Source: Candidatus Woesearchaeota archaeon (GTDB lineage Archaea; Nanobdellota; Nanobdellia; Pacearchaeales; GW2011-AR1). Taken from it: a DNA stretch of 64,000 nt. Positions within the stretch are counted from its first letter, which is position 1. The number at the start of each line of letters is the position of its first letter. The stretch spans positions 7,831 through 71,830 of the forward strand of contig CAZBPV010000003.1 in NCBI GenBank assembly GCA_964493885.1, given 5' to 3'. The notes under the pieces are model-generated. The model did no database searches, was not told where the DNA came from, and saw only the letters and a list, made by a program, of their open reading frames with translations. Positions 1 through 64,000 of the stretch are shown here, piece by piece. Made by a program: the position numbers and the translations under genes.

Positions 1-1
1 A

Positions 2-703
2 AAAGAAGAAGTTTGTGAGATTTTTGAGATAAAGAAAGATGGAAAAGAAGAGACAAAGAAAATATGTGAAGAAGTAAAATCAGAAAAATCCACAAAAGAA
101 GAAGTAAAATCCTATAATAAATTACTTAGAAATATTCTTATTGGATTAGGGATTATTGTAATCCTAATAATAGTTGGAATTTATTTTATTAACTCAGTAA
201 AATACTTTAGTTACAGAGGGATAGAAGGAGAGGTTGTAAAAGAAGGGAACTTAATATTTTATAGAATTCCCATACCCTTTATTTTAAATGGAAAAGAAGT
301 AGAATATAATATCTATATTAGAAATCCTCCAAAAGAATTAGAAAAGGTTCCTTTTGAAGGGGAGATATTTTCTTACAATAATTTAGCAAAGTTTGATGAT
401 AATTCTTATCGTATGATAATTAATGTGACAGGGAATTTTGATTGTGATGGAAAAGAGTTAATTGCTATTGGGAATTTAATTAATCTTAAGGCAATAAGAA
501 TAAAAGTAATGAGAGATGCTAATGCTAGTTGTGATGAACAGGGAAGATATATCTATCTAGATATAAAAGAATCTGATACATCAGGAATAAAACAAACAGG
601 AAAGGCGTGTTATGAGTTGAATATTGCTAAATGTGAGATTCTTCAAGTAACAGAGAAGTTTATGGTTGAGTCTATTGTTAAGTATTTAGAATTAACATCT
701 TAA
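2..703 (+). CDS. Hypothetical membrane-anchored protein, 5' end outside window
   Basis: Frame is open from the window edge to the stop at 701-703; the track only shows the internal Met at 413. One hydrophobic helix (ILIGLGIIVILIIVGIYFI) is followed by a Cys-containing soluble domain. Confidence 0.5.
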   Translation, partial: KEEVCEIFEIKKDGKEETKKICEEVKSEKSTKEEVKSYNKLLRNILIGLGIIVILIIVGIYFINSVKYFSYRGIEGEVVKEGNLIFYRIPIPFILNGKEVEYNIYIRNPPKELEKVPFEGEIFSYNNLAKFDDNSYRMIINVTGNFDCDGKELIAIGNLINLKAIRIKVMRDANASCDEQGRYIYLDIKESDTSGIKQTGKACYELNIAKCEILQVTEKFMVESIVKYLELTS

Positions 704-704
704 A

Positions 705-1184
705 ATGGATTTGCGGCTTCTTTATGCAATTCTTTTAACCATTGCCCCAGTAACAGAGCTTAGAATTGGGCTTCCATTAGCAATAAAATACTCTATTGAT
801 AATAATGTCCCATGGATTTTCTGCTTTTTATTAATTATATTTGTGAATATCTTACTTGTTTTTTTTGTTTTCCTTATATTAGATAGGGTTTATTTATTAT
901 TTAAACACTCAGAAATATATCAGAGATTTGTTTCAGCTTATATTAAAAAATTCAGAACAAGAATAAATAATTTTGAAAAAAAGCATAATCAAATAGGATT
1001 CTATGCTTTAATGCTGTTTGTGGCTGTTCCTTTTCCAGGGACAGGAGCTTGGAGTGGCTGCATACTCTCCTGGATTTTAGGATTGGATAGAAAGAAGAGT
1101 ACAATGGCAATTATTGCTGGTGTGATGATTGCAGGAATTTTAGTATTGCTTGCAAGCCTTGGGGTTATCTCCTTGTTTTCTTAA
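705..1184 (+). CDS. Small polytopic membrane protein, resembles the putative small multidrug-export family (PF06695-like)
   Basis: 159 aa with 4 predicted TM helices and an N-terminal TELRIGLP motif. Family assignment is from memory only. Confidence 0.4.
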   Translation: MDLRLLYAILLTIAPVTELRIGLPLAIKYSIDNNVPWIFCFLLIIFVNILLVFFVFLILDRVYLLFKHSEIYQRFVSAYIKKFRTRINNFEKKHNQIGFYALMLFVAVPFPGTGAWSGCILSWILGLDRKKSTMAIIAGVMIAGILVLLASLGVISLFS

Positions 1185-1701
1185 AGATAGATTTTTTATA
1201 CAAAGAGAGGATATCTGTATAAATTGGTATCTCCTTAATTTTGAATAATTTTGTTTCTAAAAACCAGATTAAAACTACAAAAAATGTACTAAGCAGATAC
1301 CAAAAGAGCTTGTGAGTTAAGTTAAATAAAAATGCTCCATAAAAAAGAAGAAGGATTAAAAATAGTATTCTAAGAATATTTGCAAATAATAATAATAATA
1401 AAAAAGAAAAAAGGAGCATATTAGCTCTTTTTTTTAAGCTTATGTTTGGGATAGATAGATTAAGGAAAAATAATAAATAATATGCAGAGCCAGCAACACA
1501 GGCTGGAATTATTTCTATGCTAAAGTCAGTAAATAAAAGAAAATTGCCAGTTAAAGTTACATCTGAGAAGATATTTAAGATAAAATAGAGAGTGTAAATA
1601 GTTAGAGGTGTAAAGATAAAATAAAATATATATAAATTTGGGAGTGCAACAAGCACTATTAGAAGATATCTAATTATTAGGCTTTTATATTCCTCTTTCA
1701 T
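1165..1701 (-). CDS. Candidate archaeosortase/exosortase-family (ArtE-like) membrane protein
   Basis: 178 aa polytopic membrane protein with Cys (IPACVAGS) about 43 aa upstream of an N-x-x-R motif (ANILRI); this is the same order and spacing as Cys173/Arg214 of ArtA. It lies adjacent to a secreted protein with a C-terminal TM plus basic tail. Confidence 0.35.
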   Translation of the reverse strand: MKEEYKSLIIRYLLIVLVALPNLYIFYFIFTPLTIYTLYFILNIFSDVTLTGNFLLFTDFSIEIIPACVAGSAYYLLFFLNLSIPNISLKKRANMLLFSFLLLLLFANILRILFLILLLFYGAFLFNLTHKLFWYLLSTFFVVLIWFLETKLFKIKEIPIYTDILSLYKKSIFKKTRR

Positions 1702-1817
1702 AAGAATGAATAGAAAATTACATTTAATTATTTTGAGGTTAGAATAATCCTAAAACAAAATCAAGTAATTCTTTTAAAATTGAATAGTATGCCATATTAA
1801 GAAATAAAGATTAAAAT

Positions 1818-3482
1818 TTATCTTCTAGTAACCTTAAGTGCTACAATAATTATAATTATAATAAGCACTATGTTTACAATTGCAATTCCCCAAAGATATG
1901 CATTATCTCCTAATAATCCAGAGAAGCTAAATCCTTGCTCTATTGTAACTGCAACTGGTTGTGTGATAGATTCTCCATCACTTGATGTTAATACAATATT
2001 AAGATTTTGATTTTCTTTAGCATCACTATCTACTTTTAGTGTTATCATAACATCCTTAGATTCATCTGAATTAAGAGTTAAGCTTGAAGGTTCAATGCTT
2101 ACTAATTCAGCCCAGCTTGAATAGTCAGATGCTGAAATAGTAAAAGTATCCTTTAAATCTGCGTTATTTGTAACTGTAGCCTTAATCTTTAATTCTTGTC
2201 CAGCTTTTCCACCAGATTCAAGACTAGCATAAACTACTGCATTTGGAACTCTGTTGCAATTTCCGCTTACATCTAGTGTTAAGTAGTACTGAGATTCATC
2301 ATTATCAGAATTTTCATAGATATCACCATCTTCATCATAAACTTCTAAATTAATAGAGTATTTTTTTTCCTGAGCATTTGAAGGAATTGTAAACTCAAAG
2401 TTAAGTTTCTTATCATCAAAAGCATCAATATCTCCAACTTCTGCTTTTTGATTTATTCCAAGTTCAGAGTTAGAAATTAATATATAAACATCTTCTTGGT
2501 CATCTTCTCCAATATTAAAGATATCTGCAGTAATCTGGATAGTATTCCCACATAAAGGTGTTCCAGTCACTTTAATATCATTAAGTACAACATAATCATC
2601 TTCAACAATAATAGAAACTTTCTCTGTTTTATAGATGCAAGTTTCTGAATCACTAGCATCATCTACATCTCCAGTAGCTCTAACATATAATATGTAATCC
2701 CCATCTTCAAGTTCATCAAAATCAATATCTAAGTCATCGTATAAATCAAAAGTAAATGTTACTGTTTCCTCTTCTCCATCATTTAAATTAAAATCTTCTT
2801 CTTCTTGCATCTCAATAACCCATTCATCAGTCTCTTCACTCCAAAGCCCCCATTCAACAACTACATTATCTATATCATCATCTCCATCATTTTCAACAAT
2901 AACTTCAACTTCAATCTCATCAGCAGGGTACCACTCATCATCTTGTCCAATGCCATTATTATTTACATTATCTATTTTTAATTTAAGATCTCCAGGATTT
3001 GAGACATTTGTATCTCTTTCAAATCCACAGAAGTTAAATTCATCTGAGCTTGAATTTGAAGATACAACAATTGAAACTGGGACAGTATAATTAGTAGCAA
3101 TTGTGTAAGTTCCTTCAAAAGTTAAATTTCCTGTGTAAGTTCCTGTAGCTTGTGCTGAAGGGATAACAACTTCCAAAGTAATGCTGTCATTGTCTAATCC
3201 TTCTAAATAATCTGGAACTCCAACAAGACTTAGATTTGAAGCAGCTAAAGTATTTGAACCTGAAGTAAGAGCTACTATATAACTAGTAATTGCAGTCATA
3301 TTTTGAGTAGCAGTATTATTAATTACAAAGTTAATGCTAATTGTTGTTCCTTGATTTCCACTTCCACTTAAGGAAGCTGGGTTAAAATTCATTGCCGCAC
3401 TAGCAAATCCAAGGCTAACAAATAGAATTGTTGCAAAGATACATAACAAACCGAATGTTTTTGCTTTCATTTTCATTGTCAC
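1818..3482 (-). CDS. Secreted, highly acidic cell-surface protein (S-layer/adhesin-like) with C-terminal TM anchor and basic tail
   Basis: N-terminal signal peptide (MKAKTFGLLCIFATILFVSLGFASA), long Asp/Glu-rich beta-rich domains, and a C-terminus GFSFSGLLG...IVLIIIIIIVALKVTRR (motif, TM, RR). Confidence 0.75.
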   Translation of the reverse strand: MTMKMKAKTFGLLCIFATILFVSLGFASAAMNFNPASLSGSGNQGTTISINFVINNTATQNMTAITSYIVALTSGSNTLAASNLSLVGVPDYLEGLDNDSITLEVVIPSAQATGTYTGNLTFEGTYTIATNYTVPVSIVVSSNSSSDEFNFCGFERDTNVSNPGDLKLKIDNVNNNGIGQDDEWYPADEIEVEVIVENDGDDDIDNVVVEWGLWSEETDEWVIEMQEEEDFNLNDGEEETVTFTFDLYDDLDIDFDELEDGDYILYVRATGDVDDASDSETCIYKTEKVSIIVEDDYVVLNDIKVTGTPLCGNTIQITADIFNIGEDDQEDVYILISNSELGINQKAEVGDIDAFDDKKLNFEFTIPSNAQEKKYSINLEVYDEDGDIYENSDNDESQYYLTLDVSGNCNRVPNAVVYASLESGGKAGQELKIKATVTNNADLKDTFTISASDYSSWAELVSIEPSSLTLNSDESKDVMITLKVDSDAKENQNLNIVLTSSDGESITQPVAVTIEQGFSFSGLLGDNAYLWGIAIVNIVLIIIIIIVALKVTRR

Positions 3483-3586
3483 TTCAGAGTTACTATGGTT
3501 TATAAACTTTTCTGTATTATAAAATATAACTAATTTTTGGTGGTTTCAAAAGATTTATATAGAAAAAAGGATATGTTTTATTATCG

Positions 3587-3979
3587 GTGGAAAAGATGTT
3601 AAAATCACATGAAAATTCTGTTGGTGCATGGGCTTTTCTTATTGGAGTAATTCTTGCATTAGTAATAGGGCTTTTTACTACATTGCTTCCTATCCCAGCA
3701 CTGATTAAATATAGTGCATATATTTACGGGATTCTTGTTTTACTTGGAATAGTTGTTGGAATAATGATAGTAAGAGGAAAAGACTCTCAAACAGTTCTTA
3801 TTGCTGGATTAATAATAGTGATTGTTAGTCAATTTGGAAAACAAAGTGTTAGTGGTTCACTAATTGGAATTGGATTAGATGATATGGTTAGTTCAATATT
3901 TACATCATTGCTAGCCTTATTTGTTCCAGCAACAATAATAATAGCACTAAAAACAGTATTTTCAATTGCTAAGGTTTGA
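3587..3979 (+). CDS. Hypothetical membrane protein (4 TM)
   Basis: 130 aa, hydrophobic throughout, no recognised motif. Confidence 0.5.
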   Translation: MEKMLKSHENSVGAWAFLIGVILALVIGLFTTLLPIPALIKYSAYIYGILVLLGIVVGIMIVRGKDSQTVLIAGLIIVIVSQFGKQSVSGSLIGIGLDDMVSSIFTSLLALFVPATIIIALKTVFSIAKV

Positions 3980-4170
3980 ATCTAATTTATCTATATTAAT
4001 AATAGATGGGTCATCCATATCTAATCTAAGCTAAAACTTATCAGTTTTGCAATAGTTTATCTATATTAATTACACTGCTATCCATATCTAATCTAAGCTA
4101 AAACTTATTAGTTTTGCAATAGTTTATCTATATTAATTACACTGCTATCCATATCTAATCTAGGGCAGGC
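3980..4170. repeat. Tandem direct repeat, about 67-bp unit x about 2.7 copies
   Basis: The unit tatccatatctaatctaagctaaaacttatcagttttgcaatagtttatctatattaattacactgc occurs at 4011-4078 and 4079-4145 (1-2 mismatches). There is a partial copy at 4146-4170 and a fragment at 3980-4010. Confidence 0.9.
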
Positions 4171-4719
4171 TGTATTCACCCAAGAACTTAAGCCAAAATT
4201 CTCAAATTCTTGCCTATTTATATTATTAGATAAGAAAAGATAGGATTTCTTATTGCATTTTTTAGCAAACTCAAGAGCTGTTTTTATTTTATTCTGCCCA
4301 GACTTTGTTGATATAATTATTCCTATTTTATTAGAATTAAGAAATTTTAAATAAGCAGCTTTTTGTTTTTTTTCTATAATTTCTACATCAGTCTTTGATA
4401 TTTTATCTAGACTATCTCTATTTAATATAAACACAGGTAATTTTGTTTTATATGCTAAGGAAATTGCATGAAATTTTCCTGAACCAACCAAAAGTATTGC
4501 ATTTGCATTTTCAGGAATATTTGGATTAGAACAGCCTAAAACCTGGATAAACTTAACTATATTGTGTGATTTAAGAATAGTTTTAATTTCTTCTGCTATT
4601 TTCTTAAATTGTATAGAGTAAGCAATAATTAAATTCTTAGGGAGCTGTTTAGATAACTCAAGTATCTTTGATTTATTTACTTTTAAATTAGATTTTGCTT
4701 CAATGTATAGTGTTTTCAT
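4108..4719 (-). CDS. Diphthamide synthase Dph2-family-like protein (short, possibly truncated)
   Basis: 203 aa with VGSGKFH and WVNTACPRL motifs reminiscent of PF01866. The last 17 codons and the stop lie inside the tandem repeat. Confidence 0.45.
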   Translation of the reverse strand: MKTLYIEAKSNLKVNKSKILELSKQLPKNLIIAYSIQFKKIAEEIKTILKSHNIVKFIQVLGCSNPNIPENANAILLVGSGKFHAISLAYKTKLPVFILNRDSLDKISKTDVEIIEKKQKAAYLKFLNSNKIGIIISTKSGQNKIKTALEFAKKCNKKSYLFLSNNINRQEFENFGLSSWVNTACPRLDMDSSVINIDKLLQN

Positions 4720-4740
4720 AGAAATAATCTAAAATAGTCC

Positions 4741-5136
4741 TTAATAAAACTTGTCTTCAAATTCTTTTTTTGGCTGTTCTGTTGCAACATGCTTTTCAAT
4801 CTTAGCAAAAGAAGGGGTAATAATAACAATATTCTCGTGTCCTGCAATATTTCCTTCAAGAGCATCAACAGTCTTTTTTATTTTAGAAATTGCTCTTTTG
4901 AGTTCAATAGGATCTTTTTGTTTTAAAATCCTAAAGTCAACTATTGCAATAGTATAACCTTCTCTTAAAGAATTAAGAATATTATTAACATCATCGTATT
5001 GTTTAAGAACAAAAACCTTAACAAGAACCTTATTTTCTTTTGCTTCTTTTTCTAAATCAATCTCCAAGTAATCCTCTCCAACAGGCTCACTTTTGAATGT
5101 GTTTGAAAATGCCTCTCTTATCCTTTTAAAAACCAT
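4741..5136 (-). CDS. sepF: Archaeal SepF-like cell-division protein (DUF552)
   Basis: 131 aa with an N-terminal amphipathic segment and a C-terminal SepF-like core (VLVKVFVLKQYDD...YTIAIVDFR). FtsZ is encoded in the same window. Confidence 0.65.
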   Translation of the reverse strand: MVFKRIREAFSNTFKSEPVGEDYLEIDLEKEAKENKVLVKVFVLKQYDDVNNILNSLREGYTIAIVDFRILKQKDPIELKRAISKIKKTVDALEGNIAGHENIVIITPSFAKIEKHVATEQPKKEFEDKFY

Positions 5137-5200
5137 AGTTAATTCAAATGTGAGAGATTTATAAAGATTTCGTAACTTTTTTGTATATTTAGAAGTAAGA

Positions 5201-5524
5201 TTATTTTTTCTCTTGCAACTTAACTATTTGTTCCTGTATCTCTTCTATTTTCTTTGCAAAAGAAGATTCTTGCTTTTCAATAGTCTTTATTCTCATTTCA
5301 AGAATTTTTTTCTTATTCTCTAACTCTTCTTTTACCTTAGATTTTTTTGTTTTAATCATTAATTGCCCGATAATCTTAAACACCTCTTCTCCTGCATTAT
5401 TAATTTCATTTAAAGCTGAGTCAGTCTCAGAAAGTTCTAATTGAAATGCTTGCTTTTGAAAAATAAGATTTTGGATATTTTGCTCCAAAAATTGCAATTC
5501 CTGGATTTTAGCATTAGATTCCAT
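5201..5524 (-). CDS. pfdB: Prefoldin beta subunit
   Basis: 107 aa coiled-coil - beta-hairpin - coiled-coil, in the conserved L37Ae-RpoP-PfdB arrangement. Confidence 0.8.
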   Translation of the reverse strand: MESNAKIQELQFLEQNIQNLIFQKQAFQLELSETDSALNEINNAGEEVFKIIGQLMIKTKKSKVKEELENKKKILEMRIKTIEKQESSFAKKIEEIQEQIVKLQEKK

Positions 5525-5661
5525 TATTCGGCTTTTATTTTTTTTACCTTATTTCTCGGCTTATAAAAGATTTTGCTTCCACAATACGGGCAAACAAATC
5601 TCTTATCAAGGTTAGTGCTTACTATCTTCTTTTCACACTTAAAACATTTGTATGATGGCAT
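5524..5661 (-). CDS. rpoP: DNA-directed RNA polymerase subunit P (Rpo12)
   Basis: Hand-found 45-aa ORF MPSYKCFKCEKKIVSTNLDKRFVCPYCGSKIFYKPRNKVKKIKAE (CxxC...CxxC zinc ribbon). Its TAATG stop/start overlaps pfdB. Not in the ORF track because it is under 60 aa. Confidence 0.7.
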   Translation of the reverse strand: MPSYKCFKCEKKIVSTNLDKRFVCPYCGSKIFYKPRNKVKKIKAE

Positions 5662-5666
5662 TTTAT

Positions 5667-5885
5667 TTATTCTCCTAGATAATAAACATCTGATGCAAAT
5701 TTTTTATTGCATCTGGTACATTTCCAGATTCCTTTTGAAAGTCTTTTAGCAGTTCTTTTGCAAAAAGGGCAGGATTGCTTTTTTCTTTGTTTTATTTCTA
5801 CTTGAACGAGTTTTGCTTTTACTGTTTTTCCGTATCTTGCTCCAAATCTTCCAGAAGATTTTACTTTTTTTGTTTTTGTTGTCAT
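5667..5885 (-). CDS. rpl37ae: Ribosomal protein L37Ae (eL43)
   Basis: GRFGARYGKTVK...CPFC...CTRC matches L37Ae. Confidence 0.9.
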   Translation of the reverse strand: MTTKTKKVKSSGRFGARYGKTVKAKLVQVEIKQRKKQSCPFCKRTAKRLSKGIWKCTRCNKKFASDVYYLGE

Positions 5886-5895
5886 GTTATTAAAA

Positions 5896-5968
5896 TGGGG
5901 CTGCCCGGATTTGAACCGGGGTCGTCAGGTCCCAAACCTGAAAGGCTACCAGGCTACCCCACAGCCCC
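5896..5968 (-). tRNA. tRNA-Pro (anticodon UGG)
   Basis: GC-rich 73-nt cloverleaf on the minus strand: acceptor GGGGCUG/CAGCCCC, anticodon loop UU-UGG-GA, T-loop GGTTCAAATCC, discriminator A, no encoded CCA. Confidence 0.85.
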
Positions 5969-6003
5969 CTAACGAAAAGATTAGCTTTAAAGAATTTATA
6001 AAA

Positions 6004-6711
6004 CTATTTCTTTTGTTCTGGTTTTTTTGATTCTGGCGAGGGTTTAGCAGCAGATGGGACAGGTGTTTCTCCAGGTTTGGCTTCTGCTCCTGGAGCAGCG
6101 GGAGCTGCAGCAGCAGCTTCAGCTGCAGCAGCAGCTGCAGCAGCTTGTTCCTGTTGCATTACCTTTTGCTGGCTAGATTGTAATTCTGCGAAGAATGCGT
6201 CAAGCATTTGTCTTTTTTCTGGAGGAGTTGTTATTGATTCTTCTTTAATTTCTTTATTATATTTACCTTCATCAATTTCCTGCCCAATTTCCTTAGGAGA
6301 TTTGTTTTCTATAATTATTCCTAAACTTGTACAGGTTCCGACTACAGACTTAACAGCAGCCTTTAAATCCCTTGCAAGCAAATTTGACATTTTTGTTTTA
6401 GCTATAGAAATTATTTGCTCAATAGAAGCATTTCCAATACATACTTTTTTTTGTGCTCCAGACCCTTTTTCAAGTTTTAGTTCTTTTTTTAATAATTCTG
6501 ATACTGGAGGTGAAAAAACTTTTACTTCAAATTGTTTTGTTCCAACATCAACATCTAATTCTACTGGAACTTTTAATCCCTTGAAATCTTTAGTAGCATC
6601 ATTAACTTTAGATATAACTTGCCCTATATTTATTCCAGCTGGCCCAAGCTTTTGACTAAGTGCAGGACCTGGCTGCATTGCTCCACCTTCAACTAAAAGT
6701 TTAATCTGCAT
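6004..6711 (-). CDS. rpl11: Ribosomal protein L11 (uL11) with about 70-aa Ala/Pro/Lys-rich C-terminal extension
   Basis: The N-terminal two-thirds match uL11 (PGPALSQKLGPAGINIGQVISKVN). The C-terminal tail QQEQAAAAAAAAEAAAAAPAAPGAEAKPGETPVPSAAKPSPESKKPEQKK is encoded by a locally GC-rich tract. Confidence 0.9.
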   Translation of the reverse strand: MQIKLLVEGGAMQPGPALSQKLGPAGINIGQVISKVNDATKDFKGLKVPVELDVDVGTKQFEVKVFSPPVSELLKKELKLEKGSGAQKKVCIGNASIEQIISIAKTKMSNLLARDLKAAVKSVVGTCTSLGIIIENKSPKEIGQEIDEGKYNKEIKEESITTPPEKRQMLDAFFAELQSSQQKVMQQEQAAAAAAAAEAAAAAPAAPGAEAKPGETPVPSAAKPSPESKKPEQKK

Positions 6712-7159
6712 TTTCTTCTCCTTCTTCTCTTCGGATTACTTTAACATTATCAATTTTTACTGTAACTGGCAATGGTACAACAGCACCAAGCAAGCTAACT
6801 ACTACTTCTTCTTTTTGTTTGTCTATTCTTAAAACTTTTGCTTTTTCTCCTTTAAGAGTAGAACCAATCATTTCAATAATATCTCCTTCTTGGATTGTAA
6901 TTGTGCTTGCTGATGGCTCAATCATCCCTTTAATCTCTTCGTAGGAGATAGTTTTGCCTATAATCCCTTTTATATATGGAAGATTAAAAACTGCTTCTTC
7001 AGCTGAATCTCTATCTTCTGCCTCTAGAATAATATACCCTCTAAGCCCGTGAGGATGTGAAACAGAATAAACATTAAGATTTTTCTTTTCAGATTTTTCA
7101 GCAATCATATCTATGGCTCTTTCTTCTTTATTTGTTGTGACTTTAATAATAAAAATCAT
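6701..7159 (-). CDS. spt5: Transcription elongation factor Spt5 (NusG homolog)
   Basis: NGN domain (MIFIIKVTTNKEERAIDMI) plus KOW (GDIIEMIGSTLKGEKAKV), with 11-nt overlap with rpl11. The track ORF begins 23 codons earlier (7228); Met24 matches the archaeal Spt5 N-terminus. Confidence 0.85.
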   Translation of the reverse strand: MIFIIKVTTNKEERAIDMIAEKSEKKNLNVYSVSHPHGLRGYIILEAEDRDSAEEAVFNLPYIKGIIGKTISYEEIKGMIEPSASTITIQEGDIIEMIGSTLKGEKAKVLRIDKQKEEVVVSLLGAVVPLPVTVKIDNVKVIRREEGEENAD

Positions 7160-7256
7160 TTTTTGTTTTCCTTTTGCTCTAGCCAAAAATATTTTTTGGC
7201 TTGCTTTGCTCCAGCTAAGATATAACATCTTAGAAAGATATATTTAGTTAAATATT

Positions 7257-8615
7257 TGGGTTTATAAGGATTTCGGAAAAAGAGAGTGTTAGATATTAGG
7301 GAGTTATCATCGTTTTCTCCTCTCCTGTTAAGTTGCGGGAGTTTTTTAGTTTTATTGAATTTAATAGCATAGTCTCCCACTTGTTACCTTGAACTCCAAT
7401 ACCACATTTATCTGCGGGTGTTAATCCTTGTCTTGAGTTTTTTCTCACGAAATTATGGAATACCTTAAAGCCATCTTGATAAGTCTGAACTTCTTTTACT
7501 CCTCTCCTTATCTTATGAAATTCTTTTTGTTGTGTGTGATGACTCTCTATTGCGTTATTATTCACTTCTTTTCTATGTCCTTTAATTGATGTAAATTTAA
7601 CCTTTCTCTCATTACCCCAATTTCTAAATGTCTTTCTGCAACCATCTTCATAACCTTTGTAGCCATCTACGATTATCTGAAATGGAATTTTTCCATTCTG
7701 CTTTAATGCCTCTGTAAAAACGTGCTGTGCATCTTTACTTTTTCTACTTCTGCCTGAACATTCAGAGGCAAGAAGAAATTTACTTTTGTTATCCATAACA
7801 TTCCAGACATAATCAAATTCAGTATTCGGATTTTTCTTGTCTTTTCCTCTCTTTGTTAAAATTAAAGTTTCGTCTGCGTTCCAAACTCCTTTAATTTTTG
7901 GTTGGATTGTTTCGCTGTATTTTTCCATTACTTCTGAAAATCTTAAAACCCATTCTCTTATAGTTACGTGAGAAATATTTAAGTTGTAAAATTGCTGGAA
8001 TTGGTGGCTTATATCTCTATAAGATAGCCCTCTATAATAACAATCCATAGCCAAACAGATAAGTTTAGCGTTTCCTTTAAGGTATTTGATTGGCTCTAAA
8101 ACAAATCTTTTATGACAATCCTTACATTCATACCTTTGTTTATCTCCTATTTGAGTTTTCCTTATTCCACTTTTTACTAAGTTTTCAGAATTACAAAAAG
8201 GGCATAACTCTTTTTGTGGCTTATCTACAATTAATTCTATTTCTTTTCTTATTGGGCTTTCTTCTACTTCATAAGCATTTTTCAGCTTTTCAAATAAGAT
8301 TATAGCTTTAATGTGTTTGCAGTATAAACCTTGTCCTTTACATCTTAATTCAAAATCCTTACAATTACAGGAATAACTATCAAAATGAGTAACTTGATAT
8401 TTCTTACTACTATCAAATTGAGATGGAACTAAATAAGTATTTTCGTCTAAACATTCAGGGTTTCCTATTTGTAAAATAGCTTTTGCTCTTTCTTCTCTGT
8501 TGTCTGCGAATTGTTTAATGTCGTTTGTTGTTTCCATTTTATATTAGTTAATACCTAATTATATTAAGGAATAGCTAATATATAAACCTTTCGGTTTTAA
8601 GGGAAAGGGTTTATA
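7257..8615 (-). mobile_element. IS6-family insertion sequence (boundaries approximate)
   Basis: Contains the IS26-like transposase below. Short GGTTTATA repeats lie near both ends (7259 and 8578/8607, one inverted); exact IRs and target-site duplication are unresolved. Confidence 0.5.
7296..8537 (-). CDS. IS6-family DDE transposase with N-terminal SWIM zinc finger and CxxC zinc ribbon
   Basis: The C-terminal 240 aa align motif-by-motif with IS26 Tnp (SYRD..HVTIREWVLRFSEVMEK, WNADET, IIVDGYKGY, NNAIESHH). The N-terminus has CNCKDF...CKH (SWIM) and CPFC...CKDC. Confidence 0.85.
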   Translation of the reverse strand: METTNDIKQFADNREERAKAILQIGNPECLDENTYLVPSQFDSSKKYQVTHFDSYSCNCKDFELRCKGQGLYCKHIKAIILFEKLKNAYEVEESPIRKEIELIVDKPQKELCPFCNSENLVKSGIRKTQIGDKQRYECKDCHKRFVLEPIKYLKGNAKLICLAMDCYYRGLSYRDISHQFQQFYNLNISHVTIREWVLRFSEVMEKYSETIQPKIKGVWNADETLILTKRGKDKKNPNTEFDYVWNVMDNKSKFLLASECSGRSRKSKDAQHVFTEALKQNGKIPFQIIVDGYKGYEDGCRKTFRNWGNERKVKFTSIKGHRKEVNNNAIESHHTQQKEFHKIRRGVKEVQTYQDGFKVFHNFVRKNSRQGLTPADKCGIGVQGNKWETMLLNSIKLKNSRNLTGEEKTMITP

Positions 8616-8656
8616 TAGCATTTTTACTCCTTAAATAAGGTATATTTGGGGTAAAT

Positions 8657-8878
8657 ATGGGGCATAAGCAAGAAGAGAATAAAACACAGAAAAACGCTCA
8701 AGAGAAGAAAAGTGTGAACATCAGCGTAACATTTGATAAATCTATCTGGGAGATTATAAGCAGTTCACAGGAGTTAGGCGAGAGTGATTCTGGAAAAGTC
8801 AATCATATCTGTGTTTCTTGGCTAAGCGAACACGGAATTTTATCAGGAATTATTAAAAAGAGGTTAAATATAAGATGA
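8657..8878 (+). CDS. Small ribbon-helix-helix (CopG-like) DNA-binding protein, putative
   Basis: 73 aa with a beta-strand VNISVTFDKS followed by two helices. It is a cargo gene next to the IS, and its stop overlaps the next ORF start (ATGA). Confidence 0.4.
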   Translation: MGHKQEENKTQKNAQEKKSVNISVTFDKSIWEIISSSQELGESDSGKVNHICVSWLSEHGILSGIIKKRLNIR

Positions 8879-9087
8879 CTTTTCAACAAGGGCTACAATT
8901 AGCCATAGAAATATTTGAAAATAAAATTATAAATCTTGAAAATGATTATAAACAAAAGCATATAGAAGATTTTGATAGGCAAAAAATGAATAAACATATT
9001 AATAAGAAATTAAAAAAAGAGATTAATGGGCTAATTTTTCTTAATTTAGCGTATCCTGTAAAAATTCTAAAAAACCGAAAGATTTAA
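8875..9087 (+). CDS. Hypothetical small protein (coupled to the RHH gene)
   Basis: 70 aa, Lys-rich, no motif. Translationally coupled to the upstream RHH ORF. Confidence 0.35.
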   Translation: MTFQQGLQLAIEIFENKIINLENDYKQKHIEDFDRQKMNKHINKKLKKEINGLIFLNLAYPVKILKNRKI

Positions 9088-9112
9088 ATAACCTGATTAG
9101 CTATAGACTAAT

Positions 9113-9379
9113 ATGGTTAGTCCAATTCCAAAATGGGTGTGGAAGCGTTATGCTAAACTTTGGCAGAAATTTGCTGATAAACCTTTTACATTTGAACAAG
9201 CGAAAAAAGAATTAAAGTTTTTAGACAGAAATGTAATCAGCGTTATGTTTAATGAATTAAAAACTGCTGGATGGATTAAAGTAGGTTTAAATGAAAAAGA
9301 CAGCAGATTCAGAGTATATAACTTAATAAATCCCGAACAAATAGTGGAGAGCGTAGAAAATGATATTAAGAAGCATTAA
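9113..9379 (+). CDS. Winged-helix DNA-binding protein, putative regulator
   Basis: 88 aa with a helix-turn-helix-wing pattern (ISVMFNELKTAGWIKVG...RFRVYNL). Confidence 0.45.
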   Translation: MVSPIPKWVWKRYAKLWQKFADKPFTFEQAKKELKFLDRNVISVMFNELKTAGWIKVGLNEKDSRFRVYNLINPEQIVESVENDIKKH

Positions 9380-9746
9380 AGTAGAACATAAGGATGAAAA
9401 AACAGGTTTAGTCTCAAAAAGAATTATAACCTCTGAATGGGAAACTCATAATCATAAAATAGCAGTAAATAATTCTTTATTCTCCTGCGAACAAAAGAGA
9501 ATAGATAATAAAAAACAAATTTTAAATGCCCCTTTTCAAATACATCATATTTTCTTTAATAAAAAAAGAAATATTTGGAATTTTGATAAAATGGCGGAAA
9601 GCAAAGCTCACGCCTCAAGATTAGGAAGATTCTATTTGCCTTTTCAACAGAGAAACGCAAAACAATGGGAAGGTTTAGCTTTTCAAGAAGCAGAGGCAGA
9701 TTTTCAAGAGTTAGTAACAAAAGGTTTCCTTATTCTATCCCATTAG
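9360..9746 (+). CDS. Hypothetical protein (island cargo)
   Basis: 128 aa, no motif. It overlaps the next ORF by 82 nt in another frame. Confidence 0.35.
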   Translation: MILRSIKVEHKDEKTGLVSKRIITSEWETHNHKIAVNNSLFSCEQKRIDNKKQILNAPFQIHHIFFNKKRNIWNFDKMAESKAHASRLGRFYLPFQQRNAKQWEGLAFQEAEADFQELVTKGFLILSH

Positions 9747-10465
9747 ACGCCTCTTTAGAAGAATGGAAAAAGAGGAGAGTTGATGCACTATCCTTACTTA
9801 ATCAAAACCAAAGTTTAGTGGCTATATTCTGTTCAAGACATCAAATAGATTTATTTGAGGAAATTTTTAATTATGAATTTGAAAATTCAAAGTTGATAGG
9901 AGTGCAGTGTTATGGATTAAATGACGCTAATACCTTGCTTAATTTAATGAGAATAAAATCAAGAAATATGATGTTGCAGACAGGAGATATATCTCCTTTA
10001 CTTGTTGGATTAAATTACGAGAAAGTTCAAAGAAAGTTAGCTTTTGTGTCTGGTAGTTTTGCTTATTCTTGTTTTGGATTTGATATTTTATCTTGTAGAC
10101 AACTTTGTATGGAAAATATGCCTGCGGATGCAATAAGAAAGATGTTAAGCAGAAAAATAGAGGAAATTTTGAGATATGATAAAACTCTGGGTGGTTTTAA
10201 TCAGTCAGCAGAACAGGAGTTTTGGGATGGAGTTAATTTAACAAGGGCATTTTTGGAAAGGGTTAGTGTAACAGAGGGCTTAAATCAATATCAAGCTATA
10301 CAATGGGCAAATCATAGAGAACAACAAAAAGATTTAGACATCTTAAATGATTATATTTTAGAAACAGCTTACAAAGAAGATGCTCTTTTGAATTATATTG
10401 AAACTGAAAAAGAAAAGTGGGCAGTTTATTGGAAAACTAAAATGATTAAGTACACTAAGTCTTAA
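9665..10465 (+). CDS. Hypothetical protein (island cargo), possibly the frameshifted continuation of the upstream ORF
   Basis: 266 aa. Its frame is open from 9590, so a -1 shift anywhere in 9590-9746 would fuse it with the 128-aa ORF. Confidence 0.35.
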   Translation: MGRFSFSRSRGRFSRVSNKRFPYSIPLDASLEEWKKRRVDALSLLNQNQSLVAIFCSRHQIDLFEEIFNYEFENSKLIGVQCYGLNDANTLLNLMRIKSRNMMLQTGDISPLLVGLNYEKVQRKLAFVSGSFAYSCFGFDILSCRQLCMENMPADAIRKMLSRKIEEILRYDKTLGGFNQSAEQEFWDGVNLTRAFLERVSVTEGLNQYQAIQWANHREQQKDLDILNDYILETAYKEDALLNYIETEKEKWAVYWKTKMIKYTKS

Positions 10466-10729
10466 ATAATCCCTACTAATACATTACTGGCTACAAAAAC
10501 CTACTTCTATTGTTAATGTAATAATACTCTCGAGCTTTTCAATCTTGTAATTTACTATTTAAAACGTGTAGCCCCTAATTATTTTTAGAGTTTTATTAAC
10601 ATCTCATTTACCAAAATTTAATTTTATCGAAGAGAAAATTACTAACTATCCTCTTAACATAATCTAAAAGTAGGTAATTTCAATTAGAGGGGAAGTATTA
10701 TGGTTTGATGTAATTAAGCCAACCATAAA

Positions 10730-13408
10730 TTAATATTTTTCTATAATATCTTGCTCTGTTTTTGTTATTCCATATAGACTATATATTTCTTCATTAATTT
10801 CATAATCTACATTCTTAATCTGTTGTTCTGAATTTTCTTTGCATAGTTTCATCATTCTTTCTACTAACTCTTTTATTTTATTTGCCTGTTTTTGTTCTGG
10901 GATTTTGACAGGCAGTAATTTTAAGTAAGGAATATCAAATCTGATATACCCCCCTGCCATATGCGTTGTTTCAAACTTCATCTTATAATAATAATTAATC
11001 AGTTTAGAGTTAATAATCGCTAACAACACTTCAAATAAACCTTCATCTTTGGGGATTAGAATAGATGATTTTCCAATATAATAACCCTCATCGTCAATAG
11101 TCGCCTGAACGCCCTTGGTTACCCTCGCTATAACAATTTTTCTTTTTTTGAATAGCTCTTTTAATTTATCAGAATATATTTTATTCTCAATATATTCCTT
11201 TTTCCAATCTATGCTATATCTTTTTATATCCCTTGTCTGAATCATAGGAGAGTATTTTTTGTCGTTTTGCTTATCTTCTCCTTTGTGCGTGGCAAAACCA
11301 GTAATAGACGAACCCCATACAAAAGTTTCCTGATAATCTTTTAGTTTTTCACACCCCTCTAATTTAGAAATAATCTCTTTATTTTCTGAAGTAGAACTTA
11401 TCATAAAATTTAATTTATTATCTTGTCTAAATTCTTCCTGTTCAATCTCATTCAGTTTTAAATTAGGAACTATATCTTTTTCATCTTCAATAATCGCCAC
11501 ACCTAATTTATTATTTTTGATTAGCCCTTTTTTGAATATAGTTATAACTGGATATGTAGAAGCGTCTTTGAAAATTCTTAAATGAGAAACATCAACTATT
11601 TTCTTTAATGAAGTTTCTTTTAACATTAACTCTCTCAAAGCAAAAGCATTTTCAGTTGATAAGTAAGTGTTAGGATTAATAAATCCAAACATCCCGCCCT
11701 CTTTTAACAATCTTATAGACTTCTCAATAAACAACTGAAATAAATTGTATTTTACAACCTTGCCATTAACATTTGAAGATTCATAATTTTTATTAAAATA
11801 TTCTGTGCCTTTTATGTTAGAATAATCTACATATGGCGGATTTCCGATAACAATATCAAAACCACCTTCCTTTATTGAGGGAAATTGAGCGTTCCAATTA
11901 AATGCCTTTTCATAATTAGAATCAGAAATTAAGCTATTCCCATTTTTGATATTATCTTTCATAGTAGGCAAAACTCTTTTTCTTGTTTCTCTTGTTTCTT
12001 CTTCTAAAATCTTTAATAATAAATTAAGCTGTGCAAGTTCCACAGCTTTCTCATCTAAATCTACTCCATAAATACAATTTGTTAGAATAGTTGCTTTTTG
12101 ACTTATATTTAATCTCTCGTTATATGAATTAAAACTATTCCACTTCTTTGATTTTTCGCCTTTATTTAATTTTTCTTCTATAACATTACATAATTCTTGA
12201 AATGCCCTAATCAAGAAAGAGCCAGAGCCACAGGCACAATCTAAAACTTTTACCTCTAAAATCTCATCTATTGATTTATTCTTAACATACTCTCCGAGAG
12301 TATTTTTTACTATATAATCCACAATATAAGAAGGGGTATAGTAAATTCCCATACTTTTTCTTTTTCCACTTAACAAATCTAACTTAACTCGCTTTTCTGT
12401 TCCTCTTAAAACCACTCCTAAATACTGCTCATAAATACTGCCTAATAAGTCAATAGGAATCTCATCAAACATATATCTCTCTTGATGTTCTTGCGTTCCA
12501 TAATATAATCCTTTTATAACTTTAATGATATTTTTATCATCAAAAAATCCTTCTTTTTCTAACAACCCATCAAAAAAGAGTTTAGAGTTATACTCCTTAT
12601 CAAATATTCTAAATTGAATTTTTAATAATGCCCAAAGAGTTTTATCAGTTCTGCCTTGCTGAACATCATCTATCTTTTTTAGTAAAAAGTCTTTTTCTTC
12701 TAATCCTCTATCTTCAACAGAACGCATAAAAATTAATCTATCAATTAGAATCTGAACAATCTCATCAATTTGAGAATCAGTTAAATAAGTTCTTTTATCC
12801 TTTAAGTCCTTTGAAAGCCACTCTCTATACTGAAGTAAATCGGTTAATATTGCTTCATCAATCGGTTTAATTAACTTCTTGTCTACATTTTTAAGAAGTT
12901 TATCAATTTCATCTTTTTCAAAACTCTCTCTTGATAATAACCATAGTCTATCAAACTGCTCAATAAAATTCTCACAATCTATCCAGAAATAACCCTTATC
13001 ATCTTTCAATAAGTTTTTATCTATATTCTTGATATTAGATAATGCGTGATAAACTCTTATTTGTTTAAAATTAGTTAATACAGAAAACTTTATGTTTTTA
13101 TGGTGTGCATAAGAAACAGCCTGTCTTCCTTCTTTTTCTTCAAGTTTAATATCTGTTGCTTTTGCTTCTATCACTAACTTTTGCTGGTTTCCAATCCTTA
13201 ATATATAATCTGCTCTTCCTTTCAATACCCTTTCTTCTTTATTAATATCTTCTAATTCCCAACCCAACGCCTTTAGTAATGGCTCAATAAATCTAAATTT
13301 TATTTGTTCTTCTTTCATTCCATCAAGTTCACTTTTAGGAATAGCTAAGAATTTATTTACTATCTTTCCTACCTCTTGTTTTGCTGTTTCCTTATCCATA
13401 GAAATCAC
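10730..13408 (-). CDS. Type IIG (MmeI-like) single-chain restriction-modification enzyme: PD-(D/E)XK nuclease + gamma-class N6-adenine methyltransferase + TRD
   Basis: The N-terminus has D67...E81-A-K83 (GRADYILRIGNQQKLVIEAKA), compared with MmeI D70/E80/K82. MTase motif I is VLDCACGSGSFL and motif IV is GNPPYV; a C-terminal TRD-like region follows. Confidence 0.85.
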   Translation of the reverse strand: MISMDKETAKQEVGKIVNKFLAIPKSELDGMKEEQIKFRFIEPLLKALGWELEDINKEERVLKGRADYILRIGNQQKLVIEAKATDIKLEEKEGRQAVSYAHHKNIKFSVLTNFKQIRVYHALSNIKNIDKNLLKDDKGYFWIDCENFIEQFDRLWLLSRESFEKDEIDKLLKNVDKKLIKPIDEAILTDLLQYREWLSKDLKDKRTYLTDSQIDEIVQILIDRLIFMRSVEDRGLEEKDFLLKKIDDVQQGRTDKTLWALLKIQFRIFDKEYNSKLFFDGLLEKEGFFDDKNIIKVIKGLYYGTQEHQERYMFDEIPIDLLGSIYEQYLGVVLRGTEKRVKLDLLSGKRKSMGIYYTPSYIVDYIVKNTLGEYVKNKSIDEILEVKVLDCACGSGSFLIRAFQELCNVIEEKLNKGEKSKKWNSFNSYNERLNISQKATILTNCIYGVDLDEKAVELAQLNLLLKILEEETRETRKRVLPTMKDNIKNGNSLISDSNYEKAFNWNAQFPSIKEGGFDIVIGNPPYVDYSNIKGTEYFNKNYESSNVNGKVVKYNLFQLFIEKSIRLLKEGGMFGFINPNTYLSTENAFALRELMLKETSLKKIVDVSHLRIFKDASTYPVITIFKKGLIKNNKLGVAIIEDEKDIVPNLKLNEIEQEEFRQDNKLNFMISSTSENKEIISKLEGCEKLKDYQETFVWGSSITGFATHKGEDKQNDKKYSPMIQTRDIKRYSIDWKKEYIENKIYSDKLKELFKKRKIVIARVTKGVQATIDDEGYYIGKSSILIPKDEGLFEVLLAIINSKLINYYYKMKFETTHMAGGYIRFDIPYLKLLPVKIPEQKQANKIKELVERMMKLCKENSEQQIKNVDYEINEEIYSLYGITKTEQDIIEKY

Positions 13409-13450
13409 AAGAAATACTTATTTTTAAAACCTATCAAAATCACTCTATTA

Positions 13451-13500
13451 ACTCCCGACACTTAACACCCTTACTCATCTCCCGAAGACTTAACACACCC
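13451..13500. repeat. Two tandem copies of the CCCG-N3/4-CTTAACAC motif
   Basis: ctCCCGacaCTTAACACcc (13452-13470) and tctCCCGaagaCTTAACACaccc (13478-13500). An inverted copy is at 7324-7341 and a further copy at 21369-21387. Confidence 0.6.
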
Positions 13501-13515
13501 TCGGAAAAAAACTTA
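13500..13515 (-). terminator. Putative oligo-T terminator after secE
   Basis: A T7 run on the minus strand (A7 at 13505-13511 on plus) lies about 46 nt after the secE stop, next to the GC-rich motif. Confidence 0.25.
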
Positions 13516-13556
13516 TAGTGAAAAATCTTGATTTTTGCTCTATAAACTTTTCACTG

Positions 13557-13682
13557 TTATCTTACAATATATTTCATCACTGCAGAAATTGCAAAACCAA
13601 TAATTCCTAAGAGGATTATTCCAACTCCAGCTATTTTTGCAGTCTGAAGTAATTCTTTTTTAGAGGGTTTTCTTAATGCCAT
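13557..13682 (-). CDS. secE: Preprotein translocase subunit SecE (Sec61 gamma)
   Basis: Hand-found 41-aa ORF MALRKPSKKELLQTAKIAGVGIILLGIIGFAISAVMKYIVR (single TM). It sits immediately downstream of ftsZ, the conserved archaeal position. Confidence 0.7.
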   Translation of the reverse strand: MALRKPSKKELLQTAKIAGVGIILLGIIGFAISAVMKYIVR

Positions 13683-13754
13683 CCAGACTCTTTTACATTT
13701 CAATAAAAAAGATGATAATATCATAGTCTAATTATATTTGTAGGGTTTTTAAAA

Positions 13755-14858
13755 TTATTCAAAGAAATCTATCCCAAGTTCTTCTTCTATTTCTTTATGC
13801 CTCATAACTTCTATAGGATCTCCCTGTCCTAAAATCTGAGAACTTTTGACTCCAGTAACAATTAGTAATACTCTAATAGATTTGTCCATGTCTGGAGCAA
13901 TTTGAGCCCCCCAAATCATCTTTGCATCTGGGCTTAATTTTTCTCCTATATGTTCAATTATTTCCTTGCATTCATCAAGGCTCATATTATTTCCTCCGAC
14001 AATATTTATCAAAGCTCCTGTTGCATTGGATATGTCTACATCTAACAAAGGATTATGCATGGCTTTTGTAACTGCATCAATTGCTCTCTGTTCTGTATCT
14101 GACTCTCCCATACCTATCAAGGAAACCCCTCCATTAACCATTACAGCTTTAATATCTGCAAAATCAAGATTAACTAAGCCAGAGGTTGTTACAAGCTCTG
14201 TAACTCCTTTTACAGCATTTGTAAGAATTTCATCAGAAATTTTAAATGCAGTGTGCAATGGGAGTTCTGGAGCAAGTTCTAAAAGCTTATCATTAGGTAT
14301 TACTATAAGAGTGTCAACATTTGCTTCTAATTTTTCTAATCCTTCCATAGCGTTTTCAATTCTCTTCCTTCCTTCTATAGTAAAAGGGAGAGTAACAACT
14401 CCTATAGTCAAAGAACCTTGTTTTTTTGAAATTCTTGCTATTTCAGGGGCAGCTCCTGTACCAGTCCCTCCTCCTAAACCGCAAGTAATAAAGACCATAT
14501 CTGCTCCAGAGATTTTCTTTTTTATCTCAGATTCTGATTCTTTTGCAGCTTCTTCACCAATTTTAGGGTTGCTGCCTGCACCTAATCCCTGAGTTAGTTC
14601 TTTTCCAATCAGTATTTTTTGGTCAGCATTAGCATATAACAAATCCTGAGCATCAGTATTAATTGCTATAAGCTCTCCTCCTTTTATTCCAATCTCCTTC
14701 ATTCTGCTTAAAGAGTTATTTCCTCCTCCTCCAACCCCAACTACTTTAATTTTTGCAGATTGTTTTTTTAATAACTCTTCAAGTTCTCTATCTATTTCTC
14801 TTACTTCTTCAGAAATGTTGTATGAAACATCCGCGCTTTGACTATAAGTTATACTCAT
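13755..14858 (-). CDS. ftsZ: Cell division GTPase FtsZ
   Basis: GGGTGTG tubulin signature (GLGGGTGTGAAP) and NTD/T7 loop, 367 aa. Confidence 0.95.
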   Translation of the reverse strand: MSITYSQSADVSYNISEEVREIDRELEELLKKQSAKIKVVGVGGGGNNSLSRMKEIGIKGGELIAINTDAQDLLYANADQKILIGKELTQGLGAGSNPKIGEEAAKESESEIKKKISGADMVFITCGLGGGTGTGAAPEIARISKKQGSLTIGVVTLPFTIEGRKRIENAMEGLEKLEANVDTLIVIPNDKLLELAPELPLHTAFKISDEILTNAVKGVTELVTTSGLVNLDFADIKAVMVNGGVSLIGMGESDTEQRAIDAVTKAMHNPLLDVDISNATGALINIVGGNNMSLDECKEIIEHIGEKLSPDAKMIWGAQIAPDMDKSIRVLLIVTGVKSSQILGQGDPIEVMRHKEIEEELGIDFFE

Positions 14859-14884
14859 GAAAAATTGAGGTTTGAGTTGTTTAT

Positions 14885-15023
14885 AAGAATTGTTGTGCTT
14901 TTATCTATAACATTCATAGATACAAATCCACGCAGTGATTTGCATAAAGAATTGTTGTGCTTTTATCTATAACATTCATAGATACAAATCCACGCAGTGA
15001 TTTGCATAAAGAATTGTTGTAGT
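14885..15023. repeat. Tandem direct repeat, 63-bp unit x 2.2, in the ftsZ upstream region
   Basis: The unit aagaattgttgtgcttttatctataacattcatagatacaaatccacgcagtgatttgcata occurs at 14885-14947 and 14948-15010, with a partial copy to 15023. Its core acaaatccacgcagtgatttgca recurs in the repeat at 24699-24812, and the 13-mer aagaattgttgtg also occurs at 19414. Confidence 0.9.
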
Positions 15024-15689
15024 TTATTCTTTATTTTCTTTTGATTTATTTTTATCTGTTTCTTTTTCTTCAATTACATTTAAATTTAAATTAAATAAAT
15101 CTTTGAACTTATCCTTAAATAAGGTAACCAGATTAATTAATTGTTTTTCAACAAAAATTGATAATTCCTTGTCTTTTATCTCAAATCTAAAATTTTTTCT
15201 AAATAAGAAATCAATAAAGGATTTTATCTTTTCGTTAATATCCTCAAGTTTTCTATTAATCTTAAGATCATATTCCAGATCTTTTCCTGCAAGAGGATTA
15301 TTAAAATCTACTCTGACTCTTCCTCCTGAAACAGAAAGTACTTTTGCTATTCTCCCATCAAAATTAAACATTGCTCCTGGAAAAGGATTTAATTTATGCT
15401 GCCTAAAAACAGAGGGGGGAACAATTTGCACTAATTTAGGGTCCCTATTTCCAAAAGCTTTTTCTGCATTTAGTTCTAAATGATATTGCTTTCCTATTTC
15501 TTTTCCAATAAGAAAATCATCAATTCCCCTTAAGAACATGCCTTGTCCTAAAGAAAAGATAAAAGGCTTTGCAGTTGTTTTGAGATTTGCCTTTTCAATA
15601 TCAGATTTGATATTTGAATCAAATATATCTCCATTTTTTATTTTTCCAGTAAATTCAATTTCAATAAAATCTTTTTCTTTTAATACCAT
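15024..15689 (-). CDS. FKBP-type peptidyl-prolyl cis-trans isomerase (long archaeal type with IF insert)
   Basis: FKBP fold motifs (GQGMFLRGIDDFLIGKEIGKQYHLELNAEKAFGNRDPKLVQIVP); the C-terminal tail is Lys/Glu-rich. Confidence 0.8.
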   Translation of the reverse strand: MVLKEKDFIEIEFTGKIKNGDIFDSNIKSDIEKANLKTTAKPFIFSLGQGMFLRGIDDFLIGKEIGKQYHLELNAEKAFGNRDPKLVQIVPPSVFRQHKLNPFPGAMFNFDGRIAKVLSVSGGRVRVDFNNPLAGKDLEYDLKINRKLEDINEKIKSFIDFLFRKNFRFEIKDKELSIFVEKQLINLVTLFKDKFKDLFNLNLNVIEEKETDKNKSKENKE

Positions 15690-15739
15690 GATATTTGTTT
15701 AGTAAAAACGTTTATAAATCTATTTTTTTTGGATTAGAT

Positions 15740-16132
15740 ATGGTTGCAAGGATAATTGATGCTACAGATGCTAAGGTTGGAACAAATATAATTGTTGATG
15801 GAAAGCCTTGTACTGTAAAAAAAATTGACATAAGTAAGACTGGGAAACATGGACATGCAAAAGCTAGAATTGAGGCTGTTGGGATGATTGATGGCAATAA
15901 AAAAGTTTTTGTTGTTCCAGGACACGAGAGGCTAGAAGTTCCAATGGTAGATAAAAGAAAAGGGCAAGTCTTAAGCAAAGGAGAAAATAGTGTAAGTATT
16001 ATGGACTTGGATACCTTTGAAACACTAGAAGTAGAATGCCCAGAAGAAGATGTAAAATCTCAATTAGTCGAGGGGGAAAATGCAGAGTACTGGGATATTG
16101 AAGGAAGAAAGATAGTAAAGAGGAAACTTTAA
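15740..16132 (+). CDS. eif5a: Translation initiation factor 5A (aIF5A)
   Basis: Hypusine loop STSKTGKHGHAK. Start chosen at the Met matching the aIF5A N-terminus; the track ORF starts at 15695. Confidence 0.9.
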   Translation: MVARIIDATDAKVGTNIIVDGKPCTVKKIDISKTGKHGHAKARIEAVGMIDGNKKVFVVPGHERLEVPMVDKRKGQVLSKGENSVSIMDLDTFETLEVECPEEDVKSQLVEGENAEYWDIEGRKIVKRKL

Positions 16133-16144
16133 GGATAAACTAAA

Positions 16145-16306
16145 ATGGCTAAAATACCTGAAGCACAAAATAGACTTTTCAGAAATGTTTTCATTTGTAA
16201 AAGATGTAACAGCAAGATTAGGAGTGACCCCTTGAAAATACTTTTGGGGAAGGTTAAATGCAGAAAATGCGGTTACAAAGCATTCAGGCCAATAAAGAAA
16301 AAATAA
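16145..16306 (+). CDS. rpl40e: Ribosomal protein L40e
   Basis: Hand-found 53-aa ORF MAKIPEAQNRLFRNVFICKRCNSKIRSDPLKILLGKVKCRKCGYKAFRPIKKK (C4 zinc ribbon, L40e pattern). Confidence 0.75.
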   Translation: MAKIPEAQNRLFRNVFICKRCNSKIRSDPLKILLGKVKCRKCGYKAFRPIKKK

Positions 16307-16322
16307 GAGTTAATTAATAAAG

Positions 16323-17762
16323 ATGAATTTTGTAATATATGACCTAACACTTTTAGTTGTATTTGCTATTGCTATCTCAATTTTTCTATACTCAAGAAGA
16401 AATAATCTAAAAAAGGAAGGATTACTACTCCTCTATAAATCTGATTGGGGTATAAAACTTATTGAGAGAATAGGGAAAAAATACCCAAGAACAATAAAGA
16501 TATTAAGTTATTTATCAATAATTTTAGGCTATTTACTGATGATAACAATGGTTTACTTATTTGTAAAAATTGTTATGGTTTATGTATTTAATCCAGAAAT
16601 TGTGAGGGCAATAAAAATTCCTCCTATAATGCCATTGATACCTTATCTCCCTTCGATATTCAAACTTAATTTTTTGCCTCCTTTTTATTTTATTTATTGG
16701 GTAATAATCATTGCAATAATTGCAATCCCTCATGAATTAGCTCACGGAATTTGTGCAGCATATAATAAAATAAAGATAAAAAATACTGGTTTTGGATTTT
16801 TTCCATTTTTTCTTCCAGTATTTCTAGCAGCATTTGTAGAACCAGATGAAAAAGGAATGAATAAAAAGGATAAATTCAGCCAAATGGCAATTTTATCGTC
16901 TGGGACATTCGCAAATGTTGTTACAGCAGTGTTTTTTTTATTTATCTTATGGGCATTTTTCTCCTTGTTTTTTTCTCCAATAGGAGTGGTATTTGATACT
17001 TATTCCTATTCTATAATAAATATATCAGACATTTCAAAAATAAATAATTTAAGTGTGATTAATAGCAGTTATGATGGAGTGCTTGATTTAATGGACAATA
17101 CTAATATTAATATTATCGAAGCTAATAATATTAAATATATAGGGATTAAAACAATTCTAGAGGAATCAGCAAACAAAGAGTTATTTAAAAAACAGGGGAA
17201 AATGGTTTTATATGACTATTCTCCTGCAATAAAAAACGGAATTATCGGCGCTATTACTAAAATAAATAATGTGAAGATAGATAGCAAAGAAAAATTAGCT
17301 AAAGAATTATCCTTTAAAAAACCTGGTGAAGAAATAGAAATTCAAACCTTTGATGGAGAAACTTATAATTCTCAAAAGATAATACTTGAAGAAAATCCTG
17401 AAAAAGAAGGTATGGCTTGGCTTGGAATTGGATTTATAGAGCAGGAACGTCAAGGGATTATGGGAAATATTATGAATGCTATGTCTAGGTTTAAAGAACC
17501 AAATGTCTATTATCAAGGAAAATTTGCATTTAGTGATTTTATTTACAATCTTTTATGGTGGATTATTCTTGTTTCAATAAGTGTTGCATTAATTAATATG
17601 CTCCCTATTGGAATATTTGATGGGGGGAGATTCTTTTTCCTAACTATGACAGCAGTAACTGGAAGTGAGAAAATAGCTAAAAAAACTTTCTCTACCTTGA
17701 CACTTATTTTCTTATTGCTTTTAGTATTAATGATGTTTTTCTGGGCTTTTAGCTTTTGGTAA
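16323..17762 (+). CDS. Site-2 protease family (M50) intramembrane zinc metalloprotease with PDZ-like region
   Basis: HELAHG (HExxH) in a TM helix, the downstream NMLPIGIFDGG (LDG) motif, and multiple TMs. Confidence 0.8.
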   Translation: MNFVIYDLTLLVVFAIAISIFLYSRRNNLKKEGLLLLYKSDWGIKLIERIGKKYPRTIKILSYLSIILGYLLMITMVYLFVKIVMVYVFNPEIVRAIKIPPIMPLIPYLPSIFKLNFLPPFYFIYWVIIIAIIAIPHELAHGICAAYNKIKIKNTGFGFFPFFLPVFLAAFVEPDEKGMNKKDKFSQMAILSSGTFANVVTAVFFLFILWAFFSLFFSPIGVVFDTYSYSIINISDISKINNLSVINSSYDGVLDLMDNTNINIIEANNIKYIGIKTILEESANKELFKKQGKMVLYDYSPAIKNGIIGAITKINNVKIDSKEKLAKELSFKKPGEEIEIQTFDGETYNSQKIILEENPEKEGMAWLGIGFIEQERQGIMGNIMNAMSRFKEPNVYYQGKFAFSDFIYNLLWWIILVSISVALINMLPIGIFDGGRFFFLTMTAVTGSEKIAKKTFSTLTLIFLLLLVLMMFFWAFSFW

Positions 17763-17783
17763 AATGATTAGGGAATTGAAAAG

Positions 17784-18776
17784 ATGAAATATAAAGAATT
17801 AAAAAAACGTATGCAAAAACAACATTATTCTTTTGTTGGGAATCATTCGGCAGTTCAAATTTGCAGATGGACAAAAAAATCAATTCGTGGAGAGGGGAAT
17901 TGTTACAAGCAACAATTTTATGGGATTCAAAGCCATAGATGTTGTCAAATGACTCCTTGGCTTGGATGTCAAAATCGTTGCCTTCACTGCTGGAGGCCAA
18001 TAGAATTAGACTTTGAGCTTGAAGGAGGAATAGATTCCCCCTCAAAAATAATTAATAAATGCATAGAAGCCCAAAGGAAACTTCTTCTTGGGTTTAAAAT
18101 TCTTCCAGAAACAAAATATAAAACAAAAAGCAAGGCAGATATGAAAAAATGGCAGGAAGCTCAAGAACCAATGCAATTTGCTATTTCATTATCCGGTGAA
18201 CCAACTATCTACCCAAGGATAGGGGAATTGATTGCTGAACTAAGAAAAAGAGGAAAAACAAGCTTTTTAGTTACAAACGGGCTATATCCTGAAAAAATAA
18301 AAGAAATTGCAAGGGAGAAACAACTGCCTACGCAATTATATGTCTCTGTAAATACTCCTAACAAAGAACTTTATGACAAATTTCACAGAAGTTCAGAGAA
18401 AGATGCTTGGAAAAAACTTAATGAAACATTAGAGATTATGCCTAATCTTAAAGGAAAAACAAGAACTATTTTTAGAATGAATTTAATTAGAAAGATAAAC
18501 ATGGATGATAAAAACATAAAAGAATTTGCAGAATTAATCAAAAAATCAAAACCGCTTTTTATTGAACTTAAGGGATATATGAGTGTTGGGTTTGCACGAG
18601 AGAGATTAGGATATGAGATGATGCCAACATCTGAAGAAATGTTGGAATTTGCCAAAAAACTTGAAAAAGAATTAAAAAAAGAAAAATATAGGATTTTAGA
18701 TTCTCATGAATTTTCCAGGGCAATTGTATTGGGAAAGAATAAAAGTGAATTAAAAATTAATAAGACTGAGATTTAA
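17784..18776 (+). CDS. taw1: tRNA 4-demethylwyosine synthase Taw1 (radical SAM, TYW1 homolog)
   Basis: CxxxCxxC (CQNRCLHCW) and blocks closely matching MJ1136: NCYKQQFYGIQSHRC, ISLSGEPTIYP, FIELKGYMSVG. Confidence 0.85.
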   Translation: MKYKELKKRMQKQHYSFVGNHSAVQICRWTKKSIRGEGNCYKQQFYGIQSHRCCQMTPWLGCQNRCLHCWRPIELDFELEGGIDSPSKIINKCIEAQRKLLLGFKILPETKYKTKSKADMKKWQEAQEPMQFAISLSGEPTIYPRIGELIAELRKRGKTSFLVTNGLYPEKIKEIAREKQLPTQLYVSVNTPNKELYDKFHRSSEKDAWKKLNETLEIMPNLKGKTRTIFRMNLIRKINMDDKNIKEFAELIKKSKPLFIELKGYMSVGFARERLGYEMMPTSEEMLEFAKKLEKELKKEKYRILDSHEFSRAIVLGKNKSELKINKTEI

Positions 18777-19047
18777 TTAAAATTGACTCTGCAAAGAATA
18801 TCATCAAAATACCGAAGATAAGAAGAATCAATCCACTTACTAAGAAAATAATAAATTTAGTTATTTCTAATGAAAGAGTATATGCAACAATCGATGAGGC
18901 AATTATTGCAATTCCAAGTCCAGAATTAATTTCTCCGCATAATCTCGCCCATAGATAACTTCTTGTTAAAATGCTTACTAACATTGCAATCAGAATTACG
19001 AGCAATAGAAGATTAATTAAAATAAAATAAATCATTTTACAAGTCAA
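18757..19047 (-). CDS. Hypothetical small membrane protein (3 TM)
   Basis: 96 aa, hydrophobic, no motif. Overlaps the taw1 3' end by 20 nt. Confidence 0.35.
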   Translation of the reverse strand: MTCKMIYFILINLLLLVILIAMLVSILTRSYLWARLCGEINSGLGIAIIASSIVAYTLSLEITKFIIFLVSGLILLIFGILMIFFAESILIKSQSY

Positions 19048-19387
19048 TTACCCCTTCCTTTGTTAAAGCAGCAAATCTTATACCTACTGGAAGATTAATT
19101 AATGCAGATATCAAAGCCATATGCTCTTTTCCATCTCCAGAAGCAATTGATAATGCAACTTCTGTTCCATCAACTTTTCCCTTGAGCTTGTTTGTAAAAT
19201 CTTCCCTTAAATCTTTTATCTTCTTATTTAAATCAACAAGGATAAATTCAAATTTTTTTTGATGAATAAAACCTTTTGAAAAATCATCTCCAAGAATGAT
19301 TATTTTATCCCAATCTCCGTGAGTCATTAATCCTGCAACTTGAGCCCATGTTCCTTTCCCAGAAGACAATAAAGCAATTAATTCCAT
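19037..19387 (-). CDS. Hypothetical protein
   Basis: 116 aa, alpha/beta-looking, no recognised motif. Confidence 0.4.
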   Translation of the reverse strand: MELIALLSSGKGTWAQVAGLMTHGDWDKIIILGDDFSKGFIHQKKFEFILVDLNKKIKDLREDFTNKLKGKVDGTEVALSIASGDGKEHMALISALINLPVGIRFAALTKEGVIDL

Positions 19388-19595
19388 ACCTTGAAACAGA
19401 AATTTCTATATTTAAGAATTGTTGTGTTATATTTAATACAATTCTGTGTTCAAATTAACACAGTCATTTGACAAAGGAGTATTATTTTATAAGATAAAGT
19501 TTAAATAGTGATATTCTGTTGAAACTTTAACCGATTGAACCATATCGCTGAAGTTCATTTTCTGAACACAAGCGCATGATATGGGAGGTACTTAC

Positions 19596-20225
19596 ATGAC
19601 ATTAGAACAAGAATTTCAAAAAGCATTAACTGAGTTACGAAAAGAAAAACAAAGAAAGTTTGATCAGACTGTAGATTTAATTATAAATCTGCAAAAATTT
19701 GATGTAAAAAAAACTCCAATTAATCTAATTGTGAATGTTCCTCATAAAATTAAGGAAAAAAAGATATGTGCATTTCTTGAAGCAGAAAATAAAAAATTTG
19801 ATACAATTGCTCTTGAACAATTTAGAAAGTATGAAGACAAGAAAAAGATAAAGAATCTTGTGAATAAATATGATTTCTTTATTGCCCAGGCAAGTATTAT
19901 GCCCAAGGTTGCTTCAACATTTGGAAGAGTTCTTGGACCGGTGGGAAAAATGCCTTCTCCACAATTAGGTATTATAATGAAGTCTGATGAAAAAACACTA
20001 AATGATATTAAAACAAAAATAGATAACAGCCTTAAAATCAGAGTAAAAGAACCAAGCCTAAAAATTGCAATTGGCAAGCAAAGCATGAGTGATAAAGACA
20101 TAATTGAGAATATAATGGTTGTTTATAACTCGATGCTAAAGGCTTTAACAAGAGATTTAGAAAACATAAAAAATCTAGAAATAAAATTTACTATGACTAA
20201 ACCTAAAAAGATATCAGTAAGATGA
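19596..20225 (+). CDS. rpl1: Ribosomal protein L1 (uL1)
   Basis: FDQTVDLIINL...PHK family signature. Start chosen at the Met preceded by GGAGGT 6 nt upstream; the track ORF starts at 19581. Confidence 0.9.
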   Translation: MTLEQEFQKALTELRKEKQRKFDQTVDLIINLQKFDVKKTPINLIVNVPHKIKEKKICAFLEAENKKFDTIALEQFRKYEDKKKIKNLVNKYDFFIAQASIMPKVASTFGRVLGPVGKMPSPQLGIIMKSDEKTLNDIKTKIDNSLKIRVKEPSLKIAIGKQSMSDKDIIENIMVVYNSMLKALTRDLENIKNLEIKFTMTKPKKISVR

Positions 20226-21043
20226 AAAATAAAAGAGAAAAACCAATTCCAGAATCAAAGATAAAATTAGTTAAAGATTTAGCAGAGCTTATAAAAAAGA
20301 AAAACACTACTTTATTTGCTTCTATAAAAAATCTCCCAGCTTCTCAATTTCAAGAAATTAGCAAAAAATTAAGAGGAAAGGCAATAATAAAAGTTCCTAG
20401 AAAAAATCTTTTTTATAGGGCAATAGATAAATCTGGGGTTGAGAATGCAGAAAAATTAAAAGAACAGTATAAAGAGAGTTATGCGCTATTATTTTCAGAT
20501 TTAGATAGTTATGATCTCGCGCTAGAGTTAGTAAAAAATAAGAGCCCTGCAAAAGCAAAGGCAGGACAAGAGGCTCCAGAAGATATTGTTATACAGGCAG
20601 GACCTACTGATTTACCTCCTGGGCCAGCAATAAGTGAATTGGGTGCAGTAGGATTAAAGATTCAGATAGATAAAGGGAAAATAAGCATTAAAGAATCAAA
20701 AACAATTGTAAGAGCTGGAGAAAAAATCTCATCAGCTGCTGCAGATATTATGGCTAAGTTAGATATCAAACCATTTTCAATTGGATTTGTTCCAGTATCT
20801 TCATTGGATAATAAGGAGAAAAAAATATATTTAAATATAAAAATTGACAGAGAAGAAACTGTCAAAGAATTAACAAATGCCTTTGGAAGAGCTCTGCCTT
20901 TTGCAGTAGGAATTGGGTATGCAAATGAGCAAACGATCTCATTTATTATTGGAAAGGCTGGAATATATGAAAAAGCATTATCAGCATTAATTAATTCAAA
21001 TCAAACTCCTGAAGAAAATAAATCATTGGGAGAGGAAAAATAA
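20222..21043 (+). CDS. rplP0: Ribosomal stalk protein P0 (uL10)
   Basis: The N-terminal L10 domain is followed by an Ala/Glu-rich hinge; the gene overlaps rpl1 (ATGA). Confidence 0.9.
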   Translation: MKNKREKPIPESKIKLVKDLAELIKKKNTTLFASIKNLPASQFQEISKKLRGKAIIKVPRKNLFYRAIDKSGVENAEKLKEQYKESYALLFSDLDSYDLALELVKNKSPAKAKAGQEAPEDIVIQAGPTDLPPGPAISELGAVGLKIQIDKGKISIKESKTIVRAGEKISSAAADIMAKLDIKPFSIGFVPVSSLDNKEKKIYLNIKIDREETVKELTNAFGRALPFAVGIGYANEQTISFIIGKAGIYEKALSALINSNQTPEENKSLGEEK

Positions 21044-21045
21044 AC

Positions 21046-21339
21046 ATGGAATATGTGTATGCTGCACTTTTGTTGCACAAACTTGGAAAAGAAGTTAGTG
21101 AAGAGAATGTGAAAAAAGTAGTTGCGGCTGCTGGAGCAGAGATTGATGAATCAAAAATCAAATCCCTTGTTACCAGTTTGAAAGGCGTAGATATTGCAAA
21201 GGAACTAGAAAGTGCTAGTTTAGTTGCTGCTGCTCCTGCTGGAGGTAGTTCTGGTGGAGCTAAAGTAGAAGAAAAGAGCGAAGAGAAGAAAGAAGAAAAA
21301 GCGCCTGCTGCAGAAGGACTCTCGGCGTTATTTGGTTGA
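21046..21339 (+). CDS. rpl12: Ribosomal stalk protein P1 (L12e)
   Basis: 97 aa with an Ala-rich hinge and acidic tail ending GLSALFG. Confidence 0.9.
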   Translation: MEYVYAALLLHKLGKEVSEENVKKVVAAAGAEIDESKIKSLVTSLKGVDIAKELESASLVAAAPAGGSSGGAKVEEKSEEKKEEKAPAAEGLSALFG

Positions 21340-21380
21340 TTAATTTAAATTTTTGATTCAAGAAATAACCCGGGGCCTTC

Positions 21381-22508
21381 TTAACACTTTTTAGTTGGAA
21401 CTTCATTAACCTTAAGGAAATACCTAATTTTATTATGATTATTATTGGTATTGAAGGCGTCAATTTCTAAAAGTTTTTTAGCAAGATTAACATTGCACAT
21501 CGCTCTTACAAATAGTCTCTTTTCTTTAATGTAAGGAGTAAATCCAAATTTCTTTAAAATTATAGAGTAATGTTTTAAATAGCCAACATCTCCATCATAA
21601 ATTTTAATCCTGGACTGAATTTTTTTTCTATTCTTAGAGGTTAATTCAAATGTCCCATCCCCGCACAAGAGTTTAGATAAATATCCGTAACAAAATGGAA
21701 GAAGGTTGCCTTTCCATCTTTCAGTATCAATAACTTGCCTCATCTTAATTAGAGCAGAGTAGATTAATTCGGATACAACAACATTTCTAAAAATTATTTT
21801 AAATCCATAACCTTTTCCAGCAGTTTTAGATATAGAAAAATAATTTATCTTCATTTTGAACTGCCTCCTAAAATCATTTTTAATCTTTGAAAGTTCTTTA
21901 CTAAAAGAAGGATGATAATCTAATTTAACTGAAAGGCTATCTTTAGATATTCCAAGACTAGATAAAAAACCGATAAACTCTCTTAGTTCCAAGATATTCT
22001 TGTTGCAAAACTCTATCTTATAATTATCTGATTTAGTTCCTTCAGCTTGTATTTGGCCCAATAATTTACCTAAGATATTTGGTTCTATAAACCTCTTTAA
22101 TAATCTTGCTTTAGAAGAACCCCTATCATGGATAGACCCCATCAAGATCCGAGGTATACCCTTAAATATCAGTTCTTCGGCATAAATCTTACTTCCTTTT
22201 TTAGTTGCATAAGGCAAAAAATAAAGCAAATCAATTTTTCCGTTATTAAAGATTTTGTTTGGTCGATTGACTGGTTTAAACTTTTTAAAAGTAGCTTTAA
22301 TCTGTTCCTCCCCTCTAAGATCTAATTGCTTAGCCACAACACTATTTATTGTTATGATATTATTATAGTTTGTGACTAAAAAAGAAGATTTTTTTTCTTT
22401 TTTTAAAATTATCTTTACTAAATCTCCTTTTGAGTAAGGGATATTCTTTCTAATATTTACAGGAATATAAAGCAAAAATTTATTTTTTGTTTTAGAAATC
22501 TTATACAT
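21381..22508 (-). CDS. Free-standing double-motif LAGLIDADG homing-endonuclease-like protein with about 120-aa N-terminal extension
   Basis: Two LAGLIDADG-type blocks. LLGQIQAEGTK...NKNILELREFIGFLSSLGI parallels I-DmoI motif 2 (GLYVAEGDKT...NKNKALLEIVSRWLNNLGV), and LLCGDGTFE parallels I-DmoI motif 1 (LIIGDGGLY). Confidence 0.5.
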   Translation of the reverse strand: MYKISKTKNKFLLYIPVNIRKNIPYSKGDLVKIILKKEKKSSFLVTNYNNIITINSVVAKQLDLRGEEQIKATFKKFKPVNRPNKIFNNGKIDLLYFLPYATKKGSKIYAEELIFKGIPRILMGSIHDRGSSKARLLKRFIEPNILGKLLGQIQAEGTKSDNYKIEFCNKNILELREFIGFLSSLGISKDSLSVKLDYHPSFSKELSKIKNDFRRQFKMKINYFSISKTAGKGYGFKIIFRNVVVSELIYSALIKMRQVIDTERWKGNLLPFCYGYLSKLLCGDGTFELTSKNRKKIQSRIKIYDGDVGYLKHYSIILKKFGFTPYIKEKRLFVRAMCNVNLAKKLLEIDAFNTNNNHNKIRYFLKVNEVPTKKC

Positions 22509-22612
22509 ACTCTCCTTAAGAAATGGAATTATATAAATTATGCTCTATTTGGATAAATATATTAAACTATAACAATTATCTTTTTAATGGCAGTAATCAT
22601 TGATTATTTAAG

Positions 22613-24571
22613 ATGTGGTCACTTTATGAGATAGATAAAACTCCTGATGGCGAGAAACACAGAGTTCTAAAACCTTTGATGTTCTCCAACGGCAAGAGCC
22701 AGGAGGATGTTGTCAAAGAGGTTCTGGATTCGCTGAAAGAGGGACATAAGATTATCTTTATCAAAGGAGTCTGTGGCACTGGAAAAAGTGCAATTGCATT
22801 GAATATAGCACGAAAACTTGGAAAAGCATCTATAATTGTTCCTGGCAAGAGCCTTCAGAATCAATATAAAAGAGATTATGAGGGGAATAAATATCTTCTT
22901 GATAAAGATAACCAAAAATTAAAGATTAGTGTTATAACTGGAAGAAAAAATCATAAATGCAAATTCTTTGAAGAAAATGAAATTTTAGTTCCAAAGGAAA
23001 AAAGAGAAATTAATTCTAATTTAAATGATATTTTTGAATTTGATGCAAAAGAAATAGAAAAAAGAAAAGAAAAAGATAAGAGTGCTGATGTCTGGGATTT
23101 GCCTTGTAAAATAGAAATAAAAGAAAAGAATTGGAAAAAGATAAGAGAGTATCTAAAACAAAACAAAACAATAAATCCTAATAATTTTCAAGACATTAAA
23201 AGTGTTACAAGGGGTTCTATAGCTAGCATATGCCCTTACTGGAGCCCAGTATTACCAGAAAAGTTTGAATTAAAAAACTTTCCAGAATCTAAAAAAAGAA
23301 GTTATACTGGATTAAATAATACGAGATTTATAATCCACCAAGCAAAACCCGGATGCAAATTCTATGAACAATTTAATTCCTATATTGATTCAGATATAAT
23401 GGTGTTTAACTCTTCTAAATATATCCTTGAATCTGCCCTAGGCAGAAAACCTTTGACAGAAATTGAGGTAATTGATGAGTGTGATGAATTTCTTGATAAA
23501 TTCTCCAATCAAAAGATAATAAACTTAGACAGGCTTCAGACAGCAATAATATATGCTATTGGTTTTAGTGAATCATTTGAAAAATCAATTAAAGAATTAT
23601 CTGAGATACTAAAACAAATCAAAAGAGATGATAGGGTAAACGAAGCTATAAACAGCGACGAAGTAATCCCATTAAAAGAAACTGGAATTCTGGATATCTT
23701 AAAGGTTTTTATTAATTCTCCAGAATTTTTAGATGAAATAGATGAAGAAAACTATTTATTTGATGTTGAAGAGACTGCAAAAATCTTTGAGGGATTTTTA
23801 GACGAAAGCTATGTTACATTTAACAAAAAAGATAATCAATTTATTGCCAGCATAGTCACAACAAATCTTGCAAAAAGATTTAAGGAGATGGCAGACAAAA
23901 ACAAGATAATTGTAATGATGTCTGGGACTCTACATTCTGAAAAAGTATTAAAAGATATTTTTGGGATTGAGAAATTTACGATAATTGAGGCTGAAACTAA
24001 AAATCAAGGCAAAATAGAGATATTTCGTACTGGTTTAGAAAATGATTGCAGATATTCTAATTTTTCAAGTGGAAAAGTTTCCAGAGAAAAGTACTTGAAA
24101 GCCTTTGCTAAATGTGTTGAGTGCTCAAAAAAACCCTCACTAATACACATTAATGCTTTTGCAGATTTGCCAACAGAAAAAGAGATTGCAGATTATAAAT
24201 TAGATAATTTAATTAGCAGAGAAAAATTAATTGAGATTCAAGGAAATGATAAAGATGGAAAAGCAATTGAAAAATTCAAAAATAAAGAGATAGATGTTCT
24301 TTTTTCAACAAAAGCTTCCAGGGGAATGGATTTTCCAGGAGAACAGTGCAATAGCATAATATTCACAAAATATCCAAACCCAAATGTAAGGGATGCTTTC
24401 TGGAAAATACTTAATAAAACACGTCCGCAAGATTACTGGAATTTTTACAAAGACAAAGCACGAAGAGAATTATGGCAGAAAATATATCGTGGAGTTCGTT
24501 CAAAAGACGATCATGTATATGTTCTCTCTCCAGACACAAGAGTTCTAGATGCTTTTGAAAATTTGGTTTAA
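22613..24571 (+). CDS. Rad3/XPD/DinG-family SF2 DNA helicase, putative FeS domain
   Basis: Walker A GVCGTGKS, Walker B VIDECDEF, four Cys between them (HKC, LPC, ICPYW, PGCKF), and a C-terminal STKASRGMDFPG...IIFTKYPNP block typical of XPD/DinG. Confidence 0.75.
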   Translation: MWSLYEIDKTPDGEKHRVLKPLMFSNGKSQEDVVKEVLDSLKEGHKIIFIKGVCGTGKSAIALNIARKLGKASIIVPGKSLQNQYKRDYEGNKYLLDKDNQKLKISVITGRKNHKCKFFEENEILVPKEKREINSNLNDIFEFDAKEIEKRKEKDKSADVWDLPCKIEIKEKNWKKIREYLKQNKTINPNNFQDIKSVTRGSIASICPYWSPVLPEKFELKNFPESKKRSYTGLNNTRFIIHQAKPGCKFYEQFNSYIDSDIMVFNSSKYILESALGRKPLTEIEVIDECDEFLDKFSNQKIINLDRLQTAIIYAIGFSESFEKSIKELSEILKQIKRDDRVNEAINSDEVIPLKETGILDILKVFINSPEFLDEIDEENYLFDVEETAKIFEGFLDESYVTFNKKDNQFIASIVTTNLAKRFKEMADKNKIIVMMSGTLHSEKVLKDIFGIEKFTIIEAETKNQGKIEIFRTGLENDCRYSNFSSGKVSREKYLKAFAKCVECSKKPSLIHINAFADLPTEKEIADYKLDNLISREKLIEIQGNDKDGKAIEKFKNKEIDVLFSTKASRGMDFPGEQCNSIIFTKYPNPNVRDAFWKILNKTRPQDYWNFYKDKARRELWQKIYRGVRSKDDHVYVLSPDTRVLDAFENLV

Positions 24572-24580
24572 AGAGGACTA

Positions 24581-24707
24581 CGCCCCCGCCAGGAATCGAA
24601 CCTGGGAGCCCAAAGGGCCCGGTTCTCTTGTTTGACAAAAACTTGACGAGCAAGTTTAAGGCTTGCCTTAACTCAAGACCGGTGCAATACCACTATGCGA
24701 CGGAGGC
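24581..24707 (-). tRNA. tRNA-Ser (anticodon UGA) with about 47-nt intron at canonical position 37/38
   Basis: Acceptor GCCUCCG/CGGGGGC, 3-bp D-stem, anticodon stem CCGGU/ACCGG with loop CU-UGA-G|intron|A, long variable arm GCCCUUUGGGCUC, T-arm CCAGGTTCGATTCCTGG. The intron spans about 24625-24671 and the mature tRNA is 80 nt. Confidence 0.7.
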
Positions 24708-24812
24708 ACAAACACTCTTTTGCTACAAATCCACTCAGTGATTTGCAGGGACTGAGGCACAAACACTCCTTTGCTACAAATCCACTCAGTGATTTGCAGG
24801 GACGGAGGCACA
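24699..24812. repeat. Tandem direct repeat, 51-bp unit x 2.2, beginning inside the 5' end of tRNA-Ser
   Basis: The unit (ga)cggaggcacaaacactcttttgctacaaatccactcagtgatttgcaggga occurs twice, then a partial gacggaggcaca. It shares the core acaaatccacNcagtgatttgca with the 14885 repeat. The first 9 nt of each unit equal the tRNA 5' acceptor region. Confidence 0.85.
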
Positions 24813-24858
24813 TAACTCAATCACTAAGATAAACATAATCAAGAAGTTTTAAACCTTT

Positions 24859-25125
24859 TTATAATCCAAAGAGTCTTCTAAAAAAAGATTTTTTTATAAT
24901 AATTGGCTTGCCATACTCATCAATTATTTCGTACTTAATTTTTGGTTTTTCTTGTAAAATTGGGGCTTTTTCTGCAAGCTCCTTATTTGCCTGTTCTAAA
25001 GCCATCTCAACAGAGATTTTTGAGTAACCTTGGTCAATTAAAGCGAATCTTAAAGAATCTGCAGTATATCCCTTAATTAAATTTCTCTTAAAGTAGTTTA
25101 CTAACTTATTTTTATAATTATCCAT
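24859..25125 (-). CDS. Hypothetical small protein
   Basis: 88 aa, no motif. Confidence 0.4.
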   Translation of the reverse strand: MDNYKNKLVNYFKRNLIKGYTADSLRFALIDQGYSKISVEMALEQANKELAEKAPILQEKPKIKYEIIDEYGKPIIIKKSFFRRLFGL

Positions 25126-25155
25126 TAAATAGAGAAAGATAGAATATTTAAAAAA

Positions 25156-26643
25156 TTAGTTGTGTTGGCTTATAGTAATTGGTTTTATCTTTAAAAAATA
25201 TTTAATTGCTTCATAGAGTCTAGAATTTGACTCAGCATAAAGAGTAATGAGTTTGTCTCCTTTAGAAACCTTAAAATTTTTATGAACATGCAAGTACAAA
25301 CCAGCACGTTTATCTCCTGGAGAACCAGCCACTCTTGCAAGAGAATTAATTTTTTTATTATCAATTTCTCTTATAATTCCTGCTTTTGGGGATAAAATAG
25401 TTTTCTTGAATTCTCCAGGAATTAAATGAGTTATAGAACCTTTCTGAGCCTTGATTATTTCTTTAAATTTATCAAAAGCCTTTCCTGAATAGAGAATTTC
25501 TTTAGCTAATTGAATTCCTTTTCCTTTTTTGGCTTTTCCACACATTTCAAAAATCCTTGCAGACAAAAATAATGCCTTTTTTTCCAAATCCTGGGGACCA
25601 GTCTCATTAGGCTCGAGAATCTTAATTATATCAATCAATTCTAAAACTGGACCAATGCCGTTTCCTATTGGCTGACTTCCATCAGTAATCACTACTTCAA
25701 GTTTCTTCTTAAAATACTTAGCAAGGGCAAGAAATTTTTTCTTTAAATGTTCTGCTTGAGATTTTGAAACCTTTGCAGATTTTCCATAAGGAATATCAAT
25801 AAGAATATAATTACTTCCCATAGCAAGTTTTTTAGACATGATAGATGCTAGTAACTGAGCTTCTGGGTCAATTTTTAATGCTTTCTCTATTTGAATAATT
25901 TTATCATCTGCAGGAACCATTCCTAATGAGCCTCCCCAAACCATACAGGCATTTGTTTTTTGAATAATTTTCTTCAAATCTTTTAAAGAAAATTCAACTT
26001 GTGCAATTGCCTCAATAACATCTGCTGTTCCTGCTGCAGTAGTTATTGCTCTTGAAGATGTTTTAGGGCAAGTGAGTCCAGTAGCAGCACAAATTGAAAC
26101 TACTAATGGAGTTGTTCTGTTTCCTGCAATTCCTCCAATAGAGTGCTTATCAACAATCATCTTTTTATTTAGCTTTAATCTACCTCCGGATTTTAAAATA
26201 GAATCAATCAGGTAAATAGTTTCTTTAAAACTCATGCCATTTTTATACATTCCTGAGATAAATAAAGCAATCTCAGGGTCAGATAGAGAGTTATTCATTA
26301 CATCTTCTATAATCTTCTTAATTTCTTTTTTGGAGAGGGCATTATTATTCAGCTTCTTTTTAATGAAATCTAGGCTGTCTGCTCTTGGAGCTAACTTTAT
26401 TTCAACTTTTTGAGCTTTTCTTAAATTTAATATATGAGTAATTTCTGAAGAAATTGCTATCTGATCCTTATGTATAAAATTTCCTCCAATAGTATCAAGA
26501 ATAGTTGTAAATTCTTTTTCCCCCTGAGTCTTTATAGAAATTCTATCATTTGCTCGAACACCTATTTTAATAGCAGTCTCTTCTCGAATCATAGCAACAG
26601 GGATGCCTGCCTTCCACTTTAGAATTTTAACTTTTAAATCCAT
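25156..26643 (-). CDS. deoA: AMP phosphorylase (thymidine phosphorylase family, archaeal DeoA-type)
   Basis: Pyrimidine-nucleoside phosphorylase signature DKHSIGGIAGNRTTPLV plus the N-terminal extension characteristic of archaeal AMPpase, about 495 aa. Confidence 0.8.
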   Translation of the reverse strand: MDLKVKILKWKAGIPVAMIREETAIKIGVRANDRISIKTQGEKEFTTILDTIGGNFIHKDQIAISSEITHILNLRKAQKVEIKLAPRADSLDFIKKKLNNNALSKKEIKKIIEDVMNNSLSDPEIALFISGMYKNGMSFKETIYLIDSILKSGGRLKLNKKMIVDKHSIGGIAGNRTTPLVVSICAATGLTCPKTSSRAITTAAGTADVIEAIAQVEFSLKDLKKIIQKTNACMVWGGSLGMVPADDKIIQIEKALKIDPEAQLLASIMSKKLAMGSNYILIDIPYGKSAKVSKSQAEHLKKKFLALAKYFKKKLEVVITDGSQPIGNGIGPVLELIDIIKILEPNETGPQDLEKKALFLSARIFEMCGKAKKGKGIQLAKEILYSGKAFDKFKEIIKAQKGSITHLIPGEFKKTILSPKAGIIREIDNKKINSLARVAGSPGDKRAGLYLHVHKNFKVSKGDKLITLYAESNSRLYEAIKYFLKIKPITISQHN

Positions 26644-26677
26644 TTTTCACCTCTAAGAAAAAATAAGAAAATATATT

Positions 26678-27733
26678 TTATATACTTATCTTAATCTTTT
26701 GCGCTGGCTCTTGGACCAAAATTCCAGGTATTCTTTTATTTCTATAAACTTCTAAAAGAATAAGTAGATAAGCAAGAATTAATGGACCAAGGATAAATCC
26801 TAAAACTCCAAAGAATAAAAACCCACCAACCATTCCTATTAAAACTAATGAAGAAGGCATACTTACTCTACGTGAAACAAAGATTGGCTTAAGAATATTA
26901 TCAATAAATACTGCAATCAAACCAAAAATAGTTATCCCAATTGCAGCAATAGGATTGCCTATTACAAGAAGATATATTGCTACTGGAACCCATACTACTG
27001 TAGTCCCGATTATTGGCAATATTCCAGCTATGCAAGCCAAAATAGTTAATATTAATGCATTTGGAACTCCAAATATTAAAAATCCTGCACCAGTAATAAA
27101 ACCTTGAATTAATCCCATAATAATTTGCCCGTATAAAACAGATATTGTAATCCCCTTGGTTTGCTCGAATATTTTTTCTTCAACATCCCTTGAAAAGGGA
27201 AGAAGACTCTTGATATAGGAAATTAAATTTTCTTTATCCCTCAATACAAAATAAAAAGTGAAAAATGCAACACCAAATTGCATCAATAAAATTGGGAAAT
27301 TTAAAATAAATCCAGAGAAATAATTTACAAACGAATTTACACTTTTATTTACAAAAGAATAAATTATTGAACCAATTTCTCTTGAAAAATCTTGCGAAGC
27401 AAATATTGATGGTAAGATATTTTTAAGAGGGGTTACAAAATCCATTTGCTGAGTTGAGAAATAAATCTTAAGTGATTGATTAATTATAATAGGAGTAAGG
27501 AACCATATAGGTAAAATAAGCAAAATGATTAGTGCTACTGAAATGATGGTTGCTGAAAGGGTTCTTGATTTTAATTTTTTGCTCATCCAATCTTCAACAG
27601 GAGATAAAACAAATGCTAAAATGACTCCAAAGATTATTGCAATTAATATTGGCCTTAAAATAAAAAAAGATAAAACTATTAAGATTGCCAGAGCAATCAT
27701 AGTGACTATCTTTTTAAAATACGAATCATCCAT
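26678..27733 (-). CDS. AI-2E family (PerM/UPF0118) transporter
   Basis: 8 TM, typical length and topology; conserved glycine-rich C-terminal TMs. Confidence 0.65.
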   Translation of the reverse strand: MDDSYFKKIVTMIALAILIVLSFFILRPILIAIIFGVILAFVLSPVEDWMSKKLKSRTLSATIISVALIILLILPIWFLTPIIINQSLKIYFSTQQMDFVTPLKNILPSIFASQDFSREIGSIIYSFVNKSVNSFVNYFSGFILNFPILLMQFGVAFFTFYFVLRDKENLISYIKSLLPFSRDVEEKIFEQTKGITISVLYGQIIMGLIQGFITGAGFLIFGVPNALILTILACIAGILPIIGTTVVWVPVAIYLLVIGNPIAAIGITIFGLIAVFIDNILKPIFVSRRVSMPSSLVLIGMVGGFLFFGVLGFILGPLILAYLLILLEVYRNKRIPGILVQEPAQKIKISI

Positions 27734-27820
27734 GTTAATGTTACTGAGACGAGGTAGTTTAAATTTATAAAGTTTTGTAAATTAGAGAAGTTTTATAAAT
27801 TAACTAATAGATTTTATAAT

Positions 27821-28528
27821 ATGGATTTTATAAAAAAGACCATCGAGGGAAGAACAGATTTTGGTACTCATATTCAGTTTCAAAAGTTTAGCAAGGGGGA
27901 GTTTAAAAATAGGGCATTGATTAAAGCTAAAAATTCTTCTGGAAAATACTCTATAAATACTAGTGCAGAGTTTGCCAATGACTTAGTTAATGCTATGGCT
28001 AAAAAACTTGATGATAAAAAAACAAAAGTTACTGGTGCAATAGTTTCAACTGCAAATTTAAAGGGAAAAATTGATTTTGTAGAAATTAAGCAATTTCAAG
28101 GAGTAAAAAGATATTTAATTGACAAGGAAATGTCTGGGAAAGAAATTTTATCTTTATTAAATGAATTCCCAAAAAACTTTTTTGCATTAAGCTTTGAGGT
28201 AGAAGAAAACAAATTAAAAATCAAGGCAAAAGCTCCTAAATCTGCTAAGCCAGGGAGCAAGAAAGATGAAATGCCTAAAGTAGATTTTTGCTCTTTAAAA
28301 ACAAATGATAAGTCAATTGCAGAAGATTTTATCTTTGAAAAACCAGATTTTAAAGAAGCTGAGATAAATCATACCTTTCTAATTGAACATATTATAATTC
28401 CAGATGAGCTTAAGAACAGCAAAGATTTTGCAAAAATACGAGAAGAATCTAAAAGAAAAGGAAAGATAATAAGGAAGTCTAAAATTAATGGGATAGAGTC
28501 AGTAAAAGAGTATGGTTTTGAAGCGTAA
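27821..28528 (+). CDS. Hypothetical protein
   Basis: 235 aa, Lys-rich, no recognised motif. Lies upstream of the r-protein cluster. Confidence 0.5.
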   Translation: MDFIKKTIEGRTDFGTHIQFQKFSKGEFKNRALIKAKNSSGKYSINTSAEFANDLVNAMAKKLDDKKTKVTGAIVSTANLKGKIDFVEIKQFQGVKRYLIDKEMSGKEILSLLNEFPKNFFALSFEVEENKLKIKAKAPKSAKPGSKKDEMPKVDFCSLKTNDKSIAEDFIFEKPDFKEAEINHTFLIEHIIIPDELKNSKDFAKIREESKRKGKIIRKSKINGIESVKEYGFEA

Positions 28529-28613
28529 AAACCTTTAAAAAGCCCCTTTTTCTAAGTATTTTATTCCAGGGTAAGAAAAATGATAAGTTCCGCTTTATCT
28601 AGAAATATAACAA

Positions 28614-29555
28614 ATGGCAAAAATAAGTGCGCCGAGAAAAGGAAGCCTGCAATACTGGCCGAGAAAGAGAGCGAGTAAAATCTTACCTAGTGTAAACTGG
28701 GGCACAATTTCTTCTAAAAAACCTCTAAAGGGTTTTATATGCTATAAATGCGGGATGGCTACTGCTATTACAAAGGATAATACTCCTGATTCAATGACTA
28801 AAGGAAAAGAGATTGCTATGCCAATAACAATTCTTGAATGCCCTACAATGAAGATTCTTTCAGTTAGATTTTATAAAAACGGGATTACAATGAAAGATAT
28901 TGTCTCTGATAATTTAGATAAAGAACTTAAAAGGGTAATTAAAATTCCAAAAAAAGCAGGCAAAAAAATAGAGGATATAAAGCCAGAAGATTATGATGAT
29001 GTTACTATAATTGCATATTCTCAACCTAAAAAAACAGGAGTAAAAAAAACTCCGGACATAATTGAAATTGGTTTACAAGGAAGTAAGGAAGAAAAAATTA
29101 AATTTATTAAAGAAAACTTATCTAAAGAATTATCTGTATTAGATTTTTTTGAAAAGGGGGGGTTAGTAGATTTAAGAGGAGTTACTAAGGGAAGAGGTTT
29201 TCAAGGTCCTGTAAAGAGATTTGGAATTAAATTGAGGCACCATAAGTCTGAAAAAGGAGTTAGAAAAGTTGGAAGCATTGGCCCGTGGCATCCTTCCAGA
29301 GTAACATTCAGAGTTCCGATGGCAGGACAGACTGGAATGAACACAAGAATTGTATATAATAATAAGATACTTGAAATTGGAAAATCCCAAGGGAAATTCA
29401 AGAATATCAGCAATTATGGAAATGTTCAAGCAGACTATATGCTTATTAGAGGTTCTGTTCTAGGCCCTGCAAAAAGACAATTAGTTTTAAATAGCTCTGC
29501 AAGACCTACTAAAAAACAATTAAAAAAATCTTTTGAAATTATTAAAATAATATGA
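28614..29555 (+). CDS. rpl3: Ribosomal protein L3 (uL3)
   Basis: N-terminus MAK..PRKGSLQYWPRKRA and first position of the conserved cluster. Confidence 0.9.
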   Translation: MAKISAPRKGSLQYWPRKRASKILPSVNWGTISSKKPLKGFICYKCGMATAITKDNTPDSMTKGKEIAMPITILECPTMKILSVRFYKNGITMKDIVSDNLDKELKRVIKIPKKAGKKIEDIKPEDYDDVTIIAYSQPKKTGVKKTPDIIEIGLQGSKEEKIKFIKENLSKELSVLDFFEKGGLVDLRGVTKGRGFQGPVKRFGIKLRHHKSEKGVRKVGSIGPWHPSRVTFRVPMAGQTGMNTRIVYNNKILEIGKSQGKFKNISNYGNVQADYMLIRGSVLGPAKRQLVLNSSARPTKKQLKKSFEIIKII

Positions 29556-29607
29556 AAGCAAATATAAAATTTTCATTCATCCAGATTAAACATAGAGGAA
29601 AATCAGA

Positions 29608-30402
29608 ATGAAAGCCAAAATACTAGAGATAAATGGAAAGGAAAAAGGAACAATTGAACTTCCTAGTTGCTTTTCTAGCAATATAAGGGAAGACATTGTA
29701 TCTAAGATTGTTGAAGCTAAAAAAAGAGAACAACCTTATTCTCCGTCTCCAATGGCTGGGAAACAACATGCAGCTAAAGGAAAAGTAGTCCATAGAAGAC
29801 ATGTTTGGAGAAGTGGTTATGGAAGAGGTATGTCAAGAGTTCCTAGAAAAATATTTTCTCAAAAAGGTTCACAATTTAATTGGGAGGCAGCAGAAGTTCC
29901 ATTTGCAAGAGGTGGAAGAAGAGCTCATCCTCCAAAGATTATCGCAAGAATGAATCCTCTAAAAATAAATAAAAAAGAGATGAGAATAGGTTTACAATCT
30001 GCATTAAGTGCTACGGCAAATCAAACAGAAATGTCAAAGAGATATGAAAGATTAAAAGACAAAAAAATAGAAAAATTGCCATTTGTTGCAGAATCAAAAA
30101 TAACTTCATTAAAATTTAAGGAATTACTTTCAGGATTAAAAAATATTCTTGGGGGATTATTTGAGCTAGCAATAAAAAAGAAAAAAGTAAGAAGTGGTAA
30201 GGGGAAATTAAGAGGAAGAAAATACAAAAGCAATGCTGGTTTACTTATTGTTATAGGAAATGATGAAAAAATGAATACAAGCAGATTTGATGTTAAAAAA
30301 GCAAAAGATGTTAATATTTTAGATTTAGCTAGAGGGGGATTAGGGAGATTAACACTTTATACTGAAAAAGCAATTAAAAATCTTGGAGAAAGATGCAAAT
30401 GA
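29608..30402 (+). CDS. rpl4: Ribosomal protein L4 (uL4, L1e)
   Basis: Family match and cluster position. Confidence 0.9.
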   Translation: MKAKILEINGKEKGTIELPSCFSSNIREDIVSKIVEAKKREQPYSPSPMAGKQHAAKGKVVHRRHVWRSGYGRGMSRVPRKIFSQKGSQFNWEAAEVPFARGGRRAHPPKIIARMNPLKINKKEMRIGLQSALSATANQTEMSKRYERLKDKKIEKLPFVAESKITSLKFKELLSGLKNILGGLFELAIKKKKVRSGKGKLRGRKYKSNAGLLIVIGNDEKMNTSRFDVKKAKDVNILDLARGGLGRLTLYTEKAIKNLGERCK

Positions 30403-30653
30403 AAAAAACAATTACATTGAGGCCATTAATAACTGAAAAAGCAGTAATGCTTATTGAAAGTAATAATGTCTTGACATTTGAGACTGAAAAAGAAAGAAAC
30501 AAAGACGAAATAAAAAAAGAAGTTGAAAGTACATTGAGTGTGAAGGTGGATAAAATTCAAACTCTTATTAAAGACAATAAAAAATATGCTTATGTTAAAT
30601 TAAAAAAAGAATTTCCAGCAATGGATCTTGCTACAAAATTAGGGATGATATAA
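30393..30653 (+). CDS. rpl23: Ribosomal protein L23 (uL23)
   Basis: 86 aa, family match and cluster position. Confidence 0.9.
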   Translation: MQMKKTITLRPLITEKAVMLIESNNVLTFETEKERNKDEIKKEVESTLSVKVDKIQTLIKDNKKYAYVKLKKEFPAMDLATKLGMI

Positions 30654-30654
30654 A

Positions 30655-31353
30655 ATGGGAAAAAGGATAATCCAACAAAGACGAGGAAGAGGAAGCAACA
30701 CTTATAGAGTTAGAAGGCAAGCATTCAGATATAAAATTAGATATCCAAGGGAATTATCTGGAGAAGGAGTTGTTATTAAATTGTTAAATTCTCCAGCTCA
30801 TACTTCTCCATTAGCAAAAATAAAATATAACAAAGGAGTATTTTACATTCCTGCATTTAAAGGAATGATAGAAGGGCAGAAAGTTAGTTTTGGGGGAAAA
30901 GAAATTAAGGAAGGAAATATTCTTCAATTAAAAGATATTCCAATGAAAACACGAATTTATAATATTGAATCACGACCAGGAGACGGAGGAATTTTTATCA
31001 GAACTGGGGGAAATTGTGCTGAAATAAGCAAGATTATAGAGAATGATGTATTTGTATTGCTTCCTTCAAAAAAAGAAAGAAAATTTAATCCTGGATGCAG
31101 AGCTACTATCGGAGAGATTGCAGGCTCTGGAAGATTAAAAAAACCAATAATCAAAGCTGGAAAAATGCACTATATGATGAGAGCTAAAAATAGATTATGG
31201 CCGAGAACATCTGCAGTTAAGATGAATGTTGTTGATCATCCGTTTGGCTCAGGTAGAGGTAAGAGAATTAAGTCAAAAATTGCTAAGAGAAATGCTCCTG
31301 CTGGAAGAAAGGTAGGACTAATAAGACCGCAAAGAACAGGTAAAAGGAAATAA
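30655..31353 (+). CDS. rpl2: Ribosomal protein L2 (uL2)
   Basis: MGKRIIQQRRGRGS N-terminus and conserved C-terminal GGRKVG region. Confidence 0.95.
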   Translation: MGKRIIQQRRGRGSNTYRVRRQAFRYKIRYPRELSGEGVVIKLLNSPAHTSPLAKIKYNKGVFYIPAFKGMIEGQKVSFGGKEIKEGNILQLKDIPMKTRIYNIESRPGDGGIFIRTGGNCAEISKIIENDVFVLLPSKKERKFNPGCRATIGEIAGSGRLKKPIIKAGKMHYMMRAKNRLWPRTSAVKMNVVDHPFGSGRGKRIKSKIAKRNAPAGRKVGLIRPQRTGKRK

Positions 31354-31354
31354 A

Positions 31355-31756
31355 ATGGCAGAAATAATAACAAAAAAACAATTTTTATATAGGGGAAAAT
31401 CACTGGAAGAACTTCAGGCAATGGAGGTTAGAGAGTTTGCTAAACTCTTAAAATCTCGAAGAAAAAGAAATGTCTTAAGACAATTCCAGAAAATTGAGGA
31501 TTTTATAAACAGGGCTAAGATAAAACTCTCAAAGAATAAGCCAATAAAAACTCATCAAAGGGATTTAACAATTGTTCCTCAGATGATTGGGATGAGAATA
31601 GGTACTTATAATGGCAGAGAATTTGTTCCAGTAGATGTTGTGGCTGAGATGCTGGGGCATGTATTAGGAGAATTTTCAAACACAAGAAGTAAAGTAAAAC
31701 ACGGTGCTGCAGGTGTTGGATCTACTAAAGGTACAAAATCTCAGTCTAAACACTAG
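31355..31756 (+). CDS. rps19: Ribosomal protein S19 (uS19)
   Basis: NGREFVPVDVVAEMLGHVLGEFSNTR signature. Confidence 0.9.
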   Translation: MAEIITKKQFLYRGKSLEELQAMEVREFAKLLKSRRKRNVLRQFQKIEDFINRAKIKLSKNKPIKTHQRDLTIVPQMIGMRIGTYNGREFVPVDVVAEMLGHVLGEFSNTRSKVKHGAAGVGSTKGTKSQSKH

Positions 31757-31760
31757 AAAC

Positions 31761-32399
31761 ATGACAGAAAAAAACTACAATCCAGAACAAAGAACAATGA
31801 AAAAAGTAGGAATAATTGGAAAAAAGAAAAAGGAAAAGGCTCCAAAAAAGCAAAAGGCAGAGATAAAAGAAATCAAACAACCAGAGCAGGAGATAAAAAA
31901 ACAATCTGAGATGAATGTTGAAACAAAAGCACTGGAAAAAACAGAACAACCTAAGGAAGAAAAGAAAAAAGAAACCCCAAAACCAGTAATTAAAAAAAGT
32001 GAAGCCACTGTAAATGCTACTTCATTACCTATTTCAACAAAAGTATCTTCAGCTATATGTAAATTTATCAAGGGAAAAACAATAGAGGATGCAATTAAAG
32101 ATTTAGAGTTAGTTATAAAAAAGAAAAAAGTTCTTCCAATGACTGGGGAAATTCCTCATAGAAAAGGAAAAGGAATAATGTCTGGGGGATACCCGCAAAA
32201 TGCATCTAAAGAATTTATAATTTTATTAAAAGGGCTTGCAGGTAATGCGAATGTAAATGGAATAGAAGAGCCAGTAATAGTTGAAGCAGTTCCAAACATG
32301 GCAGCCAGGCCTATGGGTTCATTTGGGAGAGTAAGAAGAAAAAGAACTCATGTAAAATTAGTAGCTAAAGAAAAAATGGAGATAAAGAAAAATGGATGA
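31761..32399 (+). CDS. rpl22: Ribosomal protein L22 (uL22) with about 70-aa Lys/Glu-rich N-terminal extension
   Basis: The C-terminal 140 aa match uL22. Start chosen at the Met after the S19 stop; the track ORF starts at 31704 and overlaps S19. Confidence 0.85.
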   Translation: MTEKNYNPEQRTMKKVGIIGKKKKEKAPKKQKAEIKEIKQPEQEIKKQSEMNVETKALEKTEQPKEEKKKETPKPVIKKSEATVNATSLPISTKVSSAICKFIKGKTIEDAIKDLELVIKKKKVLPMTGEIPHRKGKGIMSGGYPQNASKEFIILLKGLAGNANVNGIEEPVIVEAVPNMAARPMGSFGRVRRKRTHVKLVAKEKMEIKKNG

Positions 32400-33090
32400 A
32401 AGAAAGATAATTGGGTTTAAAAAAGATGAATTTGCAATAAAAGAATATATTAAAGAATCACTTGGAAAAGGAAAAGTTAGTAAGGTAAACATCTCTTATA
32501 CTCCAATCGGAGAAAAAATAACTGTTTCAACTCACAAACCAGGGTTAGTTATTGGGAGAAAAGGGGAGAGGATAGAAGAGCTTACTAGAGTATTAAAGAC
32601 GCGGTTTAAACTTGAAAATCCACATATTGAAATTGATGAAATTAAAAAGCCTGAATTTGATGCTCAACTAATGGCAGATGAAATTGCATTAGGACTTGAA
32701 AGATTGGGACCATTAAAATTTAAAGTTTTGGCATATAGGACTCTACAAAAGATAATGAATGCCGGAGCCCTAGGAACTGAAATAAGACTTCATGGGAAAC
32801 TCCCAAGTGCAAGAGCCAAGCAATGGAGATTTGCGCAAGGATACATAAAGAAAACAGGGGATGCTGCAAAAGTTGTTGACAGGGCCCAATCACGAGCAGA
32901 AACAAGGCCCGGGACTGTGGGAGTAAGGGTAGCAATCCTTTCTCCAGATGCAAAATTGATTGATAGAATAAATATAGATGAATCTATGATTAGCAAATTA
33001 AAATTAAATTCTGTTGAAGAAGAAATTGAAAAACCAAAGAAAAAAACTAGAAAAAAGACAGAAAAAAAGGTAGAAAATGATAAAGAATAA
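32392..33090 (+). CDS. rps3: Ribosomal protein S3 (uS3) with Lys-rich C-terminal tail
   Basis: KH domain (GLVIGRKGERI) and S3 C-domain. Confidence 0.9.
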   Translation: MDERKIIGFKKDEFAIKEYIKESLGKGKVSKVNISYTPIGEKITVSTHKPGLVIGRKGERIEELTRVLKTRFKLENPHIEIDEIKKPEFDAQLMADEIALGLERLGPLKFKVLAYRTLQKIMNAGALGTEIRLHGKLPSARAKQWRFAQGYIKKTGDAAKVVDRAQSRAETRPGTVGVRVAILSPDAKLIDRINIDESMISKLKLNSVEEEIEKPKKKTRKKTEKKVENDKE

Positions 33091-33283
33091 AGAAATAAAA
33101 AACATGAATAGAGAAGATAGAGAGAAAAAGTTAAAAGAACTAAAATTAGAATTAGTAAAAGCTAAAGTAACTGCTTCAAAAGCAGGAAGTTCAAAAGTAA
33201 AAGAAGTTAAAAGAACCATAGCAAAATTGCTTACATTCAACAAATCCGAAGATGAAAAATCAAAGGAGAAGTTGAACAAATAA
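33077..33283 (+). CDS. rpl29: Ribosomal protein L29 (uL29)
   Basis: 68 aa coiled-coil, cluster position. Confidence 0.85.
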   Translation: MIKNKEIKNMNREDREKKLKELKLELVKAKVTASKAGSSKVKEVKRTIAKLLTFNKSEDEKSKEKLNK

Positions 33284-33289
33284 ATACCT

Positions 33290-33589
33290 ATGGAAATAGA
33301 TCCAAAGACAGGATTGCCTATACAGGCAATTGAATGGGAAGACCTCGCGAAGAGTTCGCAAAAAATAAAGGTAACAACAGACAAGAAAAGATATGGAAAG
33401 ATTGTTACCATAGTGAGCGGGTTTGATAAAGGAATCGACATAAAAAAAACCGCTAAAGCTCTGAAAAATGAGCTTGCCTGTGGAGGAACCTCAAAAGATG
33501 GGGTAATAGAACTCCAAGGGGACCACAGAAAGAAAATCAAACCAACCCTGGTAAGGATTGGGTTTGATGAGAACTCAATAGAGGAATAA
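33290..33589 (+). CDS. sui1: Translation initiation factor SUI1 (aIF1)
   Basis: ACGGTSKDGVIELQGDHR signature. Confidence 0.9.
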   Translation: MEIDPKTGLPIQAIEWEDLAKSSQKIKVTTDKKRYGKIVTIVSGFDKGIDIKKTAKALKNELACGGTSKDGVIELQGDHRKKIKPTLVRIGFDENSIEE

Positions 33590-33609
33590 AACCTTTCAGA
33601 AAAAACAAA

Positions 33610-33948
33610 ATGACAAAGAAAAAAGAAAAAACAGAGAGTAAAATCCAAGAGGAAAAAATAGCTGGGGCTATAGAAGAAAAAAGAATTGGAACTCGAGGAA
33701 GAATCTTTGAGGGAAAAGTCATTAGAAAATTCCCTAAAAGAGTAACAATAGAATTTGAAAGAATGATTTATGTAAAAAAATATGAAAGATATGCTAAATC
33801 AAGAACAAAGATTCACGCAAGACTTCCTGAAATCCTGGAAAAAGAAATTAATCTTGGAGATTTAATACAGGTTCAAGAATGCAGACCATTAAGTAAAATA
33901 ATCCATTTTATAGTCACTAAAAAAATTAAAGAAGGGAGCATAAAATGA
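33610..33948 (+). CDS. rps17: Ribosomal protein S17 (uS17)
   Basis: OB-fold pattern with C-terminal ECRPLSK motif. Confidence 0.9.
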   Translation: MTKKKEKTESKIQEEKIAGAIEEKRIGTRGRIFEGKVIRKFPKRVTIEFERMIYVKKYERYAKSRTKIHARLPEILEKEINLGDLIQVQECRPLSKIIHFIVTKKIKEGSIK

Positions 33949-33966
33949 AGCAAAAAAATAAATTTT

Positions 33967-33987
33967 TAGCTCATTCGTCAACAGGAG
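33967..33987 (+). promoter_or_regulatory. Conserved element TAGCTCATTCGTC-N2-CAGGAG in the S17-L14 gap
   Basis: The identical 13-mer plus CAGGAG also occurs in the L5-S14 gap (36025-36046). An AT-rich TATA-like stretch lies 10 nt upstream, and the GGAG could serve as a Shine-Dalgarno. Confidence 0.3.
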
Positions 33988-33994
33988 TTGCCAA

Positions 33995-34396
33995 ATGAAG
34001 GCTATAAGTGCTAGAACAACTGGCGGAGTGAATTTAGGAGCTGAATTAGTAGTTGCCGACAATAGTGGAGCAAAGATAGCCAGGCTAGTGGCAGTAAAAA
34101 AATTCAAAGCTAAAAAAAGAAAGCAAGTAAATGGGAAAGTTGCTGACTGGATAAAAGTAAGTATAAGAAAAGGCAATCCTGAAATGAAAGGAAAAGTTTT
34201 TGATGCAGTAATAATAAGATTAAAGAAACCTTATAGAAGATTAAATGGGGAGAGAGTGGGTTTTGAAGACAATGCAGTGGCTATACTTAAAGATGATAAA
34301 GGAAATCCAAAAGGAACCCAGATTAAAGGGCCAGTAGCAAGGGAGGTTATGGAGCGTTGGCCATCAGTGGCTAAAATAGCTTCAATAATATATTAA
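33995..34396 (+). CDS. rpl14: Ribosomal protein L14 (uL14)
   Basis: Family match (ADNSGAK...). Confidence 0.95.
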   Translation: MKAISARTTGGVNLGAELVVADNSGAKIARLVAVKKFKAKKRKQVNGKVADWIKVSIRKGNPEMKGKVFDAVIIRLKKPYRRLNGERVGFEDNAVAILKDDKGNPKGTQIKGPVAREVMERWPSVAKIASIIY

Positions 34397-34397
34397 A

Positions 34398-34808
34398 ATG
34401 AAAAAAGAATTTTCAACAACATGGAAGGCGAGCAAGCTGCCAAGGAAGCAAAGAAAATTTAGATATAATGCTCCATTACACTTAAGGAAAAAATTTGTGA
34501 GTGTTAATCTTTCAAAAGAATTAAGAGAAAAATATGGAAAAAGAAATATTCCAGTTAAAAAAGGAGATACTATAAAAATTATGAAGGGGAAATTTAAGAA
34601 AAAAACAGGAAAAATTTTAGAAGTTGATTTAAAGAAGTCAAAAGTAAAAGTTGAAGGAATCCAGGTAAAGAAACACGATGGTTCAAATGTTGGCGTCAGA
34701 CTTCAACCTTCAAATTTACAAATAATAGAATTAGAGTTGGGAGATAAAAATAGAGAATCAAAATTTAAGAAAAAAATTGAAAAGGAAAAGTCAGGAGAAT
34801 CAAAATGA
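34398..34808 (+). CDS. rpl24: Ribosomal protein L24 (uL24)
   Basis: KOW motif KKGDTIKIMKGKFKKKTGKI. Confidence 0.9.
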   Translation: MKKEFSTTWKASKLPRKQRKFRYNAPLHLRKKFVSVNLSKELREKYGKRNIPVKKGDTIKIMKGKFKKKTGKILEVDLKKSKVKVEGIQVKKHDGSNVGVRLQPSNLQIIELELGDKNRESKFKKKIEKEKSGESK

Positions 34809-35455
34809 AACATATGAAAAGACAATCAGCTCCAAAAAGCTGGCCAATAAAGAAGAAGGGAACAGCCTACATAGTTAGCCCTACTTTTGGGGGGCAGAAT
34901 GGAGTCCCACTTTTAGTTGTGCTAAGGGACATGCTTAAAGTTGCTAAAAACAGAAAAGAAGTCAAAAAATCAATACATGAAAAGAAAATCCTAATAAATG
35001 GCAAGCTAGCGATAGAAGAAAGAGCAGGAATATTATTATTTGATAAAATAACAATCATCCCAACAAAAAAGAATTATAGTTTAGGATTGTCAGACAAAGG
35101 TAAATTTATGATAAATGTAATAAAAGAAAATGAAGCTGGGAAAAAAGTTGCTAAAATTACTAATAAGACAATTCTTAAGGAGAAAAAGGTTCAATTAAAT
35201 TTAGGAGATGGAAGAAATTTTATTTCAGATATTAAATGCAATATTAATGATTCGGTTGTAGTAAATTTCAAAGATAAAAAAATTGAAAAGTGCCTTCCAA
35301 TGAAAGATGGCTCAAGGATAATTGTTTTTGCTGGAAAACACTCTGGATATACTGGAAAAATATTAAAAATAAATCCAGAAAGAAAAATGGCATCAATTGA
35401 TTCAGATGGCAAGAAAATTAATGTTTTAATTAAACAAATAATGGTAGTGGAATAA
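34805..35455 (+). CDS. rps4e: Ribosomal protein S4e
   Basis: N-terminus MKHMKRQSAPKSWPI and cluster position. Confidence 0.9.
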   Translation: MKHMKRQSAPKSWPIKKKGTAYIVSPTFGGQNGVPLLVVLRDMLKVAKNRKEVKKSIHEKKILINGKLAIEERAGILLFDKITIIPTKKNYSLGLSDKGKFMINVIKENEAGKKVAKITNKTILKEKKVQLNLGDGRNFISDIKCNINDSVVVNFKDKKIEKCLPMKDGSRIIVFAGKHSGYTGKILKINPERKMASIDSDGKKINVLIKQIMVVE

Positions 35456-35456
35456 A

Positions 35457-36005
35457 ATGATAGATAAAAAAAATAACAAAATGAGAAATATTCGAATAGA
35501 AAAAGTAGTACTAAGCGTAGGTGGAACAGGAGATATTCTTGAAAAAGGGGTAAAATTATTAAAACTTTTAACTGGAAGAACCCCTTCAAGAAGAAAGTCA
35601 AGAAAAAGAATTCCTACACTAGGAGTAAGGCCAGGACTTGAAGTTGGAGCAGTTATTACAATAAGAAAAAATCCAGAAGAAGTTATAAAGAAAATGCTTA
35701 TTGCAGTAGATAATATAATAAGAAAAAGACAAATAAGCGAGAATAACTTTTCTTTTGGGATAAAAGAGTACCTTGAAATACCTGGAGTAGAGTATCAAAG
35801 AGATATCGGAATTTTAGGATTAGATGTTACAATTGTTTTTAAAAGGGCTGGAAGAAGAGTAAGCCTTAGAAAAATAAAAAAAGGAAAAGTTTCAAAAAGA
35901 CAGGTAATTACAAGACAAGAAATAATCCAATTTATGGAAGATAATTTTCAAACTAAATTTGTAGGTAAGCTAAAGGAACCAAAGAAATTGGAGGAATTCA
36001 AATGA
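35457..36005 (+). CDS. rpl5: Ribosomal protein L5 (uL5)
   Basis: Family match and cluster position. Confidence 0.9.
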   Translation: MIDKKNNKMRNIRIEKVVLSVGGTGDILEKGVKLLKLLTGRTPSRRKSRKRIPTLGVRPGLEVGAVITIRKNPEEVIKKMLIAVDNIIRKRQISENNFSFGIKEYLEIPGVEYQRDIGILGLDVTIVFKRAGRRVSLRKIKKGKVSKRQVITRQEIIQFMEDNFQTKFVGKLKEPKKLEEFK

Positions 36006-36024
36006 AACAAGAAATTAAAATTCC

Positions 36025-36046
36025 TAGCTCATTCGTCTTCCAGGAG
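36025..36046 (+). promoter_or_regulatory. Second copy of the TAGCTCATTCGTC-N2-CAGGAG element (L5-S14 gap)
   Basis: See 33967-33987. The conservation is at nucleotide level in different reading frames, so it is not a shared peptide. Confidence 0.3.
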
Positions 36047-36054
36047 GAATTCAA

Positions 36055-36285
36055 ATGACTGCAAGTGATTGGAGAAAGATATTAAAACAATTAAAAAGCA
36101 AACCAGTAATAAGAGATAAATTCCTAAAACATAACAAACCAAAAGAAAGAAAAATTGGAATAGCAGTTAAAAAATGCGAGAGATGCGGAAGATTTGGCGC
36201 CCACATCAGTTCATATGGATTAAATTTATGCCGACATTGCTTCAGGGATATTGCTGAAGAGATCGGTTTTCAAAAATATAGTTAA
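36055..36285 (+). CDS. rps14: Ribosomal protein S14 (uS14, zinc type) with N-terminal extension
   Basis: CERCGR...CRHCFR zinc-binding core. Confidence 0.85.
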   Translation: MTASDWRKILKQLKSKPVIRDKFLKHNKPKERKIGIAVKKCERCGRFGAHISSYGLNLCRHCFRDIAEEIGFQKYS

Positions 36286-36286
36286 A

Positions 36287-36667
36287 ATGTCACAAGATAT
36301 TGTATCAGATGCATTGAATGTAATGTATAATGCTAAAAGAGCTAGAAAGGAATCTGTTTATATAAAAAGGATTTCTAATTTGTTAGTTGAGATTCTAAAG
36401 ATAATGAAACAAGAAGGGGCAGTAAAGAAGTACAAAATTAACAGCAAAGAAAAAAGCATTGAAATTACACTTGGGGAATTTTCTAAATGCAGGGCTGTGA
36501 AACCAAGATTTACAGTTGATGCAACTCAAATTGAAAAATACAGAAGGAGATATCTGCCTGCAAGAGACATAGGGATAATTATTATTTCTACAAATAAAGG
36601 ACTTATGACTCATATTGAAGCAAAAGAAGAGAATACAGGAGGATGCTTAATAGCATATTTTTACTAA
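36287..36667 (+). CDS. rps8: Ribosomal protein S8 (uS8)
   Basis: Family match. Start set at the Met after the S14 stop; the track ORF starts at 36251. Confidence 0.9.
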   Translation: MSQDIVSDALNVMYNAKRARKESVYIKRISNLLVEILKIMKQEGAVKKYKINSKEKSIEITLGEFSKCRAVKPRFTVDATQIEKYRRRYLPARDIGIIIISTNKGLMTHIEAKEENTGGCLIAYFY

Positions 36668-36668
36668 A

Positions 36669-37214
36669 ATGAGAAAAGAAATTATAAGAGAGATAAAAAT
36701 ACCTGAAGGAGTTGAAGCTACTTTAAAAGGGAGTAGCTTGACTGTTAAGGGCCCTGAAGGAGAAAACAAAAGGACTTTTGATACGAGAAAATTAATTTTT
36801 GAATTAAAAGACAAAAAAATAGTGATTGGGGATAAAAAAGCAACTAAAAAAGAGAAAAAGAGAATAAACACAATTGCCTCGCATATTGAAAATATGCTTG
36901 TTGGGGTTCAAGAAAAGTTTGAATATATTCTAAAAGTAGTATATAGTCATTTTCCAATTACTGTTGAAATAAAAGGCAATGAAGCCATAATAAAAAATTT
37001 TCTTGGAGAAAAGATAGCAAGGAAAGCTAAAATTCCAGAAGGGGCAGAAGTTAAAGTGAATAAGGAAATTATTAATATTAAATCTGTAAATAAGGAAATT
37101 GCTGGACAGGCTGCTGCTAATCTTGAAAGAGCCACAATAATAAGAAAAAGGGATAGAAGAATCTTCCAAGATGGAATCTATTTAATAACTAAAACTTGGA
37201 GAAAAGCAGAATGA
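36669..37214 (+). CDS. rpl6: Ribosomal protein L6 (uL6)
   Basis: Two-domain L6 pattern and cluster position. Confidence 0.9.
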   Translation: MRKEIIREIKIPEGVEATLKGSSLTVKGPEGENKRTFDTRKLIFELKDKKIVIGDKKATKKEKKRINTIASHIENMLVGVQEKFEYILKVVYSHFPITVEIKGNEAIIKNFLGEKIARKAKIPEGAEVKVNKEIINIKSVNKEIAGQAAANLERATIIRKRDRRIFQDGIYLITKTWRKAE

Positions 37215-37579
37215 CATTTTTAAGAAGAATCTGGTACAAATACTCAAAACTAGGAAAGAGAAACAAAAAGAAGAGAGTATGGAGATACCCTGGAGGAAGG
37301 GATAATCCTATGAGAGAAAAGAGAAGAGGATACCCTGTAATTGTGAGCAGAGGGTATATGACAAATAAGGAGACAAAAGGAAAAATAAATGGGAAAAATC
37401 CTGTCACAGTGAGAAATTTAAAAGATTTGGAAAAAGTAAAAAAGAACGAAATAATAATCCTGGCTAAAATTGGAATGAAAAATAAAATCCAAATTGTTAG
37501 TAAGGCAAAAGAAAAAGGATTAGAAATACAAAATCTAAATATAAAGAAATTTCTTAAAAAGATAAAGGAGAAAAAATGA
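37196..37579 (+). CDS. rpl32e: Ribosomal protein L32e
   Basis: Family match (WRYPGGRDNPMR). Confidence 0.85.
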   Translation: MEKSRMTFLRRIWYKYSKLGKRNKKKRVWRYPGGRDNPMREKRRGYPVIVSRGYMTNKETKGKINGKNPVTVRNLKDLEKVKKNEIIILAKIGMKNKIQIVSKAKEKGLEIQNLNIKKFLKKIKEKK

Positions 37580-37980
37580 ACTTAAGAAAAAAGAAAGAAC
37601 TTACATCAAGAATGACTGGAGTTGGAAAAGGAAGAATAGTTTTTGTAACCAGCAGACTAGAAGAAATTAAAGAAGCTATAACCAAACAAGATATCAGGGA
37701 TTTAATAAAAGAAAAAGCAATAATTATTAAAAATATAAAAGGAAGAAGGAGCTCGAAGAAAAAGATACATCGTTCAACAGGGAATATAAGAAAAAAAGTT
37801 AAAAACAGAAAAAGGAATTATGTTTTACTTACAAGAAAATTAAGGGGAATAATTACAGAATTAAAAAAGCAAGGGAAAATAAGCAAAGAAGAGGTAGAAG
37901 AAATTAGAAAAAAGATAAGAAATAAATTATTTAAGAGTAAAGCTCATTTAAAAGAATATCTTAAGGAGATAGAAAAATGA
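37576..37980 (+). CDS. rpl19e: Ribosomal protein L19e
   Basis: Family match and cluster position. Confidence 0.85.
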   Translation: MNLRKKKELTSRMTGVGKGRIVFVTSRLEEIKEAITKQDIRDLIKEKAIIIKNIKGRRSSKKKIHRSTGNIRKKVKNRKRNYVLLTRKLRGIITELKKQGKISKEEVEEIRKKIRNKLFKSKAHLKEYLKEIEK

Positions 37981-38465
37981 AAGTTTCAAAAAGAAGAAGA
38001 AGAGAAGGAAAAACAGATTATTTAGTTAGAAAAAATATTTTAAAAAGTCAGAGACCAAGAATAGTGTTTAGAAAGACAAATAGATATGTTACTGCACAAT
38101 ATGTGGAGAGTATTGCAGCCCAAGATAAAATAATTATTGGAATAAATTCAAAAATCCTTTTAGGATATGGGTGGCCTAAGGAAAATCAAGGAAGTTTGAA
38201 GACCATTCCTGCATCATATCTTATGGGATTATTAATGGGGAAAAAGATTATAGAAAAAAAATTAGATTTGCCTGTAGTAGATTTTGGGATGTTAAAAACA
38301 ATTCATAAAAACAAATTATTTGCATTCCTTAAGGGCTTAGGAGATTCTGGATTAAAAATAAAAGTTGATAAAAAAACCCTGCCCTCTGAAGATAGGATTA
38401 TGGGTGAGCATTTAACAAAGAAAATTAATTTCAATGAAATTAAATCAAAGATAGAAAAATCATAA
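37977..38465 (+). CDS. rpl18: Ribosomal protein L18 (uL18)
   Basis: RRRREGKTDY N-terminus. Confidence 0.9.
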   Translation: MKVSKRRRREGKTDYLVRKNILKSQRPRIVFRKTNRYVTAQYVESIAAQDKIIIGINSKILLGYGWPKENQGSLKTIPASYLMGLLMGKKIIEKKLDLPVVDFGMLKTIHKNKLFAFLKGLGDSGLKIKVDKKTLPSEDRIMGEHLTKKINFNEIKSKIEKS

Positions 38466-39283
38466 TGGAAGAAAACGAAATAACTGAAAAATTAGAAGAA
38501 AATATAGAAGATTTATCTGAAAAGCCAATAGAAGCTGATAAACTAGATGAAGAAGTAGCAATAGCAGAGCAAATGATTGAAAAAGAAGTAAAAAAAGAAT
38601 TTTTAAACAGAAGAAAAACAGAAGAAGAGAAAACAGAAGAAAAATTAAAAGCATGGGTTCCTAAAACTCAGCTTGGAAAAGAAGTAAAATCAGGGAAGAT
38701 AAAAAATATTGATGAAATCCTCAAGCAAGGAAGAAAAATCCTAGAGTCAGAGATAGTTGATTCATTGCTAAATGTTAAAACAGATTTGATATTAATTGGG
38801 CAATCAAAAGGTAAATTTGGAGGAGGAAAAAGAAGGGCTTGGAGACAGACTCAAAGGAAGAAAAAAGAAGGAAATGTTCCAACTTTCTCTGCAATGGCAG
38901 TAGTAGGGGATGAAAAAGGGCATGTTGGTATTGGAATTGGAAAATCAAAGGAGACTCTCCCTGCAAGAGACAAGGCTATTAGAAAAGCAAAATTAAATAT
39001 AAGTAAAGTAATCACAGGGGATGGAAGTTTTGATAGTGTTGGTGGAGGAGATACAAGTATTCCATTTAAGATAGAAGGAAAATCTGGAAGTGTGAAAGTG
39101 ATTCTTATACCTGCAGCTCCAGGTACTGGATTAGTAGCAGGAGACCAATTAAAAAAAGTTTTGAAATTAGCTGGAATTAAGGATGTTTATAGCAAAACTT
39201 TTGGAAGTGTTAGAACTACATTTAACTTAGTTAAAGCTTGCATAAATGCTCTAAATAAAACAAATAAAGGAGAGCAAAAATGA
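38465..39283 (+). CDS. rps5: Ribosomal protein S5 (uS5) with about 50-aa acidic N-terminal extension
   Basis: dsRBD plus S5 C-domain, with N-terminal EENIEDLSEKPIEADKLDEE. Confidence 0.9.
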   Translation: MEENEITEKLEENIEDLSEKPIEADKLDEEVAIAEQMIEKEVKKEFLNRRKTEEEKTEEKLKAWVPKTQLGKEVKSGKIKNIDEILKQGRKILESEIVDSLLNVKTDLILIGQSKGKFGGGKRRAWRQTQRKKKEGNVPTFSAMAVVGDEKGHVGIGIGKSKETLPARDKAIRKAKLNISKVITGDGSFDSVGGGDTSIPFKIEGKSGSVKVILIPAAPGTGLVAGDQLKKVLKLAGIKDVYSKTFGSVRTTFNLVKACINALNKTNKGEQK

Positions 39284-39696
39284 TTTGCATTATAAGAATT
39301 AGCGGACAAGTTGGAATGAATCACAAAGTAAAAGAGACTTTTAAGAGAATGGGTCTTTGGAGAAAATATACTTGCACAGTTATAAATCCTACAAAAGAAA
39401 AAATAGGGATGTTAAATAAAATAAGACATCATGTTGCATTTGGAGAGATAAATAATCAAACCTTTGAAGAAATTATTACTAATAGAGGGAAAGCAATAGA
39501 TAAAAAAAAGAAAATAGATGTAAAAAAAGCTGCAGAAGGAATAGCTAAAGGTTCAAAATATGAAGAATTTAATTTAAAGCCTTTTTTTAGGTTACATTCT
39601 CCTAGAAAAGGAATAAAATCCAAGAAAAATTTCCCAAAAGGAGTTTTAGGGAACCATAAAGATAAAATAAATGAGCTTGTAATGAGGATGCTATGA
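39280..39696 (+). CDS. rpl30: Ribosomal protein L30 (uL30)
   Basis: Family match and cluster position. Confidence 0.85.
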   Translation: MICIIRISGQVGMNHKVKETFKRMGLWRKYTCTVINPTKEKIGMLNKIRHHVAFGEINNQTFEEIITNRGKAIDKKKKIDVKKAAEGIAKGSKYEEFNLKPFFRLHSPRKGIKSKKNFPKGVLGNHKDKINELVMRML

Positions 39697-40169
39697 AAAC
39701 ACACAAAAGACAAAAGAAAACAAGGTATAGAGGAAGAGGAATGGGCACTCACGGAACTGGCTCCAGAAAAAAGAAAAAGGGCTCTGGACATAGAGGTGGA
39801 AAGGGAATGGCTGGGACAGGGAAGAGAGCAGACCAAAAAAAGAATCTTATCTTAAAATTATACGGGCATGGATATTTTGGAAAACAAGGAATAACAAGCA
39901 AGAAAACTGAAAGGGATAAAAGACTAAGAATTAACCTTAAACAAATAGAACTCTACTTAGATAAATACGGAAAGAAAAAGGGAGATTCTTTTGAAATTGA
40001 TTTAAGTAATTATAAAATACTTGGAGATGGGGAAGTAAAAGATAAGTTAATTATAAAAGCTAAAGAAGCTTCTGAATCAGCAATAAAAAAAGTTGAAAAA
40101 GTTGGTGGAAAGATACAGCTTCCAGTTAAAAAAATAAAAGGAGAAGTTGTTGAGGAATCTGCTGAATAA
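39693..40169 (+). CDS. rpl15: Ribosomal protein L15 (uL15)
   Basis: Gly/Arg/Lys-rich N-terminus (RGRGMGTHGTGSRKKKKGSGHRGGKG). Confidence 0.9.
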   Translation: MKTHKRQKKTRYRGRGMGTHGTGSRKKKKGSGHRGGKGMAGTGKRADQKKNLILKLYGHGYFGKQGITSKKTERDKRLRINLKQIELYLDKYGKKKGDSFEIDLSNYKILGDGEVKDKLIIKAKEASESAIKKVEKVGGKIQLPVKKIKGEVVEESAE

Positions 40170-40177
40170 GAAGTAAA

Positions 40178-41626
40178 ATGGACTTACGAAAAATATTCTT
40201 TTTAATTCCTGAAGTTAGAAAGCCTGAAGAAAAAAAAGTAGATTTTAAGACTAAGGCAAAGTGGACAATAATAATCCTTTCATTATTTTTTATTCTTGCA
40301 AATATTCCTTTATTTGGGCTTTCAGAAAATGCATTGTCGAGATTTGAGTATCTTGCAATAATCCTAGGTACAGATTTTGGAAGTATAATCAGCTTGGGTA
40401 TTGGACCTATAGTAATGGCTTCTATTATTCTTCAACTTTTAACAGGTTCAGGAATAATTAACATTGATACAAAGACTGAAGAAGGGAAAAAATTCTTTCA
40501 AGGAGTTCAAAAGATTTTAGTAATGTTTTTCATAGTTTTTGAAGCATTTATTTATGTATATATGCAAGGACTTCAAGCAGTTCCTGGTTTTGCTTGGATG
40601 GTGATATTGCAGTTGATATTAGGAGGACTGGCAATATTTTATATGGATGAAGTAACCTCTAAATGGGGATTTGGAAGCGGAGTAAGTTTATTTATTGCTG
40701 CAGGAGTATCTTGGAGACTAATAACAGGAGCATTTCAATTTATTGATACTCAAGGAAGAAATTGTCTTTTGAACTTTTCAAGTGAATCTGGTGCAGCTTG
40801 TTCTGGGAAAGTATTAATTTTAATACAATCACTTGTTTTAGCAAATAGCACAGCATTTTTATCTGCTGCTGCAGCTATAACAACCACAATACTAATTTTC
40901 TTACTTGTTGTCTGGGCTCAATCACTTAAAGTAGAAATCCCTCTTTCATTTGGAAGAATTAGAGGATATAGTGTTAAATGGCCTCTTGCATTTTTTTATG
41001 CTTCAGTTATTCCAGTAATTTTAACTGCTGCATTGGTGGCAAATATTCAATTATTTGGAAGTTTAGTTGAGAATGCTGCTGCTCCGTGCTTAATAGAGGG
41101 AGGAGTTTGTACTGGATTTGCTAAAGTGGTTTCATACTTTAATTTCCTAGGGCATTTTGTTAATGGACAGGCAGTTTCAGGTTTTGCTTTTTGGATTGGT
41201 TCAACAAATTTGCTGGAATTAACAATTAGAGGAGGATTTAGCTGGATTCTTTTATTACAAGGAGTAACTCATACGCTTTTCTTTATGCTTTTCTCTACAA
41301 TATTTGCTGTTTTCTGGGTTAAAACTTCTGGAATGGATTCTAAAACACAAGCACAAAATATTGCTTCATCAGGTTTACAAGTTGCAGGATTTAGGCAGGA
41401 TATAAGGATTTTGGAAAGTATCCTTGAAAGATATATTCTTCCATTAACAATAATGGGTGGATTAGCAATAGGATTCCTAGCATCAATTACAAATCTTCTT
41501 GGAGCACTAGTTTCTGGTACAGCAATTCTTTTAGTGATAATGATAATGTTCCAGATGTATCAGAACATTGCACAGCAACATGAAGCAGATATGAATCCTG
41601 CACTAAGAAAATTCATGGGTGGTTAA
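40178..41626 (+). CDS. secY: Preprotein translocase SecY (Sec61 alpha)
   Basis: 10 TM, 482 aa, follows L15 as in all archaea. Confidence 0.95.
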   Translation: MDLRKIFFLIPEVRKPEEKKVDFKTKAKWTIIILSLFFILANIPLFGLSENALSRFEYLAIILGTDFGSIISLGIGPIVMASIILQLLTGSGIINIDTKTEEGKKFFQGVQKILVMFFIVFEAFIYVYMQGLQAVPGFAWMVILQLILGGLAIFYMDEVTSKWGFGSGVSLFIAAGVSWRLITGAFQFIDTQGRNCLLNFSSESGAACSGKVLILIQSLVLANSTAFLSAAAAITTTILIFLLVVWAQSLKVEIPLSFGRIRGYSVKWPLAFFYASVIPVILTAALVANIQLFGSLVENAAAPCLIEGGVCTGFAKVVSYFNFLGHFVNGQAVSGFAFWIGSTNLLELTIRGGFSWILLLQGVTHTLFFMLFSTIFAVFWVKTSGMDSKTQAQNIASSGLQVAGFRQDIRILESILERYILPLTIMGGLAIGFLASITNLLGALVSGTAILLVIMIMFQMYQNIAQQHEADMNPALRKFMGG

Positions 41627-41648
41627 GGTTTAAAAAAGATGTTTTCTT

Positions 41649-42056
41649 TTGTCAAGTATGGTTATTAAAGAATGGATGGTTGCTAATCCTAAATTAAGTG
41701 TGATTGTTTTAGCATTTTTAGTTACCTTAGTTATGACTCTAGTAACTAAGTTCCTTACAAATCAGCCAAAGATGAGGGAGCTTAAAGACAAGCAAAAACA
41801 ATGCCAAATTAATCTAAAAAGTTTTCCTCTTGGTTCTGAAGATGCATTAAAAGTTCAGAAAGAAATGATGGCATGCACAATGGAACTTATGAAACACTCT
41901 TTTAAACCAATACTAATATCTTTTATTCCTTTGATTCTATTCTTCTGGTGGATTAGAGGAGTCTATTCTACTGTACTCTCGGGCTGGATATGGTGGTATA
42001 TCCCTGCAGGAATTATCTCTAGTATAATTCTTAGAAAGATTTTAAAAGTAGTTTAA
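41649..42056 (+). CDS. DUF106-family (YidC/Oxa1/EMC3-like) membrane protein
   Basis: TM1, a cytoplasmic coiled hairpin, then TM2-TM3 topology, 135 aa. It lies just downstream of secY, the conserved archaeal position for DUF106. Confidence 0.55.
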   Translation: MSSMVIKEWMVANPKLSVIVLAFLVTLVMTLVTKFLTNQPKMRELKDKQKQCQINLKSFPLGSEDALKVQKEMMACTMELMKHSFKPILISFIPLILFFWWIRGVYSTVLSGWIWWYIPAGIISSIILRKILKVV

Positions 42057-42068
42057 GGAAGGATAATT

Positions 42069-42470
42069 ATGGAAGATAAAGCACAACAAGAAATTTTATT
42101 TAAATTAAGCATGTATGAACAGCAAATGAATAATATTGGACAGCAATTGCAAGCAATTGAAAAAGCAATAGTTGATGTAAGCTCTATTAATTTTGGATTG
42201 GATGAATTAAAAGGAAAAACAGGAGAAGAAATTCTAGCTTCTATTGGAAAAGGCATTTTTATTAAAGCAAAACTTGTTTCAGAGGAACTTATAGTAGATA
42301 TTGGGGGGAAGAATTTAGTTGAAAAAAGCATACCCGAGACACAAAAGATAATAAAAGAACAATTAAAAAAACTTGAAGAAATTAAAAGAGAATTAGAAGG
42401 TAACCTTGAAGAGATGAATAATCAAATACAAAATATAATATTAGAGCATCAGAAAAAACAGGGAAAGTGA
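42069..42470 (+). CDS. pfdA: Prefoldin alpha subunit
   Basis: 133 aa, coiled-coil with two beta-hairpins in the centre. Confidence 0.75.
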   Translation: MEDKAQQEILFKLSMYEQQMNNIGQQLQAIEKAIVDVSSINFGLDELKGKTGEEILASIGKGIFIKAKLVSEELIVDIGGKNLVEKSIPETQKIIKEQLKKLEEIKRELEGNLEEMNNQIQNIILEHQKKQGK

Positions 42471-43325
42471 TTAAAACTTTTTCAAAAAATTATTATAACT
42501 TAAAACTCCTAGTTCAGAAACAATTGCATGAATATAATTCTTAGGAACAAATTCAAAAGCTGGATTTTTTATCTTAATGTTTTTTGGAGCTTTGTCCCAG
42601 ACTTCATTTAATCCTCTTTGCTCAATAGGAACCTTGCTTTTTGTAAATTTCCAAGAGTCTGCAATTATATATACTGGAATTTTATTTATTTTAGATATCT
42701 GAGCAATTAATTTGCTTCCAACCTTATTTATAATTCCTTTTTTTGTTAAGGCATCTGCACCTAAAAAAACCTTATCAACTTTTTTTGTTCCTTGTTCTTT
42801 TCCTAGTGCAATTCCCAAGGCAGAATCAATAAACATTGTTACTTTTATCCCTGCTTTTCTTAGTTCTTTTGCAGTTTTTCTTCCTTGGTATAATGGACGA
42901 GTTTCTGTATTATAAACTTCAAATCTTTTTCCTTTTTTCTTTGAGTAAACAAGAGCATTGGAAACATTTGTGGAGTGGCAGTGAGTAAAGATTACATCAT
43001 TATTTTTTATTAATTTTAGGATATTTTTATTTATCTTATTTTGAGCATCATCAAAATGGTTTAGTATTTTTTTATAAGATTCTTTATCAGCCATTTCCAG
43101 TATATTTTTCATCATTGGTTCAGTTGGACGAGAAGAGAGAAGTCTTTGTTTTGATTTTTTAGTTGGAATTAAATGATATGCCTTTAAAGCATTTTTTGCA
43201 ATACTCCTTGCACCCTGGATTTTAATTCTCTTAATATCCTGAACTATGCTCTCAAACCTCTTTTGTTTGTTCATGTAAGGATAAATAACCCAAACTTTAA
43301 AAAACCTCTGAAACTTTAATAGCAA
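42471..43325 (-). CDS. eIF-2B alpha/beta/delta-like family protein, candidate ribose-1,5-bisphosphate isomerase
   Basis: IF-2B family motifs (TETRPLYQGRKTAKELRKAGIKVTMFIDSA, VFLGADAL). The true start is probably Met18 (43274). An AMP phosphorylase is in the window. Confidence 0.65.
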   Translation of the reverse strand: MLLKFQRFFKVWVIYPYMNKQKRFESIVQDIKRIKIQGARSIAKNALKAYHLIPTKKSKQRLLSSRPTEPMMKNILEMADKESYKKILNHFDDAQNKINKNILKLIKNNDVIFTHCHSTNVSNALVYSKKKGKRFEVYNTETRPLYQGRKTAKELRKAGIKVTMFIDSALGIALGKEQGTKKVDKVFLGADALTKKGIINKVGSKLIAQISKINKIPVYIIADSWKFTKSKVPIEQRGLNEVWDKAPKNIKIKNPAFEFVPKNYIHAIVSELGVLSYNNFLKKF

Positions 43326-44186
43326 ATGCTAGAGATGTTAATTAATCCACGGGAAGGTGAAAAAGGGCCGTGGAAAATGTTTTTTGTGGGATTAGTTTAT
43401 GCAACACTTTCCTTGTTGCTAGTAAACTGGTTTTTTTCAGCAGATGCTGTACTTTCAAGATTCTCTGGGTTAATTGTTGTTACTTTTTGTGTTATGTTTT
43501 CACTACCATTTATGTATTTTATAATTAATATAGAAGAAAAAGAAGATGAGGAAGTTGAGGGATTTTGGGGAGTATGGAAGGCTCACAATGATGCTATGCT
43601 TGCATTTTTATGGCTTTTTCTTGGATTTATAGTTGCTTTTGCATTTTGGTATATGGTTTTGCAAAATTCAATGTTATTTAATGCTCAGATAGAGACTTAC
43701 TGTGTAATAAACAATCCAGGAGTAAATCTAGATGATTGTGTTGCTAAATACTCGTTTACCAAGCCATTTCAACCAACAGGTGCTGTAACAAAACAAATTA
43801 GATTTTTATCTATATTAGAAAATAATGTTTATGTAATGATATTTACACTTATGTTCTCTCTTATTTTTGGTGCAGGAGCTATATTTATTTTAGCATGGAA
43901 TGCTAGTGTAATTGCAGGAGCAATTGGTATTTTTACTCAGTATCAGATAAAAGAGATACCCCTTGGAATCTTGAGATATATGATTCATGGATTTCCTGAA
44001 ATTGCTGCGTATTTTATAACAGCTCTTGCTGGAGGAATTTTTGGAGTGGGAGCCATTAGACACGGGTTTAGAGATAAGAAATTTTTAAGAATTATAGAAA
44101 ATACAATAATTCTCCTTTTTATGGCCCTAATTATCTTATTTTTAGCAGCAATTGTTGAGGTATATATTACTCCTCTTTTGTTCTAA
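43326..44186 (+). CDS. DUF95/SpoIIM-like membrane protein
   Basis: 6 TM with MIHGFPEIAAYFITALAGG, reminiscent of the SpoIIM/DUF95 HG.xE motif. Confidence 0.5.
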   Translation: MLEMLINPREGEKGPWKMFFVGLVYATLSLLLVNWFFSADAVLSRFSGLIVVTFCVMFSLPFMYFIINIEEKEDEEVEGFWGVWKAHNDAMLAFLWLFLGFIVAFAFWYMVLQNSMLFNAQIETYCVINNPGVNLDDCVAKYSFTKPFQPTGAVTKQIRFLSILENNVYVMIFTLMFSLIFGAGAIFILAWNASVIAGAIGIFTQYQIKEIPLGILRYMIHGFPEIAAYFITALAGGIFGVGAIRHGFRDKKFLRIIENTIILLFMALIILFLAAIVEVYITPLLF

Positions 44187-44223
44187 TTGAAAAATTTAAA
44201 AATACAAGAAAACAAGAGAGTAT

Positions 44224-45222
44224 ATGGAACCTTTGATATTTTCTGTAATAATAATCAGTTTCTTTTGCACTCTAATAATACTTCCATTTTGGATAAAAAG
44301 AGCTCATGCTGAGAAAATGGTTGGGAGAGATATGCATAAATTAGATAAAAGAGAAGTTGCTGAGGGTGGTGGAATAAGTGTATTGCTTGGGGTTTCTATA
44401 GGGGTTTTATTATATATTGCATTAAAAACTTTTTATTTTGGAATTGGAACTGAAATGACTGAGATATTTGCATTATTATGTGTTATACTGATTGCATCTG
44501 TTGTAGGAATGATAGATGATTTACTGGGATGGAAAAAGGGATTGAGCAAAAAATTAAGAATGTTTATTATATTTTTCGCAGCCATACCTTTAATGGTAAT
44601 TAATGCTGGTAGCTCTACCATGAGTCTTCCATTTTTAGGGGCAATTAATTTTGGGATATTATATCCTTTATTAATAATTCCTATAGGAGTTTTGGGAGCA
44701 ACAACTACTTTTAATTTTCTTGCAGGATATAATGGATTGGAAGCAAGTCAAGGAATATTAATTCTTTCTGCACTTGCTTATGTAACTTATATTACTGGGA
44801 ATGCTTGGTTGAGTATAATTGCTCTTTGCATGGTAGCTTCATTAATAGCTTTTTATTTATTTAATAAATATCCTGCTAAAATCTTTCCTGGAGATATTTT
44901 AACTTACAGTACTGGGGCATTAATAGCTTCAATAGCAATACTGGGAAATATAGAAAAAATAGCTGTAATCTTTTTTATCCCGTATATTTTAGAGGTAATT
45001 TTAAAGGTTCGTGGAAGATTAAATAAAGAGAGTTTTGGGAAATTAAATCCAGATGGCAGTCTTGACATGCCTTATGATAAAATTTATGGATTAGAACATC
45101 TGGCAATATACTTGCTTAAGAAAATCAAGCCAAGTAAAAAAGCATATGAGGAAGAAGTTGTTTGTCTAATCAATTTATTCCAAATAGCCATAATAATCAT
45201 TGGCATTCTATACTTCTTATAA
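44224..45222 (+). CDS. aglH: GT4-family polyprenyl-phosphate GlcNAc-1-phosphate transferase (AglH/GPT/MraY-WecA superfamily)
   Basis: Multi-TM with DD motif (GMIDDLLG) and NFLAGYNGLEASQG. Lies adjacent to aglB. Confidence 0.7.
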   Translation: MEPLIFSVIIISFFCTLIILPFWIKRAHAEKMVGRDMHKLDKREVAEGGGISVLLGVSIGVLLYIALKTFYFGIGTEMTEIFALLCVILIASVVGMIDDLLGWKKGLSKKLRMFIIFFAAIPLMVINAGSSTMSLPFLGAINFGILYPLLIIPIGVLGATTTFNFLAGYNGLEASQGILILSALAYVTYITGNAWLSIIALCMVASLIAFYLFNKYPAKIFPGDILTYSTGALIASIAILGNIEKIAVIFFIPYILEVILKVRGRLNKESFGKLNPDGSLDMPYDKIYGLEHLAIYLLKKIKPSKKAYEEEVVCLINLFQIAIIIIGILYFL

Positions 45223-45260
45223 AAATAAAGCTTATAAATAGAAATTTGTTCTGATTTTAG

Positions 45261-47996
45261 ATGACAGAAGATAGCTTAATTAGCACAAAAATAAATTACA
45301 AGGAAAAATTTAAGCAAATATTTCATTTTTTCAAAAATAAAAAAGTTCAGTGGGCATTAACAATAATATTCTTTTTAATTGTATTAATAGCTAGCACTTC
45401 TATTAGAGTATCTAATTTAGATAATTTAATAGATTCAACAACTGGAAATTATAGTCTTGCAGATTTAGATGCCCAGTATTTCTATAGAATTGCTCAGACA
45501 GCTGTAGATAATAATGGACTTCCTGAAATAGATAACATGCATTATATTGGAGCAAATCCTCCTTCTGGTTGGCTTAAAGAACTTTTGCCTAAATTTATTA
45601 TTTTAGTATGGGATATAGTTAAAATATTTAATTCTAGTTTTTCTTTATTAGATGCAGCTGTTTATTCTCCTGTAATCCTTTATTCAATTGGATTAATATT
45701 ATTTTTTCTGCTTGCTTATTTTTTAACAAAATCAAAATTAGCTGCTTTAATTGCTACAACTCTTTTAGCATACTCTCCTCCGTACTTGCATAGGTCAGTA
45801 GCAGGATTTGCAGATCATGATATAATGGGTATGGGAGCTATATTTTTGTGTTTTTTAATTTATGCATTGGCACTAAAGAATTTTGAGAAGAATTGGAAAA
45901 ATACAGTAGTTTATGGTATATTAACTGGATTTGGAATGGCTTTAGTTATAAGCTGCTGGGGAGGGGGGGCAACATTTGTTATCTCGGCTATTCCTTTTGC
46001 TTTTTTCTTGTATTATTTATTAAATTCAGAGAGTAAATTAAAATCTCTTGCTTTCTTTTCTTCATTAATACTTGCTAGTGTTGTATTTACTGGAGTATTT
46101 GGATTAGGAATGTCAAGTATGTATCATAGATTTTTCTTATCTTATGGTTTAGTGGTTCCTTTTGTTTTAGGTTTTATAATTATTGATTATTTTATTGGAA
46201 GAGTTTTACCAAAGATAAAAGAAAGCAAATATATACAAAAAAAGTATGAAAAATTATATTCATTATTAATTACTATTTTAATTGGAGTTATTTCTCTTCC
46301 ATTTGTTGGGAAGAGTATTTTTGTGGTAATTAAAGAAATATGGTATAGACTTTTATTTCCGTTTGGTGTTGGAAGAATAGGATTGACAGTAGCTGAAAAT
46401 GCTCAGCCTTATCTTAATGACTGGGTTGGACAGACAGGGAAGATAATATTTTATTTATTTGTATTTGGAGCAATGATTTTAGGTTTTGAATTTGTAAAAA
46501 ATATAAAGAGCAAAAAATCTAAAATCTTTTTAGCATTATCTTGGATTTATCTTATTTTTGCTATATTATTTAGCAGAATCTCATCTACTAGCTTATTTAA
46601 TGGAGAAAGTTTACTTAGTCAGTTATTTTATTTATCTGGGATTTTATTATTTTTTGGTGTATTTTTTTGGGAGTATCTTAAGGAGAGATTTAGTGCAGAT
46701 TCAAATATAATCTTGCTTATTGCTATAATATTGTTATCTATTATGAATGGGAGAAGTGCAGTAAGAGTTTTCTTAATGATTACACCATTTGTTTGCATTT
46801 CTGTTGGTTATGCAATAAATAGACTGTATATTTACTCAAAGGAAGCTAAGGATGAGCTACTTAAAATTATTTTAATTATTATGCTTATAATATCTTTAAT
46901 TGCAGTAAGTTTTTCAGGATATCAGTATTATCAATCTACTTCTCAACAAGCAATGTATGTTGGAGCTGCTGCTAATTATCAGTGGCAAAATGCAATGGAC
47001 TGGGCGAGAGAGAATACAGGAGAAAGAGATATTTTTGTTCACTGGTGGGATTATGGTTATTTTGTCCAGACAATTGGAAAACGTCCAAGTGTAACAGATG
47101 GGGGGCACTATGTTGGGTATTGGGATCATTTAATTGGAAGATATCTTTTAACAACACCTTATCCAGAGACTGCAATGAGTTATATGAAAACTAATAATGT
47201 TTCTTATTTGTTAATTGACTCAACAGATATTGGGAAATATCCTGCATATAGTTCAATTGGAAGTGATGATAATCACGACAGGTATTCTGGAATTATTGCT
47301 ATGGTTTCAGACATAAAACAAATACAAGAGACTTCAGAAGGAGAAATAAGAGTCTTTCAAGGAACATTTGGGGTTGAAGAAGATACTCTTTATGAGATTA
47401 ATGGAACTGAAATTTTTCTTCCAGGGCCAACATATAATTTAATGAACAGGCCAGAGTATAAATCTTTTGTAATAGGAGTAATTCTTGATGTTATAAAAAA
47501 TAATAATACTTCTGGATTTAAACAGCCAGAAGGAGTTTTTATGTATAATGGAAAGCAGTACAGAATTCCCTTAAAATATCTAACATATCAAGGAAGAGTA
47601 ATGGAATTTGAATCAGGATTAGATGCAGGGATTAGCATAATTCCTAATATAATAGAAGGAGGAGTTAGTGGAGGCATTCAAGTAGATAATCTGGGGGCAT
47701 TGATTTACTTGTCTCCTAGAACCTTTAATAGCCTTGTAGGACAGGTTTATATCTTGGGAGATGGATTTGGACATTATCCTGGGCTTGAAATTGCTCATCG
47801 TGAAAGTAGCCAGGTAGTAAAAAGCCTTAAATCTCAAGGCATGAGTAGTATTGGGGAGTTTGTTTACTTTAGAGGGATACAAGGGCCACTAGATATTTGG
47901 AAAGTAAAATATAATGAAAGTGTTATTGTAAGAGAGGAATTCTTAAGCATGGATGGTGGTTGGGCAGAGTTTGATAATCTTAGTTTTGTAAAATAA
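45261..47996 (+). CDS. aglB: Oligosaccharyltransferase AglB (STT3)
   Basis: 13 TM N-terminal domain and WWDYGY motif (HWWDYGYF), 911 aa. Confidence 0.9.
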   Translation: MTEDSLISTKINYKEKFKQIFHFFKNKKVQWALTIIFFLIVLIASTSIRVSNLDNLIDSTTGNYSLADLDAQYFYRIAQTAVDNNGLPEIDNMHYIGANPPSGWLKELLPKFIILVWDIVKIFNSSFSLLDAAVYSPVILYSIGLILFFLLAYFLTKSKLAALIATTLLAYSPPYLHRSVAGFADHDIMGMGAIFLCFLIYALALKNFEKNWKNTVVYGILTGFGMALVISCWGGGATFVISAIPFAFFLYYLLNSESKLKSLAFFSSLILASVVFTGVFGLGMSSMYHRFFLSYGLVVPFVLGFIIIDYFIGRVLPKIKESKYIQKKYEKLYSLLITILIGVISLPFVGKSIFVVIKEIWYRLLFPFGVGRIGLTVAENAQPYLNDWVGQTGKIIFYLFVFGAMILGFEFVKNIKSKKSKIFLALSWIYLIFAILFSRISSTSLFNGESLLSQLFYLSGILLFFGVFFWEYLKERFSADSNIILLIAIILLSIMNGRSAVRVFLMITPFVCISVGYAINRLYIYSKEAKDELLKIILIIMLIISLIAVSFSGYQYYQSTSQQAMYVGAAANYQWQNAMDWARENTGERDIFVHWWDYGYFVQTIGKRPSVTDGGHYVGYWDHLIGRYLLTTPYPETAMSYMKTNNVSYLLIDSTDIGKYPAYSSIGSDDNHDRYSGIIAMVSDIKQIQETSEGEIRVFQGTFGVEEDTLYEINGTEIFLPGPTYNLMNRPEYKSFVIGVILDVIKNNNTSGFKQPEGVFMYNGKQYRIPLKYLTYQGRVMEFESGLDAGISIIPNIIEGGVSGGIQVDNLGALIYLSPRTFNSLVGQVYILGDGFGHYPGLEIAHRESSQVVKSLKSQGMSSIGEFVYFRGIQGPLDIWKVKYNESVIVREEFLSMDGGWAEFDNLSFVK

Positions 47997-48005
47997 AGAA
48001 ATCCA

Positions 48006-49118
48006 ATGGAATACAAAATAGCAATAATAATCGGAACACGAGCTGAACTTATTAAGACTTTTCCAGTTATGCTTGAATTACAAAAAAAGAAGATTCCTTA
48101 TTATTTTATTCATACAGGACAGCATAGTTTAGGAGATTTTTGCAAGATTTTTGGAGTAAAGAAGCCAGATACAATACTCAGTGAAGAGCCTAAAAAAAGT
48201 TCAAAGTTTAATGCTCAAAAAATAAAAGCAGGTTTTTGGAATATTGGAATAGTATTTAAGATAAAAAGAGAATTAAGGAAAATTAAAGGATTAAAATATG
48301 TGATGTATCATGGAGATACAATGACTACTGCTTCTGCTGCAATTGCTTCTTCAAAACTATTAAATCCATGGAAGAAATACAAAAATGTTCATCTTGAAGC
48401 TGGATTAAGAAGTGAAAATCTAAGAGAGCCATTTCCAGAAGAAATTGCAAGAAAAATTGCAGACAATTTTTCAGATATACTATTGACTGTTTCAGAAAGA
48501 AGCTGCAGAAATGTGAAAAAGTATGAAGGAAAGAAAAATATCTGCCTTGTTGGAAATACTATATTAGATGCTGCAGATATATCACTAAAAATAGCTAAGA
48601 AAAATAAAACAAAGCCATTATCAAAGGAAAGGTTTGCATTGATTACTGTTCACAGGCATGAGAATATAAATAATAAAAAAAGACTGGAGAGCATTGTAGA
48701 AATCCTAAAAGAAATAAGTATTCCTGCTTATTTTGCTCTTCATGATAATACAAAAAAGAAACTAATTAAGTTTAATCTTTACAATGAATTAAAAAAGAAT
48801 AAAAATATTCATCTAATTGAACCATTAGACTACATTAATTTTATTTATCAGATGAGCAAATGCTCCCTTGTTATCTGCGATGGAGGAAGCATGCAAGAAG
48901 AAAGCCTTATTTTCAAGAAGCCATGCATAATCTTGAGAAAAGCTACTGAAAGACAAGAAGGATTAGACACTAATTTTCAGTTTTTATCAAACCTCGAAAT
49001 TGAAAAGACAAAAGACAAAATAAAAGAGTACCTTAATCCAGATTTCAAAATAAAACCCTTCAAAAACCCGTATGGAAAAAAAGGAGTGAGCAAGAAGATT
49101 GTTGAGGTGCTGAGATGA
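48006..49118 (+). CDS. wecB: UDP-N-acetylglucosamine 2-epimerase (WecB-like)
   Basis: IGTRAELIKTFPV and HTGQH motifs. Confidence 0.75.
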   Translation: MEYKIAIIIGTRAELIKTFPVMLELQKKKIPYYFIHTGQHSLGDFCKIFGVKKPDTILSEEPKKSSKFNAQKIKAGFWNIGIVFKIKRELRKIKGLKYVMYHGDTMTTASAAIASSKLLNPWKKYKNVHLEAGLRSENLREPFPEEIARKIADNFSDILLTVSERSCRNVKKYEGKKNICLVGNTILDAADISLKIAKKNKTKPLSKERFALITVHRHENINNKKRLESIVEILKEISIPAYFALHDNTKKKLIKFNLYNELKKNKNIHLIEPLDYINFIYQMSKCSLVICDGGSMQEESLIFKKPCIILRKATERQEGLDTNFQFLSNLEIEKTKDKIKEYLNPDFKIKPFKNPYGKKGVSKKIVEVLR

Positions 49119-49744
49119 AAAATGCTCTTGAAAAAAACAAAGAATATTCAGATAATTATGTCCAAAAAATAGAAGGATTAGAGATTCCAGAGTTAATTAA
49201 GAAGATTATAAAAGATTCTAAAAATATCCTAGATCTTGGTTGCGGATATGGACAAATTCTCCAAGCAATTAAAGAAGAGTACCCAAAAAAGAATCTTACT
49301 GGTGTTGAAATTTCACCTGTTAGAATAGACTTTCTGAATAAAAAAATTCCAAATTGTAAATTCTTATGCAAAGATGTCTGCGATACAAAACTAAAAGATA
49401 AGTCATTTGATTTAATTATTTCTACACAAGTTATAGAACATTTAGAAGATGATAAAGAATTAGTTAATGAGATGTTAAGATTATGCAAAAAAAAGGGTTA
49501 TATTTATGTGACAAGTGTAATAAAAAAACCATGGGCAATCTATAAATATAGGAACAAGGGAAAATTTGTTTTGGATCCAACTCATGAGAAAGAGTATAAA
49601 AATTCCAAAGAATTTTTAGACTTATTTAAAGATAAATTTAAGCTGATTCATGGAAAAGTATTTCCTGTTAAAAGAAAATTGTTCTCATTTAAATTAAAAA
49701 TACCCGGGTATTATATTATTGAGGGGTTATGGCAGAAAAAATAA
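49115..49744 (+). CDS. Class I SAM-dependent methyltransferase
   Basis: Motif I ILDLGCGYGQIL. Confidence 0.7.
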   Translation: MKNALEKNKEYSDNYVQKIEGLEIPELIKKIIKDSKNILDLGCGYGQILQAIKEEYPKKNLTGVEISPVRIDFLNKKIPNCKFLCKDVCDTKLKDKSFDLIISTQVIEHLEDDKELVNEMLRLCKKKGYIYVTSVIKKPWAIYKYRNKGKFVLDPTHEKEYKNSKEFLDLFKDKFKLIHGKVFPVKRKLFSFKLKIPGYYIIEGLWQKK

Positions 49745-50832
49745 AAGTCTATCTTCAATATCTATGGAGTTTTCCTGATTCTCCGTATTATAAGTATCTT
49801 ATAACCAATCCTCCAAAAGACATAGAATATCTTAATGTCCAGGCTCAAAAGGGGGCTATAACCTCGTCATTTAGGTTTGGATTAATGAATAAGCTGAAGA
49901 ATATGATAAGAAAGGCGCTTATGACAATAAAAATCCCAAATATTGTCAGAACAAAAAAGGGGGATTATAATTTGATTCATTGTGCTCATTGCCTTAGCTT
50001 GAATAAAAAGCCGTGGGTTGCAGATGTTGAACATTACTGGAATTTTGCATCAAGCGGAGAAATTGCATATTCTAATGCTGGCAGAGAAAGAATAAAGAAA
50101 ATGCTTAAAAGTCCTTATTGCAAAAGAGTTTTACCTTGGACAAATGCAGCAAAAGAGTCAATTATCAAGAATATGAATGACAAAGAAATAGAAAAAAAGA
50201 CTGAAGTAGTTTATCCTGCAATTCAATTGCCAAAGTTAAAATTAAATAAAAAGAAAAACAAAAAAATAACTTTGCTATTTGTTGGAAGATATTTCTATGG
50301 CAAAGGAGGCTTGCATGCACTTGAAGCCTTTGACAGATTAAGCAAGAAACATGACATTGAATGCATATTTGTTTCAGAAACTCCAAAGCAATTTATTGAC
50401 AAGTATTCAGGGAACAAAAGAATAAAATTCCATGGTTTAATGCCACAAAACCAGCTTTTTGAATTTTATTCAAAAGCAGATATTTTTGTATACCCGGGGT
50501 ATAGTGATACTTTTGGGTTTGCATTAATAGAAGTTATGAGTTTTGGGTTGCCAATAATAACTGTTGATGGTTTTGCAAGAAAAGAAATTGTTGAGGACAA
50601 AAAAACAGGGTTTGTCATAAACAAGAAAAAAGATATTGATTGCAATAAAATAGACGATGAAGGTAAAAGAATAATCAATGAAATTGTTGAAAAAACAGAA
50701 AAATTAATTAAAAATAAAAAACTGCTTCAGAAAATGAGCAAAAATGCAAGAAAAGAGATTGAATCTGGAAAATTTTCAATAAAAGAAAGAGATAAAAAAC
50801 TTGAAAAAATCTATCAAGAGGCAATAAAATGA
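49729..50832 (+). CDS. Glycosyltransferase family 4 (GT-B)
   Basis: The C-terminal motif is GFALIEVMSFGLPIIT. Confidence 0.7.
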   Translation: MAEKIKVYLQYLWSFPDSPYYKYLITNPPKDIEYLNVQAQKGAITSSFRFGLMNKLKNMIRKALMTIKIPNIVRTKKGDYNLIHCAHCLSLNKKPWVADVEHYWNFASSGEIAYSNAGRERIKKMLKSPYCKRVLPWTNAAKESIIKNMNDKEIEKKTEVVYPAIQLPKLKLNKKKNKKITLLFVGRYFYGKGGLHALEAFDRLSKKHDIECIFVSETPKQFIDKYSGNKRIKFHGLMPQNQLFEFYSKADIFVYPGYSDTFGFALIEVMSFGLPIITVDGFARKEIVEDKKTGFVINKKKDIDCNKIDDEGKRIINEIVEKTEKLIKNKKLLQKMSKNARKEIESGKFSIKERDKKLEKIYQEAIK

Positions 50833-51530
50833 AAAACTTAGCAAATGGGGAATACGGCGAAGAGGTTTGGGAAAGAAAAATAAATGCCCAAAATGAAGTT
50901 GGAGTAATATTTGGAGTTGTTGGCTCTATGAAGGAGATACATAAAGATACCTCCAAAGTAATGAACCTTTTTGACAAAGAAATAAAGCCAATAATAAAGA
51001 AGAACGCGAAAGTAATGGATTTAGGAATTGGGCCATTAGCAAGATTTTCAATAGAATTTGCACAAAGAGGATATAAGGTTACAGGAGTAGATATTTCTGA
51101 AACAACCTTGGAATACGCAAAAAAATATATTAATAAAGCAAATGTTAAAGTAAACCTTATAAAAGGAGATATAACAGAAATAGACAAAATAAGGGAGAAA
51201 TTTGATTTGGTTTTTTGCAATGCTACTTTTTATCATGTTCCTCCTCATCTTACTGGAATTTCCTTAATTAAGATAAATAATATATTAAATCCAAATGGGA
51301 GATTGTTTGTTGAATTTGGAATAGTTACTAAGATAAGTCTGAAAGATTGTATAAGACAACCTTTTTATTGGCTGGGGCATTATATTAAAAGATTATTTGG
51401 AAAAGGTTTTAGAGTTAATGTCAGCAGATTTACATCTAGGGAGATTAAAGAAATGGTGGAAAAAGCAGGATTTAAAATAGAAAGAAGATTTGGAGATGCT
51501 ACTTTTCTCTTGATTAAACAAAAAGAATAA
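50829..51530 (+). CDS. Class I SAM-dependent methyltransferase
   Basis: Motif I VMDLGIGPL, acidic loop VDISE. Confidence 0.7.
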   Translation: MKNLANGEYGEEVWERKINAQNEVGVIFGVVGSMKEIHKDTSKVMNLFDKEIKPIIKKNAKVMDLGIGPLARFSIEFAQRGYKVTGVDISETTLEYAKKYINKANVKVNLIKGDITEIDKIREKFDLVFCNATFYHVPPHLTGISLIKINNILNPNGRLFVEFGIVTKISLKDCIRQPFYWLGHYIKRLFGKGFRVNVSRFTSREIKEMVEKAGFKIERRFGDATFLLIKQKE

Positions 51531-51562
51531 GAATTTATAAACAACAAAAAAATTAAGATAAG

Positions 51563-52813
51563 ATGCAAAAGGCAATAGAAATAACAAAATGCAGGGCATG
51601 TGATTCTTCTAATCTAGTTCCTATAATCTCTTTGGGAAATCAGTGCGTAACAAATTTTATTGCATCTGAAGATGAAAAATGTGTAAGAGCTCCTTTAGAC
51701 TTAGTTCTTTGCAATCATTGCAAATTACTTCAATTAAAGCATAATGCCCCTCCTGAATCAATGTGGGATGAACAATATTGGTATAAATCTGGAATAAGCA
51801 TAACTATAAAGAATGATTTAAAAAATATTGTGGAAAATATTGAAAAAATGATTAAATTAGATAAAGGAGATAATATAATAGATATTGGCTGCAATGATGG
51901 AACTTTGCTTAGTTTTTATTCAAAACCAGTTCATCATATTGGATTTGACCCATCTAAAAATGTTGCTAGAGAAGCTACTGCAAAGGGATTTGATGTTGTC
52001 AACAATTTTTTTAATAAAGAGAATTATAAAGAGAAATTTGGAGAGAAAAAAGCAAAAGTTATCACTGCGATTTCTATGTTCTATGACTTAGAAAATCCTA
52101 ATCAATTTTTAAAAGATATTGTTGATATATTAGACAAAAAAGGTCTCTTTGTAATCCAACAAAATTATTTGCTTACTATGTTAAAATACAATGCGTTTGA
52201 TAATATTTGTCATGAACATAGAGAGTATTATTCTTTGCTTTCGTTAAAAAATATACTTGAAAAACATGGATTAGAGATATTTGACGTTGAATTAAATGAT
52301 ATAAATGGTGGAAGTATCAGGACTTATATTCGATTTAAGGGAGAAACTGCTTTAAAACCTAAAGAAGGAAGTGAGCAAAGAATAAAAGATTTGCTTGAAA
52401 AAGAAAGAGAAATGAAACTGGAAACCCTTGAACCTTATCAAGCATTTGCATCTAGAATAAAAGGGATTAAAGATAAACTGCTTTCATTTATTAAAGAAGA
52501 GAAGAAAAAAGGAAAGAAAATATGGATTTATGGGGCATCTACAAGGGGAAATGTAATATTACAATATTTTGGATTAAATGATAAATTAATTGATTATGCA
52601 GCTGATAAAAATACTGATAAATGGGGTAAAAAGACAATTGGAAGCTTAATCCCTATAACTTCTCCTGAAAATTTTAGAGAATCTAATCCTGACTATTTAT
52701 TGGTGATGGTATGGCATTTCTTTGATGAAATCAAAAAACAGGAAGCAGAATGGTTTAATGCTGGAGGAAAATTTATTATTCCTCTTCCAGAATTTAAAAT
52801 TGTTTCTTTATAA
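51563..52813 (+). CDS. NDP-sugar C-methyltransferase-like enzyme (N-terminal zinc ribbon + MTase + C-methyltransferase C-domain)
   Basis: CRACDS...LCNHC zinc ribbon, MTase motif IDIGCNDGTLL, and a C-terminal domain of TylCIII/PF08484 type. Confidence 0.6.
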   Translation: MQKAIEITKCRACDSSNLVPIISLGNQCVTNFIASEDEKCVRAPLDLVLCNHCKLLQLKHNAPPESMWDEQYWYKSGISITIKNDLKNIVENIEKMIKLDKGDNIIDIGCNDGTLLSFYSKPVHHIGFDPSKNVAREATAKGFDVVNNFFNKENYKEKFGEKKAKVITAISMFYDLENPNQFLKDIVDILDKKGLFVIQQNYLLTMLKYNAFDNICHEHREYYSLLSLKNILEKHGLEIFDVELNDINGGSIRTYIRFKGETALKPKEGSEQRIKDLLEKEREMKLETLEPYQAFASRIKGIKDKLLSFIKEEKKKGKKIWIYGASTRGNVILQYFGLNDKLIDYAADKNTDKWGKKTIGSLIPITSPENFRESNPDYLLVMVWHFFDEIKKQEAEWFNAGGKFIIPLPEFKIVSL

Positions 52814-53633
52814 TCTCTAATCCTTTACTAAAAGGGGTAAACCTTATTCCTAGATTTGTTATTTTATGTGTATCAAAAGTTGCATTTTTTGGTATTTTGA
52901 TAGAGATTTTTTGATTTTTTTCTATAGTTATTTTAGAGTTGCTTCTCACAAGAGACTCCATGGATTTTAATAGATTAATATGATTCATTCTTTCTGGTCC
53001 AGCGAGATGAAAAATACCTCTTTGATTTTTCTTTATTAGTTCATATAATATTCTTGGGACATCTTCTACAAACAAAGGCTGTCTTACTTGCAAAGAATTT
53101 CTTAATTTAATCTCATTTCCAGATAAAATTTGGTCAAATATTCCATTTCCCTCCCCTATCCCATTATAACCATACATGATGTCTACTCTTAAAATAATTG
53201 AATTTGGATTCTTGGAAATCTCCTTCTCAGCCATAATTTTTGTTCTAGCATACTCATTTATAGGTGTTGTTTTATCTTCTTCATTATAATTTCCCTTAAT
53301 ACCATCAAAAACATAAGAAGACGAGATAAATGTAAATATTGCTCCTATCTCCTTACAAACCTCTGAAATATTTTTTGCAGTGAGATAATTTAATTTTTCT
53401 GCAAGTTTAGGATTATTTTCACATTCAAAGGAGCTAGTTAAAGCAATTGTATCAATAACTAGATTAGGTCTTTCTTTCTTCAGAAAATTATCAACTGCTT
53501 TTTTATCAGTAGCATCTACTTTTATAACGCCCTCTTGAGAATTTATGTCTGCTCCTATTACTTCAGCCTTATTTTGAAAAAAATCCATAAATTTTTTTCC
53601 TAAAAATCCAGTTCCAAAAATAATTATCTTCAT
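52794..53633 (-). CDS. SDR-family NAD(P)-dependent sugar reductase (dTDP-4-dehydrorhamnose reductase RmlD-like)
   Basis: GxxGxxG N-terminus (IFGTGFLG), 279 aa. Confidence 0.6.
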   Translation of the reverse strand: MKIIIFGTGFLGKKFMDFFQNKAEVIGADINSQEGVIKVDATDKKAVDNFLKKERPNLVIDTIALTSSFECENNPKLAEKLNYLTAKNISEVCKEIGAIFTFISSSYVFDGIKGNYNEEDKTTPINEYARTKIMAEKEISKNPNSIILRVDIMYGYNGIGEGNGIFDQILSGNEIKLRNSLQVRQPLFVEDVPRILYELIKKNQRGIFHLAGPERMNHINLLKSMESLVRSNSKITIEKNQKISIKIPKNATFDTHKITNLGIRFTPFSKGLEIIKKQF

Positions 53634-54727
53634 TTTAAAGATTCATAGATTTTTTTATATTTTTTTGATAGAGGGGTTAATCCATATTCTTTCAAATATC
53701 TTTCGCATTCTTTCACCATTTTTTTATAATTTTTAGGTTTTATTGCTTCTTTAATAATCTTAGGGTACTCTTTATCATTCTTTGCTATTTTAATACATCC
53801 AAAATTATTGGATATTTCATTAAAGAATTTTATATTGCTTGCTATTACTGGCTTTTTAACAGCCATAGCGTGTGCAAAAATTCCACTTCCAATTCCGCCT
53901 CTATAAGGGAGGAGGACTAAATCTGATGCTGAAAAATATTCCCACCATAGAGGATTTTTATCAGTAATATCAAAAATATCAAATCTAACAAACTTAGAGA
54001 GATTATTTTTCTTTACATATTCTTGATTTTCAGTTAAATATTCAGTTGTTCTTTGTTTATTTCTATCATTAATTGGAGCAGGATTTGCAACAACAAGGAT
54101 TGTCTTTCCTATTTTATCTGCTTGCTTAATAATTATATCATGTCCATGGTCTGGAACTATACTTCCCATGAATAAATAAACATTTCCAGTTAGTTTGAAT
54201 TTTTTCTTTGCCTTTTCCTTTGAAATAGTTTTTACATCTTCTATAATTGCTTGAGGGAATATCTCTATTTTTCTTGGATTAACCCCATATTCCTTGACTA
54301 ATATCGCCTTGAAAAAATTAGCATGAACAATAATTTTATCTGAAGCATAGTTTATTACTCTATTCTGGACTCTATAAAGCATTTTTCTTAAGAATATTTT
54401 TAAAAATCCATCTTTAAATTTTTCTTTTTGAGATAAAATAGTATGCATAGTTGTAATAATCTTAGCTCTGCTCAGAAATAGAATAAAATAAAGAAAAAAG
54501 AAAGGAATCCCATATCCTCCTAAAAGATTATACTCGTGTTGAATATGTATTAAATCATACTTGCATAACTTCCCTATTTTTTTAAAAATTGACCAGGGAT
54601 TTCCTGCGATATAAGTCACATTATCTATATTAATTTCATTCTTTCTCATACTTTCTGTAAGAGTCGTGGAATATCCAGAAATTGCTTTTTCAGATTCCCT
54701 TGAAGGGAAAACCATTGCTGCTTTCAT
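53630..54727 (-). CDS. Glycosyltransferase (GT-B, family 4-like)
   Basis: C-terminal GT-B nucleotide-binding half; 365 aa. Confidence 0.55.
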   Translation of the reverse strand: MKAAMVFPSRESEKAISGYSTTLTESMRKNEINIDNVTYIAGNPWSIFKKIGKLCKYDLIHIQHEYNLLGGYGIPFFFLYFILFLSRAKIITTMHTILSQKEKFKDGFLKIFLRKMLYRVQNRVINYASDKIIVHANFFKAILVKEYGVNPRKIEIFPQAIIEDVKTISKEKAKKKFKLTGNVYLFMGSIVPDHGHDIIIKQADKIGKTILVVANPAPINDRNKQRTTEYLTENQEYVKKNNLSKFVRFDIFDITDKNPLWWEYFSASDLVLLPYRGGIGSGIFAHAMAVKKPVIASNIKFFNEISNNFGCIKIAKNDKEYPKIIKEAIKPKNYKKMVKECERYLKEYGLTPLSKKYKKIYESLK

Positions 54728-55698
54728 TTTTGTCTATTTTTCCAGTATTCTATTGTCCTTCTCAAACCTTCTTCAGGAGTAACTTTTTGCTCCCATCCAA
54801 GAATCTTTTTTGCCTTAGAAGAATCAAGAACAAGGTAGCTTTGGTCTGAAGTAATTGGTCTATTTGGATATCCTGGAGGATATTCTCCAAAATGAATCTT
54901 CTCAACAGGAAAACCAAGTACTTTAGCTATTTTTAATGTCCATTCTTTATTAGTATACCCCTTTCCTCCAGCAATATTAAAGACTTTTCCTTTTGCTTCT
55001 GGAGTTTTCATTGTAAGGAGATAAGAATTAACATGATCATCTACATACATATAATCTCTAATAGAGTCTGGAGCTCCAATATAAATTTCATTTCCTTTAA
55101 GCATCTCTGTTATAACATACTCTGTGAAAAAGCTCGGGTCATATTTTCTTCCGAAAGTGTTTGAATTTCTTAATACAACCCCGTTAAAGTCATATACTGT
55201 AAATAACATTCTCATATACATATCCATAGATGCTTTTGCAACTGCATAAGGGCTTGAGGGTTCTAATCTTAAATCTTCTACTGAAGGAACAGGTTCCTGA
55301 AAGCCATAGACTTCTGCTGTTGATGCTACAACTAATCTTACTTTTTGAGGGCCATATAAATCTCTTAATGATTCTGCTATATTTACTGTCCCTAAAAGGA
55401 TAGATTTTTGATAATCAAATGGATGTTCAAAACTCAATCTTACAGGAGAAAGTGCCGCAAGATGAATAACAACACTTGGGTTTACTTTTTTTATTGAGTT
55501 TCTAACTGAAAAATAGTCAGTAATATCACAAGTTATAATCTTTATTTTTCCTTCTAAATCTTCAAGAGCCTCATTGTTTCTTCCTACAACATGTCTAATC
55601 AAACCAAAAACTTCATGGCCTTCTTTAACTAATTTATGAGCTAATTCTGCTCCAATAAAACCTGTTATTCCTGTGATAAGGACTTTCATAAACTCCAA
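54724..55698 (-). CDS. NAD-dependent nucleotide-sugar epimerase/dehydratase (GalE/UDP-xylose synthase-like)
   Basis: GITGFIG Rossmann motif, catalytic YAVAK. Confidence 0.8.
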   Translation of the reverse strand: MEFMKVLITGITGFIGAELAHKLVKEGHEVFGLIRHVVGRNNEALEDLEGKIKIITCDITDYFSVRNSIKKVNPSVVIHLAALSPVRLSFEHPFDYQKSILLGTVNIAESLRDLYGPQKVRLVVASTAEVYGFQEPVPSVEDLRLEPSSPYAVAKASMDMYMRMLFTVYDFNGVVLRNSNTFGRKYDPSFFTEYVITEMLKGNEIYIGAPDSIRDYMYVDDHVNSYLLTMKTPEAKGKVFNIAGGKGYTNKEWTLKIAKVLGFPVEKIHFGEYPPGYPNRPITSDQSYLVLDSSKAKKILGWEQKVTPEEGLRRTIEYWKNRQK

Positions 55699-55784
55699 TA
55701 ATAGAACAGATTTATAAATTTATTGATAGCATAAAAGAACTAAAATATAGTTATATTTTTAAATGCCTCACTATTTTAAAATTC

Positions 55785-56495
55785 ATGAAATTAAAGACTG
55801 CAGTTATTATAGCTGGAGGGAAAGGAACTCGTTTAGGAGAAATAGCAAATGAAATTCCTAAACCAATGGTACTATTAAATAATAAACCTATTTTGGAGAG
55901 GATAATTCATTGGCTTAAAAATAATGGGGTGTCTAATATAGTTATAGGAGTTGCTTATAAAAAAGAGAAAATAAAAGAGTATTTTGGGGATGGTTCTAAA
56001 TTTGGGGTTAAGATTATATATACTGAACATGATGAAAATGGCGGAACAGAAGATGCATTTAAAACAGCTATAGAAAAATCAGGCATTCAAGATGAAAATT
56101 TCTATGCAATGAATGGGGACCAAATAACTGACTTACAACTTGAAGGGCTTACAAATTCACATATTGAGAGCAAGGCAATTGCAAGTGTTGTTACAATCAG
56201 ACTAAGAACAAATTTTGGAATAGTAAAAACAGATAGTGCAGGGTGGGTAACTGAATTTCAAGAGAAAAAAGTAGTTCCAGAGGTTATAATGAATTGCGGA
56301 ATTTATGTATTTAATAAAAAAATAAAAGAGTATCTGACTGGAGGAAACATTGAGTTAAATGCTTTTAAAAAATTAATTACTGAAAAGAAACTTCGTTCAT
56401 TTTTTTATGATGGAATGTGGACAAGCGTCAATGACCAAAAAGAACTAAAGGCTGCAGAAGAAATACTAAAAAAATATGATGGATTAATGGAATAA
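55785..56495 (+). CDS. Sugar-1-phosphate nucleotidyltransferase
   Basis: AGGKGTRL motif; paralogous to the HddC-like gene at 62291 (shared YFGDGSKFGV). Confidence 0.75.
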   Translation: MKLKTAVIIAGGKGTRLGEIANEIPKPMVLLNNKPILERIIHWLKNNGVSNIVIGVAYKKEKIKEYFGDGSKFGVKIIYTEHDENGGTEDAFKTAIEKSGIQDENFYAMNGDQITDLQLEGLTNSHIESKAIASVVTIRLRTNFGIVKTDSAGWVTEFQEKKVVPEVIMNCGIYVFNKKIKEYLTGGNIELNAFKKLITEKKLRSFFYDGMWTSVNDQKELKAAEEILKKYDGLME

Positions 56496-56521
56496 AGGAA
56501 ATTATTCTATTTTATATTAAA

Positions 56522-57397
56522 ATGAAAATTCTGATAATTTTGAAAAGGTGGATTGGAGGGGTTGGCGGAGGAGTAAAGAATATTTCTAAGGAATTAAGAA
56601 AACTGGGGCATGATGTGGATATTATTGCAAGAGAAGAAGACCTTGGATTGAATAGTCTTAAAGATTCCATTTTAAAGTTAAGAAAAGAAATTAAGAAAAG
56701 AATGAAAGAAAAGAACTATGACATTATCTACACTCAGGATTGGAGTATTGCATTTCCATTAATTTTCCCGTATCCAATCTATTGGAAAAAACATTTCTGC
56801 ATGTTTCATGGCAAGCCCCAGGGAAAGACTAGGGCAGTTTCTTATATTATTGGAAAACTTCTTGGAAGAAAAATGTTGGTAATGACTCCTGAACTAAAAA
56901 GAATGTTCCCAAAAGCTAATCTTAATTATTGCGGGGTTAGTTTAGAACAATTTAAGCCCCTAAAGGAAAAGAGAGAGTATTTTGGATGGATAGAAAAAGG
57001 AACTGAAACAATAACCAAGGAGAAGATAGAAGAAATCAGCAAAAAATTAAAACTTCCTTTATTAATTGCAAAAGGGTTTACACATGAAGAAATGAATTCA
57101 AAGTTTTATAGCAAATGCAAGATATTCTTAAGCCTGCCTCCTTCTTGTGCAGGATTCCAGGCTTCATGGTTAGAAGCAATGGCTGCAGGAGTTCCAATAG
57201 TAATCGGGAATAATAATGGAGCCGGAGAAATCCAGCCATTTGATAAAATACCTTTAGGAAAGGAAAATGATGCTGATTTTATAGTTAATTTTATTAAAAA
57301 TGCAAAAAAGAAAGATTATATTGCATGGATAAAAGAGCATGATTTTTCCTGGAACAGGCATGCAAAAAGATTAATTGAGATATTTAGAAGAAAATGA
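56522..57397 (+). CDS. Small GT-B glycosyltransferase
   Basis: WLEAMAAGVPIV motif. Confidence 0.5.
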   Translation: MKILIILKRWIGGVGGGVKNISKELRKLGHDVDIIAREEDLGLNSLKDSILKLRKEIKKRMKEKNYDIIYTQDWSIAFPLIFPYPIYWKKHFCMFHGKPQGKTRAVSYIIGKLLGRKMLVMTPELKRMFPKANLNYCGVSLEQFKPLKEKREYFGWIEKGTETITKEKIEEISKKLKLPLLIAKGFTHEEMNSKFYSKCKIFLSLPPSCAGFQASWLEAMAAGVPIVIGNNNGAGEIQPFDKIPLGKENDADFIVNFIKNAKKKDYIAWIKEHDFSWNRHAKRLIEIFRRK

Positions 57398-57990
57398 TAA
57401 AAAAATTTAATCAGTATCTAAAAGAACATTTTGGGATAGGCATATTTATAGAAGATTTAACCAGACCTTCTACAAAATTCGTAAAAGAGCGATGGAGAGA
57501 GAGAGAGATGGATGTTATTGAGATAGGAACGTATAAGGGATTAAATGCAGTTAATTTATTAAAAAACCTTAGAATAAGAAATCTTTATTTAATTGACCCT
57601 TGGGAAAACTATTCAGAGTATAATGAATTTAAAGACCAATCTAAACCTGAGAATAAGCTTAACAAAATCTACCCCCAAGCTATGAAAAGAATAAAAAAGG
57701 CAACAAAAAGCTCAAAAGTTAAAATAATAAAAAAATATTCTGAAAATGCATTAAATGACGTGGGTAATGCAGATTTTATTTATATTGATGGTAATCATGA
57801 TTATGAATATGTAAAAAAAGATATAGAATTATATTACTCTAAATTAAATAATCAAGGCGTATTGGGAGGGCATGATATTAATTTTATAGGTGTACTCGAG
57901 GCAGTTACAGAATTTGTAAGAAAAAATAATTTAAAACTTTTTGTAACGGCTCCTGATTGGTGGATTGTTAAGGGATTAAAAAAGAATTAA
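57394..57990 (+). CDS. Class I SAM-dependent O-methyltransferase (Methyltransf_24/TylF-like)
   Basis: IEIGTYKG and FIYIDGNHDYEYV motifs. Confidence 0.6.
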   Translation: MIKKFNQYLKEHFGIGIFIEDLTRPSTKFVKERWREREMDVIEIGTYKGLNAVNLLKNLRIRNLYLIDPWENYSEYNEFKDQSKPENKLNKIYPQAMKRIKKATKSSKVKIIKKYSENALNDVGNADFIYIDGNHDYEYVKKDIELYYSKLNNQGVLGGHDINFIGVLEAVTEFVRKNNLKLFVTAPDWWIVKGLKKN

Positions 57991-57996
57991 GAATTC

Positions 57997-58872
57997 TTAT
58001 TTTCTATAACTATCGGCTGCTTTTTCAAATTCCTCAAGAGTATATTGAGTCATTGGATGAGAGACAGATTCTCCTAAAATTACTTCATTACTCTTAAAAC
58101 TTCTTTTAGTTTGTTTTAAATTTAGAATGTTATCTAACCCTTTTACTATTTTTGTGGGAATTGTAATTATCTGTGGTTCTGCCTGAACAATTCTATAAAT
58201 ATCACTAGGTTCTCTTATACTCCCAACAATTAATTCAGAATTTGGGTTATTATCAAGTAATTGAGCAACCTTTGCTATATCTTCTAAAGTTTTTCTCCAA
58301 GCAACTTCAAGATTTGTTTTTCGTGATTCGGCGACTAACTTTTTCCAATCTGGATTTCTTTGTATCCCTGTTAATGAATGTCCCGCTAATTCTAATAAAT
58401 AACTATCTAACATTCTATTAGCAAATAAACTAACATAACCAATTCCATGCTTAGAAGCCTCTAGTGCTTGATAAGGAGTCATACACGCAGTTATATTTGT
58501 CTTAATTCCTCTTTTAGCCAAATCCTCTGCTGCTAAAAGTCCTCCTTGACAAATTGGAATCTTTATTATGACATTTTTACCCCAACTGCTAAGAGTTTCT
58601 GCTTGCTGCAATAAAACATCCCTAACTTTTTCTGGTTCAACAACTCCATCAAAAGTTCTTACATCAATTCCTCTTAAATCTGTTTCAAGACTAACTGGAA
58701 CATCGGGGTATTTTTCAAGAATTGTTTTGCAAGCGCCTTCAAAACCAAGAGATAAATCTCCTGTTGTTTCCATTATTTTTGGGTTAGTAGTTATTCCATC
58801 ATCAACTCCTTGGGAAAAGCAATAAGCTATTTCTTCAAGATTTGCTGTATCTGCAAATAATTTTATTGCCAT
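57997..58872 (-). CDS. tal: Transaldolase-family protein
   Basis: FADTANLEEI...GITTNP N-terminus and central block IKIPICQGGLLAAEDLAKRGIKTNITACMT. Its GC content is higher than the surroundings. Confidence 0.7.
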   Translation of the reverse strand: MAIKLFADTANLEEIAYCFSQGVDDGITTNPKIMETTGDLSLGFEGACKTILEKYPDVPVSLETDLRGIDVRTFDGVVEPEKVRDVLLQQAETLSSWGKNVIIKIPICQGGLLAAEDLAKRGIKTNITACMTPYQALEASKHGIGYVSLFANRMLDSYLLELAGHSLTGIQRNPDWKKLVAESRKTNLEVAWRKTLEDIAKVAQLLDNNPNSELIVGSIREPSDIYRIVQAEPQIITIPTKIVKGLDNILNLKQTKRSFKSNEVILGESVSHPMTQYTLEEFEKAADSYRK

Positions 58873-59492
58873 TGTTTTACTCCCTTATTATATTCATTGA
58901 CTAATTCTCTTAGTCTATCAACTATTAAATGCTGCAAAACTCCATGAAATCCTTCTGTGTGTGGAGTTGAATCTTTAGGAACAACAATGCAAACATCTGC
59001 CCTTTCTTTCATTTTTCCTCCATCAAAACCAGCTAAACCAAGAATTTTTGCATTTCTTTTTTTTGCAAGATTCATTGCCTCAACAAGATTTCCACTCCAA
59101 CCGCTTCCGCCATGAACTGAAATTAATAAAATAACATCGCCTTCTTCAAGGAAAGTGTTTAACAATCCACTATAAGCTTTGTCCCACCCAGAATCATTTA
59201 TCCAGGCAGTTAAGACTGAAGGGTTGTCATTTAAGCACACAGCTTTTAATCCTCGAGTAGAACTTATTTCTTTCATTGAGCTGTCATTTGCAATGGTTTT
59301 CATTAAATCTGCTGCAAAATGTGATGCTGTTCCTGCACTTCCACCATTGCCCATTGTAATTACTTTTTTTCCTTTTTTCCAAGTTTCAAATAAAATATTT
59401 ATGAATTTGTCTATGTCATTTCTATTGATGTCCCGAACAATATCGCTTGTTTCGCTCATGTATTTGTCAATATATCTTTTATTATCTTCCAT
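58863..59492 (-). CDS. gmhA: D-sedoheptulose-7-phosphate isomerase (SIS domain, GmhA)
   Basis: GNGGSAGTASHFAADL motif. Start chosen at MEDNK; the track ORF starts at 59522. Confidence 0.8.
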   Translation of the reverse strand: MEDNKRYIDKYMSETSDIVRDINRNDIDKFINILFETWKKGKKVITMGNGGSAGTASHFAADLMKTIANDSSMKEISSTRGLKAVCLNDNPSVLTAWINDSGWDKAYSGLLNTFLEEGDVILLISVHGGSGWSGNLVEAMNLAKKRNAKILGLAGFDGGKMKERADVCIVVPKDSTPHTEGFHGVLQHLIVDRLRELVNEYNKGVKQWQ

Positions 59493-60468
59493 GATATACC
59501 ACCTTGCATCCTTCCTTGTCAAATCTAAAGGGCATTTCCTTTAATCCAAGTTTAGCCATGGCATTTCTTAATTGTGGCTTGTGGTTGTCACAATAAAACA
59601 TTAAAAATCCTCCGCCTCCTGCTCCTACAATCTTCCCGCCCAAAGCTCCATTTTGAAGTCCAATTTCATAAGCCTTGTCAATATCATTAGAAGACATTTT
59701 TTTAGAGAAACTTTTTTTTGCTTCCCAATGAACATTCAGCCATTTTCCGACTTTAGCTGCTTCTCCGTTTTCAAGAGCTTTTTTAATTTCTTCTCCAATT
59801 TCCTTAATTAAATGCATTTGTTTCATTTTTTCAGAATCTGATTCTGCATTCTTTTTTTGTTCACTAAGAATTTCTCCTGTTTCACGTTTTATTCCTGTAC
59901 TAAACAAAAGCAGATTATTTTCAAGCTCTTCTATTGTAGAAAAAGATGCGTCTATTGGACTTACAACTACATTCCCTTTTTTATCAATATCCAGATGAAT
60001 TACATCCCCGAAAGCAGCAAGATATTGGTCTTGTTTTCCAATTGGTTCTCTAAGAACATTTATTTCTATATCTGCAGCTTCTTCAGCTAGTTTTTTAGCA
60101 GAAACATCCTCTCTTTTATAGATATGCAATGCCTTAAGCAAAGCAACAAGAAAAGTGCTTGAAGAACCTAATCCAGTTCCAGCAGGAACATCGGCTATTG
60201 AAGTTATTTCAAGAGGGTCATTAATATTAAGATATTTTAAAGCTGCCTTGATTCTTGTATGTTCAATATCATCAACTTTTTTTGCAAATTCTGTTTTAGA
60301 GTATCTGATAAAGAAATCATCATAGAAATCTCTTTTCTCAACGATTATATAAATATATTTATCAATTGCAGCTGAAACTAAGGAGCCTCCAAATTTAGAA
60401 GAATAAAAAGGCAAGTCAGTTCCTCCTCCTCCAAGAGAAATTCTTAATGGTGCTCTAACAACAATCAT
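59482..60468 (-). CDS. hddA: GHMP kinase, D-glycero-alpha-D-manno-heptose-7-phosphate kinase (HddA-like)
   Basis: RAPLRISLGGGGTDLPFY N-terminus and GHMP motif GLGSSS. Confidence 0.8.
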   Translation of the reverse strand: MIVVRAPLRISLGGGGTDLPFYSSKFGGSLVSAAIDKYIYIIVEKRDFYDDFFIRYSKTEFAKKVDDIEHTRIKAALKYLNINDPLEITSIADVPAGTGLGSSSTFLVALLKALHIYKREDVSAKKLAEEAADIEINVLREPIGKQDQYLAAFGDVIHLDIDKKGNVVVSPIDASFSTIEELENNLLLFSTGIKRETGEILSEQKKNAESDSEKMKQMHLIKEIGEEIKKALENGEAAKVGKWLNVHWEAKKSFSKKMSSNDIDKAYEIGLQNGALGGKIVGAGGGGFLMFYCDNHKPQLRNAMAKLGLKEMPFRFDKEGCKVVYHGR

Positions 60469-60631
60469 TTTTAATCCTCAAACTTAATAAAAAAGGTTGC
60501 TTTATAAAGTTTATTGCGAAATGTTTATAAATATTCTAAAGGATACATTAAAAGGGGGGAAATGTGTTCTTATTTGATCGTTCTTCTTTGAGTATGATAA
60601 AACTTAAAAGATATTCATTAATATTATAATC

Positions 60632-61723
60632 ATGAAAAAAATAGGAATAGTTGGGGCAGGGATATTTGGGTTAAGTGCTGGATTAGAGCTTGTTAAAAAA
60701 GGCTATGATATTACTATTTTTGATGAAGCGGAAGAGATTCTTTCAGGAGCATCTACTACTAATCACTTAAGACATCATTATGGTTTTCATTATCCGCGAA
60801 GCAAAGATACTGTATTAGAAGTAACAAAAGCTCGAGAAAGTTTTGAAAGGGAATATGGTGAATCTATAAGTGAATTTTTTCCTGATTATTATGGATGTCA
60901 TATGAAAAGAAGTCAAACAACTCCTAAAAACTTTATAAGGTTTTGTGAAGAAATGAAACTTCCATATGAAATAGAATGGCCAGGTATGAAATATATGGAT
61001 AGAACTGACATTGGTGTCTGTGTAAGGGTTCCTGAAAGAGTTTATGATCCAGAAGAATTAAAAAAATTAATTTATAAAAAATTAAAAGAAACTACAATAA
61101 AACTTAAACTAAATTATAAGATAATTGGTGGAGAGATTTTAAGCAAGAAAAAGAAATTAAAATATGAATCTGAAGGAAGGGTTGGTGAAGAAGAATTTGA
61201 TTTTATAATAAATGCTACTTATTCTAATTTTAATAGTTTCAATAAATGGTTTGGATTTCCAAGGAAAAAATTACAATATGAAAAAATGGAATTACTTGAA
61301 TTAGAAATTCCAAGCCAGAATAAAATAGGTTTAACAATTATGGATGGAGAATTTAGTGCTGTTCTTCCCAGAGGCAATAAAGGAACTTTTACTCTTGGGC
61401 ATGTTAAAGAATCTGTTTTAAAGACTGTAATTTCTGATGATTTAGATGTTAGTGTCATGACAGATGAACAAACAAAATCAAACAGAGAAGGAATCATGAG
61501 AGAAGGAATAAAAGATTTTCCTTTTTTGAAGAATGCAAAAGTGGTAAAATCCTTGTTTGTTACTAGAGTTATAAAGCCAGACGTAGAAGCTACTGATGAA
61601 CGTCCATCTGAAATAACTGATTATGGAAATGGTATGTACTCTATCTTCGGAGGAAAGGTTATTACTTGTGTGGAAATTGCCAAAAAAGTTGCACAAATGA
61701 TTGAAGAGGAATCTAAAAAATGA
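60632..61723 (+). CDS. FAD/NAD(P)-binding oxidoreductase
   Basis: GIVGAGIFGLSAG dinucleotide-binding motif. Confidence 0.55.
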   Translation: MKKIGIVGAGIFGLSAGLELVKKGYDITIFDEAEEILSGASTTNHLRHHYGFHYPRSKDTVLEVTKARESFEREYGESISEFFPDYYGCHMKRSQTTPKNFIRFCEEMKLPYEIEWPGMKYMDRTDIGVCVRVPERVYDPEELKKLIYKKLKETTIKLKLNYKIIGGEILSKKKKLKYESEGRVGEEEFDFIINATYSNFNSFNKWFGFPRKKLQYEKMELLELEIPSQNKIGLTIMDGEFSAVLPRGNKGTFTLGHVKESVLKTVISDDLDVSVMTDEQTKSNREGIMREGIKDFPFLKNAKVVKSLFVTRVIKPDVEATDERPSEITDYGNGMYSIFGGKVITCVEIAKKVAQMIEEESKK

Positions 61724-62307
61724 TAAAAGCATTATTTTTAGATAGAGATGGGATAATAAATAAAATGATTAAGAAACTTGACCCTTTTACTAAAAAGATA
61801 ATTGATGATTCTCCATTTAAAGTTTCTGAATTAAAGATGGTCCCAGAATCAAAAGAGCTTGTGAAAAAAGCAAAAGAAAAGGGGTACAAGGTAATTATAA
61901 TCACTAATCAGCCTTCAATAGTCAAGGGACAATTTTCATTAAAAGATTATGAAGATATCACCACAGAAATATGTAAGTATCTGGAACTAAAAAGAGGGGA
62001 TGTTTTTGAGTGCTTGCATAAGGAGGGGATTACATTGGAATGCAATTGCAGAAAACCAAAACCAGGACTTTTTTTAATGGCGAAAGGAATACATGACATT
62101 GACTTAACAAATTCAATTATGATTGGTGATTCTTGGAAAGACATTAAAGCTGCTAAAGATATTGGGATTGGGAAGACTATTTTTATTAAAAGAAAAGAAT
62201 CAAAAGAACAGGTAGGTAATGCTGATGCTGAAAGGAAAATGAAAGAATTAAATCTTATTCCCACTCATTTTTGTGATAATCTTAAAGAGACTATAACTTT
62301 AATTTAA
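61720..62307 (+). CDS. gmhB: D-glycero-D-manno-heptose-1,7-bisphosphate phosphatase (HAD, GmhB)
   Basis: FLDRDGIIN motif I, CxC...RKPKPG zinc/motif II, GDS motif III. Confidence 0.8.
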   Translation: MIKALFLDRDGIINKMIKKLDPFTKKIIDDSPFKVSELKMVPESKELVKKAKEKGYKVIIITNQPSIVKGQFSLKDYEDITTEICKYLELKRGDVFECLHKEGITLECNCRKPKPGLFLMAKGIHDIDLTNSIMIGDSWKDIKAAKDIGIGKTIFIKRKESKEQVGNADAERKMKELNLIPTHFCDNLKETITLI

Positions 62308-63049
62308 CTTTTCCAGATTCTATCTCTTGTTTTGCTAGATTATATCTAGACAATTGCCCAACTTCTTTAAAATAACAATCACTATAATATGCAAAAAGAT
62401 TTTTTCCTTTTTTTATCAGTTCTGGAAAGATATCCCTTGCAAAATCACTAAAATCTTCTGGAATAAACTCTAAAACTTCTGGATTTAATATATATATTCC
62501 TGAGTTGGTTAATTTTCTATTATCTGGTATATTCTTTAAAAATTCTATTTGTTTTTTATTAGGATTTTCAATAATATTGGTAATTCTATTTTCAGCATCA
62601 AAAACAACAGCTCCAGGGGTAGTTTTTTCATCTGCCATTTCTTGCTTATGTAAAAATAAGGTAGCAAGGGCTTTCTTTTCTTTATGGAATTTAATCATTT
62701 TGTCCAAGTTTACATCTGTGATATTGTCTCCATAGAGCACAATAAAGGGCTCAGAAGAATCAAGGAAATCTCTAAAATTATTTAATGCGCCAGCAGCCCC
62801 AAGCAGTTCTTGTTCAAAAGAGTATCTTATATCCACTCCAAATTTACTTCCATCTCCAAAATACTCTTTTATTTTTTCAGGCAGATAAGAAGTATTAATC
62901 GCAATATCCCTTATTCCATATTTTTTGCATAATAAGATTAAATATTCAAGCAAAGGTTTTCCGTTAATTGGAATCATTGGCTTAGGGATATTGCTTGTCA
63001 ATGGTTTAAGCCTTTCTCCTTTTCCAGCACATAAAATAATTGCTTTCAT
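62291..63049 (-). CDS. hddC: D-glycero-alpha-D-manno-heptose-1-phosphate guanylyltransferase-like nucleotidyltransferase (HddC-like)
   Basis: MKAIILCAGKGERLKPLT...PKPMIPINGKPLLEY closely parallels HddC. Confidence 0.7.
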   Translation of the reverse strand: MKAIILCAGKGERLKPLTSNIPKPMIPINGKPLLEYLILLCKKYGIRDIAINTSYLPEKIKEYFGDGSKFGVDIRYSFEQELLGAAGALNNFRDFLDSSEPFIVLYGDNITDVNLDKMIKFHKEKKALATLFLHKQEMADEKTTPGAVVFDAENRITNIIENPNKKQIEFLKNIPDNRKLTNSGIYILNPEVLEFIPEDFSDFARDIFPELIKKGKNLFAYYSDCYFKEVGQLSRYNLAKQEIESGKVKLKL

Positions 63050-63071
63050 ATAATAATCTAAAAAGGGGTGT

Positions 63072-64000
63072 TTAAAGTTTTTTCCTATAAATCATCAAAC
63101 CAAACAAATAGAAATATCTGCTGATTAGTGTTGCTATTGCTACTCCTACAACTGCCATGAAAAAACTATATTGCACAAGCCACGTGATTAAGATGTAGTT
63201 TAATATAATGTTGAGAAGTGTTGAAACTAATAATAATACTGCAATAAGTTTTGTTTTTCCTTGAGATATAAAATAAGATTCATATAACAAGGAGATTGGG
63301 ATGCATAACAACAATATAGCTAAAAGTCTTAAGATGTTTGTTGCTTGCGAGTATTCAATTCCAAATACAATTCTTACTGCTAATCCTGCGAAAATCAATG
63401 TTCCTATTAATGCTAAAGCAGACATGAGAAGCATGAACTTCATTGATTTCTTGAATCCTCTTTCAAGTCTTTTTCCTTTTAATCTGCTGAATATGGGAAA
63501 TAATGCAGGAGCAAAACTGATTATGGGTATTAATCCGCCAATTAAGCTAAATGCTGCCTTATAATAACCAATAAATTCAGGCAAAACATATCTACCTAAC
63601 ATTACTATGTCAATATAACCAAAAAATACCCCTGAAAGTGCTGTTGCTGAAAGAGGAAGAATAAACAACCATAGACTTCTTTTTTCTTGCTTGCTTAAGT
63701 CTTGGGATTTTTCATGAACAAATGGAATTTTATTTCTCATTAAAATAAGTATGTAGATTAAAGAAATAAGATAAGACAATGCAAGTGCTAAAATAATCCA
63801 AAACAAAGTATCTTGTGCAAGTGAAGAGCTTATTGTTAATAAAATTGCAAGGGGGACAAAAATCAGTCTAAGTATCTGAAATAATATTTCCTTATACATT
63901 GGATACTTGAATTTATTACTTGCAAAGAATGTGGCATCTGCAATTGAAATAAATCCAAGAGAAAGGATATACAAAGAACCTGCAACTAAAGCAAGAGAAA
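63072..64000 (-). CDS. Wzx-like (MOP superfamily) oligosaccharide flippase, N-terminus beyond window
   Basis: Polytopic membrane protein. Its frame stays open to the window edge; the track M at 63974 is a TTG inside the ORF. Confidence 0.6.
   Translation of the reverse strand, partial: SLALVAGSLYILSLGFISIADATFFASNKFKYPMYKEILFQILRLIFVPLAILLTISSSLAQDTLFWIILALALSYLISLIYILILMRNKIPFVHEKSQDLSKQEKRSLWLFILPLSATALSGVFFGYIDIVMLGRYVLPEFIGYYKAAFSLIGGLIPIISFAPALFPIFSRLKGKRLERGFKKSMKFMLLMSALALIGTLIFAGLAVRIVFGIEYSQATNILRLLAILLLCIPISLLYESYFISQGKTKLIAVLLLVSTLLNIILNYILITWLVQYSFFMAVVGVAIATLISRYFYLFGLMIYRKKL

Follow-up and report, generated by a model that had tools for sequence, protein, structure and literature searches.

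Among archaeal systems that sort surface proteins, a documented precedent is the archaeosortase ArtA of Haloferax, in which Cys-dependent cleavage is joined to lipid anchoring of the S-layer glycoprotein (PMC9263693; PMC7157517) and in which residues Cys173, Arg214, and Arg253 are essential (PMC9263693). A second system has been described in a database and not in any searchable paper. The NCBIfam curated library names a sortase family, NF033505 ("pacearchaeosortase"), and a substrate family, NF033506 ("PACE-CTERM-PROT, putative S-layer protein"). We found no mention of pacearchaeosortase or PACE-CTERM in the searchable literature, and papers that name both archaeosortase and DPANN have neither of these two terms in title or abstract. 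In a 2018 review, archaeosortase and DPANN stand in unrelated passages (PMC6098224), and a metaproteomics paper on Pacearchaeota mentions neither S-layer nor sortase (PMC11537232). The pacearchaeosortase itself is present in 373 species-level genomes, nearly all of which are labelled DPANN.

We compared with these systems a gene pair in a 64,000-nucleotide stretch of archaeal DNA (hereafter, the window). An earlier note on this DNA, written from the letters alone, had proposed an archaeosortase-like membrane protein encoded next to a secreted acidic surface protein. Both open reading frames were located where the note had placed them, at 1165-1701 (178 aa) and 1818-3482 (554 aa), on the minus strand, as are all features described below. 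In HMM searches, the 178-aa protein matched NF033505 from end to end (residues 7-171 against profile positions 3-166 of 167) with 195.1 bits (E 8.6e-58; curated cutoff, 80 bits), and the 554-aa protein matched NF033506 with 425.9 bits (E 2.9e-127; curated cutoff, 110 bits), where the best stretch, which includes the C-terminal region, ran over residues 159-554 against profile positions 219-627 of 627. These E-values place the pair far beyond chance. The 178-aa protein also matched the exosortase/archaeosortase signature domain, TIGR04178, over residues 62-148 (profile positions 1-91 of 97) with 27.5 bits (cutoff, 23 bits), so that the proposed archaeosortase-like identity was borne out by both models. 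Moreover, the NCBI record for exactly the same substrate protein (P0121) reads "putative S-layer protein [Candidatus Nanoarchaeia archaeon]". The pair thus consists of a pacearchaeosortase and a PACE-CTERM putative S-layer protein, and family membership as well as gene pairing were observed directly in this analysis. Because both families are already named in the curated NCBIfam library, the system is not new, and the statement in the earlier note that the tail motif belongs to no described CTERM class was mistaken. Overall, the sequence-only interpretation in that note is supported as essentially right.

The pacearchaeosortase gene (1165-1701) encodes a small membrane protein with a pI of 9.6. 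Its hydropathy profile contains four hydrophobic blocks (about 7-42, 62-82, 92-133, and 130-153), and its AF2 model (pLDDT 83) is all-helical, with long helices at 3-45, 70-82, 89-119, and 123-152 and an extracytoplasmic beta-hairpin at 49-63. Hydropathy and model together show a polytopic, deeply membrane-embedded member of the exosortase/archaeosortase superfamily. Searches for a solved structural relative gave no PDB sequence match and no Foldseek match at E <= 0.001. Pfam likewise gave no match at E <= 1 for this protein, and the substrate tail contains no LPXTG; on these grounds a classical LPXTG sortase was rejected, and the likeness to such sortases is mechanistic and convergent only. 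Among the 940 homologs of the sortase, NCBI names some pacearchaeosortase, and some carry PF09721. The predicted catalytic nucleophile is Cys68 (codon, 1498-1500) in the motif ACVAGSAYY, and the predicted catalytic Arg is Arg111 in the motif ANILRI (Asn108 to Arg111, NILR; codons, 1369-1380), where the Cys of IPACVAGS and the Arg of ANILRI are separated by 43 residues, exactly as the earlier note had reported. A third invariant polar residue, His130 (codon, 1312-1314), lies inside the TIGR04178 match, close to where the last long transmembrane helix ends on the outer side. All of 120 homologs examined share Cys68, Asn108, Arg111, and His130, so that the conservation test which the earlier note had set for its Cys and Arg was passed.

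The partner gene (1818-3482) encodes 554 aa from a GTG start, whereas the NCBI version, of 552 aa, begins two codons later with the ATG at 3474-3476. A TATA-box-like element, TTTATAAA (3499-3506), ends 22 nt upstream of the ATG at 3476, a spacing that would fit a leaderless or short-leader transcript from that codon. In the AF2 model of the protein (pLDDT 87), a signal helix is followed by four beta-sandwich domains, from which a flexible linker leads to a transmembrane helix at the C-terminus. Residues 1-29 (3396-3482) form a signal peptide whose N-terminus is basic and whose hydrophobic helix (residues 6-24) precedes an A-S-A site, and the AxA rule predicts Sec-type cleavage after this site (...SLGFASA/AMNF). 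The N-terminal beta-sandwich domain, with boundaries taken from the AF2 model, spans residues 30-141 (3060-3395) and contains seven of the eight N-x-S/T sequons, all of which fall within residues 55-160; the eighth, at N159, is just past the domain. There follow two very acidic beta-sandwich domains (residues 166-291 and 298-404; 2271-2987), in which Asp and Glu number 13-21 per 50 residues across most of the stretch. Asp and Glu make up 18% of the protein overall and about 30% of residues 151-400, and the pI is 4.05, in keeping with the secreted acidic protein that had been proposed. Homologs carry PF07705 CARDB, and the acidic region is CARDB-like in them. Cys152, Cys282, Cys311, and Cys409 are conserved. 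The membrane-proximal Ig-like domain (residues 415-513; 1944-2240) is a beta-sandwich in the model and gave weak Ig/Fn3-like Pfam matches over residues 426-508. When the substrate model was used in a PDB fold search, all matches were generic proteins with multiple Ig or macroglobulin domains and low TM-scores (0.15-0.29), and none tied it specifically to an archaeal S-layer protein of solved structure.

The C-terminus of the substrate (...GFSFSGLLGDNAYLWGIAIVNIVLIIIIIIVALKVTRR) had been read in the earlier note as a tripartite tail made up of the motif GFSFSG, a transmembrane helix, and basic residues. The layout was upheld, but the position of the motif was not. GFSFSG (residues 517-522) lies in a variable Gly/Ser-rich linker (residues 514-526; 1905-1943), in which only 8-35 of 42 homologs share the consensus residue of a given column, and at the GFSFSG positions only 14-24 of the 42 do; in the block of residues 521-530, the AF2 pLDDT drops to 56. 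This weak conservation, together with the placement in a low-confidence linker, led us to reject GFSFSG as a sorting motif. The conserved element instead begins downstream (residues 527-549; 1836-1904), where conservation and the AF2 model delimit a signature, N-x-Y-L-W-G-I-(G/A)-x-(L/V)-N, together with the transmembrane helix. Signature positions are retained in nearly all of the 42 homologs (N527 in 37, Y529 in 38, and W531, I533, and N537 in 39 each), as are positions of the helix (L540 in 40, I544 in 42, and A548 in 40), and the C-terminal helix of the model spans residues 528-553. The last five residues, K-V-T-R-R (550-554; 1821-1835), form a basic cytoplasmic tail with the family consensus R-V-A-R-K, and 37 of 42 homologs retain R553. 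The window protein thus reads NAYLWGIAIVN, a hydrophobic helix, and KVTRR, a layout that is conserved across the family. From these alignments, the sorting signature appears to be YLWGIGxLN (in full, N-x-Y-L-W-G-I-G-x-L-N) at the start of the transmembrane helix. The earlier note had also remarked that both proteins end in TRR, which is literally true; however, homologs end in KK, ARK, RRK, and other variants, and the shared ending was dismissed as a coincidence on account of this variability.

An HMM of the tail matched one window ORF only, the 554-aa protein (56.3 bits, E 2.7e-16), and a regular-expression scan of all window ORFs recovered the same single tail-bearing protein. When the tail alone was used in a phmmer search of 1.84 billion representative sequences, 55 of the 59 testable matches were S-layer-family proteins. 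Two matches departed from this specificity, namely a 165-aa protein with an unrelated body, possibly a chimeric gene call (P0247), and a probably spurious match with internal repeats (P0257); in a further protein (P0293), the body was too short for its family to be judged. The search for other tail-bearing proteins that the earlier note had suggested thus returned homologs of the same family, but no other protein families, in the window or among the 1.84 billion representatives, and a multi-substrate model of the PGF-CTERM kind was rejected. The near confinement of the tail to one protein family implies a single-substrate system, in which each sortase would have one dedicated substrate.

The two genes are directly adjacent on the same strand, separated by a spacer of 116 nt (1702-1817). 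Within the spacer, a T-rich stretch (1799-1816) immediately follows the substrate stop codon and may act as a terminator, and an A/T-rich, TATA-like element (1722-1732) ahead of the sortase ATG may act as its promoter. The pairing is widespread in related DPANN loci, whose labels are Pacearchaeota, Woesearchaeota, or Nanoarchaeota, and the synteny of the pair extends across DPANN genomes. Of 80 loci, 76 have an S-layer-family ORF within 5 kb of the sortase gene, and three of the four loci without one have no upstream sequence. Where a tail could be recognized, the tail-bearing ORF was upstream of the sortase gene on the same strand in 69 of 70 loci. Five loci (L013, L022, L062, L064, and L067) have an S-layer homolog beside the sortase with a tail that lacks the YLWGIG signature. 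A PAP2 phosphatase gene was found nearby in 34 of the 80 loci, mostly between the two genes and on the opposite strand; no PAP2 homolog was detected in the 64-kb window (best tblastn E, 0.6). Among window ORFs of at least 150 aa, there were no PssA or PssD homologs and no CDP-alcohol phosphatidyltransferase or PS-decarboxylase domains. SecY, an AglB/STT3 homolog, and a glycosylation gene cluster are encoded in the same window.

We consider it probable, at roughly 85%, that the pacearchaeosortase processes and lipid-anchors the single adjacent PACE-CTERM S-layer glycoprotein in this DPANN (Pacearchaeota/Nanoarchaeia) archaeon. In this proposal we infer that the enzyme is catalytic, where it cleaves, that a lipid accepts the product, and that an S-layer is formed; cleavage and lipid anchoring are taken by analogy with Haloferax ArtA. 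Judging from its signal sequence and from SecY in the window, the 554-aa precursor would be exported by Sec and lose its signal peptide, and the eight sequons and the AglB/STT3 cluster suggest that its N-terminal domain would be N-glycosylated by AglB. The C-terminal transmembrane helix and basic tail, an architecture supported by sequence and by the AF2 model, would hold the precursor in the membrane temporarily. The sortase, a putative minimal polytopic enzyme with Cys68, Arg111, and His130 directed toward the outer ends of its helices, would recognize YLWGIGxLN at the outward-facing end of the helix in its substrate and, if it acts as its homolog ArtA does, cleave there through a thioester acyl-enzyme at Cys68. 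By analogy with the ArtA/PssA/PssD model, the amine of a membrane lipid would then resolve the intermediate, and the mature, acidic, four-domain protein, covalently anchored to lipid, would constitute the surface layer of the cell.

The prevailing view of DPANN archaea is that they lack lipid biosynthesis. A more elaborate proposal, which we regard as a long shot, is that the pacearchaeosortase, at about 170 aa, is a minimal archaeosortase of distinct mechanism, built on Cys-Arg-His where ArtA has Cys-Arg-Arg, and tethers the sole S-layer glycoprotein to a host-derived lipid, that the substrate is recognized in the membrane when its conserved transmembrane Asn meets Asn108 and Arg111, and that the frequently neighboring PAP2 protein prepares the acceptor lipid. 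If this were true, then the cell would depend directly on its host for the assembly of its envelope.

The alternative that survives best is that the 554-aa protein is sorted but forms no lattice, and serves an episymbiotic DPANN cell as an adhesin for host attachment or as another abundant surface protein. The database label "S-layer" carries the word "putative", strings of Ig and CARDB domains are typical of adhesins too, the generic structures recovered by the fold search included cadherins, ICAM, and macroglobulin domains, and variability is greatest in the N-terminal domain, with the best NF033506 stretch starting only at residue 159 and ending at residue 554. We nonetheless judge this alternative unlikely. 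The protein occurs at close to one copy per locus and is conserved together with the sortase (76 of 80 loci), and it is acidic and carries glycosylation sequons, two properties of known archaeal S-layer glycoproteins. Furthermore, the main substrate of ArtA in Haloferax is the S-layer glycoprotein (PMC9263693; PMC7157517).

The anchoring step itself would be absent if the sortase homolog were only a hydrolase that cut away the transmembrane anchor, thereby releasing or maturing the surface protein, and attached no lipid covalently. Consistent with such a function, the window ORFs of at least 150 aa include no PssA/PssD-type gene, the enzyme has 178 aa compared to about 300 aa for the product of the 912-bp artA gene of H. 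volcanii, and its third conserved residue is His rather than the second Arg of ArtA. However, cleavage and lipidation are coupled in the sole characterized archaeosortase (PMC7157517), the genes for lipid headgroups could be located elsewhere in the genome, and an S-layer needs a tether, which the mature protein would lack altogether once its single transmembrane helix was gone; this alternative seems quite improbable to us. It is highly improbable that the C-terminal helix is a permanent transmembrane anchor beside a sortase homolog that is inactive or acts elsewhere, such that the pairing is mere synteny, because, even though some subclades have S-layer homologs next to the sortase without YLWGIG (the five loci named above), strong purifying selection on a polar/aromatic signature with an intramembrane Asn (37-40 of 42 homologs) would be hard to explain, the catalytic residues are invariant (120 of 120), the pairing is kept (76 of 80 loci), and no other tail-bearing candidate substrate occurs in the window or among the 1.84 billion representatives.

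The value of this locus as a discovery is small, since the NCBI pipeline recognizes both genes and the substrate protein is already named. Few archaeosortase types are as small as the pacearchaeosortase, which is about the size of ArtD, ArtE, and XrtH, and the cell envelope and lipid supply of the lineage that carries it are poorly understood. Small size, a design of one enzyme and one substrate, and a poorly understood lineage together make the pair a convenient minimal model for substrate recognition by archaeosortases and for their lipid acceptor.

Compared to ArtA, the window sortase shares the TIGR04178 superfamily and a similar spacing of Cys and Arg (Cys173 to Arg214, 41 residues; Cys68 to Arg111, 43 residues), where Cys173 and Cys68 correspond by family membership. 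Substrates of both enzymes consist of a motif, a transmembrane helix, and a basic tail, and the main ArtA substrate is an acidic, glycosylated S-layer protein. By contrast, ArtA is the larger enzyme (PMC7157517), no model of the ArtA subfamily matched the window sortase at E <= 1, and ArtA has Arg253 as its third essential residue, where the window sortase has His130 as the third invariant one. The ArtA substrate motif is PGF, which is absent from the window tail, where the signature is YLWGIGxLN, and PssA/PssD genes were not seen nearby in the window. According to the 2018 review, genomes that encode ArtA have 1 to 52 substrates (PMC6098224), whereas the window sortase appears to have a single dedicated one. 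ArtE (TIGR04124), ArtD (TIGR04175), and exosortase H (TIGR04177) are similarly minimal, with models of 150-158 positions, and they aligned weakly with the window sortase over nearly the full length (for ArtE, E 2e-05; profile positions 6-151 of 153). Nevertheless, scores far below the cutoffs (24.7 versus 95 for ArtE, 10.2 versus 125 for ArtD, and 12.8 versus 86 for exosortase H) imply that the window sortase represents a sister subfamily and is not a member of any of these. The VPEID-CTERM/exosortase E system, which Haft and colleagues are said to have described in 2012 as one enzyme and one substrate encoded by adjacent genes, resembles the window pair in this logic and in gene adjacency, but systems of this type are bacterial, with another motif and another substrate family. 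The closest likeness is to the NF033505 and NF033506 system itself, from the end-to-end matches, DPANN range, and gene adjacency to the names given to identical or nearly identical NCBI proteins; nothing essential differs, and the window genes are directly adjacent where elsewhere a PAP2 gene often lies between them.

The 178-aa ORF at 1165-1701 (minus strand; ATG start, pI 9.6), which the earlier note had called archaeosortase-like, matched positions 3-166 of the 167-position NCBIfam model NF033505 "pacearchaeosortase", scoring 195.1 bits (E 8.6e-58) against a cutoff of 80, and passed the TIGR04178 "exosortase/archaeosortase family protein" signature at 27.5 bits (cutoff 23). It scored below the cutoffs of the sister models ArtE (24.7 vs 95), ArtD (10.2 vs 125), and XrtH (12.8 vs 86). 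The adjacent ORF at 1818-3482 (minus strand), 554 aa counted from a GTG start, matched NF033506 "PACE-CTERM-PROT, putative S-layer protein" with a score of 425.9 bits (E 2.9e-127; cutoff 110). Both ORFs are confirmed at the coordinates first proposed for them, and the HMM scores exclude a chance resemblance. A Pfam search of the sortase returned nothing at E ≤ 1; a precomputed PF09721 match is recorded for some of its close homologs. Several of the 940 sortase homologs found by protein search bear the NCBI name "pacearchaeosortase". Likewise, an NCBI protein identical to the substrate, with its start two codons later (ATG at 3474-3476, 552 aa), is named "putative S-layer protein [Candidatus Nanoarchaeia archaeon]". 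The curated NF033505/NF033506 pair and this named protein imply that the system was already described and the locus already so annotated; the pair is therefore known and not a discovery, contrary to the earlier proposal of an undescribed CTERM class. The pacearchaeosortase subfamily is seemingly absent from the searchable literature.

We next consider how the two genes are paired. With one genome scanned per species, sortase relatives turned up in 373 genomes, labeled nearly all as Pacearchaeota, Woesearchaeota, or Nanoarchaeota, and 80 returned loci from these were analyzed. With a tail HMM built from the related loci themselves, exactly one tail-bearing ORF was detected per locus in 70 of the 80, upstream of the sortase gene and on the same strand in 69 of those 70, and all tail-bearing ORFs were S-layer family members. 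The full-length substrate profile found a family member at 76/80 loci; of the four loci it missed, three have less than 500 nt of upstream sequence. The earlier note had proposed looking for further proteins with such a tail; in the 64-kb window, the tail HMM placed it on the 554-aa protein only. When only the 46-residue tail was searched against 1.84 billion representative proteins, 65 matches resulted (E ≤ 0.001), and 55 of the 59 long enough to test had a body of the same family, the short matches being truncated copies. One tail-bearing ORF per locus and confinement of the tail to one family imply that pacearchaeosortase is, as judged from these sequences, a dedicated system with one substrate. 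One locus, L013 (CAYRAD010000265.1), is labeled 'uncultured Vicingus sp.', a bacterium, yet its sortase and S-layer genes are a typical DPANN pair, and the contig is therefore probably a binning contaminant in a Vicingus MAG.

A 116-nt spacer lies between the two ORFs. A TATA-like TTTATAAA lies upstream of the substrate ATG at 3476, ending 22 nt away, and within the spacer are a T-rich stretch and another A/T-rich element. Together these elements suggest separate promoters, consistent with high expression of the substrate gene and weak expression of the sortase gene. On the plus strand, a gene for an unassigned small membrane protein of 130 aa (3587-3979) is divergent from the S-layer gene, and one for a 159-aa PF06695 'small multidrug export' membrane protein (705-1184) is convergent with the sortase gene, their 3' ends overlapping by 20 nt.

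The window (G+C ~30%) also contains archaeal housekeeping genes for ribosomal proteins, the Spt5/L11 cluster, SepF, FtsZ, and SecY. A long ribosomal-protein operon (28614-41626, plus strand) runs from L3 to L15, with SecY last (40178-41626), and the GC and AT skews of the window are most strongly positive there. SepF (4741-5136) adjoins a diphthamide-synthesis homolog (4108-4719, minus strand) of only 203 aa, covering profile positions 64-274 of 302, which may be N-terminally truncated or a short variant; FtsZ is at 13755-14858. A 413-aa ORF (7296-8537, minus strand), Cys-rich in its N-terminal half and followed by a DDE transposase domain (IS240/IS66-like), adjoins the Spt5/L11 ribosomal gene cluster; genomes this small seldom carry mobile elements. 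An 892-aa fused restriction-modification enzyme of the Type IIG kind (10730-13408, minus strand) has Eco57I/MmeI-type methylase, N6_Mtase, and TaqI-like specificity domains and an HSDR_N nuclease-like N-terminus. The sole tRNA called by both Rfam and ARAGORN is tRNA-Pro(TGG) at 5896-5968, and a 127-nt Rfam tRNA match at 24581-24707 (minus strand; 41.5 bits), with no ARAGORN call, is probably an intron-containing archaeal tRNA.

Conservation in the sortase was assessed in a 36-sequence alignment and then in 120 listed homologs of the 940. Cys68 (within IPACVAGS), Asn108 and Arg111 (within ANILRI), and His130 are invariant in 120/120, so the Cys and Arg singled out in the earlier note are indeed conserved; R11, Y12, G71, W134, W146, P159, and D163 are likewise invariant. 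An AlphaFold2 model from the 36-sequence alignment (mean pLDDT 83, pTM 0.74) is compact and helical (helices 3-45, 70-82, 89-119, and 123-152), with a short beta-hairpin (49-63) and, at the C-terminus, an amphipathic helix. The positive-inside rule would set the KKR loop (89-92) and basic C-terminus on the cytoplasmic side, which would put C68, R111, and H130 near the outer ends of their predicted helices. Neither sequence search nor fold search found a solved structure like the sortase.

The substrate C-terminus reads ...IEQGFSFSGLLGDNAYLWGIAIVNIVLIIIIIIVALKVTRR. The motif, TM helix, and basic tail layout claimed for it was upheld, and the choice of GFSFSG as the motif was not: in per-column counts over 42 substrate homologs, the consensus at residues 517-522 was matched by only 14-24, and the linker holding GFSFSG is the least confident region of the substrate model (pLDDT 56 for residues 521-530). 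Conservation is concentrated instead where the predicted TM helix (528-553) begins and within it, at N527 (37 of 42), Y529 (38), L530 (33), W531 (39), G532 (30), and I533 (39), then N537 (39), L540 (40), I544 (42), and A548 (40), with R553 of the basic tail in 37. These counts point to N-x-Y-L-W-G-I-G-x-L-N, then a hydrophobic helix and R-V-A-R-K, as the family signature. Asn537 (1878-1880) stands out as a polar residue inside the TM helix. Sortase Asn108 (1378-1380) lies one helical turn ahead of catalytic Arg111, and, speculatively, the two Asn residues may form an intramembrane recognition pair. Substrate tails at loci L013, L022, and L062 differ (e.g., ...ILIALISAIVIAIIIVLIVKASRKK), and L064 and L067 each have two tandem S-layer paralogs whose C-terminal extensions are long and Lys-rich. 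The YLWGIG signature is absent from the tails of these five loci and of L065, where sortase/S-layer adjacency is kept; the motif seems to co-vary by clade.

The substrate is acidic and predicted to be secreted, as the earlier note had proposed, with a Sec-type signal peptide (...SLGFASA|AMNF), a pI of 4.05, and ~30% Asp+Glu across residues 151-400. Its AlphaFold2 model, from the full-length family alignment (mean pLDDT 87), runs from a signal helix through four beta-sandwich domains (30-141, 166-291, 298-404, and 415-513) and a flexible linker to a C-terminal helix, and homologs have Pfam matches to CARDB (PF07705) and Fn3-like domains. Cys152, Cys282, Cys311, and Cys409 (2256-3029) are invariant or nearly so in the 42 homologs, a pattern suggestive of two structural disulfides in the extracellular region; such disulfides would be unusual for many archaeal surface proteins. 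Foldseek of the model against the PDB returned only generic multi-Ig/macroglobulin-domain proteins (TM-scores 0.15-0.29). The predicted fold would suit an archaeal S-layer glycoprotein; the substrate may alternatively be a sorted adhesin and not a lattice-forming S-layer protein. All eight N-x-S/T sequons lie within residues 55-160. A GT4-family glycosyltransferase (44224-45222) and a 911-aa AglB/STT3 oligosaccharyltransferase (45261-47996) precede sugar-nucleotide, methyltransferase, and glycosyltransferase genes that continue up to 63974. This cluster (44224-63974) includes a UDP-GlcNAc 2-epimerase, several SAM methyltransferases (one a C-methyltransferase), GT1 enzymes, RmlD- and dehydratase-type enzymes, two nucleotidyltransferases, and a flippase-like protein, and probably supplies the glycan for the eight sequons of the S-layer protein. 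SecY and these genes make up the remainder of the expected pathway and fit a protein that is exported and then N-glycosylated on its sequon-rich N-terminal domain.

Both family memberships, the invariant catalytic residues, the conserved adjacency, and a tripartite tail limited to one family support the earlier reading of the locus as a sortase and its substrate. The mechanism is modeled by homology to ArtA, archaeosortase A of Haloferax volcanii (PMC9263693; PMC7157517). Once exported by Sec and freed of its signal peptide, the precursor would be retained by its C-terminal helix, and the sortase would recognize the YLWGIGxLN signature. A thioester acyl-enzyme would then form at Cys68, freeing the helix and basic tail, and a membrane-lipid amine would resolve it to give a lipid-anchored surface protein. 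The sortase may instead be a hydrolase only, clipping the tail with no lipid attached. That the tail is a passive anchor and the synteny coincidental is unlikely, because the polar/aromatic signature is conserved and the catalytic residues are invariant. In the lipid-anchoring model for Haloferax, the resolving amine is archaetidylethanolamine (PMC9263693; PMC7157517); no PssA/PssD homologs were found among the larger ORFs of the window. A gene for a PAP2-family membrane-bound lipid phosphatase (~205 aa; PF01569, 71.6 bits) is nearby in 34 of the 80 related loci (e.g., L050:4335-4970, L017:4320-4958, and L001:4311-4934, all on the minus strand), and in 29 of those 34 it is on the opposite strand between the S-layer and sortase genes. 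This neighbor, which has no homolog in the window (tblastn best E 0.6), may relate to the lipid acceptor or to the recycling of dolichol phosphate.

Pacearchaeosortase is a reasonable minimal model for archaeosortase biology. ArtA activity requires Cys173, Arg214, and Arg253 (PMC9263693). The Cys/N-x-x-R order and spacing that the earlier note had likened to archaeosortases is borne out, at 43 residues from Cys to Arg compared to 41 in ArtA; the third invariant polar residue in pacearchaeosortase is a His. The placement of YLWGIGxLN parallels that of PGF at the helix edge in ArtA substrates. In contrast to genomes with ArtA, which encode 1 to 52 PGF-CTERM proteins each (PMC6098224), pacearchaeosortase appears to serve a single substrate.

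Follow-up and report, generated by a model that had tools for sequence, protein, structure and literature searches.

Why do ftsZ and secE lie about 6.3 kb away from spt5 and rpl11 in this archaeal genome, when the genes belong to a highly conserved string? The window, by which we mean the whole 64-kb stretch of DNA analysed here, has on its minus strand the order ftsZ, secE, about 6.3 kb of other genes, spt5, rpl11 and tRNA-Pro. Gene order and Pfam matches thereby bear out the first-pass annotation, which had placed the two halves some 6.3 kb apart on the same strand and had found secE by hand.

13755-14858 (given as 14858-13755), minus strand: ftsZ
13557-13724, minus strand: secE (Pfam SecE, 8.5e-7; synteny kept in 70 relatives)
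6701-7159, minus strand: spt5 (NGN domain, 8.3e-16; true start MIFIIKV from alignment with relatives)
7215-7234: conserved hairpin in the spt5 5' leader (alignment with relatives)
7261-7268, minus strand: TATA box of the spt5-rpl11 promoter, CTTATAAA, followed by CCC; landmark for the insertion distance

The real start codon of spt5 is the ATG at 7159-7157. The GC content of the island (0.27-0.33) equals that of its surroundings, so that a composition anomaly is absent; no Rfam family was found for the spt5 leader or any other part of the island, and there is no second copy of any island gene or DNA within the 64 kb. An uninterrupted secE-spt5 junction, which had been named as the thing to look for in relatives, is present in the four closest ones (Spt5 88-92% identical), where it measures 64-126 nt. 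The TATA box and leader of these empty sites align with the left flank in the window, its TATA box pairing with TTTATAAACC in the uninterrupted relatives L006, L007, L009 and L013, and the two window flanks together rebuild the conserved secE-spt5 spacer of relatives. The reconstructed empty site would join ...GGATTTCGGAAAAA directly to AACTTATAGTG... An empty-site allele of the same species was not found, as all three contigs encoding an identical Spt5 carry the insertion.

Boundaries of the inserted element

The intervening DNA corresponds to a single DDE transposon of 6,219 bp (window 7282-13500), with the following ends.

7273-7281: left copy of the target-site duplication, TCGGAAAAA, an exact 9-mer abutting the terminus
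7282-7343, minus strand: transposase-proximal (P) end, two repeat copies 38 nt apart
7282-7305: P-end terminal repeat (reverse complement AACTCCCTAATATCTAACACTCTC), a degenerate fourth copy of the motif
7324-7343: P-end inner repeat (reverse complement AACTCCCGCAACTTAACAGG), overlapping the transposase C-terminus
13450-13500, plus strand: distal (D) end, two repeat copies 27 nt apart
13450-13469: D-end inner repeat, AACTCCCGACACTTAACACC
13477-13500: D-end terminal repeat, ATCTCCCGAAGACTTAACACACCC
13501-13509: right copy of the target-site duplication, TCGGAAAAA, an exact 9-mer abutting the other terminus

The native spacer is kept for 47 nt (13510-13556), from the duplication to the secE stop codon. 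The termini and the duplication were first found by eye and then by script, the ranking of the repeat search having missed them. In the 64 kb there are exactly three copies of the motif CTCCCG-N2-3-ACTTAACA, located where noted earlier, against 0.00 expected from shuffles. What had been described as a motif bracketing the island proved to be the terminal and subterminal repeat of the element, present twice per end if the degenerate copy at 7282-7305 is added to the three; no copy lies beside the transposase start (8538-8656). The P and D ends form imperfect terminal inverted repeats (GAGAGTGTTAG... and GGGTGTGTTAAG...). Moreover, conservation at the P end stops exactly at ...AACACTC[TC]C in about 60 loci compared, the two-copy structure and terminus of the D end are common to 12 aligned sister elements, and in variants of the repeat (such as CTCCCG/TTAACA and GTCCCT/GCGACA) the two copies co-vary within each element. 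The consensus of the termini, G[AG]G[AT]GTGTTAAG ... CTTAACAC[AT]C[CT]C, consists of short conserved inverted repeats as in IS6 elements.

Support for the assembly

Both outer junctions, for which independent support had been sought, are present in other assemblies: the left one in the NCBI contig DATEYC010000189.1, an ENA contig and a Logan contig, and the right one in the NCBI contig DATEYC010000161.1. The NCBI contigs end at window positions 9726 and 12842, so the interior (9727-12841) comes from the window's own assembly only; exact-protein look-ups with the RM enzyme (two candidate starts), the 266-aa ORF and P0121 gave no match, which leaves the interior without confirmation in a second assembly. 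Since a frameshift in one cargo gene coincides with the contig end at 9726, the exact cargo combination could be a mis-join of related elements. A wider artefact, in which two copies or strains of related elements were joined and either secE and spt5 are not truly 6.3 kb apart or the cargo is chimeric, would fit these breaks, as multi-copy elements cause such breaks and the L103 contig is exactly one element. We consider it improbable, because the independent assemblies contain both outer junctions, the two flanks share the 9-mer and restore the native spacer between them, and the gene order agrees with that of two sister elements, L116 and L153.

The transposase and its family

7296-8537, minus strand: DDE transposase, 413 aa (Pfam DDE_Tnp_IS240 and SWIM matches)

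The transposase has a SWIM zinc finger (residues ~55-81), a 4-Cys zinc ribbon (112-147) and an IS6-like catalytic core (156-364), in which D222, D291 and E331 are invariant and K338 is nearly so. It matches Pfam PF13610 with 38.3 bits (gathering cut-off 27) and SWIM with 20.8 bits. The NCBIfam IS6 model NF033587 is matched over positions 7-201 of 202 (1.6e-27) with 96.5 bits, below its cut-off of 125, so the chemistry is deduced from distant relatives. The IS1/IS1595 zinc domain (NCBIfam) is also matched, and the IS1, IS66 and IS256 models match weakly; the best annotated tblastn matches are ISCpe7/IS6 transposases with ~25% identity over residues 65-387, and a PDB sequence search returned no match. 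By these comparisons the protein is only distantly IS6-like, the kinship holding for the catalytic core alone. Thus, of the earlier assignment to an IS6-family transposase with SWIM, the catalytic core and the SWIM domain stand, while in its 9-bp duplication, obligatory cargo and single-copy architecture the element departs from IS6.

More than 390 homologous transposases (391) share 70-95% identity and near-identical length, and 136 further clusters at 50% identity were found at E <= 1e-30. Complete copies number 31, are 2.8-7.4 kb long and have the same end architecture. Clean duplications, of unrelated sequences, flank 25 of them (9 bp in 22, and 8, 10 or 11 bp in the three others), and six end pairs are without one. 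In addition, two unrelated sites carry the same element (99.5% identical), and the terminus is the exact point at which they become homologous. Of 2.9 million viral contigs in IMG/VR only one matched, and it is the contig of L114; the plasmid matches are distant Clostridial IS6 elements. The literature searched on transposons of Pacearchaeota or DPANN and on archaeal integration directed by TATA boxes yielded nothing relevant; a 2019 survey detected no passenger-carrying DNA transposons in archaea (PMC6563490). The family is an undescribed, large one in Pacearchaeota-like archaea.

Position of insertions relative to promoters

In the window the first base of the TATA box has offset 13 relative to the element end, and a TATA match stands at this very offset in 50 of 94 non-redundant flanks, compared with 2.2% per offset elsewhere (p = 8e-57). 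Adjacent offsets hold 19 (at 12) and 12 (at 14) TATA flanks, and unrelated offsets about 2. At least one offset-13 TATA flank is present in 27 of the 30 insertions having both flanks (P only in 10, D only in 12, both in 5). Beyond 25 of 36 TATA flanks there is an outward ORF, whose start most often lies 42-58 nt from the element end, and no tRNA genes were found downstream of the ORF-less ones. Furthermore, a 29%-identical relative that has no SWIM domain occupies the secE-spt5 gap of another genome in the same geometry (TSD CAGTTAACC, then AAAC, then TTTTATAAACCC). Judged from these flanking sequences, insertion of the family is targeted to a site 13 nt from a TATA box. In the window, contrary to the earlier supposition, a housekeeping operon was not interrupted; a conserved independent promoter serves spt5-rpl11, and the insertion, 13 nt ahead of its TATA box, leaves this promoter intact.

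The same position could be the outcome of selection, if elements inserted at random and survived only where they fell after a stop codon and before the next BRE/TATA. The genomes are compact with short intergenic spacers, insertions that destroy a gene or a BRE/TATA would be lost, and flanks without a TATA box also often adjoin genes; purifying selection against insertions in genes and core promoters must indeed contribute to the distribution of sites. Under selection any position upstream of the BRE would do, whereas the observed offset stays within +/-1 nt, the 47 nt of free spacer toward secE in the window are unused, and the distant relative came independently to the same offset at the same promoter. 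As the whole explanation of the pattern, selection seems to us unlikely, and targeted insertion is the reading that we keep.

Cargo genes

Besides the transposase, the window element has six ORFs, which represent five genes, one of them split by a frameshift.

8538-8656: divergent intergenic region between transposase and cargo operon, with TATA-like boxes ATATATAAACC and GGGTTTATATAGC read from the sequence; putative promoters
8657-8878, plus strand: small ORF, 73 aa
8875-9087, plus strand: small ORF, 70 aa, recurring beside the transposase in sister elements
9113-9379, plus strand: small ORF, 88 aa, recurring beside the transposase in sister elements
9360-10465, plus strand: TGT-like (tRNA-guanine transglycosylase fold) gene, ~370 aa, split into ORFs of 128 and 266 aa
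10730-13408, minus strand: Type IIG restriction-modification (RM) enzyme, 892 aa, likely start ATG 13399

The Type IIG enzyme combines in one polypeptide an N-terminal PD-(D/E)XK nuclease (HSDR_N/PDDEXK, residues 32-123), a gamma-class N6-adenine methyltransferase (Eco57I/N6_Mtase/MmeI_Mtase, 347-662) and a C-terminal specificity domain (TaqI_C, 721-834). Its earlier description as MmeI-like is upheld by the Pfam matches (Eco57I 9.6e-41, N6_Mtase, MmeI_Mtase, TaqI_C and HSDR_N) and by PADLOC REase_MTase_IIG (2.4e-116 over residues 8-685), and from its domains a defence activity is predicted.

The two "unknown frame-overlapping ORFs" of the first-pass annotation are a single TGT-like gene with a 1-nt deletion near 9726-9728 (GGTTTCC in the window; unshifted form GGTTTTCC). 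This gene has the TGT-type TIM-barrel fold. At the sequence level membership in TGT/DpdA was not found, with no notable match in Pfam, NCBIfam or PADLOC, and CxCxxC of the zinc-binding CxCxxC...H site is missing among the invariant residues of 42 homologues. The 73-, 70- and 88-aa ORFs have no credible HMM match in Pfam, NCBIfam or PADLOC, and the RHH and winged-helix labels given to such small proteins before are without HMM support. The 70-aa and 88-aa proteins are found by tblastn and clustering in nine further family loci (the loci with these proteins include L088, L116, L138, L141, L153, L156, L157 and L163), with L152 as one more locus, the tenth, for the 88-aa protein. A lone weak PADLOC match of the 88-aa ORF is to Cas8b (4.4e-4).

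Cargo is present in all 30 non-redundant complete elements examined. It is mostly RM systems of Types II, IIG and III, together with GmrSD/HNH with an M.EcoRI-like methylase, Fic and RelA/SpoT; relatives of the Type IIG enzyme are the commonest, in 11 of the 30 elements.

Comparison with known systems

In yeast, the integrase of the retrotransposon Ty3 is directed by TFIIIB (TBP + Brf1) to the start sites of Pol III genes. The present family is like Ty3 in its DDE-type integration upstream of a gene, at a distance, exact to the nucleotide, from a TBP/TFIIB-like promoter complex and with the genes unharmed. Ty3 differs as a eukaryotic LTR retroelement at Pol III genes, and the present family may equally read the BRE/TATA DNA directly. 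Between such direct read-out and a Ty3-like capture of bent DNA bound by TBP/TFB, we regard the two as about equally likely.

The IS6/IS26 family is approached by the DDE core, which passes the Pfam cut-off for an IS6 profile and falls short of the NCBIfam one, and by the short terminal inverted repeats; the nearest part is clade h (long Clostridial, ISCpe7-like), which likewise has a K after the DDE triad and, at the N-terminus, a zinc domain with CxxC (PMC7986276). Members of IS6 duplicate 8 bp of the target, measure 0.7-0.9 kb (up to ~1.7-1.8 kb) and have the transposase as their only gene, with a passenger gene in one ISfinder member, and their cargo moves as pseudo-compound transposons bounded by two direct IS copies through replicative cointegrates (PMC7986276). 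In contrast, the present elements make 9-bp duplications and are unit transposons of 2.8-7.4 kb that always carry cargo, with one transposase gene per element and inverted termini enclosing the cargo; a second, subterminal repeat at each end, the extra SWIM domain and the fixed TATA distance set them further apart.

The IS6 habit of transposase-only elements with two-copy cargo transport could point to a composite island, that is, a transposase-only IS, a separately gained RM cassette and small-gene module, and motifs at 13452-13500 left by another, decayed copy; the NCBI contigs also break inside the island. This is highly improbable, as no repeat copy is found beside the transposase start and the full 6.2 kb lies between the two copies of the 9-bp duplication. 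Moreover, in the 31 sister elements, 25 with duplications, the termini always enclose transposase plus cargo and never the transposase alone, and the order RM, TGT-like module, transposase is repeated in L116 and L153.

As a unit transposon with multiple, here putative, transposase-binding repeats per end, defence-dominated cargo and harmless sites, the element that we recognise here also recalls Tn7-like transposons (PMC8649781). Tn7 uses the multi-protein TnsABC plus a target selector, 5-bp duplications and one att site or guide RNAs, whereas the present family uses a single IS6-like transposase, 9-bp duplications and a generic promoter landmark that occurs hundreds of times per genome. Mobile RM units are similar in that RM genes lie in small transposase-linked or repeat-flanked units between conserved genes (PMC2853133); those units are a heterogeneous set, most of them deduced from one comparison each, whereas here a family is defined with its ends, duplication and target rule.

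Gene order in related genomes

That the genes now separating secE from spt5 are a vertical, lineage-specific inheritance, as in other Pacearchaeota with long gaps, has a negligible probability: more than 700 nt separate secE and spt5 in 22 of 70 relatives, but these gaps hold mostly unrelated same-strand host genes, such as one for a PKD-domain protein, close homologues of the window transposase, RM enzyme or module are absent from the site in all 80 relatives, and the closest relatives have empty sites where the window has the duplication and inverted repeats. The contiguity of secE and spt5, taken before as universal, is thus true of the closest relatives and not of the whole lineage. The separate rpl1-rpl10-rpl12 operon, which had been attributed to the insertion, is also separate, and on the opposite strand, in many uninterrupted relatives, so this arrangement is ancestral.

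Of the earlier idea of a mobile defence insertion of plasmid-like nature, mobility and defence cargo are retained in view of the duplication, inverted repeats, empty sites and more than 30 sisters, and the plasmid-like part gives way to a unit transposon. A plasmid, island or provirus origin was rejected, as the island ORFs have no integrase, recombinase, replication or virion domain and there is no att site. An integrase island at a tRNA gene was likewise rejected on account of the inverted-repeat ends and 9-bp duplication, the tRNA-Pro gene being 1.3 kb away, off the boundary.

Discussion

We estimate a probability of about 85% that a DDE transposon with cargo occupies window 7282-13500 as a single intact copy, and that it comes from a family that targets sites 13 nt from a TATA box. 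We infer transposition itself from the sequence, and the following course is proposed. The two repeat copies at each end are most likely the binding sites of the 413-aa transposase, which would bring the imperfect terminal inverted repeats together as a pair and join them to the target with a 9-bp stagger, as the duplication suggests. The 9-bp duplication would be placed 4 nt upstream of the BRE/TATA, so that the first TATA base and the element end are 13 nt apart, and either end may face the promoter. With the duplication, the 13 nt in front of the TATA box are native sequence again; BRE and TATA are thus spared, and the gene behind them would keep its promoter. Such a site between the end of one gene and the next promoter would be a low-cost "safe harbour", and here landing upstream of the conserved spt5-rpl11 promoter would have parted secE from spt5. 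The Type IIG RM cargo may serve defence and probably also post-segregational stabilisation of the element; the second cargo is a four-gene module, whose largest gene is the TGT-like one, frameshifted here.

Only tentatively, at somewhat less than even odds, do we suggest that this is the first defined passenger-carrying DNA transposon family in DPANN archaea, with a single IS6-like transposase guided by the archaeal pre-initiation complex (TBP/TFB on BRE/TATA) as a prokaryotic counterpart of Ty3 and TFIIIB. The fixed 13-nt distance makes promoter-guided integration in archaea testable and bears on transposases that read transcription complexes. Family insertions could mark true promoters computationally in uncultured archaea, and the transposase could become a one-protein tool for inserting DNA upstream of archaeal promoters.

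The break in a highly conserved gene string would then be explained by a precise, low-cost transposon insertion and not by operon decay. The mobilome of Pacearchaeota and Woesearchaeota is almost unknown, and a family defined by its ends, target duplication and target rule would carry RM and other defence or toxin genes between their genomes. If the suggested guidance is true, insertion would be nucleotide-precise and orientation-free, 13 bp upstream of promoters, and these would be a platform for the dissemination of defence genes in reduced genomes.

Organization of the interrupted locus

In the low-GC host genome (about 30%), the minus strand carries FKBP, ftsZ, secE, about 6.3 kb of other genes, spt5, rpl11, tRNA-Pro and L37ae in this order, with the following features in and around the island.

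14858-13755, minus strand, ftsZ
13724-13557, minus strand, secE
13479-13495, plus strand, CTCCCG motif
13452-13467, plus strand, CTCCCG motif
13408-10730, minus strand, Type IIG restriction-modification (RM) enzyme, 892 aa (Pfam and PADLOC)
around 9726-9728, two overlapping ORFs of 128 and 266 aa, one broken gene of about 370 aa
between the overlapping ORF pair and the transposase, plus strand, three small ORFs of 73, 70 and 88 aa
8537-7296, minus strand, DDE transposase, 413 aa
7341-7326, minus strand, CTCCCG motif
7159-7157, minus strand, ATG start of spt5
6711-6004, minus strand, rpl11

The start of spt5 was placed at 7159-7157, and not at 7228, by alignment with the spacers of relatives. 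The MmeI-like Type IIG enzyme recognized in the first-pass annotation is borne out by Pfam (Eco57I, 9.6e-41; N6_Mtase, TaqI_C, MmeI_Mtase and HSDR_N) and PADLOC (REase_MTase_IIG, 2.4e-116), and the motif described there as bracketing the island, CTCCCG-N2-3-ACTTAACA, has exactly three copies within the 64 kb window, where shuffles expect 0.00. Within the window, the base composition of the island does not differ from that of its surroundings.

The window and the public MAG GCA_035256385.1 are distinguished by one SNP and, upstream of ftsZ, by a 62-nt tandem-copy difference (window ~14947-14958 versus NCBI contig DATEYC010000161.1). Both outer junctions also occur in contigs from other assemblies, the left one in NCBI DATEYC010000189.1 (window 1-9726), an ENA contig (6465-7657) and a Logan contig (6525-7561), the right one in NCBI DATEYC010000161.1 (12842-22237); therefore both are independently assembled. 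The interior (9727-12841) was found in the window's own assembly only. The two ORFs formerly taken as unknown, frame-overlapping genes are one TGT-like gene of about 370 aa. It is a single ORF in sister elements and across about 40 homologues from the databases; in the window it is split by a 1-nt deletion near 9726-9728. Since this frameshift coincides exactly with the end point of DATEYC010000189.1, the gene is either a genuine pseudogene, or the deletion is a polymorphism or an artefact of a join. DATEYC010000161.1 terminates at 12842, inside the RM gene, and the contig ends at 9726 and 12842 suggest that the community contains heterogeneous strains or related elements.

Some further details of the surrounding sequence were recorded. 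L11 has a low-complexity Ala/Pro/Lys-rich C-terminal tail of about 70 aa (local GC up to 0.42; gene at window 6004-6711), and the ENA contig (L002) departs from the window over its final 64 nt, within rpl11. At ~3983-4162, blastn of locus L001 against the window revealed a tandem duplication of about 113 nt (copies 92% identical), which overlaps the 3' end of a diphthamide-synthesis-like gene.

Uninterrupted sites in relatives

For comparison, 80 loci from Pacearchaeota/Woesearchaeota MAGs (GTDB Nanoarchaeota; Spt5 71-92% identity) were collected, to all of which the order FKBP-ftsZ-secE-spt5-L11-L37ae is common. In the four closest relatives (L006, L007, L009 and L013; Spt5 88-92% identity) secE and spt5 are uninterrupted, with gaps of 64-126 nt, and the window flanks, when fused with a single copy of the 9-mer TCGGAAAAA, give a spacer that aligns with theirs, including the TATA box (TTTATAAACC) and a hairpin conserved in the leader. 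The contiguity of secE and spt5 is not universal in this lineage, contrary to the earlier claim, because the gap exceeds 700 nt in 22 of 70 relatives, mostly owing to same-strand host genes, such as one for a PKD-domain protein, that are unrelated to the island; the ftsZ-secE-spt5 string is thus often broken in this lineage without mobile elements. Such genes lie between secE and spt5 in L024, L039, L047, L063-L065, L072, L075, L080 and L084, and between ftsZ and secE in L006, L023, L052 and L076; they encode a PKD-domain protein of 600-766 aa, proteins of 200-270 aa and proteins of about 100 aa. Nor did the insertion make rpl1-rpl10-rpl12 a separate operon, since many uninterrupted relatives likewise carry it on the opposite strand, several kb upstream of FKBP, and this arrangement is therefore ancestral.

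The leader hairpin (window 7215-7234, minus strand), which has counterparts in the relatives' loci (L006-L085), is located some 22 nt downstream of the TATA box of spt5; it lies at the 5' end of the leader of spt5-rpl11 and precedes GGAGC/GGAAC. Its stem varies between lineages with apparently compensatory changes (TCTAAGAT..ATCTTAG; CTACTTCTTAG..TAAGAGGTAG; ATTCTTTAAT..ATTAAAGGAT). Rfam gives no match for it, and it may be an autoregulatory leader.

A family of cargo-carrying transposons

The right end of the island (...ATCTCCCGAAGACTTAACACACCC) and the reverse-complemented left end (...AACTCCCTAATATCTAACACTCTC) finish alike, and the 9-mer, which is the sole direct repeat of at least 9 nt common to both flanks, abuts both ends (7273-7281 and 13501-13509), which delimits the element as 7282-13500 (6,219 bp). 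Its terminal inverted repeats are imperfect (GAGAGTGTTAG... / GGGTGTGTTAAG...), and each end has two repeat copies, spaced 38 nt at the transposase-proximal (P) end and 27 nt at the distal (D) end.

Among 391 database homologues of the transposase, the best 120 are about 410 aa long and 70-95% identical, and clustering at 50% gave a further 136 transposase clusters (E <= 1e-30). D222, D291, E331 and the four zinc-ribbon cysteines are invariant, and K338 and the SWIM CxC...CxH are nearly so. In 80 metagenome loci, about 75 nt at the transposase 3' end are conserved as far as ...AACAC[TA]C[TC]C, where similarity is lost. Upstream of the transposase, at a distance of 2.8-7.4 kb, the terminus recurs in inverted orientation together with the pair of tandem repeats. 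Direct repeats of unrelated sequence flank 25 of 31 complete elements (exactly 9 bp in 22). Moreover, repeat variants covary across all copies within an element (CTCCCG/AGCCAC/GTCCCT; TTAACA/GCGACA/TTGACA), as would be expected of putative cognate transposase-binding sites. Loci L087 and L089, from two related metagenomes, share one element (7678-11204 in both; 99.5% identity over 3,528 nt) with unrelated flanks, homology beginning exactly at the terminus, a pattern that indicates recent transposition. Multi-copy behaviour is suggested by L103, whose entire contig (4,934 nt) is exactly one element from terminus to terminus, and by L161 (4362/4397; see also L162), in which 34 nt separate two tandem elements. 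None of the family loci showed a copy with the transposase alone. The sole viral-collection match for the transposase is an 18.5-kb contig (L166/L114, IMGVR_UViG_3300023257_000175), which is also among the metagenome loci.

Clustering and Pfam annotation of the ORFs of 30 elements found Type IIG RM enzymes in 11 and GmrSD/HNH with an M.EcoRI-like methylase in five; other cargo includes Type III mod and res, a C5-methylase with an unknown partner, Fic, RelA/SpoT, an AAA ATPase and a SAM-methyltransferase with DUF488. Adjoining the transposase, a module of proteins of 57-73, 70, 88 and about 370 aa recurs, and the window element carries this module plus the Type IIG enzyme, arranged in the order found in L116 and L153. 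A sister element with C5-methylase cargo (L095, 848-4270) sits at the opposite edge of the conserved block, its P end just past the 3' end of L37ae, adjoining tRNA-Pro, L11, spt5, secE and ftsZ.

Insertion upstream of TATA boxes

With 94 non-redundant outward flanks aligned on the end of the element, a TATA box (at least 7/8 matches to TTTWWAWA) started at offset 13 in 50, at 12 in 19 and at 14 in 12, against a mean of 2.2% at unrelated offsets (p = 8e-57 for offset 13). Offset 13 equals the 9-bp duplication plus a 4-nt spacer, and the flank consensus, N6-[C/A]-[G/A]-A-A-A-N-N-TTTATAAA-C, reads as an archaeal BRE and then a TATA box, going away from the element. Among insertions with both flanks, 27 of 30 have a TATA flank (P end only, 10; D end only, 12; both, 5), so that orientation is free. 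An outward ORF follows 25 of 36 TATA flanks; its start is most often 42-58 nt away from the end of the element, the distance to be expected of archaeal genes with short leaders. The P end of the window element faces TTTTTCCGA-AATC-CTTATAAACCC, the spt5 promoter common to the relatives. The same secE-spt5 gap is occupied in Pacearchaeota SPRUCE_657 (L061; JBEKXS010000001.1, 6690-9960) by a distantly related element with a 303-aa IS240-type transposase (29% identical, lacking the SWIM domain) and other cargo (an N6/N4 methylase-Mrr fusion, a zinc-ribbon mini-protein and a MazE/AbrB-like protein); its geometry is the same, with the 9-bp duplication CAGTTAACC, AAAC and TTTTATAAACCC (4-nt spacing to the spt5 TATA box), and it is an independent insertion at this promoter. 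That selection, without targeting, accounts for the promoter-adjacent position is improbable: selection alone cannot yield a fixed offset because any site upstream of the BRE would be tolerated, yet the offset is fixed, and the 47 nt of spacer that were free toward secE in the window went unused.

Relation to known elements and possible mechanism

The previous assignment of the transposase to IS6 holds for its catalytic core, which is IS6-like (Pfam above threshold), but the NCBIfam IS6 match (1.6e-27) is under the family cut-off, and the family shows none of the four IS6 hallmarks, that is, 8-bp duplication, a size of 0.7-0.9 kb, the transposase as sole gene and two-copy pseudo-compound transposons (PMC7986276). 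Among annotated proteins, its nearest relatives are long IS6 transposases of the Clostridial ISCpe7 type, which share about 25% identity with it. Integration of Ty3 is positioned by a TBP/TFIIB-like complex, and the present family resembles Ty3 functionally in its positioned integration without being a member. It is likewise no member of the Tn7-like elements, which it resembles functionally in defence cargo, multiple end repeats and safe sites (PMC8649781).

We infer that the transposase would bind two sites per end, synapse the ends and integrate with a 9-bp stagger, recognizing its target via either the BRE/TATA DNA or the TBP/TFB complex; transposition may be replicative, as in IS6. The duplication would keep 13 nt upstream of the TATA box, leaving BRE and TATA functional, and the RM cargo would defend the host and stabilize the element.

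The split of the gene string is real, and the idea of a mobile defence insertion stands in substance (ends, 9-bp duplication, empty sites and RM cargo), with several corrections. Taken by itself, the island is an event of an ordinary sort, namely a transposon that carries an RM gene. Passenger-carrying DNA transposons have been stated to be undetected in archaea (PMC6563490), and in the literature searched, which covers part of the journals, no prior description of Pacearchaeota/DPANN transposons or of TATA-directed archaeal integration was found. The archaeal family that it exposes is well defined and apparently undescribed, and has a strikingly precise promoter-directed target rule.

What the first reader, a model, noticed from the sequence alone, without database searches (positions are those of the whole stretch)
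57997..63049. Complete GDP-D-glycero-D-manno-heptose pathway (Tal, GmhA, HddA, GmhB, HddC) embedded in the AglB N-glycosylation island
This is the gene set used by Aneurinibacillus thermoaerophilus to make the activated heptose for its S-layer glycan: sedoheptulose-7-P isomerase (GNGGSA), GHMP heptose-7-P kinase (RAPLRISLGGGGTDLPFY), HAD bisphosphate phosphatase (FLDRDGIIN, CxC...RKPKPG) and a guanylyltransferase-like NTP-transferase. A transaldolase that can supply sedoheptulose-7-P lies in the same convergent gene block. Together with AglB, GPT, WecB, several GTs, four methyltransferases and a flippase, this predicts a heptose-containing, methylated N-glycan. That is unusual for an archaeon, and the transaldolase is noticeably GC-richer, hinting at horizontal acquisition.
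Basis: partly seen in the sequence, partly recalled or inferred. Interest (0 to 1): 0.6.

Follow-up and report, generated by a model that had tools for sequence, protein, structure and literature searches.

The report
Transaldolase-primed heptose-nucleotide cassette in DPANN archaeon
A small archaeon carries, beside its protein-glycosylation enzyme AglB, a six-gene unit predicted to make an activated seven-carbon sugar from central metabolites; the same unit occurs in many bacteria and archaea, appears never to have been characterised, and its enzymes differ from the textbook heptose pathway at defining positions.

Summary
The ORFs and quoted motifs are all present.

The source is a DPANN archaeon (Nanoarchaeia MAG). 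The kinase groups with solved heptose-7-P kinases, not galactokinase. The "HddC" scores better as a Man-1-P guanylyltransferase or UGPase type.

The main result is that the set is a conserved cassette. Kinase, NTP-transferase, SIS isomerase, HAD phosphatase and transaldolase are syntenic in about 55 of 80 loci across many bacterial phyla and several archaeal lineages. Gene fusions support the linkage: SIS::TAL, TAL::SIS, NTP-transferase::HAD and FADox::HAD.

Its members are distinct subfamilies. The kinases form their own clade. The isomerase has invariant Asp, Glu and Val where canonical GmhA has Glu, Gln and Thr.

The best reading is a heptose nucleotide made from sedoheptulose-7-P that the linked transaldolase supplies. 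Sugar configuration, nucleotide and the flavoenzyme step are unresolved. A lincomycin-like octose route is not excluded.

The "GC-rich, so horizontally acquired" claim fails. Heptose is already known in an archaeal N-glycan.

The parts
57997..58872 (-). Cassette transaldolase (291 aa), short-type TAL with a DPANN-specific helical insert at about residues 157-210
   Evidence: Pfam TAL_FSA 101 bits over the full length. The PDB best hit is T. acidophilum transaldolase. Residues invariant across 54 cassette-linked homologues: D8, T29, N30, E63, K104 (Schiff base), N126, T128, S148, F150, R153, S218, R220. AF2 model pLDDT 95.2; nearest folds are the short decameric transaldolases, TM 0.76-0.81 normalised to the target. 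The protein is 100% identical to an NCBI Nanoarchaeia MAG protein.
58863..59522 (-). SIS-domain ketose/aldose-phosphate isomerase (GmhA-like, distinct D/E subfamily). The likely start is the ATG at 59492. It overlaps tal by 10 nt and the kinase 3' end.
   Evidence: TIGR00441 gmhA 99.8 bits, below the 209 cutoff. The PDB best hit is C. jejuni GmhA 1tk9. In 53 of 53 cassette SIS proteins the tetrad is H68/D72/E190/H198, with K75 and V136 invariant, where canonical GmhA has Glu, Gln and Thr (PMC7705670). It is fused to TAL in DPANN relatives.
59482..60468 (-). GHMP anomeric sugar-phosphate kinase (HddA/WcbL-like, separate clade)
   Evidence: NCBIfam HddA 184 bits, cutoff 600. PDB 3k85/WcbL/4n3o score 147-160 bits, far above fucokinase and galactokinase. 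Catalytic R9 and D147 correspond to WcbL R13 and D163. In an NJ tree the 80 cassette kinases form one clade, separated by a long stem from WcbL and 3k85.
60469..60631 (.). 163-bp AT-rich divergent intergenic region between the tal-SIS-kinase operon and the FADox-HAD operon; it contains TTTATAAA-like motifs
   Evidence: Sequence read directly. Promoter function is inferred, not tested.
60632..61723 (+).
   Evidence: Pfam DAO and NAD_binding_8. The family has about 190 proteins, mostly DPANN. It is fused to the HAD phosphatase in P0245. It lies inside the cassette operon in Elusimicrobiota, Dehalococcoidales and a further contig and in Pacearchaeota L081. AF2 pLDDT 93.4; Foldseek places it in the glycine/sarcosine oxidase and GlpD/GlpO fold at 11-17% identity.
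61720..62307 (+). HAD-IIIA sugar bisphosphate phosphatase (GmhB-like) with a Zn loop
   Evidence: NCBIfam GmhB models are the best hits (110 and 93 bits, below cutoffs), while the HAD-IIIA and histidinol-phosphatase domain cutoffs are passed. The PDB best hit is E. coli GmhB. Invariant D8xD10, C98xH100...C108xC110, R111-K112-P113 and G136-D137 in 36 homologues.
62291..63049 (-). Sugar-1-phosphate nucleotidyltransferase of the cassette (nucleotide unknown)
   Evidence: Pfam NTP_transferase 156 bits. It is 40-63% identical to the NTP-transferase next to the kinase in DPANN loci, against 30-37% for the paralogue at 55785. Best family hits are Man-1-P guanylyltransferase and UGPase, not HddC. An NTP-transferase::HAD fusion in Lachnospiraceae ties this step to the phosphatase.
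44224..47996 (+). Context: GT4/GPT initiating transferase (44224-45222) and STT3/AglB oligosaccharyltransferase (45261-47996)
   Evidence: Pfam Glycos_transf_4 115 bits and STT3 62 bits. AglB also lies within 10 kb of the cassette in Pacearchaeota L081 and Undinarchaeota L053.
63072..63974 (-). Context: Polysacc_synt/MatE-type flippase, N-terminus probably beyond the window end
   Evidence: The Pfam Polysacc_synt match covers only profile positions 125-273.

Best explanation
The block is the DPANN version of a widespread, conserved and apparently uncharacterised 'transaldolase-primed' higher-sugar nucleotide cassette. Most likely the dedicated transaldolase makes sedoheptulose-7-P from fructose-6-P plus erythrose-4-P. 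The D/E-type SIS isomerase, which is physically fused to the transaldolase in relatives, converts it to an aldoheptose-7-P. The GHMP kinase phosphorylates C1. The Zn-loop HAD-IIIA phosphatase removes the 7-phosphate. The NTP-transferase then forms an NDP-heptose (GDP is likely but unproven). The neighbouring glycosyltransferases and methyltransferases would use it to build a lipid-linked glycan that is flipped and transferred by AglB. A DAO/GlpD-fold flavoenzyme coupled to the phosphatase adds a redox step at the sugar-phosphate stage; one possibility is oxidation at C6 of the glycerol-3-phosphate-like tail. What is shown: gene content, catalytic residues, synteny, fusions, folds. What is inferred: substrates, order of steps, sugar configuration, nucleotide, and N-glycan as the destination.
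For: Synteny: homologues of Tal, SIS, HAD and NTP-transferase lie within about 3 kb of the kinase in most of 80 loci from more than 10 bacterial phyla and from Woese-, Pace-, Nano-, Micrarchaeota and Thermoplasmatota. Of loci with enough flank, only about five lack Tal. Fusions: SIS::TAL in DPANN (P0134, P0144 and others); an independent TAL::SIS fusion inside a complete cassette (P0439, L092); NTP-transferase::HAD; SIS::HAD (P0371) and GHMP::SIS (P0458); FADox::HAD (P0245). Enzyme identity: the kinase groups with heptokinases and has conserved catalytic Arg and Asp. The transaldolase catalytic set and phosphate site are invariant and of the Glu/Phe transaldolase type, and the fold is confirmed. 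The GmhB hallmarks are invariant. S7P as the intermediate: a D/E-type SIS is also fused to the C-half of a split transketolase in an operon with HldE::GmhB and a GT9 heptosyltransferase-like gene (L089). Sedoheptulose-7-P is the ketose product shared by transaldolase and transketolase. AglB link: AglB lies within 10 kb of the cassette in the window, L081 and L053. An archaeal N-glycan with a heptose is already known (PMC12448462).
Against: No protein reaches its NCBIfam equivalog cutoff. The SIS isomerase replaces canonical GmhA's catalytic Glu, its Zn-associated Gln and a substrate-binding Thr with invariant Asp, Glu and Val (PMC7705670), so the substrate or product stereochemistry may differ. 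The kinase clade is separated from every characterised heptokinase by a long branch. Bacteria with a full pentose-phosphate pathway still keep the dedicated Tal, which is unexpected if it only supplies a common metabolite. L089 also encodes a canonical GmhA, so its transketolase-fused SIS need not perform the GmhA reaction. Nucleotide specificity is ambiguous. AglB is not adjacent in five other DPANN loci. No biochemical data exist.
Confidence: 0.55

Rival explanations
1. [quoted passage not shown] The transaldolase merely boosts sedoheptulose-7-P supply and the FAD oxidoreductase is unrelated.
For: The best family hits for kinase, isomerase and phosphatase are HddA, GmhA and GmhB. JGI auto-annotation uses these names.
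Against: The isomerase lacks three residues conserved in canonical GmhA. The kinase forms a separate clade. The NTP-transferase is closer to Man-1-P guanylyltransferase and UGPase types than to HddC. The FADox is fused to the phosphatase and embedded in cassette operons in several phyla.
Confidence: 0.2
2. A lincomycin-like octose route, or another non-heptose higher sugar. The transaldolase transfers a C3 unit from fructose-6-P or sedoheptulose-7-P to ribose-5-P to give octulose-8-P. [quoted passage not shown]
For: The five enzyme types are identical to the characterised Lmb set (PMC4351081, table 2 and its refs 13 and 14). A dedicated transaldolase is near-obligatory for this kinase clade, whereas the characterised GDP- and ADP-heptose clusters are not known to carry one (the latter from general knowledge). 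The variant isomerase active site could fit a different substrate or a gluco-type product. The closest non-lincosamide relative of CcbO is from Acidobacterium, a phylum that carries the cassette.
Against: LmbR/CcbR is an ordinary 222-aa actinobacterial-type transaldolase (47% to Cellulomonas Tal), and CcbP and CcbO are only 37-38% identical to their nearest outside relatives, so orthology is not shown. A few cassette loci lack Tal yet sit within the same kinase clade, which fits a substrate available from central metabolism. The transketolase::SIS fusion lies in an HldE/GmhB/GT9-like heptose operon. The transaldolase phosphate site is unchanged. Lmb sequences could not be obtained for a direct comparison.
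Confidence: 0.12
3. Coincidental neighbourhood: the transaldolase is the organism's housekeeping pentose-phosphate enzyme, and the kinase and NTP-transferase act on hexoses (galactokinase, Man-1-P guanylyltransferase), so there is no heptose pathway.
For: NCBI and RefSeq name homologues 'galactokinase' and 'transaldolase (pentose-phosphate shunt)'. DPANN metabolic reconstructions count any transaldolase as PPP (PMC8407392 and PMC11606122).
Against: Synteny across domains and four kinds of gene fusion. The 10-nt tal/SIS overlap. The kinase scores about 100 bits higher on heptokinases than on galactokinases.
Confidence: 0.03

Closest known systems
[quoted passage not shown]
   Same: The same four reaction types and protein superfamilies. 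The kinase, isomerase and phosphatase give these families as best hits. The catalytic Arg and Asp of the kinase and the DxD plus Zn loop of GmhB are conserved.
   Different: A dedicated transaldolase is part of the operon and in some relatives part of the isomerase polypeptide. The kinases form a separate clade. The isomerase has Asp, Glu and Val for canonical Glu, Gln and Thr. The NTP-transferase is not HddC-like. A flavoenzyme is coupled to the phosphatase. All scores fall below the equivalog cutoffs.
Lincomycin/celesticetin GDP-octose pathway: LmbR (transaldolase), LmbN (isomerase), LmbP (kinase), LmbK (phosphatase), LmbO (guanylyltransferase)
   Same: The only characterised pathway with the same five enzyme types in which a transaldolase makes the ketose phosphate that enters the isomerase, kinase, phosphatase and nucleotidyltransferase sequence (PMC4351081).
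   Different: It is an actinobacterial antibiotic cluster. LmbR is an ordinary 220-aa transaldolase, whereas the cassette Tal is a distinct subfamily of about 240 aa (about 290 aa in DPANN). Orthology was not tested because no sequences were available. The product there is a C8 sugar.
ADP-heptose pathway (GmhA, HldE, GmhB) with GT9 heptosyltransferases
   Same: It also starts from sedoheptulose-7-P. Locus L089 shows this pathway with a dedicated split transketolase fused to a D/E-type SIS domain, so it follows the same design of a built-in sedoheptulose-7-P source.
   Different: It uses a PfkB-type kinase/adenylyltransferase (HldE) instead of a GHMP kinase plus a Rossmann-type NTP-transferase. 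The intermediates are beta-anomers.
Archaeal AglB N-glycans containing heptose (Thermoplasma acidophilum: D-glycero-D-galacto-heptose)
   Same: A precedent for a heptose in an archaeal N-glycan (PMC12448462). Thermoplasmatota MAGs carry the cassette (L037, L079).
   Different: The biosynthetic genes for that heptose are not established. No glycan data exist for DPANN.

Membership tests
Transaldolase (TAL/FSA family, short subfamily) | Schiff-base Lys on beta4 plus the Asp, Glu, Thr/Asn catalytic set and the Ser-x-Arg and Arg phosphate site | tested here: met
   D8, T29, N30, E63, K104, N126, T128, S148, R153, S218 and R220 are invariant in 54 homologues and align with TacTAL D6, T27, N28, E60, K86 and so on.
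Transaldolase (TAL/FSA family, short subfamily) | Glu and Phe (transaldolase) rather than Gln and Tyr (fructose-6-P aldolase) at the discriminating positions | tested here: met
   E63 and F150 are invariant. The discriminating rule comes from general knowledge of FSA/Tal engineering; PDB entry 4xz9 is the TacTAL E60Q/F132Y variant.
Transaldolase (TAL/FSA family, short subfamily) | TIM-barrel fold of the short decameric transaldolases | tested here: met
   AF2 pLDDT 95.2; Foldseek TM 0.76-0.81 (target-normalised) to 8c4i, 1vpx, 3s0c and 3r8r.
Transaldolase (TAL/FSA family, short subfamily) | NCBIfam equivalog score cutoff | tested here: not met
   The best hit is TIGR00875 at 90.6 bits against a cutoff of 245.95. 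The Pfam TAL_FSA cutoff is met.
GmhA (sedoheptulose-7-P isomerase) | SIS fold with the GNGGS motif and two conserved His residues | tested here: met
   Pfam SIS_2; H68 and H198 invariant.
GmhA (sedoheptulose-7-P isomerase) | Catalytic Glu (Mtb Glu65/66), fully conserved Gln173 and Thr122 (PMC7705670) | tested here: not met
   These positions are Asp72, Glu190 and Val136 in 53 of 53 cassette SIS proteins, and Lys75 is an additional invariant residue.
GmhA (sedoheptulose-7-P isomerase) | TIGR00441 equivalog cutoff | tested here: not met
   99.8 bits against 209.45. The canonical GmhA of L089 scores 204.9.
[quoted passage not shown] | GHMP kinase with the catalytic Arg and Asp of WcbL, and heptokinases as best hits | tested here: met
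   R9 and D147 correspond to WcbL R13 and D163. The score gap to galactokinase is about 100 bits.
[quoted passage not shown] | Equivalog cutoff, and clustering with characterised members | tested here: not met
   NF049969 scores 184 bits against a cutoff of 600. In the NJ tree the cassette kinases form a separate clade (no bootstrap, and the PDB sequences were partial).
GmhB (heptose-1,7-bisphosphate 7-phosphatase) | HAD-IIIA DxD nucleophile motif and the CxH...CxC Zn loop | tested here: met
   D8xD10, C98xH100 and C108xC110 are invariant. The HAD-IIIA domain models pass their cutoffs.
GmhB (heptose-1,7-bisphosphate 7-phosphatase) | GmhB-specific model cutoffs | tested here: not met
   NF006506 scores 109.7 against 178; TIGR00213 scores 93.2 against 149.6.
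HddC (heptose-1-P guanylyltransferase) | Best match to the HddC family or structures | tested here: not met
   HddC model 105 bits (cutoff 300), against 159 for Man-1-P guanylyltransferase. PDB HddC 6jq8 scores 67 bits, against 152 for UGPase 8x7s.
HddC (heptose-1-P guanylyltransferase) | Functional linkage to the heptose kinase and phosphatase | tested here: met
   Orthologues lie adjacent to the kinase in 58 loci, and the enzyme is fused to HAD in Lachnospiraceae.
Lmb-type GDP-octose pathway | Transaldolase, isomerase, GHMP kinase, HAD phosphatase and NTP-transferase in one cluster | tested here: met
Lmb-type GDP-octose pathway | Orthology to LmbR/N/P/K/O, and use of ribose-5-P as acceptor | not tested
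   Lmb sequences and the primary JACS papers were not available.
AglB-dependent N-glycosylation locus | STT3/AglB, an initiating GPT, glycosyltransferases and a flippase in one island | tested here: met
   The arrangement recurs in L081.
AglB-dependent N-glycosylation locus | The heptose is actually incorporated into an N-linked glycan | not testable with these tools
   This needs glycoproteomics on an uncultured DPANN archaeon.

The most novel reading that the evidence does not exclude
[quoted passage not shown] It would instead make an undescribed activated higher-carbon sugar. One option is an octose built on ribose-5-P, as in lincomycin biosynthesis. Another is a heptose of non-manno configuration, or one oxidised or epimerised at C6 by a GlpD-like flavoenzyme acting on the glycerol-3-phosphate-like tail of the heptose phosphate. 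That sugar would be a component of DPANN N-glycans and of surface glycans in many uncultured bacterial phyla, as well as Lawsonia intracellularis and Rhizobium jaguaris.
Probability: 0.3. Interest if true: 0.75.

Novelty: new variant of a known kind. Interest (0 to 1): 0.55.

Why it matters
There are four reasons.

1. The work defines a widespread operon that the searchable literature does not describe. Databases mislabel its parts as "galactokinase" and "transaldolase (pentose-phosphate shunt)". It predicts a heptose-type sugar on the surfaces of DPANN archaea, many uncultured bacterial phyla, the pig pathogen Lawsonia intracellularis and Rhizobium jaguaris.

2. DPANN metabolic reconstructions count any transaldolase as evidence for a pentose-phosphate pathway. 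Part of that signal may be this glycan-dedicated enzyme.

3. The invariant active-site changes in the isomerase, and the flavoenzyme fused to the phosphatase, point to chemistry beyond the textbook pathway that can be tested in vitro.

4. Cultured carriers make the question experimentally tractable.

Tried and rejected
- **GC and codon-usage test for recent HGT.** Negative: Tal is compositionally typical.
- **Lmb sequences and primary papers.** PMC3486926 and PMC3932030 are not held. The supplement of PMC4351081 gives only identities and accession numbers. A direct Lmb-versus-cassette phylogeny was therefore impossible.
- **PDB sequence search for the FADox.** It found only the N-terminal dinucleotide motif. 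The fold search places it in the DAO/GlpD family but cannot name a substrate.
- **WcbL structure paper.** It has no heptose-phosphate complex, so the distal pocket of the kinase could not be compared.
- **Representative-library search with the SIS::TAL fusion.** It shows only one full-length fusion cluster at 50% identity, so the DPANN fusion is one lineage event and not many. The independent TAL::SIS fusion (P0439) partly compensates.
- **Transketolase::SIS fusion.** It first looked decisive for sedoheptulose-7-P, but its locus also has a canonical GmhA, so I downgraded it to supportive.
- **FADox absent from all 80 genome-contig loci.** I first read this as "window-specific". The larger protein database and contig look-ups corrected that.
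- **NTP-transferase at 55785-56495 as the true HddC.** It scores higher on the HddC model, but it is only 30-37% identical to the cassette NTP-transferases of DPANN loci, against 40-63% for the 62291 gene. I therefore rejected it as the cassette enzyme.
- **Literature searches.** Searches combining transaldolase with gmhA/hddA or with heptose cluster terms found no description of the cassette.

Full report
**Observation.** The interval 57997-63049 contains six ORFs, not five:
- a TAL/FSA-family protein, 57997-58872(-);
- a SIS-domain protein, 58863-59522(-). The gene call on an identical contig starts at the ATG equivalent to 59492;
- a GHMP kinase, 59482-60468(-);
- a HAD-IIIA phosphatase, 61720-62307(+), whose start overlaps the oxidoreductase stop by 4 nt;
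- an NTP-transferase, 62291-63049(-).

The tal, SIS and kinase genes overlap one another (10 nt, and 11-41 nt depending on the SIS start), so they form one operon. A 163-bp AT-rich spacer separates it from the divergent FADox-HAD operon. All quoted motifs are present.

The surrounding island is as described. It holds GT4/GPT, STT3/AglB, WecB, three GT1/GT4-type glycosyltransferases, four methyltransferases (one a sugar C-methyltransferase), an RmlD-like reductase, a 4,6-dehydratase-like SDR, a second NTP-transferase and a flippase. All of this lies directly downstream of the ribosomal spc operon, SecY and aIF-2B.

**Organism.** The Tal protein is 100% identical to a "Candidatus Nanoarchaeia archaeon" MAG protein. 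A 6.9-kb contig of GCA_035256385.1 is identical to the window over this block. The nearest relatives of every gene are Woese-, Pace- and Nanoarchaeota. The window has 30.6% GC.

**Family assignment of each enzyme.**
- *Kinase.* Its best NCBIfam model is HddA (184 bits; galactokinase 59). Its best solved relatives are the three heptokinase structures 3k85, WcbL and 4n3o (147-160 bits, against 52-59 for fuco- and galactokinases). WcbL's catalytic Arg13 and Asp163 are conserved as Arg9 and Asp147.
- *NTP-transferase at 62291.* Here the criterion is met. It scores 159 bits on a Man-1-P guanylyltransferase model and 152 bits on a UGPase structure, but only 105 and 67 bits on HddC.
- *Isomerase and phosphatase.* They hit GmhA and GmhB best.
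- *Cutoffs.* No protein reaches its NCBIfam equivalog cutoff.

**The set is a conserved cassette.** I fetched 80 loci around kinase homologues from one-genome-per-species contigs. I then located homologues of the window proteins by tblastn and by clustering all ORFs within 6 kb.
- *Co-occurrence with the kinase.* NTP-transferase in 58 loci, Tal in 54, SIS in 52, an extended SDR in 50, HAD in 36 plus 10 as a fusion, Gfo/Idh/MocA in 32, a classical SDR in 23, and a nucleotide-sugar dehydrogenase in 13 (Pfam).
- *Operon orders.* The recurrent orders are SDR-NTP-KIN-SIS-HAD-TAL (Ignavibacteria, Clostridia, Aminicenantes, Chloroflexi, Woesearchaeota) and [SDR-dehydrogenase-SDR-Gfo]-KIN-NTP-SIS-HAD-TAL (Legionella, other Gammaproteobacteria, Verrucomicrobia, Acidobacteria).
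- *Loci without Tal.* Combining, only about five loci with enough flanking sequence lack a linked Tal.
- *Cultured carriers.* These are Rhizobium jaguaris CCGE525 (KIN-NTP-SIS-HAD-TAL) and Lawsonia intracellularis plasmid 3. In Lawsonia, RefSeq calls the kinase "galactokinase" and the Tal "transaldolase, pentose-phosphate shunt".
- *Literature.* I found no paper that mentions a transaldolase together with gmhA and hddA or with heptose cluster terms.

**Gene fusions tie the steps together.**
- SIS::TAL proteins of about 495 aa occur in DPANN. They collapse to one cluster at 50% identity, so this is a single lineage event.
- An independent TAL::SIS fusion in the opposite order (P0439) lies inside a complete bacterial cassette.
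- NTP-transferase::HAD is found in Lachnospiraceae and Eubacterium.
- SIS::HAD and GHMP::SIS::GAF also occur.
- FADox::HAD occurs as P0245.

These fusions exclude the idea that the transaldolase is a chance housekeeping neighbour.

**The cassette enzymes are distinct subfamilies.**
- *Kinases.* In an NJ tree the 80 cassette kinases form one clade, on a long stem away from WcbL and 3k85.
- *Transaldolase.* It keeps every catalytic and phosphate-binding residue and is of the Glu/Phe transaldolase type. A confident model (pLDDT 95) matches the short decameric transaldolases. The DPANN forms carry an extra long helix.
- *Isomerase.* Canonical GmhA uses a catalytic Glu, a fully conserved Zn-associated Gln and a conserved Thr in the phosphate loop (PMC7705670). 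All 53 cassette SIS proteins have Asp72, Glu190 and Val136 instead, plus an invariant Lys75. The protein probably works like GmhA, but it fails the membership test for GmhA, and the manno configuration of the product cannot be assumed.
- *Phosphatase.* It has the GmhB hallmarks: DxD, the CxH...CxC Zn loop and RKP.
- *NTP-transferase.* The DPANN form (AGKGERLKPLT) is a different subtype from the bacterial cassette form (AGGLATRLRPLT). The nucleotide is unknown.

**The flavoenzyme.**
- *Distribution.* The FADox family has about 190 members, mostly DPANN.
- *Context.* It lies in the cassette next to AglB in a Pacearchaeota contig (L081). In Elusimicrobiota, Dehalococcoidales and another contig it lies inside the cassette operon, each time next to an RmlD/dehydratase-like SDR of about 290 aa.
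- *Fold.* It has no sequence relative in the PDB beyond the FAD motif. A confident model (pLDDT 93) has the glycine/sarcosine oxidase and GlpD/GlpO fold. E. coli GlpD gives the highest query-normalised TM-scores (0.76-0.78), but the margin is too small to discriminate.
- *Proposed role.* Fusion and translational coupling to the 7-phosphatase suggest it acts on a phosphorylated intermediate. The C5-C6-C7-OPO3 tail of a heptose-7-phosphate resembles glycerol-3-phosphate, so I propose C6 oxidation, which with the SDR might give epimerisation. This is inference only.

[quoted passage not shown] There the transaldolase LmbR builds octulose-8-P (PMC4351081 and the work it cites).

Points in favour of a non-standard substrate here:
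- the near-obligatory Tal;
- the separate kinase clade;
- the altered isomerase.

Points in favour of sedoheptulose-7-P:
- a few Tal-less loci nest inside the same kinase clade;
- the Tal phosphate site is unchanged;
- LmbR is an ordinary transaldolase unrelated to this subfamily's architecture;
- a D/E-type SIS domain is fused to the C-half of a split transketolase in an operon with HldE::GmhB and a GT9 heptosyltransferase-like gene (L089). Sedoheptulose-7-P is the ketose product that transaldolase and transketolase share. The caveat is that L089 also has a canonical GmhA.

About 20-40% of DPANN genomes reportedly carry bacteria-derived transketolase and transaldolase (PMC8407392), so an erythrose-4-P source is plausible. 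Such surveys may also be counting this cassette Tal as PPP.

My probabilities are 0.55 for a variant sedoheptulose-7-P-derived heptose, 0.20 for the strictly canonical product, and 0.12 for an octose or similar.

**Horizontal transfer and "unusual for an archaeon".**
- *Composition.* It gives no signal. Tal has GC z=+0.8, GC3 z=-1.8 and codon-usage distance z=-1.2.
- *Phylogeny.* The DPANN kinases form one group nested among bacterial SDR-NTP-KIN-SIS-HAD-TAL loci. This fits an old inter-domain transfer followed by vertical spread, given more than 100 DPANN clusters at 55-98% identity.
- *Precedent.* Heptose is already known in an archaeal N-glycan (Thermoplasma), and automated JGI annotation already labels these kinases as heptose-7-P kinases.

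**N-glycan link.** AglB lies within 10 kb of the cassette in the window, in Pacearchaeota L081 and in Undinarchaeota L053. It does not in five other DPANN loci. The link is plausible but unproven.

**Verdict.** What is there is a new variant of a known kind of pathway, and it is of moderate interest.

Noticed in passing
window 51563-56495: A second sugar-nucleotide module: NTP-transferase (55785-56495), 4,6-dehydratase-like SDR (54724-55698), RmlD-like reductase (52794-53633) and a Methyltransf_13/14 sugar C-methyltransferase (51563-52813). Together they predict a branched-chain C-methyl deoxy sugar. The same C-methyltransferase plus RmlD-like pair sits next to the cassette in Elusimicrobiota L083, which has only the cassette NTP-transferase, so these enzymes might instead tailor the heptose nucleotide.
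   Followed up: partly
window 24581-24707 (-): Rfam finds a 127-nt tRNA (41.5 bits) that ARAGORN did not report. It is probably an intron-containing archaeal tRNA.
   Followed up: no
L089 7177-12112: An ADP-heptose operon with its own split transketolase: Tkt N-half, Tkt C-half fused to a D/E-type SIS domain, a canonical GmhA, and a triple fusion HldE (kinase and adenylyltransferase)::GmhB. A GT9 heptosyltransferase-like gene lies upstream. Why two different SIS isomerases are present is unexplained.
   Followed up: partly
L086 (Lawsonia intracellularis plasmid 3, NC_008014.1 8286-23257): The obligate intracellular pig pathogen carries the cassette on a plasmid: SIS, HAD-IIIA, transaldolase, nucleotide-sugar dehydrogenase, SDR, Gfo/Idh/MocA, 'galactokinase' and nucleotidyltransferase. 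A 1089-aa hypothetical protein and a GH99-like protein lie next to it. The RefSeq names hide the pathway.
   Followed up: partly
P0452, P0505 (L091): D/E-type SIS domains are fused, in both orders, to inositol-monophosphatase/FBPase-family phosphatases. This could be another route to, or another use of, a ketose phosphate such as a sedoheptulose bisphosphatase. The contig was too short to show context.
   Followed up: no
L088 (Rhizobium leguminosarum plasmids, e.g. NZ_CP007049.1 61412-76383): A more distant GHMP kinase (40% identity) sits with a 649-aa multidomain 'HAD-IIIA family hydrolase' (NTP-transferase plus HAD), an NAD(P) oxidoreductase and a 509-aa FAD-dependent oxidoreductase. There is no SIS or Tal. 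It is a related but different system, present on 57 Rhizobium plasmid records.
   Followed up: no
L081 3568-5082 and 12811-14301: In the Pacearchaeota AglB/cassette island, two B12-binding radical-SAM enzymes flank the cassette. This hints at radical C-methylation or another modification of the glycan. They are absent from the window, which has SAM methyltransferases instead.
   Followed up: no
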